This document shows positions 1-64,000 of a stretch of DNA of 64,000 nt, piece by piece; positions within the stretch are counted from its first letter, which is position 1, and every line of letters starts with the position of its first letter. The notes under the pieces were generated by a model that saw only the letters and a program-made list of their open reading frames with translations, made no database searches and was not told the origin of the DNA. The position numbers and the translations under genes were made by a program. The stretch comes from Octopus vulgaris (lineage: Eukaryota). Location: positions 49,414,001 through 49,478,000 of the forward strand of contig OX597825.1 in the NCBI GenBank assembly GCA_951406725.2. Reading direction: 5' to 3'.

Positions 1-654
1 TTTTAAAATAGAGTGGACTCTGTTAAAATTACACATGTTTCAAAGGAAAGCGGAATTGATCCACACATCCGAGATAATTCCACCCAACTGGATTTTATTC
101 TGCTTCCATCTACCAAATTTTGTTGATAAGAAATACTAGAGTTTAAGCTTAGCAATTTAAATATTTGACACAGGTTGTCTTAATTCTTGAGATGAAGAAA
201 TTATTTTTGTTGGTGTATATATTCGTGCGTGAAAGAAACGTTTTGTAGACCTACACAAATTAACTCTAATTTTCTAAATATTTTCTTTTTACAAATATGA
301 CACAGCCTACACATCAAATGTCTTTCACAAGGATATTATATTTCTATTCTGGAAACGTATGGAGAAAACGAAATTTTCAGTGATAATTCGGCAGAAGCAA
401 TCAGTCCATTAGTGAAAACAGATTCAAGAAGACAGGAATATGTTTTGTTCATACAATTTTTTATTTTTCAGATTGAGATAAAGATTCGATTCTATTGATT
501 GCAGTGCGTCAGTGGAGACAGAAGCTAACGGGCAGGAACCAGAAACAGTGTGAAAGTCTGTATACACTGACAGTCAGCACATATGTGCAAATATCTATGT
601 GTGAGAGACTATACTATATAATCTAGCCATTCATAATTACTGAAAAAGAATATG

Positions 655-701
<47 letters not shown>

Positions 702-1302
702 GTGTGTGTGTGTAAAGGAAAAGGGGGAAGAAAGAAAGGTGGAGAGGGAGAGAGTGTGTGTGAGTAAAAGAACGGGGTTGATTGCAGTTTTATTGAATTT
801 ATCGGCAATGAAAGTACACAAGTATAAATGCAAAATCATATTACTGGAAGAATATGATGTACTGAAGAGGATACATACAGGAATACATATATAAATACGT
901 ACAAACACACGTGAATACATACATACATATATGTATGTATACACACACATGTATATATATATATACCAGAAGAGAATACCTCAAATTAATTTCAAATAAC
1001 GGTAAAATTGCTGTAAGCTATAATCTAAGCAAATGCATTCATATCCAATAATGTAATAAAACAATAAAAAATGGAAAATTAAAAACCAAATATAACAAAT
1101 ATTATATCCAAAATCAAAATTGAATTTCTATAACCCAAATACAGAACTACAATATATGTGAAGATAAACCACTTTATTATAATAATATTTATTTTGATGG
1201 ACAGTTATGTGAAATATTTTGTTAGAGTAGACTTTTTTCACTTCATATTCCTGCATTTTAATCATGCTGTCGCCAAATTAAAGTTTTTTTAAAATAATTT
1301 AC

Positions 1303-1392
1303 CTGGTGCACAACCTTTGTATCAATCATTCTATGTATTTGGTTCCTTGAAATGCAATCCACTACTTGTAGAACATCTGGCCCAGAAGTAGG
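1303..1392 (-). other. Possible 90-nt internal exon of an unidentified minus-strand gene
   Basis: Minus-strand donor CAG|GTAAAT (plus 1297-1302) and a CAG acceptor at 1395-1393. Only one frame is open (PTSGPDVLQVVDCISRNQIHRMIDTKVVHQ). The pyrimidine tract is poor and I do not recognise the peptide. Confidence 0.2.
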
Positions 1393-1536
1393 CTGTATAT
1401 AGTATTTTTTTCTTTAACTGTTTAAATGTAACAATTGATAAAAACCCAAATTTGCTGAGGAAAATGTTCTATTAATTGTTTTAAGGACAAACTCATTTGC
1501 AGACACATATGTCACATATATATGTATATATATATA

Positions 1537-1574
<38 letters not shown>

Positions 1575-2180
1575 CGAGAACTTTGGAAATCTATGCGACA
1601 CAATGAAGACATTCTTTACAAACTTTACAAGACAAGAGCAACAAAAAGAAGGACCACATGGGAAGAACCTAATGGGAAGAACCTAATGACTTCAACATTA
1701 CAAATAAAGAACCAAGTCCTTCCCCAATGGAGAAAACTACAGCGAAACAGAAAATTCGCATTTTGGAAAATGATACAAAATAAGAATAAAGCAGAGATTT
1801 ACCAAAAGTAAATCAACCTAATCATACCCCGCAAATTACAAATAAAACCCATCCTGGAAGAAGCAGAGAACAAAGAAGACTTAGAGAAAAAATGTCATTA
1901 AAAAAAAGGAAGATGGAAATTGAACTACTTAAACTGAGAACTAAGACGAATGAAGAAAACGTAAAAGCCATAGATGAAGAAATCAACGAAGAAGTCAACA
2001 AACTAACAGACGGTATCAATACTGAAACATTACTTACATTATGGAAAGAAGAATGTGAAAAAGAGGAACTAAAGTCCTTCCAACGATGGGAAAAGAGCGC
2101 CAACTGGTTCTTGGATTATGAAACCAACTTCAAACATGAACACATATCCAACAACCCCTTCATAAAATTAAGTAAAACAA
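1575..2180 (+). mobile_element. Decayed retroelement ORF fragment (K/E-rich, coiled-coil-like), probably Penelope-associated
   Basis: Broken reading frames (FAFWKMIQNKNKAEIYQK...; MEIELLKLRTKTNEENVKAIDEEINEE...) start right after a (TA)/(TG) microsatellite and run into a GIY-YIG fragment. Confidence 0.4.
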
Positions 2181-2850
2181 AACCATCTCCCATTTTCCCT
2201 CATCTATCACAACCTCCACCTTACCCCGCCAACGAACCATTCTCCGCGCCTTCCGACTCCTCCACCTCCCACTTCTTCCATAACGCCTCCTTCAAATGCC
2301 CCCATAACCTACGTGACCTTCTGGACTGCAATGTCTGTATATTAGCATGTGTACTATTAGCACCCAGCATGGCCTCTTCGCCTTCTCTCGCCCATGATAC
2401 CGCACATGCCTCTACCTCTCCAGCGCCACTATCCTCACCGGCACCCATCACTGCCCCATATCACATCACCGACACTTTTAGCTGCACCGCCAACAATGTT
2501 ATCTACTGCATCTCTTGCTGTTTTCGTCCTTCCATGTACATGGGACGCCGCTCTCGGAATGCTCAGGAGTCCACAGACAACAAAGCCCGAAAACAATTGA
2601 GTCAAGATGTAGAAATAAGTGGTTAGAAAATGTTGCTCCCATTTTTTTCCTTTCCCACAAATTACATGAAAAGTTAAAAGAAAAATATTTCATGAAAATG
2701 TTCAAACCTGTTCTGAACGGCAATAAAACCAATACTATAACAACCAGCTAACGATAAGGATTAAACATATCTTTGAAATAATATAATCAAACTACAGAAG
2801 TTTCCCATTAATTGCAATAAAAGCGATCGAAACCAACTATGTTCACTCAT
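2180..2850 (+). mobile_element. Penelope-like element relic, GIY-YIG endonuclease region
   Basis: HITDTFSCTANNVIYCISCCFRPSMYMG matches the Penelope-like motif FxCxxxNVIYxIxC...YIG; the C-rich flank is typical of these elements. Confidence 0.7.
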
Positions 2851-3222
2851 AAAACCATTACATGTAAATCTGAAACTAAATGGTGAAAATAAAGGCGGGA
2901 TCTATGCCAGTAATATCAGTAACCCGTCAAACTGTAACGTTTAAGATTCATGCGGATTGGTCAAACCCGTATTCGAAAAAGTCAACGGGAGATGTATAAA
3001 GAGGAAGAAGTCAGTCATTTTACTACAGCTCTCAAGAACTCAACTGTGAATTAAATACATTTTGAAATCTGGTGATTACTATGAATGCATAAAAGCGCTA
3101 ATTGAACTTTATGAACATAACAAAAATATTTTATTTATGTTTAAAACACTTCAACATTGTAAAAAAATTTAATACAATCATAAAAATCGAGAGAACCCGA
3201 CCACATTTTAACTCCGTCCAAT

Positions 3223-3223
<1 letters not shown>

Positions 3224-3288
<65 letters not shown>

Positions 3289-3345
3289 CTATATATATAT
3301 GTATATATATATGTATATATGTATGTATGTATATAGATAGATAGA
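3224..3345. repeat. (TA)n / (TATG)n / (TAGA)n microsatellite
   Basis: Seen directly. Confidence 0.95.
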
Positions 3346-3739
3346 CAGGTATATAGATGAACAAATAGATATATATATAGAGACTGACCCGTAAGTATAC
3401 ATGCTGTAACTAAGGTCAAATTGTAGTCAAACCGATGAAATATACTACCCAGCCTGACAACTGCATACTCAGATATCAAACTTATTTCAACATCACCACA
3501 CACACACCACCCTCTCCTGTGTATTTACCACTCCTTTCTCTCTGTCCATTACCTCCTGCTCATCCCCACTAAATACACACATAACTGCTCACGTACCCCA
3601 ATCAAACGTTTCATTGGTCAAAATTCATGAACAGCCTGCAATTATACATCCGCTGCATCCAGCGGTAATTTCATATTCCCTTAGTAAATGAAATCATGAA
3701 TAAGGTCTACTCGATGTCCACGAATTTAATGAATATGTA

Positions 3740-3788
<49 letters not shown>

Positions 3789-4360
3789 ATACATATATGT
3801 ACACACACACACAAACACACACACACATACACACACACACACAGTTATATATATATATATATATATAGGCAAATATTTTGTCTGAACCCGCCGAAAATAT
3901 TTTAGATTTTGTCTTGGGTAACTACAGATTTTTATTAGACAACAAGGTATCACCAACGGATTCAGATCTCGGTTCGCTTCTAATATATTCTACTTACACC
4001 ATACACAATTATTGCAAGAGGGAAGAGTATGCTTTGTTTTATTACGCTTCTGCTGTATTCAGATTGTTTCATGACAATCTAAAACCTTTTCAAATAGCTT
4101 ACTAATCTGATCATAAAATTTACTTGAATAATCTCTTACGAACGATTATCCACCGAATCGCAGTCTAAACTACCGGATACATATTATTTATGGCGCTGTG
4201 TACATTGAGCGCGCGCATACACACACTATCTCTCTCTCTCACTCTCTATCTCTTTCTCTTTCACACACATAAACACTTATAGATACACACATATATACAT
4301 ACCCACATACAAAAATACAGACATGCACACACACATACGCGCGCACATATCTACACTTAC

Positions 4361-4502
4361 ACACACATACGCACTAGGTACACTAAAACACACACACACA
4401 GTAACACACAAGCAAACATACACACACACACACGCACACACACACCCACACACATACGCACTAGGTACACTAAAACACACACACACAGTAACACACAAGC
4501 AA

Positions 4503-4550
<48 letters not shown>
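4361..4550. repeat. Tandem duplication (period ~87 bp) inside a (CA)n tract
   Basis: GCACTAGGTACACTAAAACACAC...CAGTAACACACAAGCAAACATAC occurs at 4371 and 4458. Confidence 0.9.
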
Positions 4551-4552
<2 letters not shown>

Positions 4553-5299
4553 CAATACACAGACATTTATAAGGGACAGTGGACTGAAAGTTCATTTTTG
4601 TGTGACATCAGGATTACAAAGAATTATAGAAACATTCACAAATTTCCTATTTCGATCAAAGCGTGTATGAATTACAACCATAATTATCTTTGCTAATAAT
4701 GTTGCCGAATATTCTTATGAGTATCCTTCACTCAGCTACCATAGAAGTGGTGGAGGTCGGGTTAGTCTGATGAAAGTTCCCCAGGCACGTCGTAATTGGA
4801 TGATATGTTAATTCGTGCTGAGTGATGGTGGCTGAAATAGGAAGAGTGGTCGAAGTTTTCAGAGAGGAAGTATAGAATATAAACGCAACATAACTCTTTC
4901 ACTCTCTCTCTTTCTGTCTTTCTATCTGTCATTTTATACGTGTATATATATATATATATATACACACGACGGTATGTATATGTATCAATTCAAACTTGTG
5001 TATGTATACTGGCCTCTATAGATGCCAATAATATCGCTACAAGTTTTCCCCACCCCTCCTTCATTTCTTTTTCTCTCTTTCCCTTTCTTTCGTTCCCCCT
5101 CCTTGCTCAGTATATGAGAATTGCTACATAGATGAATTTTAGCTTGCGTGCGAGACGGTTTGCGTGAATATATGTACACATGCTTTTATGTGTATAATTT
5201 AGATTCATATTCATACGTCTGTATATGTATGTATGGCGTTTACGCGCATCCTTTTGTGTATGTTGATATATATATGTGGATTTTAATATAAATATGTAT

Positions 5300-5710
5300 T
5301 GCAGTATTTATAACAGGTTTAATTTCTATGCATTAATTTGTACTGTCTTCATTAACGGCAATAGGTTTTTTCCTCGGTTTTTTCCTCGGATTTTATAATT
5401 TTTATAAGTTTTTTATATATATATACATATATTTTTGACCTTTTTGTTTATCGCTCGAAGATTGACCGTTTTTTCTAAAGGGCCAATCAAACAAGTCCAT
5501 TTCTTTTTAAAGGTGTAGCGTTTGTAAGAGTATAGATTGAATTAATATATATGTTCCATTCTAGCAAAAACTGTCTGATGAACGGCAACGAGAAACTCAG
5601 AGTAACAGATTTTGTTGAATTTTCTGCTGCTTAAAATAAAGCATATTACTCTACCACTGGTATTTGAGTACTCTTTTTTCCACCTTGTTTCACATTTATG
5701 TGTTTACTCC

Positions 5711-5713
<3 letters not shown>
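5300..5713 (+). mobile_element. Penelope-like terminal-repeat (pLTR) relic
   Basis: AT-rich segment ending in (TA)n, containing a hammerhead motif followed by AATAAA. Confidence 0.5.
5571..5608 (+). ncRNA. Minimal type I hammerhead ribozyme, slightly degenerate
   Basis: ctgt-CTGATGA-acg(GCAA)cga-GAAA-ctc-a-gag-TA-acag: stem I CTGT/ACAG, intact core, GNRA-capped 2-bp stem II, palindromic stem III, UA cleavage site. Confidence 0.7.
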
Positions 5714-5751
<38 letters not shown>

Positions 5752-5753
<2 letters not shown>

Positions 5754-6069
5754 TTTTACTTGTTTCAGTCATTTGACTGCGGCCATACTAGAACACCGCC
5801 TTTAGTCGAGGAAATCGACGCCCAGGACTTATTCTTCGTAAACCTAGTACTTATTCTCTCGGTCTCTTTTGCCGAACCGCTAAGTTACGGGGACATAAAC
5901 ACACCAACATCGGTTGTCAAGCGATGTTGGGGGGACAAACATAGACACACAAACACACAGATATATATATATATATACGACGGGCTTCTTTCAGTTTCCT
6001 TCTACCAAATACACTCAGAAGGCTTTGGTCGGCCCGAGGTTATAATAGAAGACACTTGCCCAAGGTGCG
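5752..6069 (-). mobile_element. SINE family A (octopus-type tRNA SINE with internal TA/CA tract), head truncated
   Basis: Highly similar to the full copies at 19844-20239 and 40431-40934. Confidence 0.85.
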
Positions 6070-6115
6070 AAACAGGCAGGAGAGAAGGGAGACAAGAGAG
6101 AAGGTGCGGGAGAGA

Positions 6116-6155
<40 letters not shown>

Positions 6156-6279
6156 TGTGGGTAGAGATGTTTTCTATTCTTACACGAAGGCTTATTACTG
6201 CCAACAAATTCAAACGAGTTTTTGTGGTGGTTCACCATGTTAATATTATTTACTAATATCAAGACAGTTGGATAGACAG

Positions 6280-6480
6280 AGTCGCAAAGCATAAAAATAT
6301 ATACCTTGCGTTTCTTGTTCTGGCTCTTTACGTTCTGGGTTCAAATACCGCAGAAGTTAACTTTGTCGTTTATCCTTTCAGACTGAATAAAATAATGAGC
6401 TAGTCAAGTATTGAGGATGGTAGAACCAGCGATCCCCGTTTTTCAAAACCACTGGCCTTTTGCCTAAGTTGGAAATATTA
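6280..6480 (+). mobile_element. SINE family B (Meta-core-like), degenerate
   Basis: B-box GGGTTCAAATACC followed by a decayed TTTATCCTTTC...AATAAAATAA core and a GGCCTTTTGCC tail. Confidence 0.6.
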
Positions 6481-6964
6481 TGAATTAAATAAGTAATAAA
6501 TAATTAATTTGGCAAAATCTTTCACCACACACTCTTCTTCTCAATGATTTCTTCCTTGATTTTTCTTTTCTCTTTCAAAATTTAAGTTAATGAGTGTTTG
6601 TATGGTTATTACTGCGTTCTTGCCATTGTTTGCAGTGTGCGAGTGTGTGCCCGCCATGTGTTGCGTACTTGTACATTTGTGAATTGTTCTCTTCAATAAC
6701 TCTGACTAGAAGAAAGAGAATAGAAAATGCATTAGCACGTTTCTGCGAGAAGCATAGCTTGCCGTAATATATAACAATTATTAGGATGCACAGGGCTACC
6801 ACCAAGTGCCTGAAAGAGGAGTTCAAATTATCAAAAGTTGGATATAACATGATGCTTTGGGATTCAGTGGATGCTATTATCTGTGATATGCACACATGGC
6901 GGTTGATGGGAAGGAAACGATGCTCTCATTGTCACAGATTACTGTACACAAATTAAATATGTAA

Positions 6965-7385
6965 GTTAATCAAAGACATTGCTGATGATGTTCGTCTCTC
7001 ATATGGCTCCGTGTAGGCAATCCTAATATCTGAATTGAACACGGGGCATGTTCTGCCAAGTTTGTCCCATCCTGTTGACCACTGAGCAGAAAGAACACCA
7101 CGCAGAAGTCTGTGAAGATCTCCGTCAGCACGCCGCCGATGACCCATCCTTCATATCGGTGTTGGGTCTACGGGTACGGTCCAGAGATGGAGCAGCAGTC
7201 GTCACAATGGAAAATCCATTCACCTCCACGACCTAAGAAGGCGCTACAGAGACGCAGCTCAATCAAGAGCATGCTCACCATTTTTTCAACATCTGAAGTA
7301 TTGTGTATTCAACCCCCAGAACCAGACACACCTTCCCTATTCATCAGATTTAGCACTATAATAATAGTGATATTTTGGAGAATCT
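6965..7385 (+). mobile_element. Mariner transposase pseudogene fragment
   Basis: IKDIADDVRLSYGSV.AIL...LLTTEQKEHHAEVCEDL...WVYGYGPEMEQQSSQWK...RPKKA...SSIKSMLTIF matches the mariner WVPxxLT / DETWVYGYDPETKQQSSQW blocks; frameshifted. Confidence 0.85.
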
Positions 7386-7389
7386 AATG

Positions 7390-9950
7390 GAGCGATAAAA
7401 AAAGAATCCTACAAGGAAGCTGAATGGGTAGGGAGAGAAAAAGAAAGAAAGACTGATATTGAAGAACAAAAATGGAACGATATAGCAATGCAGAAACTAA
7501 CTGATTCGCTATCTAAAACTCATAAGTGGAACCTCCTGGACATGATAAAATCCCAAACTTCTGGCTTAATATCCTCTCATATTCGCACAGTAAATTAATG
7601 GAATGCTTTTCTAATATCATTAGAAACCCCGAAAAGACTCCAAGCTGGCTATAGTTAGGGATAACCTGAGCGACACAAGAAATCACAAATCTGCAAGGCG
7701 ATCACATGTTTGACCACCATGTACAAAACACACATGTCCATCCTCACTGAAAGGATGTACCAATTTCTCGATGAAGACAATATTCTTGCTCTTGAACAAA
7801 AAGGGTGCAAAAGGAACTCATGCAGCTGCAAAGGTCAGCAATTAAAAAATACCTATTTCTTTACTGCCCACAAGGGGCTAAACACAGAGAGGACAAACAA
7901 GGGCAAACAAACGGATTAAGACGATTATATCGACCCCAGTGCGTAACTGGTACTTATTTAATCGACCCCGAAAGGATGAAAGGCAAAGTCGACCTCGGCG
8001 GAATTTGAACTCAGAACGTTGCGACAGACGAAATACCGCAAAGCATTTCGCCGGGCGTGATAACGTTTCTGCCAGCTCGCAGCCTTAAAATTAAAAATAC
8101 CGTATGATACACGAAAATTGCTCATCGAAAACCGTAATCTCAGTACAGCATGGATTGACTATCGTAAAGCATTTGAAATTTTTCTTCATAGCCAGATCTT
8201 AAATGCATTAATTATATACAAGATCGTTCTCTCTGGTAAAAGGAAAAGGACAGGTGAACTCAAAATTGTTTCTCAATCACGAGAAATTCTCGTATTTATC
8301 AGAGAACATCAAAATAGACCGTAGAATAGTCCAGGGTGATTTAATTTCCCCTCTCCTGTTCTGTCTTTCTCTCATTCCCTTGTCATATGAGCTTAATATA
8401 ACAAATCATGCTTACAAAATGTTTGACAAGATCGTCTCACACTTGCTCTACACGAATGATCTGAAATTATATGCAGAAGTTGACAAGGGTCTGAAAAGGA
8501 TACTAATAACTGAAACAATTCAGCGATGATATAAATATGGAATTCGGACTTGATAAATGTGCAAAAGCGTTGTTCAAACGTGATAAACTGGCAGCAAATG
8601 CAACAACCTAACTTGATGATGATATATGTATCACGGGTCTGGATCAAAAGTATCTTGGGAAACTTTCACTGAACTATATTGAATATTTTTCCAAAGACGT
8701 GTCAGAATGGCCCTGAATACTGGGCTGAACTCCCAGAGTAGACGTGTAGCTATGAAATCCATGGTTGTACCAATTGTCTATGATAGCCTTAATGTCATCA
8801 ATTAGAATCTGAATGAACTCCAGCGGATCAATATAGAGACCAGGAAACTGCTGACACTAAACAGGATGCACCACCAAAACCCAAACGTCCACAGACTCTA
8901 GCTTCCGGGAAAGGAAGGTTGTACAGGCCTAATCATACTTGGAACGTCCTATAGAACGACCACAAAAGGACTTTAGTGTACGTCAAAAGTAACACCGATT
9001 GGATGATACAGCTGGTAATGCAACATGAACATAGTAAAAAATTTCATTCAATCTCAAAGAAGGTATATAAATACACACGAGAGCTTAACCTCCCTGATTA
9101 TGATGAGGATAAGGAGGACCCGTCAGCCACTAAGGCGGTAAGAAGCGTAAAACAAAAGCCAAACAGGAAATCTTGAAGATAGTATCGAGACTGTGGCAAA
9201 AAAAAACCCCTTTGCATGGCGAAGCTGATGTAGCGACTGAGTGTTGGTTTGAAAACCAAAACAGAAGAGTCTTCTCATTCGGAACTATCAAGCTAATGCC
9301 ATGCAAAATGGGGTAGACACAAAGTGTACACATTGCAGCGACAAACTGGAGGGTATTGACAACATTGTTACCAGTTCTTCAGTCCTTGCACCAACAGAAT
9401 GTAAAACCAGGCATGATAAAGTTGGCCAATACTTGCAGTGGAGTGTGTACCGTTACTATGATATCACGCACTCTAAGAACTACTATGAACACCATCCAAA
9501 GACAGTAAACGAGAGAACGAATATTACTATCATATGGGATTATGGGATGCATAAGGACAAGCAAATAAATGTTAACAGACAAGACATCGCCATCATAAAT
9601 CTAAAGCATAAAACATGCATGTTAATTGATATGACAGTGCCTACTGAGAGAAATATCTCAGTAAATGTATTTGAAAAATTCTCGAAATATGAGAAGCATT
9701 TGAGATATCTAGGACATGGCAATTAAAAGCCAAAATCATCTCTATTGTTGTAGGCGCCCTGGGAATGATCAAGAAAGGTACTGGAAAATGTTTTGAGCAG
9801 ATTCTTGGGAAACTAACAATCTATGAGACTCAAATAATTTTGTTGACATCAACAGCCCACATTCTCATGAAGTTTCTAATACATAGGTGCCTTAGGTCTC
9901 TGTTTAAGACCCGGTCGGAAGATGAAATAAAATGTAAATCAATTGGAAAA
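7390..9950 (+). mobile_element. R4/Dong-clade non-LTR retrotransposon, 5'-truncated and degenerate
   Basis: RT motifs (EQKGCKR, AWIDYRKAFE, QGDLISPLLFCLSLIPLS, HLLYTNDLKLY), then CTHC...RHDKV and the RLE block IWDY...NRQDI...LIDMTVP...EKFSKY; ends in (TAA)n at 9951-10003. Confidence 0.9.
7854..8085 (-). mobile_element. SINE family B inserted into the Dong LINE, with target-site duplication
   Basis: Minus strand has A-box TGGCAGAAACG, B-box GAGTTCAAATTCC and core GTCGACTTTGCCTTTCATCCTTTCGGGGTCGA. Flanked by AATTAAAAAATACC (7840-7853) and AATTAAAAATACC (8089-8101). Confidence 0.9.
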
Positions 9951-10003
9951 TAATAATAATAATAATAACAACAACGACAACAATAATAATAATAATAATA
10001 ATA

Positions 10004-10212
10004 ATGGTTTTTAAATTTGGCACAAGGCTAGCTGTTTCATAGGAGGGGCTAAGTGGATCAGAATGACCTCAATACTCAACTGGTACTTATTTTATTGAAT
10101 CCGAAAATGAACGGTAAAGTCGACGCCAGCGACAGTCGAACTCTTAAAGGTGGACGAAATCCTGCTAGGTATTTTGCACAGTATGCTAACGATTCTGTCA
10201 GTTCACTTCCTT
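10004..10212 (-). mobile_element. SINE family B, degenerate
   Basis: TTTGGCACAAGGC tail, ACTGGTACTTATTT and AAAGTCGAC core blocks. Confidence 0.7.
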
Positions 10213-11519
10213 CATCATGGTTCCAAATTTTGGCGCATGTCGAGCAAGGCAAACAACAACAACAACAACAACAGTTACCATTACAGCAATGATGCTGTAT
10301 TAACCTCTGCCATAAAGACTGTATTCGGATATATGAGTATATATGTAAATGATTGGTTGTATACTCCTGCGAAGAGAGAAAAGTCTAAATAATTTTCTCG
10401 TTGCCTTGCAACTGAGAGAAGAGATAGACGAAAGTATTATGGGTATTTTTGGAGCTTTTCACTTTGACTACACTTAACTTTCTACAAACTGTTCTTTGGA
10501 ATAAGTATCACCTAGGCTTTATCCATTCAGCTTGGATTTCGGACTAAGACGAATAACAAGTATAATTACGTATGCATTTTGCAAGCCTTAATGAATTATA
10601 TTTCGAAATGTTTAAGAGAAACACAGAGTATTTTCTTTCATAATATAAAAATGAATTTGCTAGTACTAAGATTTCATAGAGTAGATCTAACGACTAGCAT
10701 TGTTTACGAAGGTACAGCAGACAACGACATTAGAGAATTAGAGAATTTAACGATGATAGAATGGTAACCGACTCTAATGCAGGCAACTAACGAGTGTTCT
10801 GCAAACTTCCACTTCTGTTAATATTCCCATATGTAGGTATAGTTTGAGAAGGAGTTCTGTATTACGGGCCTAATCATTTATCAATAGAGATATTTCCCTT
10901 TGGGATAAATATATAATCGTAAAACGTCGAGATATCAACTCTTGACTCGGAAAAGAATATCGATTAAAAAAATGTCATCGAACAAAAAAAATGAAATTCT
11001 ACAGTATATTGATAATCTATTAAACGTCAATATGTTAATCTAATAACGTATTGGGGTGCATTAAGTGTTTTCGTTGGCACTCTTAATTCATGAAGTAAAG
11101 GAAGTTTATTTTTGTTTAGGTACTGCGCATCGTTAACTAATCAAAAGGAAAACTCATTGCAAGTTTTTTTTTTTAGGATTGTGGTTATAATTAAAAAAGT
11201 TTCGGCAAAGATCCCAATCCAGGATTAGAAGTCTTCCTATGTAGAATTTCCCACATAATGAATAAAGACAAACAGCAAAGCTGGTTATTTTTAGGGCACT
11301 ACGATATGTTACATTTGTGTTTTATACCATTTACAGCTACAAATCTTATATTTGTCATAAAGATCTACTCTTGGAAAGATATAATTTCGTTTACTATTTG
11401 AACTCTTTCACTAAACAGGATCATCATATTTTTCTCTGGTCAAACTCTACTGCACCTCTTATTCATAATATTGTTTTATTTCTTGTAATGATACGATATT
11501 ATGAATGAAAAGAACGTGT

Positions 11520-11805
11520 CTTATTGGCAATGGTATTCAGATTACGATCATAAGGTCATTATTTTGATTCTTGACGACGCATTGTACCCTTAAGTTGGAA
11601 CATTTATTTCGTGTTGCTCCAGTCCACTCAGCTAGGAAGAACGAGTTGCACTTTTGGTTCAATGGGCCAGTCTCGTGATAGATAGTGTGTCACTGTGAAT
11701 GTCTCTGAGAACTACATTAGTGGTATGCGTGTCTATGGAGTGTTCAGCTATGGAGTTGATCGAGTCTTCTGGAACACTTGTCATCGAAACCGATGGAGAG
11801 CCAGT
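11520..11805 (+). mobile_element. Old tRNA-derived SINE whose tail matches the 37949-38334 SINE
   Basis: GTTGCTCCAGTCCACTCAGCT central block; the tail TGTGTCAC..GAATGTCTCTGAGAACTAC...GTCATCGAAACCGATGGAG aligns with the reverse complement of 37955-38100. Confidence 0.6.
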
Positions 11806-13557
11806 TCACATCTGCAATAGTTTACAATTTAAACCAAAACCTTAAATTTCTATGAAAGAATTATACTGTATTCCTTAATATATACTTAACTGAATGCGGA
11901 GTCGTTAGAAATAGACACAATATACCCTAGCAGGAACAATATATCAGATACATTGGTTCTTGTGTTGTTGTTAGTTGTTCAAAGATCTGAGCTATTCATT
12001 TCCTCATACTATTCAATGACAAAGAAATTAAAATTTCTCGGGAATTGAAATAATAGGTTTTATTCATATAAACTAGAACGTATAAATTAGAATAAAACTA
12101 CAAAGGTAAGAAATCAAGATTCATTTATATAAAGTGAATCATTTTAATTCCAATAATGAATTTGCAACTAATTTAACATTCACATCCGTTAACTCTAACA
12201 ATAAAACAATTTGTACAATATAGGAATTGAGGGAAATATATTTGTTTGTTATAGACATCTATACTAGTACTGAGTCGTTCATTTATTAGCGTGGATGGAT
12301 ATTGTCGATTGAATCGACTCTCATCTTAGTATCGATACTGTGTTATGCCAATAAACTTTTCATGAATCTTAGTGATATGAATAATTAAGTTAACTCTGGT
12401 AGGTTTTGAACTCTGAATGTAGAGGACCTTTAATAAATGTTGTATATTTACTACAATATATATGTTTATTGTTGCTACACGTCATCTCCTTCAACAACAA
12501 AGAGGAAACGTAGAATACAATAAATCACAATGAAATGAGTACAAAGTGGAATAAGGGCATCGATCAGATTAAGAAAGAATTCACCTGATTAAACTGATCG
12601 CAGTGTTACTAGCGTACATTTTATGGAAACTATAAAAATAAATAAGATGCTCAAACCAAAAATTATTCAAAATTTGAAAAATGTTTCTACTGCTGTATTG
12701 TCCGATGTTCAGATGCAAATTGCGGCTTTCAGGTTATGCAGAAAGTAGTACAAAGAGCGAAAGTTGAAATCACGCGTCATTAATATGCTGCGAGATTTAC
12801 ATTGCTGGATTTATGAATCCCGAAGCATTCTAGGAAGCAGAGCAGGGAACTTCAGCTTATCTCTAAAACACAATTATACAGATGGCTTTGTTGAATATGG
12901 TCGCTGATTTAAATTAAGCATTTGAAAATAACGCTGTTTTCATCTGTGTATCTTGATAGCCAATAACATACACACATACGCAAACATATATACAAACGCA
13001 CGTATCTTCATAAATATATTCGTGCTTAAATATGTATACATGTATATAGAGATTTATGCAGTTTTATGAATTGAGTATAACATCATTAGAATTACTTCAA
13101 TGACCTCTACGAAATATTGTTGGTAAGCGACTTTGGTAAAATATATTATTGTAATATTATTGTAATATATTATTGTAACAGCGGAGAAGTGATTCGTTTA
13201 GATGCTGTGTAATAATCTGGTATTTTACCAATAATTTTGAGTGAAACAGTGTGATATTATCAATAAAATTTCATCTATAATCACACCTATCGCAAGTTTG
13301 GTGACTTATTTTCTTTATTGCGCAATCAGACATATTATCTTTGTTGCAAGAAGTGGGGCCTAGAATTTTATATTAGAATTCTATTTTCATTAGTTTTAGA
13401 ATCAGGTCAGTAGTAACACCACAATAACGATTATCAATAACATTAAGGTTTCACCAAAACCCTTTCAATAATTATTATCACTGTCATACCGGTTGCTGCC
13501 ATCATCAAAAGAACCTGCCCAGTCTATGGTTTCACTCCCTTGGCTATTTGTCGAATG

Positions 13558-13576
13558 TTTATTATTATTATTATTT

Positions 13577-13650
<74 letters not shown>

Positions 13651-13672
13651 TGTATTATTATCATTATTATTT

Positions 13673-13757
<85 letters not shown>

Positions 13758-13772
13758 CATTATTATTATTAT
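13558..13772. repeat. (TAT)n microsatellite, the (TAA)n tail/target of the adjacent minus-strand Dong LINE
   Basis: Seen directly; abuts the LINE 3' end. Confidence 0.95.
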
Positions 13773-16700
13773 TGCCTTTGCACAGTTTCTAACGGTGTCA
13801 GCTCTTCGCCTCTAACTTTTCGAGCGCCTTCCGGAGTATTCGAGCGGTTCCAAACAGTGCCGTTTTCTGCAAGTGCTCCATCCCTATTGTAGCCCCTAAT
13901 TGTTCCAAGTGCTTCTCAAGCTGTTTACTCACTGTTCCCAGGACTCCGACAATTATTGGTACTACTACCACCTTTTTTATCGACCACAACTGCTTAACCT
14001 CCCAAGCTGACCTGTCATATCTATCAAATTTTCTATCTTCCTTATCGCATGCATTATTATCAGCTGGGCATGCTATATCTATGATCTAGTATATTCTTTC
14101 TGAATTAAGACTATGTCTAGCTTCCTATTCTGTATCTAATAAAATCCCACAGGATCTTTGCATTAATATTTTCGATGGTGACTTTGGGTTTGTGGCTCTA
14201 TCAATTGTTTTTCTGTGTGAAATCCATACTTGTTGCACAGTGTCCAATAGACAGGCCTGGCTATATTGTCGTAACGTCTCTTATATTCCTTCTGGTTTCA
14301 CCATTTTTTTCCACAAATTCTGCACTGAACACTTTCTGATGTGCTGTCTATTCTGTATTTTATGTAGTTTTTCCTTGGTGCTTGCTCTTGGGCAGCACAA
14401 ATTACACCCACCATTCCGGTTTAAAATCAATTTTAATAATCCACAGCCATCTTTTTCTCTGTCTGTCTTATCTTCAATATCCCTATGGAATTGTCCATGC
14501 ATTCTTTTCTTTAGGCACCTATTTTCAGTTTAATTCGTTTTCAATTGCTTGTACAGTGCTTTATCTTTGCAATCTTTCATCCAACACATACCTGACCTTC
14601 TTACTTCTAATAATAGCGGTCTGTGGAACAGTTTACATACATACTCTGTTGTTTTCTTCTGCTCTAATGCTGTGTTCTCATACAATAAATCCACTTCCCT
14701 CTCTTTGTCACATTTTGAGTGGAGTGACTCATATCTAAATAGCAACTTCTTTGTCTTTCTTTCTAAGCTGCTTCATTCGTCTACTGTCCATGCGATTACC
14801 CCTGCTGCATATGTAAAGAGTGAAACCGCCCAGGTGTTGATAACTTCAATCTCATTTCGTCTCTCAACTTCAACTTAAGGATCAATCTCAGTCTGCGCAA
14901 GCACTCCACCTTAAATTTTTCTGTCATTTCTTTCTCCGTGAATTCATCCATTTCCAAAATCACCACGTACTTACAGCTCGTGCCTTCTATCTGCTTCATA
15001 ACCTTCCCTCTCCGACGGTATCGTTAGCCCGTTCATACATTTGATTATGCCTCTCTTCAAGACTAACACACAACACTTTCTCAGTCCGAACTCCATTCTG
15101 ATATCAGCACTGAAAGTATACACCGTATCAAGGAGGGAACTTTATCATAAAGATTGAAGGCATCAATGAATAACAAATGGTTGACTTTTTATTGGTAGCT
15201 TTTGAATACATACCCAGCTTTTCCTTTCCTCAGAATCTGTGTTAGTGGTCAGTACAAAGATAAGTGGTGACAGGCAGTGGGGACATGCCCCTCTTGATTT
15301 CTACTACCGCTTAACTTCTTCCGTATGTCGTCAGGTCCATACTTCTAAGCAATCGCTCATCACTCGATGCAATAGCAAGAATGTGGGATTATATCGTACG
15401 TCTTACGATAGTCGATCCATGGCATGGCTAAGTTACTTTTCTTCCTCTTGCAGTCTTTAAGTAAAATTTTATCTACTAGTTGTTGATCCTTGGTACCTCT
15501 GCACTTACGATTGCAACGCTTCTGCTCGTATGGCAGGACTATATTTTTGTTCAGATGTTCGTACTTTGACTCTGCGACTATTCCAGTCAATAATCTGCAC
15601 GTAAGTGGCAAGCAGGATATCGGACTGTAATTGTCTACTGTATTGTCTTTTCCGATGTTTTTCAAGCATAGTAATGTCCTACACAATGTCAACCACTCTG
15701 GTGTTACTTGGTCGGCATTTAACAAGGTGTTGAGTTGCGCAGCTATTCGTGTATGACATTCACTAGATATTTTGATCCAGTAGCCTTGAGCTCCATCTTG
15801 TCCCGAGGCCTTCTAGTTGCTCACTCTTTGATGAAAACCTTCATTTCCCTAACTGAAACGACTGGTTCTGCCAGTTTTGGACGGACTGCTGTTTGTTTCA
15901 GTTCTTGCAAACTTCAGCATCCTTCTTGTGCTCTTTGTTTTTGCTCCAGATGTCACTCCAAAACCTCTGACTTTCATTGTTATCTGGTATCAACTTTTCA
16001 AATGAACACTTTCCATCTATTTCTTTATAGAATCTTTTCTAAACTAACCTGAATATACTATACTGCTGGTAACCCTTCATTCTTTGGTCATATGTTTCCA
16101 TCTTGCTTTCTTTGCAACGAGGCGTTGTTTCAGTTCCTCCATTACCACATTCATGCCCTTTCTTTCAATGTTATACTTCCTTTTCAGCGACCTGTATTTT
16201 CGTTCGCTTTTAAGCTCCCATTTTTCTTTTCGGTCTAACACAGAAATGTCCTTCGAGAACATTCTAACCTTGCCTGTATTCTTCCTTCCCACCATGAATA
16301 TTTCCTTTTGCCACTCCCATTATATTTCTTTTTCATGACATCAACACCCACGTTTTCTGCTAAAGCAATACTTGTTGCCTTAATCAAATTATTTGTTTCT
16401 GTGGTGTTGTTTGTTATGATGTATTTCAGAATTCCATTGAGATTTTTCGTATCTTGGTTCAATTTCCACCGATCAACATTTTTAAGGTTGCAAATAATGT
16501 CACTATAGTTCTCTTGTAGTCTTGCCTCTATTCTGTCGTAGATTGCCTTTTGTTCATGAAATTAAATTTATTAGTAAGATCTGTATTATCATCGTTATCT
16601 TTGCTGCTATTTTCCAATACCAGTCTTTTGATAGCTTCAAACTCTACTTCTGTGAACCAACGATTTTTTTCTTGTTGCTCAAGCTTGATCAAATAGTTTA

Positions 16701-17240
16701 GTGGGGCAGAAGCAAGTAAGAACATATTCATCTAAGTAATCATTGTCACAGTTTTTCTGTGTCAACATCACGAAACTCTACATTGGTCTCGCTCATCACC
16801 TCCACACATTTCTCCACAGCAAAATCAACATCAATGGATGGGTATAAGGATATTACGTTCATTCTGCCTATTCAGGTCGTAGATATGGTTGCATTCATTG
16901 ATTCTTTTGAGGAGGTCCTCTGTGCTGCCACACACATCCGAGGACATTTTGATCAAACATGTGGTCAAACATCCTAGGGGCATAAAAGAACACGACCTAC
17001 AACTTCCAGGCCTCTAATAATGACATCCCGCCATTGTATGGGCTCAGGAAGAACCTTAAGGCGTCCACTGCCCCAGTGATAGGACCACCAACGGGACAGG
17101 TCTGCGGAGCTAATATTGGCGACAACTACCGGATCTCTTACTTCCTGTCTATGATCAAAATGGTGCCCCCATATAATCCCTGATCTGTAGAACTTATTCT
17201 TTCGATAGATCCCCATGTACGGAGAAAAACTGGATAGCAT
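13773..17240 (-). mobile_element. R4/Dong-clade LINE, near full length but degenerate
   Basis: Minus-strand peptides PEWLTLCRTLLCLK...NYSPISCLP...EQKRCNRKCRGTKDQQLVDK...WIDYRKTYD, MHGQFHRDI, and MWSIKKVVVVPIIVGVLGTV...LQKTALFGTARILRKAL. The GC-richer 16975-17240 segment is probably the 5' UTR. Confidence 0.88.
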
Positions 17241-17294
17241 GTAAGATAAAACCGCATGTTTACCGTAAGTTTAGTAATATAGTGTATAGCTTAC

Positions 17295-18270
17295 GATGTA
17301 CTAATGGACGGTGTGAAAACATAACTATTTACACTGGAGAGCGTAGAGGTGACACTGGAGCTAGCTCAAAGAAGGAAAAAAGCTAGTGATCGTTCTACCA
17401 ACATGCTCAACATTCTCCCAACATAGAGGCTCGGGTTATAGTATAGTGGCTAAGGTATTATAAACTCATACAACTGACACGACACTTAGAAAAATCACAA
17501 TGGCAATAAACAGACCGAGCCTCAACAGAAAATACAAATGGAAGAATAGCACCCACCACTGCACCACACAACATGATTACTAAAAACAGAAGGAAAAAAA
17601 GGCCAGATACAAACAGTGTAATATACACAGAATAGACGAATATTCAAATACCTATAATAAATATAGTAAAAAATAGAGAGAAGTAAGAAAATAAATAAAA
17701 CTGTATAAAGGGCAAACAATGCAAACAACATAGTAAATGAACCAATATACAGGCACATACACACATACAGTAACTTCACAAACGGCCGCAATAACATCAA
17801 CAACTGAAAAATCAACAACAGCAACAACAACTACCACAATGTCAGCAGTGTGGGCGAACACACAAACAGACGCATACAAGAACGGTATCAAACGTCGAGG
17901 TGAAGGGCAGCAGTAGCGACAACGGGAGAGAGTACGAGGCTGAGGAGAGGGTCATAGTGCTACTATGAACAACCACACACACGCACACACACACAAACAC
18001 ACACCCACATGTACAGACACATACACAAACGTACACACACACAAACATAAACATACACACACAAATACAGTCGCAAACGCATGCGCATAAAAGGATTTAC
18101 ATCATAGAAAAACAGGATGAACAAACCGGAGTAAGCGCTCACACGAGGACGGAAATTGTCGCTGAAGAGTTCACAGATGTACGACGAGAGATTTCCGGAC
18201 AATAGACATGTGTTAGAATAAGAACAGTAATAAACCTGTTACAAGTAATCCGCACAAGATTTTCCGGCTG
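17295..18270 (-). promoter_or_regulatory. Candidate promoter / first exon of a minus-strand gene
   Basis: CpG-enriched island unlike the repeat families here, with NRF1-like CGCATGCGCA (18078-18087), ETS-like (A/C)CGGAAA sites (18149, 18191, 18260) and a minus-strand donor GTAAGC at 17294-17289. Confidence 0.35.
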
Positions 18271-18329
18271 CATTTCCAATAGTGACAAATTGAGACAATG
18301 GGTGTTAACCAACTGAGTTACTTCGACTT

Positions 18330-18700
18330 CAACAGCCCCAATTTGTGGCCTAGTAATACCCCATTTGTAATCCCATAGATAAGTATGTGTGGGGGGTGGT
18401 TCAAAAAGACAAAGACACCAACAACACTGCTTGCAAACCCAAGGGCAAGCTGGTGGCCTAGATGAAGGAGGCGTTCGAAGACATTCATAGGAATACTGTG
18501 AGGAACGTTTGCGCCAAGTTCCAGAGCTATCTTCAGGTCGTTATGGAAGCTAAGGGCACTACTTTGTGTAAACTGTTATCTCCCAGCTTTAATATAGTTA
18601 ATATTTTCAGGATGTTTTGAAAAATACCCTTACTTTTGTATAGCACGTTGTGTCTTCTTTTCGTTTTATGCAATCTGTAAAATTTAACCCGAACATCTTA
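18330..18700 (+). mobile_element. Tc1/mariner superfamily (maT/DD37D-like) transposase 3' relic
   Basis: NLWPSNTP..PIDKYVWGVVQKD..NNTACKPKGKLVA.MKEAFEDIHRNTVRNVCAKFQSYLQVVMEAKG resembles WPPNSPDLNPLDYYVWG...ACARFRSRLEAVVEAEG; ends at a (TA) tract. Confidence 0.75.
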
Positions 18701-19476
18701 TATATGTATGCGTATATGTATGTATATATGTATGTATTTATGTATGTATATGTGTATGTATGCTTACCTACATGTATATATTCTTACACATAAGCATACA
18801 TAACGTTGTCATATCTCCTGATCTAACCATCTGTCTATATATGAGTGTATTTCTGTGTTTATATATACTTGCGTATGTGCCTATGATATCTGTAGACACA
18901 TATCATACACATATAAACACGTGTGCGGGTGTGCATGTGTGCTTGTAAACATAGTATTATACTTGCATGAATGTGAAAGACATTGGGGAAAAAATGGTTA
19001 ATGAACTAATTTTTGGATGATTTTATTTTCTTTTTTATTTCGTTAATTCTTGGTTTTCATTGAAATTACATTCATCTATATCATGTAATAAGATTTTAAC
19101 TTCAGTTACCTTTTTTCTTCTTCTGATCATCGAAACAATCTTGCACAACTGACTTTTAAAAAGTAATTATGCACATCTTCATCTAATTTGAATTGATGCA
19201 ACTGTATTTTCTCAACTAAAAATATCCATACTATTTTTTTTATAAACTCACTAATCGTGCTTAGGCAGTAGTACACCAATTAAACTCCTAACAAGGCAAA
19301 GCTGCATCGTGATTTCAGTAATCTCTTGTGAAACAGTCACTTGACTTGTGCCCATTTCCTTGTCTTTGTTCGAGTCACTCTGTTAAAGCCATATTTTAGT
19401 TTACGTATAAGTCTTCAAATTAAACATAAAATATACATAAACACACACACATGAATATGTGCGTGTGCCTCAATGT

Positions 19477-19512
<36 letters not shown>

Positions 19513-19639
19513 GACAGACAGACTGACAAAAACAGAGACAGAGGCAGACAGAGACAGAGACTGACTGACATACACACACACTGACTGACAGACACACACA
19601 GATAGAGAAAACGAGAAAGAGAGAGGGAGCAAACGTGTA

Positions 19640-19783
19640 TATTCCCTCTGTTTATTTTCTCTTATTCCTTTCTGTTGAAGAACGTAGGCTCGAACCGGAA
19701 AAGAATTTCTCACTTTCCCGAGCGTCAAACTAATACACCTGCTTCTTATTGATACACCTGTCTTCGTTTTTTGTTTTTCTGTA

Positions 19784-19790
<7 letters not shown>
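19640..19790 (+). mobile_element. Penelope-like terminal fragment with a degenerate hammerhead
   Basis: cttt-CTGTTGA-a-gaac(gtag)gctc-GAAC-cg-ga-aaag at 19668-19703, lying between microsatellites. Confidence 0.45.
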
Positions 19791-19843
<53 letters not shown>

Positions 19844-19845
<2 letters not shown>

Positions 19846-20237
19846 TCTTTTACCCTTTTACTCTTTTTACCTGTTTCAGTCATTTGACTGCGGCCATGCT
19901 GGAGCACCGCCTTTTAATCGAGCAATTCGACCCCAGGACTTATTCTTTTGCAAGCCCAGTACTTTGCCGAACCGCTAAGTAACGGGGACATAGACACACC
20001 AGCATTGGTTGTCAAGCAATGCTAGGGGGACAAACACAGACACACAAACACACACATATATATATATACATATATACGACAGGCTTCTTTCAGTTTCCGT
20101 CTACCAAATCCACTCACAAGGCATTGGTCGGCCCGGGACTATAGCAGAAGACACTTGCCCAAGATGCCACGCAGTGGGACTGAATCCGGAACCATGTGGT
20201 TGGTTAGCAAGCTACTTACCACACAGCCACTCCTGCG

Positions 20238-20239
<2 letters not shown>
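19844..20239 (-). mobile_element. SINE family A, full-length copy in (TA)n
   Basis: Minus-strand head GGCGCAGGAGTGGCTGTGTGG...TCCGGATTCAGTCCC (A/B boxes), CTTGGGCAAGTGTC core, internal microsatellite, (GAGTAAAA)-like tail. Confidence 0.9.
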
Positions 20240-20274
<35 letters not shown>

Positions 20275-22068
20275 ATAAATATATGTATATATATATATAC
20301 ATACATATGCACTTAAATATCATCAGCTGATATCAGGGATGCCCAACACATGAAGTACAAGCAATCCAACTGAATAACGTTTCATATGTACCTTCTTCTT
20401 TATACCGATAAGTCAGTGCTAGTTGAAGATAACCAAAACTGTGTTGGATTAACTTAGGGTTCTCAGTCAACTATTATAGAAATACCAAATGCTACTCTGG
20501 AAAGCTTGAGTACTCATCATTTAAGAAGAATCAACCAATCTGTAAAGTCCTTTATAGTGAATTAAGTTTGTAGCTTTTATTATGTGCTGTATTGTTTTAC
20601 TCCGTATTCTGCTATTAGTTATCTCACTTATCTATCGTCAAATTCATATTACCCTTTGTCCCAAGGAATCTCAAGGAATCTCACAGATGATTTCTTATTC
20701 ACAATTATTTGGTGGCTAATAAGACTGATATGCTACTGTATGTAGCATTATTTAGTAAGATATAAAATTAGCTCATGGCAGAAACGACAATATCACGCCT
20801 TTGCAATCTCTAGATAAACGCAATTTTGAATTTCTCTGCTAATATGCTGTGCCACATGACCCAAATGTTTGCAAACGAGTGGATTCTGCTTACAAGGACC
20901 ATGGTGAATAAATATAGATAAATATGTGTTAGCCAAGTCGTCTAGATGTAAAAGTTTTGAGCCATAGGAAGGAAACTCTATAGTATTTAACGTTCTTCAA
21001 CGTTCTAAACACAAATACTATGCAGGTGTTCACATTGCTGTCCTCTGTATCTCTTCTTTCCATTAACTATGTAGATATCAGTAAGATATCTGGGTTGATT
21101 CTTCGATTAAGACGCATTTGTTGCTTTTATTCCCAAACTAAACGTGATTGACATGTTTGAAATAATTGTGGAAGTGTATGAGGTGTTGGAAATGACATAT
21201 CAGAGCTGTTATGGCCATTTTGCTGAGGTTACATATCTTCGCAAGTTATTGACATTTAGAATTTTATCTTATTAATTCAAATCCTGCGAATACAAAACAG
21301 AGAGCAGGAAAGACATGTATAAACATTCACTTTGATAGACTAGCGACGTATGCAGGACCTCCTCTGTCCTTCCTCAAGTGCAATTAAATTGGATATTAGC
21401 ATCTTAGCATCATGTTATAACAGAATTAAACATGCACACACATACACGCACGCACGTTTATATATGTATATCTGATTATACATGTCTTTGAACAAGTAAG
21501 AATGAATATATCATCTGAAATTTGACATGCAACTCAATGAGGTAAGGAACGAACGATTCCTCTACATATTTCAATTAATTATTTGAAAACCAATCTGAAG
21601 AAATAGGCGACAAATAATTGTCAGTTTCCCAGTTTTCTCTTTTGTATGAGGTCCTTGAAAGTTATGTATGAATGCAATGACATTATTTCATTTTTGTTTC
21701 TACTGAATACTTCTGATAAACTCTGTCCCAGCAAATACATCTCATGAATATGTATCAGCTTAACTGGACAATATCACTAGGCACATTATTAAAATTTGTA
21801 ATGAAATTTTGACACTATGAATAATCAAAAACAGTGACCACATGGAGAGAGGAGCAGTAGAAATGTCTTCGCAATTGCTCTCCATGCGAAGGTGACTGGC
21901 GTGTAAATACTCTTAATAAAACCTCCCAGTATAATAAAGCAATAATGAATCAGACCATGGCAAAAGAAAGGAATGGTTACAAATTTAAAACACTGGATTA
22001 TGTATGTATGTATGCATGTATGTATGTATGTATGTAAGTATGTATGTATGTATGTATGTATGTATGTA

Positions 22069-22099
<31 letters not shown>

Positions 22100-22778
22100 C
22101 AGTTCTGAATACCAACCATATCACTGGCCTTCAGGTAACATGACATTTGAAACGGTCGCTCTTTCTCTATTTCTATCTTTGATGTGTAGATAAAAGAAAA
22201 CCTGAAGTGGGGAATTAATAGATGTAATTGACGACGGAGTTAATAGATGTTAGGGCTTTGACATAAGACTATCTAAAGGGCCTTCCTTTTTACTGCAGCA
22301 CGAGTACTTTTGCTGGATTTGGAAGATTGAATCTTATTATTGTTCAGACCAGCAAAAAGCTAAAGAACAAATGAGGGAAGTAAAGAAAAGGAAACATAGT
22401 AGGAGGGAGAGTCAGCTAATAATATTATATCAAATTTTATTGGATTATTTAAAAAATATATATATAACTTGCCCACCCCAATTTATTTTCTTCAATTTCC
22501 TTATTCCACCGCTTCCGCGGTCTTCTTTTTCTTCTTTATAAGTTGTTTTCTTCTTGAAGTTTTCCTTTTGCTACCGATATAACTAGGATGGATAGATATA
22601 TATATTTATTATATCATAGTTACCAGTCAACGCAGAGTTTTATCCTTAGCTAGCTGTTCTAACCAGCCGAACTAAAGGTGAAACTTAGTGCAAACTCGAT
22701 ACTGATACAATAGATACCTACATACTTATGTAGGTATCTATGTATATGTATACATACATAAACATTATATATATTCTT

Positions 22779-22975
22779 TTATACTTTTACATGTTTCAGT
22801 CACTTGACGGCGGCCATGCTAGGGCACCGCCTTTAGCCGAGCAAATTTACTTATTCTTTAGAAGCTTCGTACTTATTCTATCAGTCAATTTTGCCGAACC
22901 GCTAAGTCACGGGGGACGTAAACACACCAGTAACGGTTGTCAAGCGATGTTTAGGAGACAAACACAGACACACAA
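22779..22975 (-). mobile_element. SINE family A, 3' half
   Basis: TGTTTCAGTCA..GCGGCCATGCT...GCCGAACCGCTAAG...GGTTGTCAAGCGATG blocks. Confidence 0.8.
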
Positions 22976-23024
22976 ACATATACACACACACATACACACA
23001 CACATATATCTATGTATATCTATG

Positions 23025-23090
<66 letters not shown>

Positions 23091-23169
23091 TATATAATAA
23101 ATTTAGGATGAATACTTGATAAGTGTAAGCACCTGTATACGCCAGCTAGTAGCAGAGGTGAGAGGGTAA

Positions 23170-23606
23170 ATGTATCAAATGAAATCAAAAACAGAACACA
23201 AAGTATGTCGCGGTACACGTGTTTCAAGCTTTATAAACGATCTATTCTTACATCATTGTATAATCGACACAAAGGATGGTTTAAAGCTCTCTTCAGCCGC
23301 ATGCAATTGCTATACCAAAGATTTACATCACATTATGAAAAATCCGAAAGGTACATTTGGTATTACCCATAATGGTAGGTATATCGAGTCTCGCTGAGAA
23401 AGTATGTTTGTAATACCAAATATACCTTTCGGATTTTTCATAATGTGATGTAAATCTTTGGTATAGCAATTGCATGCGGCTGAAGTGAGCTTTAAACCAT
23501 CCTTTATGTCGATTATACAATGATGTAAGAATAGATCGTTTTTAAAGCTTGAAAAACGTGTACCGCGACATCCTTTGTGTTCTGTTTTTGATTTCATTTG
23601 ATACAT
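23170..23606. repeat. Long inverted repeat (foldback/MITE-like): 197-bp arms, 43-bp spacer
   Basis: 23170-23366 is the reverse complement of 23410-23606; I counted six substitutions and no indels by eye. Confidence 0.95.
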
Positions 23607-23618
23607 ATATATGTATCA

Positions 23619-23748
<130 letters not shown>

Positions 23749-24744
23749 TATATACATATATGAATATGTATTGTAAGATAAAGAAATTGAAATAAAAAGG
23801 AAAAGAAATGGAAATAAAGGAAAAGAGAACTTTGATGGATTCAGAGAATATATAGGTGTGGAGCTCATTCAGTAGACAGAATATTATGTCACTGGGTATT
23901 CGTTACCTAACTGGGTAAATGGTTGAAAGAGATATCTTTGGATTTAAACAGTTTGCTGTCATCCGAGAACGAGTATGATTTGGAAACATGTATCATAGGC
24001 AACTATCCAGTGTACTGGAGAAATAGATATCCTCACATATTTTCGATTTTTCAGCCTGCATTACATCAATTATAAGATCTCTCCAGCAGAGGGGTTGCAC
24101 TAGTACTTATTTTTAGCTATTTAAACTTGGCACACCTTGACATGAAGGTACCTACTCAAGGACACAAAGCAAGCCTCGTCCAGGAACTGAACTCTCGGCA
24201 ATATGATCCCAGGCTTAATATGCTAACCACTAAGATACTTGAATTCACTTGAAATTGCAAGTTGATAAATAAAAGGAACAAAATATATAAAAATAGATAC
24301 TGATATATCTCTGCGCAGAGAGATTTTCGTGTCAGTAAAGAAATGTGTAAGTGTATTTAGATTTGTGTTGTAGAGTTAGCAATACCAACGTTTAAGATTT
24401 AAGAAAAATGTATAGTTCAAAAAATAGTTTCCAACATTTCCTTCGTTTTGAAGTTTTTACTGAACGTATTCTGAAAGTTTCACGTCAAAATAGTCACAGA
24501 GAAACTTAGATGTCATCACTTATTTTTAGATATTTTTGTTTTGAGTAATTTTATTATTGCTCTCTGACACATATTTTACATATTTATTGCTGAGATTGTT
24601 TACACTTCTCAATCAGAACAGATTCACAGAATATTTTACAAGATAAAAAATATTCTGTTTAGTAAGTCCATGTCTAATAAAAACCTAAGTTGGGTCTTGA
24701 GGTGTATAAACATAATTGAATTTGGGTTGTATGGCTCAACTGAT

Positions 24745-25718
<974 letters not shown>

Positions 25719-25729
25719 GCAATGTACAT

Positions 25730-27560
25730 CTGCATACAAGATGGCATCCAGTCGCCCGCTAAAATTAAGGAGCGAGACGTCTCTAGAAAGACTTCCAAGC
25801 GTCTAAAGAAATCCGGCTGTGCCACTCCGGGCGATGCATACCTAGCGACCAATATAAATGGGCGCTGAGGCGCGCGTGTCCGAGATTCTGGTCTCACTGG
25901 CACCTTTTACGTCAAAGTTTTGCCTCCTGAAGTCATTGAGCAAGCGACCTTGCTTCCAAGACGAGTCCATTTATACTGCCCACTCTAAGCAATACCACGT
26001 TGGACGATGGGAATGTGTGGAAGTAGGAGAGAGCTACTTAGCAAGGCTTTGTAGGGGATTGGGAGTGCCTACTTCGTCTCTCCCGTTGGAGGTAGATTTT
26101 TTTCTCTAGCAAGTTACTTGTAAAGTCTGATACTGAGATACTTTTGAAAGTCCGCTACAAACTGGAAATATCTAGATTTCAAAATTCTGTAGTCGCTTTG
26201 AGTAGCTTTGAATATTTTTATAAGTGCCGGTATATTTGTGGTTGGTGTGACATAATTCGAATCATTAATATCCATGTGTTTGTGGATGCGTTCTATTAAT
26301 TCATTATTTCTTGTGCTTATAAACGTGAGATATATAATGTCTGATTTACGATCATTTGGTGGAATGCAATCCATCTGTTGTGTATTTAGGTCGTGGAGAT
26401 TGTGTTTGTAGTGACGGGGATGATGCTGTTGTTGCCTCTGTGTGTATGTAGGTAAGTTTATGCATTGGGTGATGTTGTTATTGTTCGTTCCCTCTTCCAT
26501 TTTCTCGTACCTGCCTGTCGTTTTTCAGGTTATCGTTTGTGTTCTTCTGTCTTTTCTTTCTTTTTCATGTGACTGTTTGCCATGCCTGTCCCTCCTTATT
26601 TCCGTCGTTTTCGTTGTCCGAATAGTGGAGGGGTATTTCTTTTGAAGGTATTTGTTTTACTGTTGGCGTTGTTAACGGTATTGCCAATATTTTTTGTGGG
26701 AGTTCCTCGTTGCTGCCGTTGATGTTACTGTTTGTTATGGGATTCCTGGGGCTGCTGGTGTGCATTCTGTTTAACGTTGTGCAGTTGTTTCCATTCCAGT
26801 CCTTGCTGTATATGCTGCTGCTGCTGACGGCGCTCTACTGGTTTTTGTGGATGCTGTCCAATTGTCTCTGTTGGTGTTGTTGCCGTTTCTGCTGCTACTG
26901 TCCTTGCTGTGGTGTGTGTTGTGGTTGTAGTCGTATTAATGGTTTCTGTGGTTCATACGTTCCTTCGGGCATTTGACACTGATGTGACCTGAATCGCCAT
27001 AGAAATAAGATCGCGGCCTCTTTCTTTGAAGATTACCTACAGATGCTGGCCTCCTGGGATTTCTATTAGGTCGATAAATTTCTCTACAGTTCCTGGTTTT
27101 ACTTGCAGTACAATTTCCAACCCAATCTTAACTCAGTCTTCTTTTTTGATTTTTGGATATCTAGGAGGCTTCTAAGACTTTTTAGTTCAACGGCTTTCAC
27201 TTCCGACCAGCAATCGATTTCTGGTGGTACGTTACTTATTTTTATTCAGATCACTCTCTGTTCCAGATACATGTGAATTAAAGTGAACTCCTCCATTTAT
27301 AATGGGACAGTTGAGTGTTTATGGGCCAGCAATTCCGACTGGAATATAACTTTGATACAGCCGAACTTGGCAGACATAGCTGACATCCTCCCACCATATA
27401 TTTTTCAGGCAGATCTCGGCTTGGTCTAATTTTATTTTTTCCAGTCTTCTTTCCATGGACAGACATCTGTACATGCTTGTTCTTTTTTCGGTTTCCGCTA
27501 ACAGGTTTTGAGACGCATTTAGTGAGGCCTTCTTTTTCTCACATCTTACAATCTTCTTTA
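25730..27560 (-). mobile_element. L1/Tx1-like LINE 5' fragment (ORF1 remnant plus APE endonuclease start)
   Basis: GSING...WKQGRLLNDFRRQNFDVKGASETR and FILVARYASPG..QPDFFRRLEVFLETSRSLILAGDW correspond to APE motifs (NxxG, xET, YAP, GDxN). Confidence 0.7.
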
Positions 27561-27714
27561 AATGCTTTTCGTTATCCTTTAACGAAATAATTTAAAACTT
27601 ATTTCTAACTTTGGCGGAAGAAACGTCATTTCTACGTAAAACTTCTCTTTCGTTGTTCGAAATTGTACCCATTTCTGTGGTGGTGGTGGTGGTGATATAT
27701 TCCTGGCACAGTTG

Positions 27715-28430
27715 ATTGTTGCTAGAAATGTTTCGTGCTTCCTTGATCGTGTTGTCTCCATGTGCAGTCTTCTTGCGCCTACAGAGTATTTCAACAGGCA
27801 TGATGGAGCTGCACAATATATTCACAGCGTAATTTGCAAAAGCCTGGACTTGCCCATGATAAAACCTTGTGAGAACCCAAACCACCCCCAGTCCTTGAAA
27901 ATGATCACATCTCACTCCTCTGGAATTTCACCATACAAACTGACAGAAAGATAGATGCAAATATGCCAGACATCATATTGAAAGATTGCAGACAAAATCC
28001 TGCCCCCTCATTGATATGACTATACCAATCGATATAAACGTATCTGTCAAGACCTACCAAAAACTGAGCAAAATGTGGAACCCGAATACTAAAACAATAC
28101 ATGTCATAGGTGCCTTAGGAATCAATGAAAAGGGGGCTGATTGCTACCTAGCTCAGATACCAGGAAGCCCCCAAATGTCAGAAATTAAAAAGATTGTGCT
28201 CATGGGAACTGCCCATATCCTACGTAAAATACTGTCTATGCAATCTCAAATTTTAAAGCAAATACATAATTTTCTTATGGTTTCTTAAACATTCTCTAGA
28301 ACAACACTATGTACAAAACCAAATATATGGCAACCTAGGCTTAACACCGACAGTAATTTCTAACTTGTGTTTTCTTGAGGTGAGTCATGGAGTCAACTTA
28401 TACAAATGCAAGACAATTGTCACACATAAA
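27715..28430 (+). mobile_element. R4/Dong LINE 3' fragment (RLE domain plus 3' UTR)
   Basis: LLAPTEYFNRHD, LIDMTIPIDINVSVKTYQKLSK, VIGALG, VLMGTAHILRKILS; followed by (TAA)n. Confidence 0.88.
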
Positions 28431-28436
28431 ATAATG

Positions 28437-28468
<32 letters not shown>

Positions 28469-28505
28469 GATAATGATACTGATGATGATGATGATGATGA
28501 TGATG

Positions 28506-28546
<41 letters not shown>

Positions 28547-28565
28547 GATGAGAAGGAGGAGGAGA

Positions 28566-28601
<36 letters not shown>

Positions 28602-28631
28602 GTGATGATGATAATGGTGATGATGATAATG

Positions 28632-28720
<89 letters not shown>

Positions 28721-28724
28721 AAGA
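28430..28724. repeat. Compound (TAA)/(TGA)/(GAA) microsatellite
   Basis: Seen directly. Confidence 0.95.
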
Positions 28725-28730
28725 GGAAAC

Positions 28731-29281
28731 ACTTTGATGCAGTGCCAGGCATTGGTCCTCTTGTTCTGTAATCTTAACTGATTGGAAGTGCTATCATGTT
28801 CATGTTTTGTTTGGTATGGAATGTGGGCTACGGCAAATATTCTGTCCAGTACCACAGGATTGCTTGTCAGTTGCTTTCTGTTAACCAGTTGATCATGTTC
28901 CTTGATGGCTGACGATATGTATGTCTCTGATCATGAGTAGAAGTAGCGAGGGAGCATCATAGCTATGTGTTGAGAGGAATTATTTTGTGTCTGATTAATT
29001 TATCTTTTGAAGCATGAGTGTTTCGTTCGACATCCTTAAACAACTTCTATAAAAGGAGCTTTTGAGTGGATGGGTTACTCGACATGAAGTGGACTCTAAC
29101 TGGGTCTCACGTGCAATATTAAACGCTTTTAATCTTGATATGAGCTCAACATGTGGTGCACATTTTGTTGAGATTCAAGTGCCTTGTGTAATCTTATCAG
29201 ACAGGTAGTCATCATATATATACTTGGTTTCGTGCACTTTACTCTAGTGTCACTTTGAAGGCATGCACTGCTCTTTCATTC
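28731..29281 (+). mobile_element. ~550-bp TAA-associated non-coding element, copy A (oldest)
   Basis: Colinear with 29773-30308 and with the reverse complement of 31788-32320. Confidence 0.8.
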
Positions 29282-29351
<70 letters not shown>

Positions 29352-29374
29352 GTAATAATAATAATAATAATAAA

Positions 29375-29760
29375 AAAATGCTTTCTAATTGATGTATCAA
29401 TACCGGCAGATGACAACGTGTCTCTAAAAGAAATGGAGAAACTCTCAAAATACAAAGACCTGGAAATAGAGGTAACTAGAATGTGGAATCTGAAAACAGA
29501 AACAATTCCTATCATAGTAGGTGCATTAGGAATGATAAAAAAAATATTCAGACAAATACATAACAAAAACACCAGGACTTACAAACACATATAACATACA
29601 GAAAATTGAACTACTAGGCACTGCACACATCCTACGCAGAACACTTTCCATACAATAACCATCAGAGCATCACAACAAATCACAGCACATAACCAAGGCA
29701 CACAGAGCTGCGCTCGGTAGTGAAGTGAAAGCACGCAATAAAAATAAAACTACTGAAGAA
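29375..29760 (+). mobile_element. R4/Dong LINE 3' fragment inside (TAA)n
   Basis: KCFLIDVSIPADDNVSLKEMEKLSKYKDLEIEVTRMWNLKTETIPIIVGALG...LLGTAHILRRTLS; same family as 61945-64000. Confidence 0.9.
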
Positions 29761-29772
29761 TAATAATAATAA

Positions 29773-30308
29773 GCAGTGGCTCTCATGGCTTCTGATCTTA
29801 ACTGATTGGATGTGTTATCATGTACATTGTTTTGTCTTGATATAAAAGATGGGCTACAGCAAACATTCTGCTCAATACCACAGATTTGCTTGTCAGTTGT
29901 TTGACCCTAAACAGTTGAGCATGTCCCTTGGTGGCTGACGATATGTGCATCTATGATCACGAGCAGAAGTAGTGCGGGAGCATCATAGCCATGTGTTGAG
30001 AGGGATTCTTTGGGGTTTGAATAATTCACCTCTGGAAACATGGGTGTTTCGTTCAACATCCTTAAACAACCCTTATTCAGGGCCCTTTCGAGTGGGATGG
30101 GTTACTCAACCTGAAGAAAATTCTAACTCGGCCCCACCTGTTAGGTCATGTGCTGTTTATCTTCATATGAGATCACCATGTCGCGCACATATGGTTGTGA
30201 TGCATGTGCCTAGTGTACACTTATCAGACGGGTAGTCATGATGGGTATACTGGGCTTCGTATATTTTACCCCAGTGTCACTTTGATGGCATGCACTGCTC
30301 TCTCACTC
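29773..30308 (+). mobile_element. ~550-bp TAA-associated element, copy B (about 20 bp shorter at its 5' end)
   Basis: Flanked by (TAA)n on both sides; ends GCATGCACTGCTCTCTCACTC-AATAAT. Confidence 0.85.
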
Positions 30309-30329
30309 AATAATAATAATAACATTTAC

Positions 30330-30396
<67 letters not shown>

Positions 30397-30399
30397 GCA

Positions 30400-31520
30400 A
30401 TAACAGTGTGGAATAGGAGAAGGTCTAGATGATGAAATTCGTACGATAGAAAAAAGAAATACCAAAACTGAAACTATAAATGTGCAGAATAAGAAGATAT
30501 TGTAGTTGATACAAATGTAGGAATTTTGGAAACTGGAGATATACAGAATAAAATAACGAAAATTTAAATCCAGAAAGAATATTTTTTTTAAAAAGCACTA
30601 AAATACATATTCAGTGGCATAATACAACCACTGTTACAAACTGAAAAGCAATACACATCGTTAAGTAATTTAAGATCCCCTTCGGTCATCAATGACCATC
30701 AGATTGCTACTAGAAAGTTACCCTTCGAGGCACAAGTCCAAGCATGGTTGTTTATGGATGACAAGTAGTCACCCATAAAACCAGTCTCCCCCTCTCCACG
30801 CCACCACTATAATCGAAGGGAAAGGCAAAGGTCGATACAGCTTGGCACCAGTGACATCACAACTCATTTCTACAGCTGAGTGGACTGAAGCAACGTTAAA
30901 TAAGTGTCTTGCTCAAGAACAATACACACTGCCCTGTCTGAGAATCGAACTCACTGCCCCATAATTGCGAGCCTGACGCTTTAATCCCTAAGCCATGCAC
31001 TTCACATCATTAGGTACAACGTTTGAATAATGAAATGAACAAAGGAAGGCTTTGAGAACGTAGATCGAAAAACAAGGAAATTGCTGACAATCTACAGGGC
31101 CTTACATCCACTGGCAGATGTAAACAGAATGGATTTATATACAAAGGTTGGAGGAAGATTTATAGCTATAGAAATTTGTTTGGAAGTAGAAGTAAAGATA
31201 TTAATGAAATACTGACAACGACAAGTTACTTATGTGTAAGACAGAAGAATATGTTAACTAAAGAAAGAATGAAAAAATAAAGATTTCCGGGCTACAAGGC
31301 AACAATACAAACTGTAGAGTTTACGCGGAAAGTCGTGTTCAAGGAAAAGAATATCATAATCAGAAACCATCTCAGTGATTTAGGCAGGGTCTGGTAATAA
31401 AGAGAATGCGGGCCCGATTCTAACTGCGCGGGATCAGTCAATCAGAACAAGATACGTCAGCAACAACATAGATAAGGAAGCAATCTAGTTTAAATGAAGA
31501 ATGTGTAGTGAAGGAGAAGC
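30400..31520 (+). mobile_element. Highly degenerate R4/Dong LINE fragment interrupted by a SINE
   Basis: DRKTRKLLTIYRALHPLADVNR at ~31063-31130 and further decayed post-RT motifs. Confidence 0.65.
30668..31002 (-). mobile_element. tRNA-derived SINE with a possibly RTE-like tail and target-site duplication
   Basis: Minus-strand B-box GAGTTCGATTCTC, CTTGAGCAAGACACTT and CAGTCCACTCAGCTG blocks; flanked by CACATCGTTAAGTA (30654-30667) and CACATCATTAGGTA (31003-31016). Confidence 0.8.
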
Positions 31521-31524
31521 CGTG

Positions 31525-31687
31525 GGAGCGGGTAAGTCGATTACCATGACGCTAGTACCCAAGATGCCGAACCCGGAAAGACGAAATGCAAAGTCGACTT
31601 TGGCGGAATTTGAACTCAGAACGTAAAGGCACACGAAGTGCCACTAAGCATTTTGTCCAGCACGCTAGCATTTCTGCTAGCTCACCC
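31525..31687 (-). mobile_element. SINE family B
   Basis: GCAAAGTCGACTTTGGCGGAATTTGAACTCAGAACGT matches the 7854-8085 copy. Confidence 0.8.
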
Positions 31688-31709
31688 CAGAAAGTCATCA
31701 TCATCATCA

Positions 31710-31787
<78 letters not shown>

Positions 31788-31788
<1 letters not shown>

Positions 31789-32320
31789 GTGAGAGAGCAG
31801 TGCATGCCATCAAAGTGGCACTGGGGTAAAATATGCGATGCCCAGTATACCCATCATGTCTACCCGTCTGATAAGGGTACACTAGGCGCATGCACCACAA
31901 CCATATATGCGCGACATGGTGATCTCATATCAAGATAAACAGCACATGACCTTACGGGTGGGGCCCAGTTAGAATTTTTTTCCCGCTCAAAAGGTCCCTG
32001 AATATGGGTTGTTTAAGGATGTTGAACGAACCATCCATGTTTCCAAAGGTGAATTATTCAAACATCCCCAAAGAATCCCTCTCAACACATGGTTATGATG
32101 CTCCCGCACCTCGTTATGAGAGGTGTACATATCGTCAGCCACAAAGAGGCATGCTCAACTGTTTATGTTCAAACAACTGACAAGCAAATCTGTTGTATTG
32201 AGCAGAATGTTTGCTGTAGCCCATCTTTTATACCAAGACAAAACAATGTACATGATGACACTTCCAATCAGTTAAGATCAGCAGCCATGGGAGCCACTGC
32301 CTGGTTCTGCATCAGGGCAT
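31788..32320 (-). mobile_element. ~550-bp TAA-associated element, copy C (inverted)
   Basis: Reverse complement of copy B, flanked on both sides by (TTA)n (31714-31786, 32321-32463). Confidence 0.85.
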
Positions 32321-32338
32321 TTATTATTATTATTATTA

Positions 32339-32464
<126 letters not shown>

Positions 32465-32476
32465 TTTATATATCAC

Positions 32477-32700
32477 TGAGCTGACAAAATCGTTAGTACT
32501 CCGGAAAAATTGTTTAGCGTCATTTCGTCTGTCTTTACCTTCTGAGTTCAAATTCCGCCGAGGCTGACTTTACTTTCCATCTCCAGCGAGGTCAATAATA
32601 TAAGTACAAGCTGAGCATTAGGATCACTAAAATCGACTACCCTACCCTCGGCCGCCAAAAAAAAAGGCCAAAACCTGTGTCAATTGCAGAAAAGATGATT
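32477..32700 (+). mobile_element. SINE family B
   Basis: GAGCTGACAAAATCGTTAG head and CTGAGTTCAAATTCCGCCGAGG B-box. Confidence 0.75.
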
Positions 32701-33530
32701 ATCATTCGCTGTTAATTTCTTGAGATCCTCAAGATTTCGTTTTGATAATTGTCAACATTTTTCAAGTTTTCATAATGTAATTAACAACAATAACAACAAC
32801 AATAATAATAACAGCAATGATTATTTTTGTTTGGGATATATCTGAAGCAGAGAATCTTAATTGACTGTTTGATAGGTCTTTCCCTACAGAGGTTAGATAA
32901 AATAGTCGATTACAAAAATGTATTTTCATTTAAATTCTACTGTCTGACGTTGAGGTAAAAATAATGTATTCGTCTCTGATCTGCTCCCCTGAAAGATTAT
33001 AATAAGCACAGCAAAACAAAAAGAAAGAAAAATTCAAACAAGGAATTTTAAAAATAGTAAAATCATGCATATTAATGAGCACAGAAACAATATGACAGAA
33101 ATTAAAGAAATAATATTAAGTAGGAAGAAATACATAATAGCCACACATTTAACAGTAACAACTGTTTGCATGCACATCTTTCCATTGAAAGAAACGGACG
33201 AAGTGGAACACATCTAAGTCCTTTCAGTAAAGAAAATGGAAACGACAAAAGTACCAACAACAAATTTTGGAGATTGTTGTTCCCAGAGTCATGGTAGGAA
33301 CAATTCGTAAGACAACAAATAAGATTGCCCCGTCCCATTTATCTGTTTCAAGCATGCAGCTTAAAACTCCTCCCAATCACAGCCTGTGAAAACAAAGAGA
33401 ATTACCCTCAGGAAAACTAGTACAGTTCTCATCGACCTGTTTAATGCAGAATTCCATATTGACTTAATAGGATAAGGACGAGATGAGACTGATAATGTTA
33501 AACAGACTTCCTCCATTTAATATATATATA

Positions 33531-34133
33531 TAAGCAATACATTCAAATACTGAGATTTGAAATCAGATGTCACTACTGTTCATATCATCTGTGGATAAAT
33601 TTTAAAATTGATGATATCACCAGCAGTGACATAGGTTAAATAGCATTAAATAGCATTAAATAGCTATAAATAGCATTAAATAGCTATAAATCATAAATTT
33701 GCACGAAGCGTAAAGATGCTTAACAAGCATCCACCTGCTAGAAATAAAAGCTAAAATCTTAATTTTATCCACCGTGCCGCACCAAGGTAACAGAGAAAAG
33801 CAGAATGCGAGGAAAACAGAAAGGATTAAATCATTTAACAGCAGAAATATAAATATTATGCAATTAGGGATATCCACAAACCAGGTTTCGGCTTTTGGGT
33901 ATTTAAACCCTGAGCCCCGTCAGTGTGGTCTACCGGGTAATAATCCACAACTGTCACGTTAAACTCTGACTGTGCAACTAGTTTTGTTTTGCGCCAAAAA
34001 CAGAGTACATGGTTCATAAAGTTTTATAAGCAAAACATTCAAACACTGAAATTTGAAATCAGATATCACTACTGTTCATATCATATCTGTGGATACATTT
34101 TAAAATTGATGATATCACCAGCAGTGACATAGG
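33531..34133 (-). mobile_element. Retrozyme-like / Penelope-pLTR-like unit with ~105-bp terminal direct repeats (period ~497 bp)
   Basis: 33531-33634 closely matches 34028-34133 (TAAGCAA.ACATTCAAA...GATATCACCAGCAGTGACATAGG); TA-rich flanks; internal hammerhead; no ORF. Confidence 0.7.
33874..33928 (-). ncRNA. Type I hammerhead ribozyme (one core deviation, A9 to G)
   Basis: Minus strand: CCACA-CTGACGG-GGCT ca GGGT ttaaat ACCC aaa AGCC-GAAA-CC t GG-TT-TGTGG. All three stems pair. Confidence 0.8.
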
Positions 34134-35044
34134 GGTATTGCATATACTATATATATTTTCCACGAAAAAAGCGCAAGAAAAAAATGAAGGAACCTATGCG
34201 CTACGAAGGGGAACCAGCTCTAGAACTGCATGACTTAAAAGTTACAGCCATTAAAAAAATGTATCTCCAATAAAACACTTATACTCAAGGAATACTTAAA
34301 AGAAGTGCGGATCGAGAAGGAAATAGGATCACATTTTCAATAGCATAGTAACGATAAAACACTAGTTCATATTTCAGATAGATTTACGAAGCATTAACTG
34401 TCAACGATGTGGAAGACATGGCTCCTCATTTGCCAAATAGAACACAAGAACTTATCGCGAAATATGCTTCAGATATTCCAGCTTTGAAAAATATAGCAGG
34501 CTAACACACCGGAGGCTTGAATAGGAATGTGGTTACCCTGATCAATGCAAGAGGATATTTCGTTTTGTATATAAACATATTGTCTTAGGTATGGTGAGCT
34601 TTAATCCTACGTTTTAAAATTTATTATTGCGTAAATTACTATTATATAAATGTGTGTTTCACCGAAGAAGAAAATTGAGCTCCCAGGGATTGACATTGTC
34701 AAAAAAGATTTTCATGAAGTAGAGGGCCAACGAAATGAGTATTATGTATATATTGAAGTAGAACTATAACTATGTTACTCCTTTCAAATACAAAATAAAA
34801 ACGTATAAGTACTAGAAATTGTATAATTATGGGCGGTATATTTGAAATGATATCGTTATGAGCCTTGCATTTATATAGCCATCACTAAATGCGCTATATT
34901 TAGGTCTTACTCCCTATGTTATGCATATAAACCCCTCCTGTTGTGACTTCGCAGTTCATCTATGTATGCTATGTAAAATAATTACCAATTAGATTTCAGG
35001 GCTTTTCAGCTAATTCTAGTCCACTGTCGTTGGATTATTTACAT

Positions 35045-35355
35045 AGGTATGCACGAGCGGTTAAAAATTTCACTTTGCAGTCACGAGGAACGTGATTCGA
35101 ATCTAGAATCTTGTATTGTGAAAAATAAAATCAACAAATGCCTTGTGAGTCAAACTCTGTTGGCGAAAAGTACGTGCAAGCCCTTCATATGGATGTATAT
35201 GCAATTCAGAAATACGGTCGTCTTACATATTTTGTCGCACTAGCCTGAATGTCACATAAAGAGTTCACATCTATGGTGTATGCAACCACATATATGTTTA
35301 TTTAAAGAGTTTAGGTGATCGAAGGACCGAATACTCACTGTCGAAAGCGACAGAG
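35045..35355 (+). mobile_element. Very degenerate tRNA-derived SINE
   Basis: GAGCGGTTAA...GTGATTCGAATC head and ATGCCTTGTGAGT block shared with family A. Confidence 0.45.
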
Positions 35356-37054
35356 ATTTCATGGAATAAGTGAGTAAACAAATATAATCAAACCTTATTG
35401 AATATCTGAACAAGCACTACAAATGATATTTGGGACAGAAGAGCACCAAATTAACTACTTATGCCATCATAATAAGTACCAATTTCTACTTTAACCAATG
35501 TAGTTGATTCTTCCTCAATAATGAAGCAGCAATTTTCTACACTCAGCTAATGCCCTAAACTCACTTCGTTATTAATTACCCAATTTAATATAGTTCTTCA
35601 AAAGATTTCTGAGTTAGACTGAGGGCCACGAGTTTCCTAGAAAACACTACGGGATTAATCTACCTTACTATCGATTGCTACTTGATTATCGACCAAAGAT
35701 CAGATGCCAATCAAAATGTTAAGAAAACATTGATAAATAAGCCCTTCGTCCATGCAACTACACTGCATAAATATTTCATAGAAGAACTTATATTGATACT
35801 CAACTAAAATCTCTGTATGGGTTAGGTGGTATCAAAACTGAGTAGACCCATCAAATGTCTCGTAGAGTTTGTTTCAGTAATTCCTGTAAGAGTAACAGGA
35901 AGAAATATAATATAATCGATCCAAAAGGATGCAAGGTATCTTGTCTAGCGATCTAATATTTCTATATCTGTATTTTCTTTGTTATATAGCACAAAAGGTT
36001 ATCGTCAGACAAACCAAAAATAGGAGGTTCTGTTATTCAAAAGTTTCACAATTTTTGTGAATGAAACATAACTAGTTCATAATCTGGCGTTGCTCAAAAA
36101 CTTTTGAAGACTTTAAATTAAAACATGCACTCGCACAGATACATAATACATACATACATTATACACATTAGCAAATGGATCATATAAGTTAAATAATTAA
36201 TTCTGTGATATCAGTGGGCAGTGCCTTGCTGTATTTTCGTAACTTCAAACTGATATTAGACAGATATCCTTCAGGTAAAAAAGCTGGGACACACCGGTTA
36301 TTATTCATAAATGAGGCAAATACAATTGCATGTTCATGCAGAAGTAATCACCTTATGAGGGGTAATTGTAAACCCAGAACCGCTGAAGGATCAGTCCACC
36401 AGACCATAAAGCCTCAAGTAACACATTTCTGTGCCAATAATCTTGCATATCATAACATCTGTAAAATTTAAAACTTGTATAAAATCGTTGTAATGTCTTT
36501 AAACTCTCACCAACATCGACATAACTAATAACAAGTGACTGAACAATTCTATGGAAGGAACAATATCATGTTTCATTTATATATTGTAAGAACTGACTTC
36601 ACATCTGCAAGGCGGAGATTAAGGCATCTCACAATATCTATATTGGTAATGATCGGATGTATGTTCAATTCCAGACATTTCAGAAAATATATAATTTGGC
36701 GATAATTTTGAATGCCAAAAGAGAATCTACTACAGACGCGCGCGCACACACACACACAAACACATATATTTATCTCTCTCTTTCTCTCTGTTTATCTATC
36801 ACTAGATATAGATTCACGTGTACATACGCACGCGAACGCTTGCATACAACCCCCCCGCACACATACACACATTTGTATATATATATTAAAGTGCTTATAT
36901 CGCTTTCAATTTTATAATGAGTTTCCAACCGTAAGGTGATTAACAACAAAATGTGATCTCTGCAGTGAAATAAATATTTACCAATGTATACTACATTATT
37001 TTGGGTCGTGTTTGACATACACATTTAATTATGAACATGCATATGTGTGTATAA

Positions 37055-37085
<31 letters not shown>

Positions 37086-37110
37086 GATAGATAGATAGAT
37101 AGATAGATAT

Positions 37111-37144
<34 letters not shown>

Positions 37145-37354
37145 CATGTTATATAAATTTATATATAGTATAAAGTATAAATTTATAAATGTAGGGTATT
37201 ACCTACAAATATAAGCAAAAATAGCAATGTCTGGAAGACGTACTGTCTAACAGCGCACCTTTGATGCAAGTCTGAAGAGCCACTCTAACGTCTAAAACCG
37301 CAAACATTACGTAAATTTTCACTTCGAACTTTTGCGTAAACTGCTGTTATAAAC

Positions 37355-37562
37355 GGAATTAGTACAGATGTTTTAAAAGATTATTTGCATAATATTTATC
37401 TCGCCTATATTCGTGTTGTGCGTTCAAACTCCGGCAAGGTCGACTTTGCTTTCATCATTTCGGGGTCGAAAAAATAAGTACCTGTTGAACACTGGGGTCG
37501 ATGTAATCGACTTACCCCTTACCCCGACCTCGCTGACCTTGTGACTAAAATTTGCAACTGTT
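37355..37562 (+). mobile_element. SINE family B
   Basis: CGTTCAAACTCCGGCAAGGTCGACTTTGCTTTCATCATTTCGGGGTCGAAAAAATAAGTACC core. Confidence 0.8.
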
Positions 37563-37633
37563 ATTTTGATACCATATGTATATATATATATACATATTCA
37601 TTTATTTATATACATATGTATATATATATATAA

Positions 37634-37697
37634 ATATTAATAGTTATCGCCATACTAATATGGCAGTCCATATTAGTATGGCGAAAACTATTAATAT
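37634..37697. repeat. Near-perfect 64-nt hairpin (30-bp arms, 4-nt loop)
   Basis: ATATTAATAGTTATCGCCATACTAATATGG-cagt-CCATATTAGTATGGCGAAAACTATTAATAT; one mismatch. Confidence 0.95.
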
Positions 37698-37748
37698 CCA
37701 GTAATGCTGTCGTAATCTCCTTTAGAGAGACTTAGTAATTTTAATATT

Positions 37749-37807
<59 letters not shown>

Positions 37808-37948
37808 GCACATATGTATATATGAATATATATAAATAAGTACTTGTGTATACACACACACACACACATGTATATATATGTATGCATATATGTATTATAT
37901 GCCTGTAGGTGTAAGTAAGATCTTCAGATATATAAGCCCTTAAGTTAA

Positions 37949-38334
37949 TTGGAAGCACTCCGTCGGTTACGACGACGAGGGTTCCGGTTGATCCGAATCA
38001 ACGGAACAGCCTCTCGTGAAATTAACGTGTAAATGGCTGAGCACTCTACAGACACGTGTACACTTAACGTAGTTCTCGGGGATATTCAGCGTGACACAGA
38101 GAGTGACAAAGCCGGCCCTTTGAAATACAGGTACAACAGAAACAGGAAGTAAGAGTGAGTGAAAGTTGTGGTGAAAGAGTACAGCAGGGATCACCACCAT
38201 CCCCTGCCGGAGCCTCGTGGAGCTTTAGGTGTTTTCGCTCAATAAAAACTCACAACGCTCGGTCTGGGAATCGAAACCGCGATCCTATGACCGCGAGTCC
38301 GCTGCCCTAACCACTGGGTCATTGCGCCTTCACT
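37949..38334 (-). mobile_element. SINE family C (OR-like tRNA SINE), young full-length copy with 11-bp target-site duplication
   Basis: Head GAAGGCGCAATGACCCAGTGGTTAGGGCAGCGGACTCGCGG...GGTTTCGATTCCC; CCTTAAGTTAA at 37938-37948 and 38335-38345. Confidence 0.9.
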
Positions 38335-38794
38335 CCTTAAGTTAAATAAGGTGTTAAAAAAGTGTATGTTGAAAGTGAAGGAATTTTCTTCGAAACCTCG
38401 GTAAATGAGATTCGATCGAAGTGCGTAGCATCTTGGTTAGATGTAAGTTACCCATGCCCTCAAGGTGACATAACTTATGAGTGAAAATGGGTAGACAGAA
38501 ACTCTGTCGGATGGATCCTGTCGGTAAATAAGAAATATAAACTTGTTACAATCTAACACAAATTTCCTATGAGAATTACTTCATGGGTATTCAAGTTTGT
38601 GTGTGCGCGCGCGCACTTGTGTGTGTGTGTGTGTATGTTTCAGTGAGTGCTTGAGGAGAGGCAGTGCTTGGTCACTTACATATCAATGTAATGGATATGC
38701 GTTTAAGTTGACAGACAGTAATCTACTCGTGTACATACATACATGCATACACACAGAAATGCAAACACGCACACTTTTATGAATAGCCAGATAG

Positions 38795-38843
<49 letters not shown>

Positions 38844-39600
38844 GAATATATGAATATATAGCAACGAAAAGATTAATAGTTCGTCTGAAGTTCAACTGTC
38901 AGCAATTTTTTCAATGAATCGCACCCGGCCAGCTGGGGAAATTCCAGAGATTATCAACACATCCTTCGAAGCGAAAATATTATTCTATATGTATATATAT
39001 TGAAAGCTCTCTCAAAGCTATTCTGTTCCCTCTCACCCATGTGAGTATTGCTGAAGATAAATACCTGTCTATACATCTTTCTATTATCTCCATGGATTAC
39101 GTGTAAGACAGTGTATGTGTATGTGTGTGTGTGTGCACGTGTGTATGAAATACGTGTGTGAGTGAGTGTATGAGTGTTTGCGTGTGTCTATGTGTATCTC
39201 TATGTATCTGTGTGTGATAAAATTTATTTATAGAACTTTTACTGAGCGTTGTATCAAGAGAACTCAGTTGAGGGCTAATTAAAATTGGTATGTTCATGTT
39301 AAAGAATACTTGCCAATTAAACTGATATACAACAGCAATTTCTGCAGGAAAGTTAAGAAGTTTGCTGGAGATGTACCCAATGAGTACGCGAAAGGAACAC
39401 GCTTACACATTCGCACACGTACACAATCGTACATGTACACAATCCAAGTTCACACACACGCACACACACCTACGCATGTATACACAGAAATTATGCGACA
39501 GAATAAACTAATAACAGCAAAACGCAAACCTATTATAACAAAAATAATGTGTGCATACTTAAAAACTTACGATTATATTTCTCTGTGTGTGTGAGTGTAT

Positions 39601-39808
39601 GTGTGTGTGTGTGTCTGATATTGTCTCAACCCCGCCATCGCTTGACAAACGATTGTGGTACGTTTGTATCCCCGTAACTTAGCGGCTCGACATAGCACTC
39701 GATAAAATAAGTACCACGCTTTCAAAGTAAGTCTTAGTGTCAATGTCTTCGACTGAAACATTTCAAGGTGGTACTGCAGCATGGCCGCAGTCAAATGAAA
39801 CGAGTAAA
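39601..39808 (+). mobile_element. SINE family A, 3' half
   Basis: CATCGCTTGACAA..CGTAACTTAGCGG..GCAGCATGGCCGCAGTCAAATGA. Confidence 0.75.
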
Positions 39809-39849
39809 AATATGAAAGAATACATAAATACATGCATATTATTTTCTTC

Positions 39850-40031
39850 TTTTACTTTTACTTGTTTCAATTATTTGACTGCTGACATGCTGGAGCACAC
39901 ATCAACCCCAAGACTTATTCAGTTCTATATTTTCTCAGCCAATTGCACGGGCGTATGGCGTAGTGGCTAAGAGCGCGGGCTACTAACACCAAGTTTCCAA
40001 GTTCGATTCCAGGCAGTGATCTGAGTAGTAA

Positions 40032-40070
<39 letters not shown>

Positions 40071-40336
40071 CAACATCGAAAAATACCTTAGGAATGAGAA
40101 CCCAGGTTCGAAATTTGTAAGCCTAGTAGTTATTCTATCACTCTCTGCTTCCCAACCGCCAAGTTACGTGGACGTAAACACACCAGCATCAGTTGTCAAG
40201 CGATGGTGGGGACAAACACAGACACGCCCGAGTCTACAGTAGTAAAGACTTCACAAGGTGCCACGCTTTGGGTCTGAATCCGGAACCATCTGATTGATAA
40301 GCAAGTTATTTACCACTACACGTCCATGCCTGCGCC
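39850..40336 (-). mobile_element. SINE family A copy split by a nested insertion
   Basis: The family A sequence GACTTATTC|TTGTAAGCCTAG is broken between ~39920 and ~40114. Confidence 0.75.
39949..40113 (+). mobile_element. Nested tRNA-like SINE (family D) with two B-box-like motifs
   Basis: GCGTATGGCGTAGTGGCTAAG...AAGTTCGATTCC head, an (AAT)n linker, then CAGGTTCGAAAT. Confidence 0.75.
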
Positions 40337-40430
40337 TATATATATATATATATACATACATATATATAGCATGGCCGCAATCTAATGAGAGCAACAAGTA
40401 AATAATTAAGATAAAAATATATGTACATAT

Positions 40431-40542
40431 ACTCTTTTACTCGTTTCAGCCATGAATATATATGTATAATGTAGATAATATATATATATATATGCATGTT
40501 TGTATGTATGTCTGTATGTATGCCTGTATGTATGTTTGTATG

Positions 40543-40573
<31 letters not shown>

Positions 40574-40934
40574 ATGTGTGTATCATGTTGAGTCGAGCAA
40601 CTCGACCCCGGGACTTATTGTTTGTAAGCCCAGTACTTATTCTATCGGTCTCTGTTGCCGAACCGCTAAGTGACGGGGACGTAAACACACCAGCATCGGC
40701 TGTCAAGCAATGCTAGGAGTACAAACACAGACACACAAACACATACACATACATACATATACATATATATACGAGATGCTTCTTTCAGTTTCCGTCTACC
40801 AAATCCACTCACAAGGCATTGGTCGGCGCGGGGCTATAGCAGAAGACACTTGCCCAAGATGCCACGCAGTGGGACTGAACCCGGAACCATGTGGTTACTT
40901 AGCAAGCTACTTACCACTCAGCCACTCCTGCGCC
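40431..40934 (-). mobile_element. SINE family A, full length
   Basis: Near-identical to 19844-20239, with an extra microsatellite in the tail. Confidence 0.9.
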
Positions 40935-41234
40935 TACCTATACATATATATATATGTATATAATATTAAATATAGCGTAAAGATTTATATTCTTCACCTG
41001 TGGCCAGATTGAGTAAAACTGCCCATAGATATATATATACGCACACTCACCCACACCCACATCCACACACACAAATATATGCATGTATACGCATGCTTAA
41101 ACCTGTGCATACGCATGTGTATATATATATATATACATATATATATTTATGTATCTGTGTCTACATCTATAATATATATCTCTGTCAACCGTCCCTCTCT
41201 TTCCCCCCTCTCTGTCTGTCTATGCATCTATCTA

Positions 41235-41358
<124 letters not shown>

Positions 41359-41717
41359 TGGGTTGGTATTTCCATATACATAACATGCGTGTCTTTGTGT
41401 GTGTCTGTAGTTCATTTAGTATTTCTCTGGGTCTCTGTGTATGTATATATATGTATATATTTTAGAACGGATTTTCGTTGTAGTGTATATGTCGTTTTTT
41501 TTTTTCTCTAGCTTTAGCTCAGAGCTGCGGCCATGCTGATGCACCGCCGTTTATAGTGTTAATTTTCACAACTCTTAGTACTTTTATCTACGCTTCTTAT
41601 AATTTAGTGTACATAACATCCGCATTCATACTGTTACACATGAGCATTTACACATATATGCTTATTTAAATATACATATATACATATACATTTGCATACA
41701 TGAATACGCACACACAC

Positions 41718-41750
<33 letters not shown>

Positions 41751-42351
41751 CCATACATATACAGAGACATACACGCAGACATACAATCCTACAGAATCTC
41801 GCCAGCGACACTCATTTCGGTACTTTCAGGTAGATATAGTACGATTTGTTTATGAATTGAAGTCGTTTAACTTTGCTAAAAGTTCATTTAGTATTTCTTC
41901 GATACACTGTGTCCCATGTGTATGTGTGTGTTGTGTGTGTTGTGTGTGTTGTGTGTGTGTGCGTGTATGCGTGTGTGTGCGTGTGCGTGCGTGTGTGTGT
42001 TTGTGTGTATATAGGCTTGCGCGTGTGTATGTATCTTCAGTTGTGTATTTGTATGTGGTAAATACACGCACACACATACAGATATTTGCATATTGATACA
42101 CATTACACCCTAATCACTGCAAACCTTGATAATATTTATTACATGTCCAGAAATTTGATGTTTTCTCTCGTCTCTATGTAACATCTTAGCTGACCGAAAA
42201 CCGTATCGTTGGATCTTAATGTGCCATATGCTTTGATAATTGTCTCCGCTAGTTTCATAAAAGTATCAATTTAAATCAAATAAAGAAATTATGGTAATAT
42301 CTTCTGTATAGTATTGGAATGTTGAGTATATATATATATATATATATAAAC

Positions 42352-42594
42352 CTTTACTTATTTATTTGTCTCAGTGACTACGGCCATGCAAGAGCAGCAC
42401 CTTTAGTGGTAGAAATCGATCCCAGGACTCATTCTTTGTAAGCCTAGTACTTATACTATCGACTTATTTTAGCGAACCGCTAAATTACGGGGACGTAAAG
42501 ACACCAGCATCGGTTGTCAAATGATGGTGGAGGGAGAAACACAGACACTCAAAAACACACACGCACACACATATATGTATGTATGTGCATATGA

Positions 42595-42627
<33 letters not shown>

Positions 42628-42666
42628 TATATATACATATATATATATACATATATACACACACAC

Positions 42667-42730
<64 letters not shown>

Positions 42731-42899
42731 TATACACGATGGACTTCATTCAGTTTCCGTCCATCAAACCCACTCACAAGGATTTGGTTGGCCCGAGGTT
42801 ATAGTAGAAGACAGTTGCACAAGGGGCCACGCAGTGTGGCTAAGCCCAGAACCATTTGGTTGGGAAGCAGGTTACTTACCGCACAGCCACGACTGCGCC
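42352..42899 (-). mobile_element. SINE family A with an expanded internal microsatellite
   Basis: Both family A halves flank a ~190-bp TA/CA tract. Confidence 0.85.
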
Positions 42900-42950
42900 T
42901 ATATAAATATAGGATACATACATATATATGTGTGTATGTATGTATATATG

Positions 42951-42986
<36 letters not shown>

Positions 42987-42999
42987 TATATGCAAATAT

Positions 43000-43057
<58 letters not shown>

Positions 43058-43582
43058 TATACACACACACACATAAATATATGGGCTTGGTTGTATGCTT
43101 CCCTACAACATCATTCCGGGTTTAGTCCCAGTGTGTGGTACCTTAGGCAGGTTTCTTCTGCTATAGCTCGGGGCTGATTAAAGCTTTGTGAGTGGATTGA
43201 AGCTTATGGGTGCATACACACACATGAACACACAAACACACGTACTACAGAGAAAGAGAGACGTGTGTGTGTGTGGTGTCTGTGTAGAGACACACACACA
43301 TACACACGGATGCCACATCTGCATGAGATTGTTTGTTTGCGTTTATATTTGCGTCTATATAAATTATTGGGATTTTGGGGGATGCAAAATTTCTGTATTT
43401 CAATGAGTTTAGAAGTTGTTAAATATATATAATTTTTAGGGCATCAGTAATGAAAGGAAACTGATCTTTAAGGAATGAAACTGACAGTGTATGAGTTAAA
43501 GAGAGTGCTTGCGAAAGTGGTGCTGAAAAGGATTGTGAGAGCGGTGATGAGCAGAGTGAGAGAACAATAAAGGGCAAATGTG

Positions 43583-43640
<58 letters not shown>

Positions 43641-43709
43641 TATACAAATAGAGGGAGAGAGAGAAAGAAAAAGAAAGAAAGGAAAGCGGAGGAGGGTAAG
43701 TGAGAGTGG

Positions 43710-43767
<58 letters not shown>

Positions 43768-44144
43768 CTGCAACATACAGAGAAATCGATAATTAAGAAA
43801 AAAAAACGCCAAAATACTGTTTATAAAATTTAAACTCATCACTAGGTACAGAATAAAATATATATTTATACACACATCATATATGTTATAATATATATAT
43901 GCATATACATGTACATGCATATGCATATATAACATATATATATATATATGTATGTATGTATGTATATACATTCATATATATTCTATCCTCTATATATGTG
44001 TGCGTGTTCGTGTTTAAAGAAATATGGATAAACTTTACAAACAATACCGACGACATATATAAAGTATGTTGCTAATACAGGTAATAATCAATACAATCAG
44101 TTATCAATATATTTATCATGATATACAACAAATCGTTTACTCAC

Positions 44145-44734
44145 TGTCAAGTATGACATCCAGTTGGCTGTAAAAACTACTAAAATATGCCAAACACAAT
44201 TTGAGCTTTCGTTTCTTTTTTGTTGTTTTGATTGTGTTGATTCCAGTCTCTTCTTGGCCGGTCTTTTCTGTTTGTTTGTCTTTATTTTCTAGTATGTCAG
44301 TCGGTAATTGCTGTGATCGTGCGTATGCAGTCAGTATTTTTTCTTCACAGACACTATGTAGGTACGTGCAGCTGTAATATTAAAGGAAGAGCTGAAGGTT
44401 CATATAGGCGATTCAAAATCTCCACATGTTGGTTGCGTTAGCATGAAAACTACTTGTTTTAAGATCAGCAGCTGCAGCGGCAGAAGCAGTAAGAGCAGCA
44501 GTAAGAGCAGCAGCAACGGCAGCAGCGGCGGCAGATGCTGTAATGGACGCTACGGTGTTGGCGGATGAGGCAGCAAGGATGATGACAACTTGTTCCGATG
44601 TGGATGATAATGGTACAGTTGCGTCTAGAGTTGATAGATTAATGCAACTTCTATCGGCAAACTATAGAGATAATTTCATGACTAAGCGGACAATCCCCTG
44701 CAAATATTTCCCCAAAACACCTTCACTGAGAAGT

Positions 44735-44740
<6 letters not shown>
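44145..44740 (-). other. Candidate 5' exon of a minus-strand host gene
   Basis: GC-richer island unlike the repeat families here, with GCT-repeat tracts; ends at the strong minus-strand donor GTGAGT (44144-44139), directly after ATG TCA TAC TTG ACA. Confidence 0.4.
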
Positions 44741-44767
<27 letters not shown>

Positions 44768-44814
44768 GTCGTCATCATCGGCATCATTATCAACATCTTA
44801 TCTTCAATAAAACA

Positions 44815-44873
<59 letters not shown>

Positions 44874-45208
44874 CACACACGTGTGTGTGTATGTGCATAT
44901 ATGCATTTATATAGGGGCAGAGAAAATATATAATAAAGCTACGTGTTTTCAAACGTATTGCAATAATATTATAGACATTACGTAGAACACAGAGTTATGT
45001 GAAAATAAAAAAAGAAAACATCGTCTAATTTTTTTCCATTATAATTCCATATGGGTCATAATTCAATGTGGGTCATATTTCTAACAATATATTGGAATCT
45101 GCATGGTTGTTACTATTCAGGCACATACAAGAATTCAAACAAAAGAACCCCCCTTGAATATATATCAAAAGCGCACGCAAGCAAACATACAGACTGCGCG
45201 CGCGCACA

Positions 45209-45241
<33 letters not shown>

Positions 45242-45455
45242 ATTTATACATATATATATATTGAGACATTGATTTATAGAAAGATGTATATGTGTTACTG
45301 TAAGGGTTTACAAAAATTTACTTAAGATACATACGCGTATAAACATACCTACTTAGTTTACGTGTATGAAAATGCATATGTGTGTGTTTGTGTGCGCATG
45401 TATCTCTACAAGTAATTTGTGTACGTGAGTGTATTTATATGTGTAGACACACACA

Positions 45456-45547
<92 letters not shown>

Positions 45548-46379
45548 CATAATGGCAGTTACTCCTAAGTAACACACACACATCTACTCACATGCACATT
45601 CACACACGCACATGCATCGTTGCATTCATATTTTATATTTGTATTTCTTCTGTAAATATGACAAATACTAGCTGTGTTTTTTTATATTATTTGGCATGCA
45701 TGAATGATGAGATATTAAAGTTTAATAGATATTTACAATGAAGTAATGGTAGCTGATGTCCAAAAAGGGAAATCGAATCCGTTATCAGTTACTTAAAAGT
45801 TTTCAATTCCTTCATGAAATCCTCACGCAGTCATAATTAATTGCCTCTCACACAAACAGATACCTTGTTTATTTGGTATCTAGGATGTTTAGAACTTCCT
45901 CCAAAATCATTTCGTTCTGACAGTAATAAACAAAAGTTTACTCGAAAACAGAATAAAAGTAATTGACTACCACACAACTAGAAACACATATACAATAACT
46001 AGAAACGAATATAGACGAAAATCGAAGTCACAACCTCGTTGGATATATACAAAGTAGAAAGCATTTACAATAGCGACATTATTTCCCGGTTCTAAAAGTT
46101 TATATTTGTACGTTTAACTCCAGTTGTTACACACGCACACACACACGCACACACACACAAACATACACACACACACACACACACACGCTCACACAAACAC
46201 ACACATCCTAGCCAGATGCATACGCAGGCCAAGGTTATCTTGATTAAATGAAGTTTACATTGTCGTTAGGAGGCCCATGTCAACACATGGAGGATTCGAT
46301 CAGAATGCATAGAAAGTACAGTCTGAGTGGAGAGTATAATTGTGAATATAAAATTATGAAAATATAAAGAGAAAAATAT

Positions 46380-48100
46380 ATATATAAGGGAGTGGGAGAG
46401 TTACAAGTAAAGAATTTAAGGTCCGTTTCATAAATGGTTTTCAATAAGGTCATTTAGCCGAGTCAAAAAGAAATGGGGTGTCGTATTTTAATAGGATAGT
46501 TTGATGGGATGACGGGGTGTGGAATTCGTGGTCGATAGGAAGAAAAATGTGTGCTTAAAGAGGTGGTATAGCAGTAGAATTGAAAGTGTAGAGGAATGGT
46601 AGTAATGGCTAACATCTAAGAATTAAAGAATATATATTGTTGAAAAAGTAGAGGTATATGTAGGCGTGTCTACTTGTAAGATAACATAGGAAATATATAA
46701 ATAGATATTTAATAACTAAGAAATATGGAGTAATAGGGAATATACGGGTGGTTAAAGATTTGTTGATTGCAACGATAAATAAAAGAGAATGTCTATGAGG
46801 ACAGTGGGGAAGTTAGGCAATGACGCAGGGGGATGGGTTATTGTTTGTATTTTGAAAATAGGTTACTTAATCTGTGTCTGCATGTAAAACGTATACTATA
46901 ACGTTCATTCAGACACTCAGTGGATTGCATGAGATAAGATTTCGGCTATGCAAAGATCGGAATTGTTGTTATAGCCGGTATATGATTTAGCATGGGTGAC
47001 TATGGACCACTTTAATGTGTCAGAAATTGAATCGGTCTTTAATTTATAGATAAGATTACCTTTGGAGTTTGTTTGGGACTTGAAGCTAGAGTAATGGTTG
47101 CCCAATCTATCTTAGAAGTTGGTGCTGCACTATGTACAAATATATATAGTTAGAGATGGTAGCTGAAACTGTGCATTTATAAACGATATTTTGAATAAGA
47201 TAGCGATTATCTAAAGGGCAGGAGGTTGGGCGTCTGCAGATTCATAGGTTTAAAGGGGGTTTTGTAGACGAATTTGTGAGTTGACTGTTATTTAGTAAAG
47301 GTCCGGTGTTAGGGTCATTATCACTGGTGGACTGAAAATTGGGATTTATTTGGTCGTTGAGGAAGAGATCTTGGGGTTGTATATTACGATAGTCTTCATG
47401 TCCGATGACATCGTCAATATCGTTCTTTATTTCTGTTTAAAGTATTGTCCTGAAATAGGTTTAAGGTTTGAAATATGCACTGAAATTGGTTTCAGGACTG
47501 GGTGTAGGTAATGGAATTATAGTGCGAGGTTTGAGAGTTAATGTTAGTAAGAGGGCGTATTAGTGTTCTGGATTCATATATAGAGAGCTGGAGGTCAGGG
47601 TGAGTTATGTTATTTGGATGGATGTTAAATAATTGTGAGTTTCTGAATTTCTTGTTAAGATGTCAGATTACTCCGACAATATTGGTGGTGGTGGAGCAAG
47701 ACAATTTCAGAGATTTGTGATTGAAGATTTTTTTTAAGGAGGCAGGATTTAGAGTAATATTTTTTTGAGTTTGGCGAAAAAGAGCTTAAGTTCTCGGGTT
47801 CGAACAGTAAGGGCGAATGGGAATGGGGATGAAACCAGATATCGTCACATGTTCTTGTTGGTTTATTCCGATTAGGAAGTGTTATCGGGGTGAGGATAAG
47901 GCTATGGAGGTGCGCGCTTGTTTCAATTTCGGTGGGTGGCACGTATTTAGAATTTGGGATCACCTGGTGAGAGGATAGTTTATTAGATCGTCTACTACTT
48001 TGAAATTTGAATGGATAGTGGGATGGTGGGATATGGAGGATATTCCGTGCTCTATTTTGTGATTTTCCGAAACTGTTTTTGGTTCCGGGCTCAGTAGAAG
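46380..48100 (-). mobile_element. Penelope-like element relic with GIY-YIG endonuclease
   Basis: Minus strand CPLDNRYLIQNIVYKCTVS...GNHYSSFK...LIYKLK...LKWSIVTHAKSY...DLCIAE fits the CPLxxxCLxxNIVY...HxxSF...KWSI...CxLCxxE pattern. Confidence 0.8.
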
Positions 48101-48109
48101 GAGAAATAT

Positions 48110-48425
48110 TCTATAACCGGCGCGTTGTAGGGCACTATTTGCAGACCCATGAAAAACGAACGTCCACCATCTACTCTACCTATATATCATTGCATACCAG
48201 TAAACAACGTGTATGCTATGAGGTCTGCAAATCTAAAGGTGGAGTCAAAAGACATCTTAAGATCCACAAAGATCCGAACTTAACTGCTGCTCTTGGTGGT
48301 CCAAACCAGATATGCCAATATATGGATGTCTTTTCAAAACATTATTTGTCTGTATAGAAAGTTGTTCCTTCCTAGGGATATATTATTCAAGCATGCACCA
48401 GTTTTGACTCGAGTCGACTGACGAT
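48110..48425 (+). mobile_element. Possible RTE-type LINE 3' end with a C2H2-like motif
   Basis: CYEVCKSKGGVKRHLKIH followed by a short UTR ending in (TA)n. Confidence 0.4.
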
Positions 48426-48726
48426 ACTAGAAATTTCTCATATATATATATGTACTAGTGTTTATGGTTGGTTCTTCTTCAATATTAGTACTTTACGAAC
48501 CTGAAATTCCAGTTGTCGCTAGGGAAATTTCCATCATCCTCCGATATAGGAGGAAAACGTTTTAACAGTCAAAGAAAACGGAGAATGCATACATTGAATA
48601 ATCAATTTATTGCCATAGTCCAGTCAAATTAATAAGATTACTCTTATTGCCTACGTTGCGTTTAAGCTGATTGCTGTCATTCCTATTTTAAAGTGCATTA
48701 TGCAGTGAAAAAATAAAAAGCATATT

Positions 48727-49324
48727 CTTTTTTCTTGTTTCAGTCATTTGACTACTGCCATACTGGAGCACCACCTTTAATCGAACAAATCAACCCTAGG
48801 ACTTATTCTTTGCAAGACTAGTACTTATTCAATCGGTCACTAATACTGAACCGCTAAGTTACAGGGACGTAAACACACCAACATCGGTGGTGAAGTGATG
48901 GTGGGAGGACAAAGACACACGGACACAAATTCATATATGCACGTATACATACACAAATATGTATGTATATATGTGTGTATGTATGTATGTATGTATGTAT
49001 GCATGCATGCATGTATATATATATATGTGGAGGCGCAATGGCCAAGTGGTTAGGGCAGCGGACTCGCGGTCGTAGGATCGCAGTTTTGATTCCCAGACCG
49101 GGCGTTGTGAGTGTTTATTGAGCGAAAACACCTAAAAGCTCCACGAGGCTCCGGTAAGGAGGTGGTGATCCCTGCTGTACTCTTTCACCACTATTTCTCC
49201 CAATCTTTATTATGTTGGCCTGCTCGCTTAGCCAGCGGGGTGGCGTTATCCAAAGGCTAAAACAATGCGAACGCATTGTGACCAGCGATGTGTAACAACA
49301 TCTGATGGTCTGGTCGGTCACGGT

Positions 49325-49368
<44 letters not shown>

Positions 49369-49530
49369 GACGGGCTTCTTTCAGTTTCCATCTAACAAAT
49401 CCACTTACAAGGCTTTGGTCAGCCCCAGGTTATAGTAGAATACACTTGCCCAAGATGCAAGGCAGTGGGACTGAACTCGGAACCATGTGGTTGGGAAGCA
49501 AACGTCTTGGCACACAGTCACTCCTGCGCC
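48727..49530 (-). mobile_element. SINE family A hosting a nested SINE in its internal (TA)n
   Basis: 3' half at 48727-48930 and 5' half at 49365-49530. Confidence 0.85.
49029..49331 (+). mobile_element. SINE family C variant (same head and core as 37949-38334, different tail)
   Basis: GGAGGCGCAATGGCCAAGTGGTTAGGGCAGCGGACTCGCGG...GAGCGAAAACACCTAAAAGCTCCACGAGGCTCCGG...CCCTGCTGTACTCTTTCACCAC. Confidence 0.88.
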
Positions 49531-49903
49531 TATATATTTTTATATGCATGTGTGTGCGTATGTCTGTGTGTGTGTATGTATATTTATATGAATATGTGTG
49601 TGTGCTTGCCTGTATATGTATATCTATGTATGTGTCTTTGTGTTTGTGTTTGTCTACCATAACCTCTTTACAACCAGTGCTGGTTTGCATACGTTCCCGT
49701 AATTTAACAACTCGGCAAGAGAGGGCGAGAGAGTATGTACTTGTTGTAAAATGCCTTCAAGGATATTGGCATTGATTGGACACCGAGTCAATATAGAAAA
49801 CCATGACCATACAGGAAGGAATTTAAGCTCAAAAGACATGGTTGGGTCATGAATGTTAAGACTTCCTGACCGGTGATTTAACGATTTCATTAATTTATTT
49901 AAC

Positions 49904-50764
49904 ATAGGAGGTGATCTCAATAAATATTCCGAGGCCTGCAGCGCCCCTAGGAGACAGCACACGATTGCGTTCACAGTGAGGTTAGCAGCCATCTTCATAA
50001 GGTAGTGTATCAAGTGGTGATAACTTCGAAAGTTGTGAAAATTGTGTTTTTGTGATCACGTGTATGCTGTAGTTTGTGATCTAGTCTTAAACAGGAACAA
50101 AGATCCAGCGTAGGAAATTTTCTGCAGAGACATTGCGAATTCTAACGGTGACGAGGCAATGGGCTGTGCCCAATATTTCGAGTGGCACGGGCACTTCAAA
50201 AGCGGAAGAGCGTCCTTGGAAGACGATGAACGATCTGGAAGTCCTGCCACGACTGTCACCTACTGAAATGTGGTATTGTGCATCGAGCATTCGTTCCCCA
50301 GATTCACGCGGTCAATCACGAGTCCTACAGTGACACTTTGAAGGAGGACATTCAGCGAAAGCGACCAGATCTGTGGAGCACGAAATATTGAATTCTCCAA
50401 GACGGCAATGCACTCTGAAAACAAGCTCTCCTCAATCGTGAGTTTCTCCCCTAAACAACATAGTATCGCTTTCGCACCAGCCCTATTTGCCAGATTTAGA
50501 ATCTGCAATTTTTTATCTCTTCACCAAGATAAAAATACAGCTCAAAGGTGGTCGTTTTAAATCTGCTGTTGAGATCATGAGCGAACCGCAGAAGGCTCTG
50601 AATTTGGTTAAAGTAGAAAAAATAAAAAACATCTAGCCGGATTCCAAAACTAACAGGAACGCTGTGACCGGCGTATTGCTGTGCAAAGTGACTATTTCGA
50701 ACGAGAGGATGAATTATTTTTTATTAAGCATAACTAGCCTTGGAAATATTTGATACCACTCGTA
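49904..50764 (+). mobile_element. Internally deleted mariner element with degenerate terminal inverted repeats
   Basis: AMGCAQYFEWHGHFKSGRASLEDDERSGSP (N-terminal HTH) and HQPYLPDLESAIFYLFTKIKIQLKGGRF...ERCDRRIAVQSDYFE (YSPDL C-terminus). The right end GGAAATATTTGATACCACTCGTA loosely mirrors the left end. Confidence 0.8.
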
Positions 50765-51155
50765 CCCCCCATTTCAACTATTTTTACTGGTCGCCGGTGT
50801 TGAGCATTGCTATAATATTGTTTAACAGATCATATCTGATAATATAATTAGGAGACGTCCGCACTCTTTTACATACCAAAGACAATTAAAAGTAAATCGA
50901 AGACGTTGATAGAGATTCGTAACATCAAACTGGGGACCTACAAAACTAATGGGGCCCTTTCTGAAAAATCTTGTCGGTTGAACACACAAACACTCAAACA
51001 TATTTATATGTATATATATATATATATGTATATGCAGACTATCAATATATGGCTCCCTATGTACCATGGGTGAACATGAATTTCAGCAGGGAAGCTACCC
51101 TGTCTGAAGATTTAAATGTTCCAAATTATGGACTAAAGTTTTCCTTATCAAACAG

Positions 51156-51435
51156 GTGCAGGTGAGGCTGTGTGGTGAGAAGCATGCTTATCAACCGTGT
51201 GGTTCCGGATTCAGTCCCACTGCAGGACACCTTGGAAAAGTGCTCTCTACTATAGCCTCGGGCTGAACAATGCCTTGTGAGAGGATTTGGTAAACGGAAA
51301 CTGAAAGAAGTCCACCGTACATACAAGCTCTGTTGTCAAGCAATGGTCGAGATACAAACACAGAGAGATACACATATATTCGACAGTCTTCTTTCAGTTT
51401 CTCTGTACGAAATCCGCTCACAAGGCTTTGGTGGG

Positions 51436-51437
<2 letters not shown>
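51156..51437. mobile_element. Two SINE family A fragments in inverted orientation
   Basis: Plus-strand head at 51156-51320, then a minus-strand fragment at 51330-51437 covering the same CCTTGTGAG..GGATTT..GAAACTGAAAGAAG block. Confidence 0.75.
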
Positions 51438-51511
<74 letters not shown>

Positions 51512-51756
51512 CAATTGAGGATAAAATCTTTAAAAGAAATTATAGTAGTCAGCGTTAAAAACCTCGTAAGAGAAAAATCCGTAAATTCTTCCTCTTTGAA
51601 AATATTCATTTATATTATATTAGGGTACTACTATTCGTAGATACCAACACGCTAAGAGGGACCAATGCGGTCAAAACTACTAAAAATAAACATATATATA
51701 TATATATGTGCATATATATACATACATATATCTATATATCCATATATATATATATC

Positions 51757-51806
<50 letters not shown>

Positions 51807-52383
51807 CATTTTAATAGTAGAAATTCTTATGATATAGCTAACTCAGTAACAGCGTCGGACAATGGAGTCGGAAGTGGCATTTATGCAAATATTAATGCTC
51901 ACGCAGAAAAAACTCAGAATATCCATTGATGAACATCTGTATAAGTAGTTATCTTGTATATAAATGTACTGTGCACACAAGATGAGGGCCTTAAGTTTAC
52001 ATTGGGCAGACATTGATTCATTTCAGATTCGTTATCGTAACCACATCGCTAGCTTTAAGAGAATCAGAAGAGACATTCAACATCCTTGACATATGTTGTA
52101 TGTCGACTGAATAATAACAATAATTCTAGGATGGAATTTATAAATATCTAGCACATCGTTACGCGCGTTTCCACAAATCACATGATTTTAAGATCAGAGT
52201 TGGTACCCTTCGGATTAGTACAATATAGCCCGTATTATCTGAGTATTGATTCATTTCATCTGGCGATACTGCATAAATAGATGAATCACAGAGGGATGTT
52301 TATCTCTTCATTATTCCGGTAGCCGACATAATTAAATAAGAGCTTTATTTGCATACCTCTAACGTTACCATAAGCGAATTAAA

Positions 52384-52427
<44 letters not shown>

Positions 52428-52679
52428 CATATATTATATATATATATATATATATTATTATTATATATATATATATATATATATATTACATTTATATATA
52501 TATTATTATTATATTATATCACATTATTATTATATTATATATATCATTTTTATATACGTATGCACATGCACATGCACATGCACATACGTATAAGATGGTT
52601 GAAGAATTGATTGTCTGAGACAAAAGCATTCACGCAGATATGGAAATTTGGACATTACCACACCGGTGAAAACCCAAGC

Positions 52680-53135
52680 TTACAAAATTAATACAACAAC
52701 GATACCTACAACAGCAAAAATAACAACTACAGCAACAGCAGCTACAACAGCACAACAACGGTGAAAATGACAATAACAGCTAAAGAAACAACAGTAATAA
52801 GTATAATAATTAACAACAATAACAACAATAGCAACGAAGGCATTGGTAATCAAAACATTGCCCACATGAAGAACGGCAACCAACAACAACGAAAACAGCA
52901 GAATAACTTTAACATCATTGTTCCCACGACCACGAGCCATCAACGACACTAACAATGATATGGACATCCAAGATCACCGCAACATAATACCTACGATAAC
53001 AGCAGCTACAACAGTAACAGCGATAAGTGTAACCACACCATTAAGTCTAACCACAGCAACAAGTGTAAGCACATCAACATCAGTAACACCATGAACAATG
53101 ATAACAATACCAACTACAGCAACAGTAATATCAAC
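52680..53135. repeat. Degenerate (ACA/AAC/AGC) trinucleotide low-complexity tract
   Basis: Seen directly. Confidence 0.8.
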
Positions 53136-54490
53136 GGTGGTCTAGAGACTCTCTCTTATAATTCTCAATGACAGGATCTCAGGTCCTATAAGACACGGTT
53201 TTACCAAACAAAGTTGCCATTTTACAAAAAGAGTAAACATCCAACAACACGCGGATAATGAGGCACTGGGGAAATTTTTCTTTAGTTAGAAGCAAAGTTA
53301 GACATTTTAGACTGGTATAGCAAAAAGTTTCATCGTAGGAATTATAACGAGGTGAAGGTCCGCTGACTAGGTACAAAGATCGCTAAAGTCATACGAAAGT
53401 TAAAACTACGTGTAAGTAACAATGAAATAGTGTGACACTCAACAAAAAATAATCTGGCTGAATGTACTTCTTCATTGTCTCATTTCAAGAATCAGGAATA
53501 ACTATTCGGCTGCTTTATTTCATGCTTTATGTCATAGTATTTTCCCCACAAAGTAAATTTTCGTTATCGTGTTCTCCAAAGTGTTATTTTATACCAGCAT
53601 TCCCCTTCTTGCGCATTTCCAATCTACTAGCTATTTATAAGAATATACACTCCATATAGATCGTATCACTTCATTTCATTACATCAAACATCTCTACACT
53701 AGCAGCAAATATACCTAAGTTACACTCTTTACCTTTCTAAGTAAATGTGTGTCCCTGAATAGACAGTTCACCAACAACACTGGAGGAAGAGAGGATGATT
53801 TTTCGAAGACATTACTAAAGAACCAATTGTAATGCCTTCAAAGAAACCTCCATAACCATCACTATTTTCTTATCGGAATTAACTGTCAAAGGACACCATT
53901 TAAGTGACTACCAATAATGACTTCAATAATATACGTTTTCAATGTATAATTCCAATTAATAGAGATCATTATATATCATCAAATAAAGCATTATCTCCCC
54001 TAAAAATATTACATGTGTAGTATATATTTCTAGATAAGTTTCTGTATCATTTTTTCCTGCACAAAATATGATTTTATTTTGCCGTATTTTTGCTTAAGTA
54101 TCTATTTTGAATTAGAAAAAAACTGCGAATTCAGTAGAAAAATAGGCTTTTCAGTGAAGAATATCAGATTCTGTCTTTCCACACCAACATTATTGAATGC
54201 TGGGCCACATGTAGTTGCGAATCTAAAGGGCTTTCCCTGTTGCATATTGCCAAATGCTAATGTGCAAGTTGTTATGGTGTCAAATAGAAGCTAACAACTC
54301 CACAATGAACAAAGGCTGAAACGTAGCAGTCGTATCTCATGAACTAAATATCGACCCCAATAAATATATTTCGACGTTCTTTCATCAGAGACCTCTCGAA
54401 AGATACAATATAATCTAGAGCCAAAATGATAGTTGTTACAGCTTCATTTTGAAAGCTATTATGTTAACGTAACTTGAGAGAAGTGGAACA

Positions 54491-54565
54491 GGGACATAGG
54501 TCGTTCTCTCCCATTCATAAACAAGGAACATAGGTCGTTCTCGCCTATTCATAAACAAGGAACAT
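54491..54565. repeat. 34-bp tandem repeat, about 2.2 copies
   Basis: ACATAGGTCGTTCTC(T/G)CC(C/T)ATTCATAAACAAGGA at 54494 and 54528. Confidence 0.9.
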
Positions 54566-54713
54566 GAAATAGATGAATATGCAATGTTTCCTGTGGCGAA
54601 TTCACAGGTTAATTCAGAATAATAATTGATCCCATTACACATTGAGTTATTTCATCTATTCATTACATGGCTAAACATAAATTGCTCTGCTATATACATA
54701 GAGACACACAAAG

Positions 54714-54744
<31 letters not shown>

Positions 54745-55377
54745 CATAAATATGTGTATAAATATGCAAGTATGTATATACAGACAAATACACATAACTC
54801 AAGCATATTATCTGTGGGACTGCTGTATAGTGGTTCAAAGTAATCTAACATGCTTCAATAATAAAAAGACTAAACGTTTACCGTTATAGACATGTATCTG
54901 TTAAGGTAATGTTTTATAGGAAATGAAATCTCATGCATTTATCTATAGCGCAAAAAACTGCCTGCAATCGTAAATGTATTGAACAATTTATAAAAAAAAT
55001 AGCTTATAATTATGATTTTAATTTCGACCTCAGATACAGTCGCATGATTATTTTGCACATTGTACTGAATTTTGCACCTTTTATCGTATACAATTGCAGT
55101 AGAAAATATTTTATGGTTGTATACTTTGCGAGTTCTGTCCTAATGTATTGAAATTCATTATCTCCACAGATATATCAGCATTACTTAATCTAAGTCACTT
55201 TGACCTTGCTAGAATTAAATCGAATCAAATTGACACTTCGACGATGGCAATCTTTTGGTACTCTCTGGTGTTTTTATAGTATTATTCTTAATTAGATATA
55301 GTGCAACTGGAGGAATATTTAGCATTTTCCTTGTCACTACAGTACTTCAGGTGTCTTCTTGTAACCCTACTTACACG

Positions 55378-55553
55378 TTGAGCTAGAAGAGTCATTAGCA
55401 CGTTAGGTAAAATATTTTATCCGTCTTACATTCAGTGTCCCAAATCTTCCGGGATGGATAAAATAAGAACCAGTTGAATAATGGCGTCTATGTAATCGAC
55501 TTTACCCCCCACCCATCCGAAATTGCTCAGATTGCGCCAACATTAGAAACCAA
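55378..55553 (+). mobile_element. SINE family B, degenerate
   Basis: GATAAAATAAGAACCAGTTGA...TGTAATCGACTT...TTGCGCCAACATTAGAAACC. Confidence 0.6.
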
Positions 55554-55729
55554 TATCTATCGCCACTACTATTCTAAATGCAACTAGATAATTTTATACT
55601 ACGTTCTGTACAATTTGTTGATGAAGGCTTAGATTAGAAATTTTTTTTTTAAATATCGTAAGTCTCTTTCTTTAGTAGTACCATGTGATGGCCATAAATT
55701 CCTTTTCTCTATATGTGTGTGTATATACA

Positions 55730-55782
<53 letters not shown>

Positions 55783-56102
55783 GTGCGTATGTGTATATAT
55801 ATAGATATATATAAATATAAATATACATACACACACACACATGTATATAGATACATAGATACATACATGCATGCACATACATACAGGCGCGCATTAAGCT
55901 GACGTTTTGTAACACTCTTTTTTTCAAATTTCTCGCGACGTTACAATGTCCTCCATTTATATTCTGGCGATTTATGACACATTTTCTTGAACGTATTTAT
56001 TTGCTACATTCAAACACTGTTTTGATATTCATATTTGAGCTTCATTTCGAAATGAATGGAAGCAAATGTATTCAAATCCGTCTCCATATTAATTTATTTT
56101 AA

Positions 56103-56275
<173 letters not shown>

Positions 56276-58468
56276 GTCTGTATGCCGGTGTGTACGTATG
56301 TATACGCGAGTGTTTATACCTACTTGGAATTTATTTATATCTCTATTCACTCATGAATGTTCGTGTTTGATTTTTTTAACGTAAATACAAGTTGACTGCC
56401 ATTAAAAAATGTTTATTCAAATAAATTCATTTAAAATTTTTACATTACGTAAACATTAACATGTTTTATCCACCGTTATACTACAATAAAGAACTTATAG
56501 AATTTTCCTTAGATATTTATTTACACATTTGTTAATCATATTCAGATGTGAAATATTCTATCGAAGTTCTCCGTTGCAAATATTTTGCTATAAATACAGG
56601 AAAGTTAAATTTGACTTGGTTTTGTTTTGTTTCATGTAGTCTATTGCGCCTATAGTTTTACAAAGCTGTCCCTTATTCTTATTGAATACAACACATCTCC
56701 ACCCTCCTCACAATGTTCTTTTATCATCAGTACATATAAAATTTTTGTCAAATGTCTAAAATATTTAGAAAACGGACATTTTATTCAATCTTATTAACAT
56801 AGTGATTAGTCAAAAGATAAGAGTGAGTGTTGCATTCTCACTCATAATAAATGTATAATATAGTACTTCATTGCTAATTGGTATGGAGCTCTATTAAATT
56901 TGAAGTTATTAAATGCAGTCACCAAAAATTTGCTTTCTGATAGCATCTTCTTGTATTGAGTAAATTGCAAAATATCTTAGCAGCAAAATGCTGAAGCAGT
57001 ATATTAATGTAATTAATAAAACCTTGCCATATTTACAAGATAATTTAACTGAAAGGTCTCTTGCAGGAGACAAATCTCTATATTATGTAATGAACATGGG
57101 AAGATATTTCCTTTGAAAATATACACAAAACTATAAACATACAATAGCTCTTATATTAAATACAAGTTTCAAAGTAGTGAATTCTTTCATGAAGACAGTC
57201 TGTGTTGACATTCTGAATGCAATCATTTCTATCATATTGAGAAGAAATAACTACAGCTTTCTGAAAGATATGTAAAATGACTTTAATTTCTGTTTGCCGT
57301 TGTAATATAACTGACTAATATACGATAAATCGACTTGCGCTTATGAATGCATTTTCAACTTAATTTACACTAACATACGCCATTCTAGGATCAAAATTCT
57401 GTACATTAGATTTTACTTTGAGCATTTGATATTTCCTGCAACGGAATATTCTGTCATTCCTTATTTGATTATCAAATTAAAGTGTGTATCCATATGTATT
57501 ATACCGTCCATATCTTTCTCAGTTATATCAGCAATTCTCTTTCTTGATGTCAGCTAATCATCATCACTTTGTATCTAAAGAATATGTCTAACACAATAAT
57601 AACTTTTGAATTCAGAAAATATTTCGAGTTATTATATTGTATATTATATTTTAGGATTTGTTTTCAATAACCCCATTATTTTGTCGTATATTTCCTGTTA
57701 TATCTTACATCTTACATAATACATAACGATTATTCATAATGTAATTGATTAAATAACTCCCAAACAATTAATATCTTATTTATCACAAGAAAAGATTTTC
57801 AATATCCACGTCACATTGCAGGTTATAAGACCACATTTTATAAACAGCATAACATAATTTCCTACACATCTCAACTACTTGTGGAAAACTTAATCTGCAA
57901 ACTTAGATGTCTTCGCCAGTAAGCTTAAATCAACTTAGACGAATAGTTATGAATTTAACAAAAAACTAAAATCAAAGAAGCAAATTTCACAAAAATAACC
58001 ACAAATGAGTACGTTATATTTTACGTCATACTTCATAATTTGTTTAACATTGTTGCATAGTCAGATACGTTTACCGTTGACTAACCCAATCATTATACTA
58101 ATATCTATATCCCATAGTACTGACATTCGTTATCTACTGAGATATATTAGCGACAATTCCTCTCGGTCACTTATGTCTATGAATCATATATATAGATTCA
58201 ATTCGAATCAAATGACTAGTTCTGCTGTAATGAACTTCTTTCCATTACTCTGACCTTTGTATAGTCACATTCTTAATTACATCTACTGTCACTAGAAATC
58301 CGTTACAATTTTCCTTGCCATTTCGCCACTTCAAAATGTTTACTTCTAACATTATCCTACATATGATAAGATAATATACATGATCCTAATCAACACAACT
58401 GTGTAAGTCCCATGACATATCACTTGATCTTGTGATTTATATTTCTTTCCTTGTTCAACTTTCGGCGA

Positions 58469-59214
58469 TTAGCTCCTCCATTCTCTCTTCCTTGACATAG
58501 CCTCCTCAAAATCAGCTCTCTGTTCTTCTTCCTGTCTGTCTTTCTTCTCCTTTATCACGCCTTCTTGCGTTTCCATTTCTATATTTTCCACTATTTCTGG
58601 GCACCTTCTTCTAATGTGACCTCCTTTGCCACATTTATAGCACTTTGGAGGTGTTCCTTCCAACACTATATCCAGCTTGTATTCGTTTGGCAGTTCCAGT
58701 GTCTCCGGTATGATATCATATACTCTCTGACTTGCTGTGAAAACCAGCTCGAAACCATACCCCCAATAATTTATTTGTTGGGTTCTGGTTATCATAACTA
58801 CCTCTACGTCTTCCTTTTTACCCATTCCGACTCTATTTTTGGCAGGATCCTACTCACCCTAATCCTCGTTGGACACCTACCCAGATGATTGGGAAAGAGC
58901 ATCCAATTTTCTCCAGTTAACGTCTTATTGGCGTATTTCCTTGCTGCCTCCTCCGATACAAATGTGATCTCTACAGACGCGTATGTCTTGCCTCTTGTGA
59001 AAAAGGACACATCTTTTAATTCCTTCAAATACTCTTCCACCTCCTCCTTTTTTGCGCTCTCTATTCTTTTATTTTTCCTTGAAAACGAGCTATATTCCTC
59101 CAACTTAATTTTCATTTTCGCCTTTTCCTCCTCTGATGGGGTGAACTTTACGTTTGGCCCCTCCTTCTGTAACATCTCTAGATATTTTCCAAATTTCTCA
59201 GCCATGTCCTTCAT
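58469..59214 (-). mobile_element. L1/Tx1-like ORF1 (gag-like, CCHC zinc knuckle), one frameshift
   Basis: Overlapping ORFs 58804-59214 and 58469-58825; RRM-like VEITFVSEEAA...TRIRVSRILP and zinc knuckle PPKCYKCGKGGHIRRRCP. Confidence 0.75.
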
Positions 59215-59442
59215 TCCAGCGCATTTCGTATTGCTTCTGCAGGCCTGGGACGACGGAAGCCCAACTCCCTGTCGCTGTCACATATGTCTTCATTTTCTCC
59301 ATCTCATTACATTGCATTGTAATTTTATTCATTTCACATTCATCTTTTCATGTGCTTTTTGTTCCTGCATGTCTGTGTATGTCCTTTCTGTGTTTAGGCC
59401 TTGTGTCAGTAATAAAGAGTTAACCTCTAACGGAACAATTAT

Positions 59443-59487
59443 TCTGTGCTGATGAAAGGAAACAACCCGAAAATCACGATGTACAGA
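59443..59487 (+). ncRNA. Degenerate type I hammerhead ribozyme
   Basis: tctgtg-CTGATGA-a-agg(aaacaa)ccc-GAAA-atc ac gat-g-tacaga; stems I and III pair, but G sits at the cleavage position. Confidence 0.5.
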
Positions 59488-59689
59488 TATTGTTTTGAGC
59501 TGAGTGGGGGTGCTAGATTCTCTTGTTCGAATATGTAAGGCTACAGATCGTGTAGTATAACCAGCTGGAGACGATGTCTCCTGGGGCTAAATTACAGCAA
59601 AATTCGTGCTAGACTGGGATCGCCATGTTATGTTGGCAAACAATCTTTACTACAAAGTACTGTTGCTGAATATCTCACGTTGTGAGATT

Positions 59690-60980
59690 TAAAAATAGTA
59701 ATTTTCTAAAGATGCTAAATGGTTGAGGGAATTAAGATCGGAAAAATATGAAGCGAAACAGAGCAATACTAGTTTAATGATTGAAATGTTGACCGAACAG
59801 ACAACAAACATCCCGAACTGGAAATGCCTGTTATTGGTTGAAGAATTTTCCAGAACTATACAGAAGAATAGCAACGCAAATTGATGAAATGATCAACAAC
59901 GGGGCGCAAATCTCAAAGTCTCTGACCATAGGTTAAACAATTCTTCGCCAAAGCGATTTCAATAAAGTCAATGCAGTGGATAAAAACCGGTCTATCACCT
60001 GCGAGCACCTGATGTGGAAGCTGATGAGAGGGATAATATCTAATTATTTGTATATCTTTCCCGGAAATGAATATGCGAGAGGCATATTTCAAGAAGAAAA
60101 CCATTGCTGTTTGGGATTTGTATGATACCCCTCACACAGACTCTACGGAAAGTAATATCGTGATACACATTGAAAAGAGAAGGAAAACTAAATCAACTGT
60201 TATATATGGCTAACATAAATATATTTGGGAACACCGACCTTGAAATAGTGGGCCTAGTTTCATTAGGGTAGATATTCAGTAAGGATATCGGAATGGAATC
60301 TGGGACTAAAATGTGTGTTATACCTATAATACAAAATGGAAAAGAACTGTCGTGTGATGGTGTAGAACCAGCCGCAAGGATACGGTAACTAATGGATATA
60401 ATTATCTGGGTATTTCCGAATATTTCAAAAACAAGGAAAATAAAATTAAGCAAAGCTTAATTTCAGCAGAACCAAATGAATTATGGGAAGTAGGGTCAAT
60501 GGAAAAAAACAAAATCAGGGCAATGAATACTTGGGCTATTTCCTTAATGTAATACGGTGCAGGCGTTTTTAGGTGAACAAGGAACGAACTTGAGGAAATG
60601 GACAGGAAAACTAGAAAAGTGATGACAATTAACAAGGAACTACATCACAAAAGTGATACTGACAGACTGTATGTGCCTAGGAACATGGGAAGAAGAGGTA
60701 TCAAAGGATGCAAGATCTGTGTTGTCAACGAGAATAACAGAGTGAATACTTGCTTGCTGCTGTTAGAATTAACAATTCAATACCTACCAAAGGTGTGATG
60801 CACCCACACATATTTAAGGAATAAGATGAAAAAGAAAGAAAAAAGAATTGCAAAAATGAAATCACTGCATGGGCAACACCTCAGAGAAGTCGAAGGAAAA
60901 GACAAGACAATACTTGGAAATGGTTAAAAAAAAGTGACCTGAAAGGAGGTACTGAGTTTTTAATATACAACGCCTAGTAA
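59690..60980 (+). mobile_element. Degenerate, internally deleted R4/Dong LINE
   Basis: DIGMESG, YLGI, NKIRAMNTWAISL, MDRKTRKVMTINKELHHKSDTDRLYVPRNMGRRG, LHGQH. Confidence 0.8.
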
Positions 60981-61089
60981 AAATCTGAGAAGTTTTCACC
61001 AGGTTCCAAATAGATAAGTGCAGCGAATCTCATATTTCTAGGATGTGGGGCAGCAAAAACGAAAGAATCTCATATTTTGAATGATTTTG

Positions 61090-61935
61090 GGCGCCATGTC
61101 AGATTTTGGGTGCTGCATCCTATATCCTGTCATTGTGTTTCCTGGTTTTCTGTCAATTTTGATTTGCCCTTTTAGCGTCCAGTTAAGAATATTGTAGCTG
61201 TAACTTATAAGTCGGGCAGCTACAGCGTTAATACCTATAATCTTGTTTTTCACATTGAGCTCTGTTTACAATATCTAACTAACTCGTTTGTAGTATTCCT
61301 TATTCTATCCTCTCTTTCATTTGTGTGTGTTGGATAGTATCTAGTTCATTGATTCCCTTTGTCTAATTCTATTATTTCATTTGTTTTTCTAGTTCGATGT
61401 TGTTACTCTTAAATAGTTTTCCTGTTTTCAAGGTTGCTTTGGCACGTTTTTCTAAGCCAAATTTCATATTTATCTTATTGGTAAATCTATGTACTGTCTG
61501 TAGAAATGTGTCCATCTGTTTATCATTCGTAGCGTACAGTTTTAGATCATCCATATACAAGAAGTGGTTGATTGTTTTGCCGTAACAGTGGTATCCACAT
61601 CCAGTTATGTGTAGCATGTCAGATAAAGGTGTCAGTGCCCTGCAGTAAATAAATGAAGAGAGTGTATTTTCCTGGAATATTCCTCTTCTTATGGGGGTGG
61701 CTTTGGTTTTCATGGGTTTTAGGATTGTTTGCCATTTATTCATGGCAAACAGTCTAATACAACTTATGATTATTGATGCTACCTTGTTCATGCTTGGCGT
61801 TTCTAGGCTCAATGCTGTGGAATAATCTTTTATCAAAACCTTTCGTTAATCAATTTAAGCCATACTTAGACCTTTCTTCTTTTTTCGGCTGTCTTCAGCT
61901 ATGTCTTTATTGGTCAGTAGTTGATCTTTTGCTCT
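61090..61935 (-). mobile_element. R4/Dong LINE RT fragment
   Basis: IRRGIFQENTLSSFIYC..LTPLS...INHFLYMDDLKLY...INMKFGLEKRAK. Confidence 0.9.
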
Positions 61936-61944
61936 TTTTATTAT

Positions 61945-64000
61945 CAGTATTCTTATGTAGTCTTATATTTATCACGTGCATTCATTGCATTACCTATCGC
62001 AGCTCTGTGTGTTTTGGATATGTACTGTTGTCTGTTGTGATGTTTTTATTTCTACTGAATTGAAAGTGTTATAGGTAGGATGTGTGTGGTCCCTAATTGC
62101 GATATCTTCTGTATGTTATATATACTTGTTAGTTCTGGTGTTTTGAAATGTGTTTTTCGAATATTCATTTTTTCATACTTTATGCACCTACTATGATAGG
62201 AATTCTTTTGTTTTTAGATTCCACATTCGAGTTATCTCTATTTCCAGGTCGTTGTATTTTGAAAGTTTCTCCATTTCTTTTAGAGACACGTTGTCATCTG
62301 TTGGTATTGATACATCGATTAGAAAGCATAATTTTCGTGATGACCTCTGACAACTTCATATCTGTGTATTGGCATACCCCATAATATGGTTGCTTTCTCA
62401 TTTTCTGTGACATTTTCTGGTGTATGCCTATACCATTTTTTCTGTTGTTATTCCAAAGTGTTGGCATAGCTTCCAGTATATATAACTTCCAACTCTTTCA
62501 TGTTTGTGACTATATACCTTCATAACCAGGACTGGGCAGTCAGAGACAATATGGTTTATTGGTTCTTGTCCACCTCCACATATTCTGCGGTTACCTTTGT
62601 TTCTTTTCATTATATAGTTTTGGTCATTTTTGGTGAGGTGGCTTTGGCATTGTGCTGCAATAAAAATTCTTCAGTCTCTATCAAGAGTTCTGAGCCCCTT
62701 AGCCATTGCTGGGATTTTGCTTTGCCTATTTGTTTTGCGTTTAGTTTAACCCAGTATTTGCCATGACGGGGCTTTTCTTGCCATCGTCTATCATGATCCG
62801 TTGCTGTTCCGGTTTTAGTTTCGATTCCAGTTGTTTTACAGATTTTCTTTTCTTCATAGCTGTTTGGTACCATGACTTCCTTTTTGTATTTATCAGCTTC
62901 CCTAATGACTGAAAACTGTTATCCTCTTACATCCTGTCATTCTTCTTGTTTTCCTATCTATTTTGATCAGTTTATTAATTTCCAGTTAAGGATATTGTAG
63001 CTGTAACTTATAAATGGGTCGGCTATTATCTTGTTTTTTGCATTTAACTCGGTTTTCATTATAATCTAACTCGCCTGTAGTATTATTTTTTAATTTTCTC
63101 TTTCATTTGTGTGTGTAGGATCGTATCTAGTTCATTGATGCCTAAGTATTTGTACGACTGGCCTAATGCTCTTATTTCGTTTGCTTTATCTAGTGTGAAT
63201 TTGCTACTCTTAAATAGTTTTCTCTTATCAAGGTTGCTTTGGCACATTTTTCTAAACCAAATTTCACGTCTATTTTTTTTGTAAATCCATGTACTGTCTG
63301 TAGCAATGTTTCCAGCTGTTTGTAGCGTACAAATTTAGATCATACATATATAAGATGTGCTTAATTGTTTTCTCGCAACAGTTATATCCACATCCAGTTC
63401 TATTTAGTATGTCAGATAACGGTGTCAGTACCAAACAGAAAATGAGTGTTGAGGGTGTGTCTCCCTAGAATATTCCTAATCTAATGGGGATGGCTTTGAT
63501 TTTTATGAGTCTCTCTTTTAACTGGAGCTGTAGCACTGTCTGCCGTTTATTCATGGAATGTTTTATGTATTTTATGATTATTGGTGTTACTTTCTTCATG
63601 GGTAGTGTTTCCAGGATCCATGTGCGGGAAACACTATCAAAAGCTTTTCGGTAAACGATGTAGGCCATACTTAGACGCTTCTTTCTGCGGCTGTCTTCAG
63701 TTATGGTTTTATTGCTCAATAGCTGATGTTTAAAGCCGTATGAGCTTTTGAAACATCCCTTCTGCTCTTCTGGAACCAGGTTGTTTTCTTCCAGATACTT
63801 TTTCTTTCTCTGCGACATAATAGCAGTACAAGTATTGTAAATTGTAGGGAGACAAGTTATCGGTCTGCAATTTTGTGGATTTGCTGTTTTAGTGGATTTG
63901 GGAATTAGGATAGTTTTCCTTTCTGTGAGTCATTCAGGCAGTCTCTGGATCAGATAGAGTTTCATGAAATTTCTCAGCCTGCTTTTTATGTGTTCCTGTA
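61945..64000 (-). mobile_element. R4/Dong LINE (RT to 3' UTR), runs off the window
   Basis: EEQKGCFKSSYGFKHQLL...YRKAFDSV...IRLGIF, HGKYW, NHIVSDCPVL...HERVG and the RLE domain; the 3' UTR matches 29671-29760. Confidence 0.9.

What the first reader, a model, noticed from the sequence alone, without database searches (positions are those of the whole stretch)
23170..23606. 437-bp foldback: 197-bp arms, ~97% complementary, 43-nt loop
Seen: six substitutions and no indels between the arms. The arm sequence resembles no SINE or LINE in the window, and the right end abuts (TA)/(TATC)n. Inference: a young MITE/foldback element or a template-switch inverted duplication. If transcribed, for example in an intron, it forms ~200 bp of dsRNA, a strong substrate for ADAR (A-to-I editing is extensive in coleoid cephalopods) or Dicer. 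It could also extrude a cruciform.
Basis: partly seen in the sequence, partly recalled or inferred. Interest (0 to 1): 0.7.

Follow-up and report, generated by a model that had tools for sequence, protein, structure and literature searches.

The report
Inverted Penelope-like retroelement with hammerhead ribozymes
This real 437-base DNA hairpin carries a hammerhead-ribozyme motif in each arm (one intact, one mutated) and is likely the truncated, back-to-back footprint of a Penelope-like retrotransposon, a known insertion pattern rather than a new kind of element.

Summary
The foldback is real: arms 23170-23366 and 23410-23606, 6 substitutions in 197 bp, no indels, 43-nt spacer. The left copy (minus strand, 23300-23210) has an intact core, an 8-bp helix II and an 8-nt palindromic helix III; 5 of 500,000 shuffles of the arm match as well. 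The right copy has two core mutations. (TA)n lies beyond both outer ends, on the left after an extra 73 nt. Hammerheads near the 3' end, an inverted 5'-truncated second copy, a one-sided tail and (TA)n targets are the published hallmarks of Penelope-like elements (PLEs). So this is most likely two truncated PLE 3' ends joined head to head, not a MITE. The parent element could not be retrieved, so family membership is likely, not proven; a Ginger2-like MITE remains a minor rival. Any read-through transcript would form about 200 bp of dsRNA and bury the ribozyme, but transcription is untested. The one unusual detail is a 48-nt insert in ribozyme helix II. Known kind, new member; modest interest.

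The parts
23170..23366 (-). Left arm: 5'-truncated copy of the element's 3' end, sense on the minus strand
   Evidence: orientation from the hammerhead motif
23210..23300 (-). Intact type I hammerhead motif: helix I 23300-23297 with 23213-23210; core CUGAAGA 23296-23290; helix II 8 bp (23289-23282 with 23233-23226) enclosing 48 nt; GAAA 23225-23222; palindromic helix III 23222-23215; predicted cut after A17 at 23214
   Evidence: 5 of 500,000 arm shuffles match the strict descriptor; no Rfam hit
23367..23409 (.). 43-nt spacer; likely the extra 5' sequence of whichever copy is less truncated (owner not resolved)
   Evidence: junction-folding test did not separate the two orientations
23410..23606 (+). 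Right arm: inverted 5'-truncated copy, sense on the plus strand, ending 44 nt after the predicted ribozyme cut site
23476..23566 (+). Mutated hammerhead motif: A9 to U at 23486 and C15.2 to A at 23555; predicted inactive
   Evidence: palindrome duplex -3.9 against -10.3 kcal/mol for the left copy
23097..23169 (-). 73-nt extension on the left copy only; likely the PLE 'tail' (alternative: host DNA)
   Evidence: sequence; unique in window; only 3 of 43 gaps between TA tracts are 30-100 nt; its own fold is not significant
23004..23096 (.). Left (TA)n tract, the inner microsatellite of a SINE-like repeat; inferred target
23607..23761 (.). Right TA/(TATC)n/(TA)n tract; inferred target
22784..22978 (+). 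5' half of a SINE-like dispersed repeat whose microsatellite received the insertion; its 3' half is missing here
   Evidence: BLAST within window, about 10 related stretches at 71-86% identity

Best explanation
The hairpin consists of two outward-facing copies of one hammerhead-bearing sequence between (TA)n tracts, and is likely a single 5'-truncated insertion of a Penelope-like retroelement. Shown: arms, spacer, ribozyme motifs and their orientation, flanking microsatellites, no coding region. Inferred mechanism: the element's RT/GIY-YIG protein nicked both strands of a (TA)n tract. Each nick primed reverse transcription of the element RNA, one from the full 3' end (giving the 73-nt tail) and one from a start site 73 nt further in. 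Both cDNAs stopped after about 200-310 nt and were joined head to head. I put this twin priming at about 55% against snap-back of a single cDNA at about 45%. The copies have since diverged by 3%, which hit the right ribozyme twice. Predicted behaviour today: inert DNA. If host transcription crosses the locus in either direction, the antisense arm is made before the sense ribozyme, so the RNA would fold into about 197 bp of dsRNA, the ribozyme would not form, and the duplex would be an ADAR or Dicer substrate.
For: The only hammerhead match in 128 kb (both strands) falls inside the arm; 100 window shuffles gave a mean of 0.02 (loose) and 0 (strict). Arm shuffles: 16 of 50,000 loose, 5 of 500,000 strict. 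Layout fits PLE ribozymes in Cervera 2014: short helix I, 7-8 bp helix II, palindromic helix III, and dual motifs 100-700 bp apart on opposite strands (PMC4209133); G10.1-U11.1 also occurs in Lottia motifs. Craig 2021 describes an inverted 5'-truncated copy at the 5' end, a tail often on one end only, and (TA)n targets hiding the TSD (PMC8557442). Its supplement lists Penelope-13_HM with ribozymes on both strands and an attached inverted copy, and an Octopus Hydra-clade PLE targeting (TA)n. Cut-site-to-end distances here are 44 and 117 nt, against 47 and 97 nt counted by eye in two published Hydra elements. Two further ribozyme-like 3' ends in the window also run into (TA)n after 108 and 89 nt. 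A PLE protein nicks and extends both strands and starts at two RNA sites that bracket the tail (PMC11167929). Ribozyme helices have probability 0.00 in the read-through fold.
Against: No parent element or second copy was obtained; there is no RT or GIY-YIG frame at the locus. Rfam gives no hammerhead hit, even on 156 nt at E up to 10; it also misses the degenerate motif at 5575, so this is weak. The 48-nt helix II insert is longer than any loop 2 in the tables I saw (at most 35 nt; at most 9 nt). Predicted helix I pairing is about 0.01 for the monomer, and helix II drops to about 0.03 in the whole left copy. The tail is 73 nt against the 30-40 nt described, and its fold is not significant (18% of 1000 shuffles). 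Ends 23171/23605 read TGT..ACA with a one-mismatch 4-bp repeat, which partly fits Ginger2. The sequence does not match the Octopus Hydra-1 ribozyme.
Confidence: 0.85

Rival explanations
1. A non-autonomous Ginger2-like DNA transposon (MITE) spanning 23171-23605, with 196-bp terminal inverted repeats, cut and pasted into a GTATAT site with a TATA duplication that later mutated on the left.
For: Termini TGT..ACA; flanks TAAA and TATA, 1 mismatch in 4. Ginger2 has 50-180 bp TIRs, 4-bp TSDs and prefers RTATAY (PMC2836005 passages).
Against: The terminus is TGTAT, not TGTNR. The right-hand TATA comes free with the microsatellite. It leaves a ribozyme motif of about 1 in 100,000 chance unexplained. 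No other exact copy of the terminal 11-mer in 64 kb.
Confidence: 0.06
2. A single PLE fragment inserted first; a later host event (replication template switch or snap-back repair at the microsatellite edge) copied it in inverted orientation. The 73 nt on the left would be host DNA.
For: The arms match up to the right-hand target junction and 3 nt beyond with one mismatch. Six short perfect hairpins occur in the window, most in microsatellite-rich DNA.
Against: Inverted 5'-truncated copies are a routine product of PLE transposition itself, so no extra event is needed. A host origin of the 73 nt needs two TA tracts 30-100 nt apart, seen in 3 of 43 gaps.
Confidence: 0.06
3. Assembly or library artefact (fold-back chimera).
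For: The locus is bounded by microsatellites, and complex PLE insertions are hard to assemble.
Against: The arms differ at 6 positions with no indels; a chimera of one molecule would give identical arms or indel-type errors (general knowledge). The window has no N.
Confidence: 0.02
4. A selected hairpin-RNA or microRNA gene.
For: Very stable fold; Rfam microRNA models score it, best MIR4208 at 77 bits.
Against: All those scores are far below gathering thresholds (77 against 140) and reflect generic hairpin shape. The substitutions are unpaired mismatches with no compensatory change.
Confidence: 0.02

Closest known systems
Inverted 5'-truncated PLE insertions, e.g. Penelope-13_HM of the Hydra clade (Craig et al. 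2021, PMC8557442)
   Same: [quoted passage not shown]
   Different: Here both copies are truncated to non-coding sequence; helix II holds 48 nt; the putative tail is 73 nt; the sequence differs from the Octopus Hydra-1 ribozyme.
Opposite-strand paired minimal hammerheads of Schistosoma Cercyon PLEs (Cervera and de la Pena 2014, PMC4209133)
   Same: Two motifs a few hundred bp apart on opposite strands; short helix I, 8-bp helix II, palindromic helix III predicted to need a dimer.
   Different: No extra unpaired nucleotide after A9 in the simplest pairing, a longer helix III palindrome and a long helix II insert.
Anolis Poseidon element PAc (Frangieh et al. 2024, PMC11167929)
   Same: AT-rich target, both strands primed, two reverse-transcription start sites that define a tail: the model for this locus.
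   Different: In PAc the reading frame starts within the ribozyme and the tail is 30-40 nt; no such frame is seen here.
Animal non-LTR retrozymes (PMC7229834; bioRxiv 10.64898/2026.07.22.740005)
   Same: Short non-coding elements with a type I hammerhead, related to PLE terminal repeats.
   Different: Retrozymes are direct tandem repeats; this pair is inverted, so no RNA carries two sense ribozymes.
Ginger2 non-autonomous DNA transposons (PMC2836005)
   Same: TGT..ACA ends, long inverted repeats, AT-rich target.
   Different: Fifth base breaks TGTNR, the 4-bp duplication is imperfect, and a ribozyme in the arms is unexplained.

Membership tests
Penelope-like element (truncated copy) | Type I hammerhead motif near the 3' end / in the pseudo-LTR | tested here: met
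   Descriptor match on the left copy, 5 of 500,000 shuffles; not recovered by Rfam
Penelope-like element (truncated copy) | Inverted 5'-truncated copy adjoining the 5' end | tested here: met
   Both motifs point outwards, 5' ends meet at the spacer
Penelope-like element (truncated copy) | Tail extension on one end only (30-40 bp described) | tested here: inconclusive
   73 nt on the left only; cannot be shown to belong to the element
Penelope-like element (truncated copy) | Insertion into (TA)n with no discernible TSD | tested here: met
   TA tracts at 23004-23096 and from 23607
Penelope-like element (truncated copy) | Derives from a parent with telomerase-like RT plus GIY-YIG endonuclease | not testable with these tools
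   No coding sequence left at the locus, as expected after 5' truncation; no eukaryotic DNA collection was available to fetch the parent
Penelope-like element (truncated copy) | Dispersed multi-copy family | not testable with these tools
   One locus in 64 kb; 0 matches in bacterial and archaeal genomes
Hydra clade of PLEs | (TA)n target and ribozyme with 4-bp helix III | tested here: inconclusive
   Fits by eye, but similar helices occur in Aedes elements
Hydra clade of PLEs | Protein motifs RWK, DKT, CxCX5C, no CCHH | not testable with these tools
   No protein at the locus; features from PMC8557442 section 11
Hydra-1_Obim (published Octopus family) | Same ribozyme and flanking sequence | tested here: not met
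   Different helices and flanks; 6 of 8 short probes had no match in the supplement and 2 matched once in unrelated GC-rich sequence (line breaks can hide matches)
Ginger2 MITE | TGTNR termini | tested here: not met
   Terminus reads TGTAT
Ginger2 MITE | 4-bp TSD in an RTATAY site | tested here: inconclusive
   TAAA against TATA, 1 mismatch, inside a microsatellite edge
Non-LTR retrozyme | Direct tandem monomers each with a type I hammerhead | tested here: not met
   Copies are inverted; no tandem array at the locus beyond microsatellites
Active hammerhead ribozyme | Self-cleavage at the predicted site | not testable with these tools
   Core intact in the left copy only; monomer fold unfavourable

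The most novel reading that the evidence does not exclude
An unrecorded (TA)n-targeting PLE family carries a hammerhead with a 48-nt domain in helix II, and this locus is a genomic record of twin priming from two start sites 73 nt apart. Such head-to-head insertions would silence their own ribozymes and supply a large share of the near-perfect dsRNA behind the very high RNA editing reported in octopus.
Probability: 0.2. Interest if true: 0.6.

Novelty: new member of a known kind. Interest (0 to 1): 0.3.

Why it matters
It reassigns an apparent MITE to a retroelement: repeat finders that call any long terminal inverted repeat a MITE would mislabel such loci. If the tail reading holds, the locus shows in one place the two start sites and two-strand priming so far demonstrated in vitro for one lizard element. 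PLE foldbacks as dsRNA sources have precedent: Penelope is the massively edited LINE-class repeat in lizard (PMC5625713) and inverted Penelope regions give siRNAs in Drosophila (PMC3681739). So the functional idea is credible but not new. The long helix II insert is the only feature outside what I saw in print.

Tried and rejected
Rfam: no hammerhead family hit at the locus or at the 5575 motif; microRNA hits are below threshold and rejected as generic hairpins. BLAST within the window: no second copy of arm, spacer or tail; a 74% hit to 19762-19844 disappeared after microsatellite masking. Exact 23-nt scan of bacterial and archaeal genomes: 0. An 86-codon open frame across tail and left arm (23112-23369) found no homologue by word search; the exhaustive search gave 2 weak hits (E 3e-4, 7e-4) to SEA-repeat proteins, rejected as chance inflated by repeats. 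Pfam on 285 complexity-filtered open frames of 55 aa or more: 2 of 285 pass a curated cut-off (a zinc knuckle and an RT fragment), no host exon; short exons would be missed. The 278-aa frame at 1790-2626 gave no homologue for residues 30-125. Spacer ownership by junction folding: 41, 120, 129 and 74 of 2000 shuffles across the four arrangements, not decisive. Tail fold not significant. The 20-bp palindrome at 23599-23618 is one of six such hairpins in the window and was not used. No editing signature in the six substitutions: 2 transitions, 4 transversions. The sigma-70 scan is not relevant to a eukaryote and gave fewer sites than shuffles. Literature searches for an octopus description of this family and for a template-switch model found none; the library lacks most subscription papers, Repbase and Dfam were not available, and supplementary file 1 of PMC4209133 could not be searched.

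Full report
Observation. The foldback is as described: arms 23170-23366 and 23410-23606, six mismatched pairs, no indel, 43-nt spacer (extends it by 3 nt through one mismatch). It folds at -317 kcal/mol as RNA, z = -43, and -217 kcal/mol as DNA. It is the only long, near-perfect, short-spaced inverted repeat in the masked window, and neither arm nor spacer recurs in 64 kb. The window is a repeat-rich eukaryotic sequence of about 35% GC with 114 tandem-repeat rows.

What the arms contain. On the minus strand the left arm reads GCGG, CUGAAGA, an 8-bp stem enclosing 48 nt, GAAA, a palindrome ACACGUGU ending in U16.1, A17, then CCGC. This is a complete type I hammerhead layout. It is the only match on either strand of the window; 100 dinucleotide shuffles of the window gave a mean of 0.02 with a loose descriptor and 0 with a strict one. 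Shuffling only the arm gave 16 of 50,000 (loose) and 5 of 500,000 (helix I at least 4, II at least 6, III at least 2 pairs). The descriptors were written after I saw the motif, but they follow the published one and are looser than the observed match. The right arm carries the same motif on the plus strand with two of the six substitutions in it: A9 to U (23486) and C15.2 to A (23555). The palindrome duplex falls from -10.3 to -3.9 kcal/mol. Rfam did not detect either motif, nor a more compact degenerate one at 5575.

Anatomy. The motifs point outwards, so the two 5' ends meet at the spacer. The right copy ends 44 nt after the predicted cut site, directly at TA repeats. The left copy has 73 further nt before its (TA)n tract, 117 nt after the cut site. 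The left tract is the inner microsatellite of a SINE-like repeat (22784-22978); another copy of that repeat, at 48929-49368, also has a different sequence lodged in its microsatellite. No perfect direct repeat of 4 bp or more flanks any symmetric pair of ends; the best are one-mismatch 4-mers and 2-bp TA or AT matches. No frame at the locus matches Pfam.

Comparison with print. Cervera and de la Pena 2014 (PMC4209133; parts 1-2 of 4 of the text; one part of supplement file 2) report hammerheads in the terminal repeats of PLEs, with short helix I, 7-8 bp helix II and a palindromic helix III that implies dimer activity. They also note pairs of motifs 100-700 bp apart on opposite strands. Craig et al. 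2021 (PMC8557442; abstract, passages and section 11; supplement parts 2 and 52 of 59 and term searches) describe an inverted 5'-truncated copy at the 5' end, a 30-40 bp tail often on one end only, and (TA)n targets that hide TSDs. Their tables list Penelope-13_HM with motifs on both strands and an Octopus Hydra-clade family that targets (TA)n; that family's ribozyme is not this one. Frangieh et al. 2024 (PMC11167929; parts 1-2 of 4) show that a PLE protein nicks and extends both strands of AT-rich DNA, starts at two RNA sites that bracket the tail, and that its ribozyme needs the protein. Two more ribozyme-like 3' ends in this window run into (TA)n after 108 nt (5571-5712) and 89 nt (about 19660-19788), so this type of element is locally common.

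Mechanism. Shown: arms, orientation, motifs, flanks, lack of coding sequence. Inferred: one PLE insertion event into (TA)n, with both strands primed, one cDNA from the full 3' end and one from the inner start site, both aborted and joined head to head. Snap-back of a single cDNA gives the same product and cannot be excluded. The spacer is the extra 5' sequence of one copy; a folding test did not say which. The tail reading is about two-to-one in my judgement: a host origin needs two TA tracts 30-100 nt apart, seen in 3 of 43 gaps, but the tail is longer than described and its fold is ordinary. Three percent divergence without indels argues for a real, moderately young insertion and against a chimera; no rate was available to date it.

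Function today. Because the copies are head to head, a transcript crossing the locus in either direction makes the antisense arm first. In the minus-strand read-through fold all ribozyme helices have probability 0.00. The helix III palindrome needs a second sense copy that an inverted partner cannot give (inference from PMC4209133). So cleavage here is unlikely, and dsRNA is the likely product if there is transcription. There is precedent: Penelope is the heavily edited LINE-class repeat in lizard and octopus has an exceptional density of potential dsRNA (PMC5625713 passages); inverted Penelope regions yield siRNAs in Drosophila (PMC3681739 passages). Whether this locus is transcribed is unknown: 2 of 285 open frames pass a Pfam cut-off, both retroelement-like, and no host exon was found. 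A 43-nt spacer makes cruciform extrusion less likely than for a perfect palindrome (general knowledge, untested).

Rivals. A Ginger2-like MITE fits the TGT..ACA ends and a near 4-bp TATA duplication, but fails TGTNR (PMC2836005 passages) and leaves the ribozyme unexplained. A later host duplication of a single PLE fragment is possible but needs an extra event. Non-LTR retrozymes are direct tandems (PMC7229834 passages; bioRxiv 10.64898/2026.07.22.740005 part 1 of 5), which this is not. The giant squid genome paper reports 235 hammerhead matches and warns that microRNA models match inverted repeats (PMC6962438 passages), in line with rejecting the Rfam microRNA hits.

Verdict. A known kind of structure, probably from an unlisted family; membership is likely but the parent could not be fetched. 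The 48-nt helix II insert is longer than any loop 2 in the two tables I saw and is the one detail worth a bench test. Searches for a description of this family found none, within a library that lacks most subscription papers and the repeat databases. Interest 0.3.

Noticed in passing
window 5571-5712 (+): A second hammerhead-like motif with a 4-bp helix III and a degenerate helix II, followed after 108 nt by (TA)n; its layout closely resembles the published Hydra-2_Amil 3' end. Likely another truncated PLE.
   Followed up: partly
window about 19660-19788 (+): A third, more decayed hammerhead-like motif followed after 89 nt by (TA)n at 19789; judged by eye only.
   Followed up: partly
window 5753-6110, 19865-20167, 22784-22978, 40588-40862, 42361-42827, 48729-49458 and others: A SINE-like repeat in two halves around an inner (CA)n/(TA)n tract; five copies keep both halves. 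Copies start right after the (TA)n ends of both other ribozyme-bearing elements, and the tract at 48929-49368 holds a nested insertion.
   Followed up: partly
window 37647-37684, 22710-22741, 44869-44894, 23599-23618: Short perfect hairpins with arms of 10-17 bp; the one at 37647 is non-repetitive and lies within a 64-bp imperfect palindrome.
   Followed up: no
window 29773-30307 and 31788-32300: A 538-bp inverted pair, 88% identical and about 1.5 kb apart; another potential dsRNA source.
   Followed up: no
window 61372-63929 (-), 15360-15812 (-), 9253-9726 (+): Broken LINE-type fragments: reverse-transcriptase matches for the first two; the third looks like a LINE C-terminal region by eye only.
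   Followed up: partly
window 58469-59277 (-): Two overlapping frames with a CCHC zinc knuckle, gag- or ORF1-like.
   Followed up: partly
window 1790-2626 (+): A 278-codon open frame with a charged, helical-looking first half; no Pfam match and no homologue for residues 30-125 among proteins of similar length.
   Followed up: partly
window 23112-23369 and 23170-23394 (+): Two of three antisense frames stay open across the whole left arm (86 and 75 codons); the first has no credible homologue, the second was scanned in Pfam only.
   Followed up: partly

Follow-up and report, generated by a model that had tools for sequence, protein, structure and literature searches.

A decayed partial-tandem copy of an ORF-less, hammerhead-bearing repeat family in Octopus vulgaris, with likeness to non-LTR retrozymes and Penelope-like elements

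Retroelements with small hammerhead ribozymes have been described from several animals. Among the closest to the element reported here, which was found in a 64,000-nt stretch of the Octopus vulgaris genome (the window), are the non-LTR retrozymes of metazoans (Cervera and de la Pena 2020, PMC7229834). Both have a short non-coding unit, a GC content below 50%, many copies, a type I hammerhead with a weak stem III, no LTR, PBS or PPT, and co-occurrence with Penelope-like elements. The retrozymes of that paper include a mollusc case, Mytilus, with units of 350-390 bp, and circular RNAs were demonstrated for coral, mussel and axolotl retrozymes by northern blot (PMC7229834). As described there, every unit of a retrozyme's tandem array bears a ribozyme, and circles are produced, whereas the octopus element is seen as a 1.24-mer with one ribozyme. 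Its unit is also longer (496 nt versus about 170-400 nt), and its stem II has an internal loop and a second stem, unlike those of the retrozymes in PMC7229834.

The hammerheads that Penelope-like elements carry in their pseudo-LTRs (Cervera and de la Pena 2014, PMC4209133) are also of type I, and share with the octopus motif a 5-bp helix I, a long helix II and a G10.1-C11.1 pair. A palindromic helix III, U17 (in many of the examples listed in that paper), predicted dimer activity and a partial tandem layout are likewise common to both. The octopus unit differs in having no ORF and in that a short helix III is present. Moreover, the consensus given in PMC4209133 has an extra base between positions 9 and 10.1, which a few of the motifs listed there lack; the octopus motif is without it. 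The alignment in that paper includes Lottia and Crassostrea, with no cephalopod among its sequences. A model of cleavage, ligation and overrunning reverse transcription was also proposed there. Penelope-like elements have been described as truncated at 5', inserted as partial tandems and targeted to (TA)n (Craig et al. 2021, PMC8557442). The octopus element resembles non-autonomous Chlamys elements such as MRC1 and the (TA)n-targeting Naiad/Neptune elements of that paper in its LTR-mimicking 5'-truncated partial tandems, in the (TA)n bias and in the existence of non-coding derivatives; however, the Naiads and most Chlamys elements presented there are without canonical hammerheads.

A recent preprint (Li, Clavereau and Pollet, bioRxiv, 10.64898/2026.07.22.740005) derives the animal retrozymes, as non-autonomous elements, from Penelope pseudo-LTRs, an overall reading similar to ours. 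Its units measure 51-972 bp, and dispersed monomers ('solo retrozymes') are common. For Xenopus, eight of nine predicted dimers stayed uncleaved in vitro and one was cleaved. An "active" retrozyme in the sense of the preprint requires two consecutive ribozyme-bearing units, which are absent in the present copy. The available portion of the preprint gives no fixed 3' end mapped relative to the cut site, unlike the analysis below, and its sample of 35 genomes consists of 31 vertebrates, three insects and one coral, without a mollusc.

The octopus element consists of two direct repeats, the left one at 33529-33635 (107 nt) and the right one at 34025-34133 (109 nt). Their starts are 496 bp apart (498 after a 2-nt indel), and the copies differ by five substitutions (5/107 sites) and this one indel. 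A preliminary description, made from the letters of the window, had given repeats of about 105 bp, 497 bp apart and starting at 33531; the start and the spacing were off by 1-2 nt at most. The complete non-coding unit (33529-34024, minus strand, 496 nt, 35% GC) was defined by the repeat spacing, its depth relative to the flank and the lack of a Pfam match. According to the repeat alignment, the left repeat (minus strand) is the 3'-terminal segment of this unit, and the right repeat (34025-34133, minus strand) is a 5'-truncated partial copy of the preceding unit, i.e. a pseudo-LTR. Judged by its letters, the right partial copy may extend on to about 34142; six of the nine letters following 34133 agree with the continuation in the family, a weak match. 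Between the repeats, a 10-bp tandem expansion at 33636-33691 was detected by TRF, where most family contigs have other letters; it had been overlooked previously.

The flanks are TA-rich, as stated in the preliminary description. A (TA)n tract at 33520-33532, which overlaps the last TATA of the element, lies at the 3' end and is likely the insertion target, as indicated by the sequence and by the contig ends of other copies. The TA-rich tract at the 5' junction is located at 34142-34156 in the sequence. The left and right flanks share a 16-nt match (88%), and a putative target duplication at 34142-34156 is indistinguishable from microsatellite sequence. The previous finding that there is no ORF was also confirmed: the longest stop-to-stop frame has 87 aa, and none of the five frames of at least 55 aa matches Pfam. 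The reverse transcriptase and GIY-YIG ORF of an autonomous Penelope-like element is thus absent from the unit (frames of at most 87 aa, no Pfam match). LTR, PBS or PPT-type features were not found in the 496-nt unit (35% GC), and no tRNA-like head was found in the element. The element occurs once within the window, which has 35% GC and contains abundant microsatellites and decayed retroelements. Several DnaA-box-like words in the element were dismissed because the window is eukaryotic.

A type I hammerhead motif was located by a descriptor and by folding at 33874-33928 on the minus strand, with the predicted cut at 33879/33878 after GUU. Stem I is formed by CCACA (33928-33924) and TGTGG (33878-33874), and stem II by GGCT (33916-33913) and AGCC (33893-33890); an internal loop and a second 4-bp stem (GGGT at 33910-33907, ACCC at 33900-33897) lengthen stem II. 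The core includes CTGACG(G) at 33923-33917 and GAAA at 33889-33886. Stem III is palindromic (33886-33880), with U16.1 at 33880 and U17 at 33879. The definition of a hammerhead used here comprises a CUGANGA...GAAA...UH core, three stems and an open end in stem I; all of these parts are present in this copy, except that core position 9 (33917, minus strand) is G instead of A. The preliminary account of the motif (strand, stems, GAAA, cleavage site and the A9 to G change at 33917) was reproduced exactly.

None of the 3000 dinucleotide shuffles of the 607-nt element, scanned on both strands, matched the hammerhead descriptor, which allowed one core mismatch and required at least 5 for stem I, at least 4 for stem II and at least 2 for stem III. 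With looser stems (stem I at least 4, stem II at least 3) there were three matches across the 64-kb window, namely this motif and two weaker ones; when a palindromic stem III was also required, this motif alone was left. Covariance models, which the preliminary description had put forward as a check, stayed below threshold: no hammerhead in the window reached the Rfam gathering score, and the best local match was Hammerhead_3 with 16.8 bits (cut-off 48.5, E 0.22). This blank is weak evidence, because Rfam also missed three phage type I motifs whose stems I and II are those of the element and whose stem III is firm. These phage motifs come from a viral scan, in which three related phage loci showed a clean type I hammerhead with stems I and II of the element and no likeness elsewhere (L005 23-59; L006 1001-1037 and 533-588; L007 1001-1037 and 1770-1841). 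L006 and L007 contain a second hammerhead about 0.5-0.8 kb away, which is of type III in L006 (E 1.2e-6) and a weak match in L007. On the sequence evidence, the stem identity between phage and element is read as convergence. The hammerhead pattern gave 0 matches in the prokaryote genomes scanned. A metagenome scan with a 22-nt probe gave four loci, all of one unrelated sequence with 23 nt in common, which were taken as chance.

Parts of the stretch were contained in 20 of the 24 listed public sequencing runs, with six organism labels; none contained half or more. Four runs were aligned to 33100-34600: X1 (organism A) and X4 (organism C) were taken as DNA, X15 (organism D) and X18 (organism A) as RNA. 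The small shares in the other runs were left aside as evidence. The plain flank bins had a depth of 13-21 in X1 and X4, and the bins within 33508-34068 reached 547-6598 in X1 and 1558-15850 in X4. The contigs of the two DNA runs cover the unit at about 30-1000 times flank depth, which identifies it as a repeat family. Relative to the flank, the depth was about 460-fold (X1) and 850-fold (X4) at the terminal hairpin, about 67-fold and 120-fold at core position 9, and 32-36-fold and 56-69-fold at the interior-to-repeat junction; summed contig depth is not copy number, and these ratios should be taken as tens to hundreds. The multi-copy nature expected in the preliminary description is borne out at this scale in both DNA runs.

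Many of the aligned contigs were less than 95% alike (270 of 390 in X1 and 232 of 332 in X4), which suggests that the present copy is an old or side-branch member. Contigs of X1 cross both insertion junctions, and one X4 contig crosses the right junction; the insertion is likely common to the two differently labelled organisms, whose flanks differ by about 1%. The X4 contig has 39 nt inserted at 34189/34190, in the right flank, which the window lacks. The repeat divergence (5/107) would correspond to about 6 million years (range 2-15), provided that the octopus rate of 0.0036 given in PMC13282606 is applicable.

At position 33917, A9 accounts for 988 of 1007 depth in X1 (23 contigs, 98%) and for 1817 of 2279 in X4 (13 contigs, 80%), and it is also present in the sole covering contig of X15 and of X18. 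Whether other copies have A at core position 9 had been asked beforehand; most family depth does, and the present copy is therefore a mutant. The remaining depth of X4 at this position, about 20%, is possibly a subfamily. Among the rows listed, 33917 is the one majority difference in the 64 nt of 33865-33928, compared with about 6-10 per 100 nt on either side, which is only a hint of constraint. An upstream TGTGG (33945-33949, minus strand) competes for stem I in the MFE fold of this copy; at 33948 the family majority has another letter (784 of 831 depth in X1 and 776 of 806 in X4, more than 94% in both). A type III hammerhead using this upstream TGTGG was rejected, since it requires a gap at U16.1 and a base lacking in the family majority. 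Folding gave no support for the majority letter at 33929 as an extension of stem I. A second short palindrome (TACC-C-GGTA, 33940-33931, minus strand), which resembles stem III, was also observed a little upstream of stem I; by pairing with stem III, it could influence how dimers form.

Two variants of the unit were also seen. The joint 33916 to 33539 was found in one contig each of X1 and X4 at single-copy depth, where the 3' end is joined to a unit starting inside the ribozyme. It is a shorter variant (a 378-nt unit without the CUGA half) from another locus common to both organisms. In X4, the depth of the segment 33712-33762 is about 1000-fold that of the flank and eightfold that of the ribozyme; a subfamily, short or diverged, having only the last 230 nt in common may exist.

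The depth declines towards the 5' end of the unit. At 33980 it is 0.21 (X1) and 0.11 (X4) of that of the terminal repeat, values which are biased by divergence, and at the interior-to-repeat junction it is 0.07 in both runs; 33712-33762 keeps 0.5-0.85. Divergence of this copy from the family lowers the depth, for example at 33763-33790 and 34006-34021; the polarity ratios are thus approximate, and both 5' truncation and differences between subfamilies contribute to the slope. In the 21 listed rows of loose ends, four contigs of X1, three of X4 and two of X15 exit at 33520-33523 into TA-rich unlike sequence. Loose ends at 33636 were also found among these rows (14 contigs in X1, 12 in X4 and two in X15); they do not mark an element end, because the contigs continue into one common sequence, replaced by the 10-bp tandem in this copy. 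The family looks anchored at one (TA)n-flanked end, 350 nt downstream of the predicted cut, and thins towards 5'. The random permutation of copies that the preliminary description anticipated is at odds with this common end in TA tracts and with the thinning. The depth asymmetry argues against two LTRs as well as random permutation, and agrees with copies that have one fixed 3' end and 5' ends that vary. Penelope derivatives consist of a full unit behind a 5'-truncated one and have a fixed 3' end; the locus shows this order of units, and the depth polarity and common TA-flanked end of the family fit the fixed 3' end. The 1.2-mer, read earlier as the signature of copying round a circle, is thus an ordinary partial tandem (pseudo-LTR) of the Penelope-like class, and is by itself no proof of a circle.

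The short-unit junction is covered at 0.50 (X1) and 0.52 (X4) of the depth at position 9, and contigs run from the interior into the repeat (for example, X1 piece 7 at 33985-34117 and X4 piece 30 at 33889-34110). These values indicate that many ribozyme copies are situated in the short unit and not behind an ORF. The preliminary description would have been given up if the unit were always attached to a coding Penelope ORF; about half of the ribozyme depth instead continues through the ORF-less unit into the end of the previous unit. There is no depth step at the cut site (33850: 1244 in X1 and 2151 in X4; 33881: 1398 and 2054), which suggests that the copied templates were uncut or re-joined. 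This copy has 1.24 units and one hammerhead; among the family contigs, which are short and of which no listed piece spans the stretch, none was seen to have two ribozymes. Joints that go back from 34064/34084 to 33725 were rejected as multimers, as they merely reflect the two repeat copies.

The predicted folding energies are in favour of the dimer action proposed in the preliminary description, on paper. Stem III is unfavourable by 2.6 kcal/mol in the monomer; whereas self-pairing of the palindrome gives -5.5. The double-hammerhead fold has -34.3 kcal/mol versus -25.0 kcal/mol for two monomer folds, so that the dimer is favoured by 9.3 kcal/mol. The hammerhead fold was never the minimum-energy fold in any context tried, with or without the majority letters, and its constrained probability was about 1e-4 or less. 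Folded as a circle, the unit of this copy had z -2.8, and 1 of 60 shuffles did equally well; after 20 of its letters were changed to those of the majority, z was -3.3 (0 of 60). For 33636-34133 in linear form, z was -1.57 (6 of 100 shuffles). A 21-bp interrupted hairpin near the 3' end of the unit (33567-33632, minus strand; z -4.28, 0 of 200 shuffles), which the preliminary description did not mention, lies inside the repeat and is the highest-depth part of the family. Much of the circular-fold signal likely traces to this hairpin in the models, and it is a candidate signal for the reverse transcriptase.

In the runs taken as RNA, 12 contigs of X15 and seven of X18 lie on the element, with none on the flanks. 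They were not taken as a sign of retrozyme RNA, since some continue into long unlike sequence, as expected of copies in host transcripts or DNA. The cut site is bridged by one X18 contig with at least 31 nt on each side; this fits uncut RNA, re-joined RNA or DNA equally. None of the listed runs that contain part of the stretch is on record as RNA, and the contigs give no strand, ends or level.

The preliminary description had also mentioned Penelope-like elements nearby, and a decayed Penelope-like remnant was recognized at about 1620-2560 (plus strand) by its ORF relatives and motifs, 31 kb from the element. For the ORF at 1790-2188, a search gave 181 relatives with E up to 0.001 and 47-53% identity to the best; the named relatives are from Mytilus and Pinctada. 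This upstream domain has no Pfam family. The same-frame stretch at about 2470-2560 is taken by us as the start of a Penelope GIY-YIG domain, for which Pfam gave no confirmation; the reverse transcriptase between the two seems to be missing. Two long Mytilus relatives of the ORF continue into GLKF and ADKG motifs, and GxKF/Y and DKG are Penelope traits (PMC8557442). The remnant shows no DNA similarity to the element and contains no hammerhead; likeness of the element to an autonomous Penelope-like family end was thus not found in the comparison with this remnant.

Other repeats of the window include two tandem reverse-transcriptase remnants (Pfam RVT_1) at 61118-61929 and 62925-63731, which are 74% alike; RVT_1 was matched by 2 of 132 frames tested (61375-61845 and 63468-63929). 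Further non-LTR remnants are situated near 8150-9720, 15050-15810, 27640-28290 and 60100-60370, and zinc knuckle frames at 58472-59277 (minus strand; Pfam zf-CCHC, E 2e-5) probably derive from a LINE ORF1. A repeat of 0.6-0.8 kb is present in three copies (28587-30396 and 31697-32462), which are 76-85% alike and lie beside (TAA)n, two of them mutually inverted; a further 400-bp piece matches 61938-62335. A SINE-like repeat, which resembles octopus SINEs, has many copies 70-90% alike (5713-6068, 19805-20298, 22742-23105, 40593-41089, 42326-42977 and 48729-49595).

On balance, we lean towards the view that the locus holds 1.24 units, now decayed, of an ORF-less family which has many copies and a type I hammerhead motif and is probably a retrozyme-like passenger of Penelope-like retrotransposons that moves via a circle. 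The family, the canonical core in most of its copies, the missing ORF, the head-to-tail junction and the common TA-flanked end are observed parts of this model. For the remaining steps, a source locus with two ribozymes (1.8 units, at least about 900 bp, i.e. 896 bp or more) would be transcribed on the minus strand; the two motifs would pair via their palindromic stems III, and their cleavage following GUU would set free a monomer (about 0.47-0.5 kb), which a host ligase would close into a circle. A Penelope reverse transcriptase/endonuclease would then nick (TA)n and prime at a fixed site 350 nt downstream of the cut, beside the strong hairpin. Copying would mostly stop short of one turn and sometimes overrun it, leaving 5'-truncated copies and partial tandems. 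The main rival is a non-autonomous Penelope-derived family copied from linear RNA without a circle, because Naiads form the same partial tandems without ribozymes. The element would then be an internally deleted Penelope, the ribozyme a passenger or a trimmer of the 5' end, and the tandems would come from read-through or template jumps. We regard this as rather unlikely, even though the fixed 3' end, 5' truncation, partial tandem and TA target are also known from coding Penelope-like elements, including the hammerhead-less Naiads, and non-autonomous Chlamys elements make pseudo-LTRs and head-to-tail copies (PMC8557442). Most of the family depth also lies 3' of the ribozyme. Copying from linear RNA sits less well with the core being intact in most depth of two differently labelled organisms, with the few majority differences at 33865-33928 among the listed rows (a weak point), and with a palindromic stem III which, in the predicted folds, fits use as a dimer.

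The other explanations are less probable still. The element could be the 3' end (pseudo-LTR) of a coding Penelope-like element, with the locus as a rare deletion product; this appears quite improbable. Hammerheads are standard in pseudo-LTRs (PMC4209133), the depth is far higher over the last 230 nt than in the 5' part, and 6% (X1) and 11% (X4) of the aligned contig material continues into unlike sequence. However, in both runs the junction of the short unit is covered at half of the depth of the ribozyme, about 30-70 times that of the flank. Among the 21 rows listed, no loose end that is well supported and lies upstream of the ribozyme indicates an ORF, and the metazoan Penelope consensus (PMC4209133) has an extra base between positions 9 and 10.1 which the motif lacks. 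It is highly improbable that a SINE-like or unclassified repeat acquired a local 107-bp duplication and has a chance or dead hammerhead-like motif, although Rfam stayed below threshold and the host genome is rich in local expansions, one of them inside this copy. The motif arose in 0 of 3000 shuffles, the family majority restores the single wrong core base, the head-to-tail junction is covered at many times flank depth in two runs, and a tRNA-like head is lacking. The least credible explanation is a miniature LTR element (a TRIM or plant-type LTR retrozyme) with two 107-bp LTRs. Two direct terminal repeats do flank a non-coding interior, and the family sequence after the repeat begins with TGG. 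Primer-binding sites begin with TGG. LTR retrozymes and TRIMs are defined by a type III ribozyme in both LTRs, a PBS, a PPT and a 4-bp target duplication; whereas the octopus element has one type I motif in its interior, outside the repeats, and asymmetric junction depth. The two junctions of the repeat differ about 7-12 fold in depth, TG...CA ends and a short target duplication were not seen, and the right boundary continues into conserved unit sequence instead of varied flanks.

On the best reading of these comparisons, the element would function in the way of metazoan non-LTR retrozymes, and its parts are arranged as in a non-autonomous Penelope derivative. The copy in the window is mutated and decayed and has a single ribozyme; together with the G at position 9 and the competing stem, this suggests that, whether the family is copied from a circle or from linear RNA, it likely cannot make the monomer, and it is likely dead. 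It is not classed as an active retrozyme, for which two consecutive ribozyme units and circles are required. The kind of element is already known from coral, mussel, amphibians and others. No report of a retrozyme-like element from cephalopods was found in the literature searched, Repbase, Dfam, the O. vulgaris repeat library of PMC13282606 and supplements being outside this search.

Tentatively, the family may represent an undescribed cephalopod retrozyme family common to several related species, which would form circular RNAs of about 0.5 kb via a dimeric hammerhead with an extra stem II hairpin, and whose hundreds of genomic copies would all begin at a single priming site, flanked by a hairpin and 350 nt away from the cut. 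In the literature consulted, as far as its available parts go, both the movement of animal retrozymes and the partial-tandem insertion of Penelope-like elements have been proposed, not demonstrated. A short ORF-less high-copy family with a fixed priming end apart from the cut would make both questions testable. If the reading is true, the family would provide a minimal natural substrate for defining the cis signal read by Penelope enzymes, and a direct test of whether pseudo-LTRs originate when a circle is copied for more than one turn. The range of retrozyme-like elements would also come to include the cephalopods.
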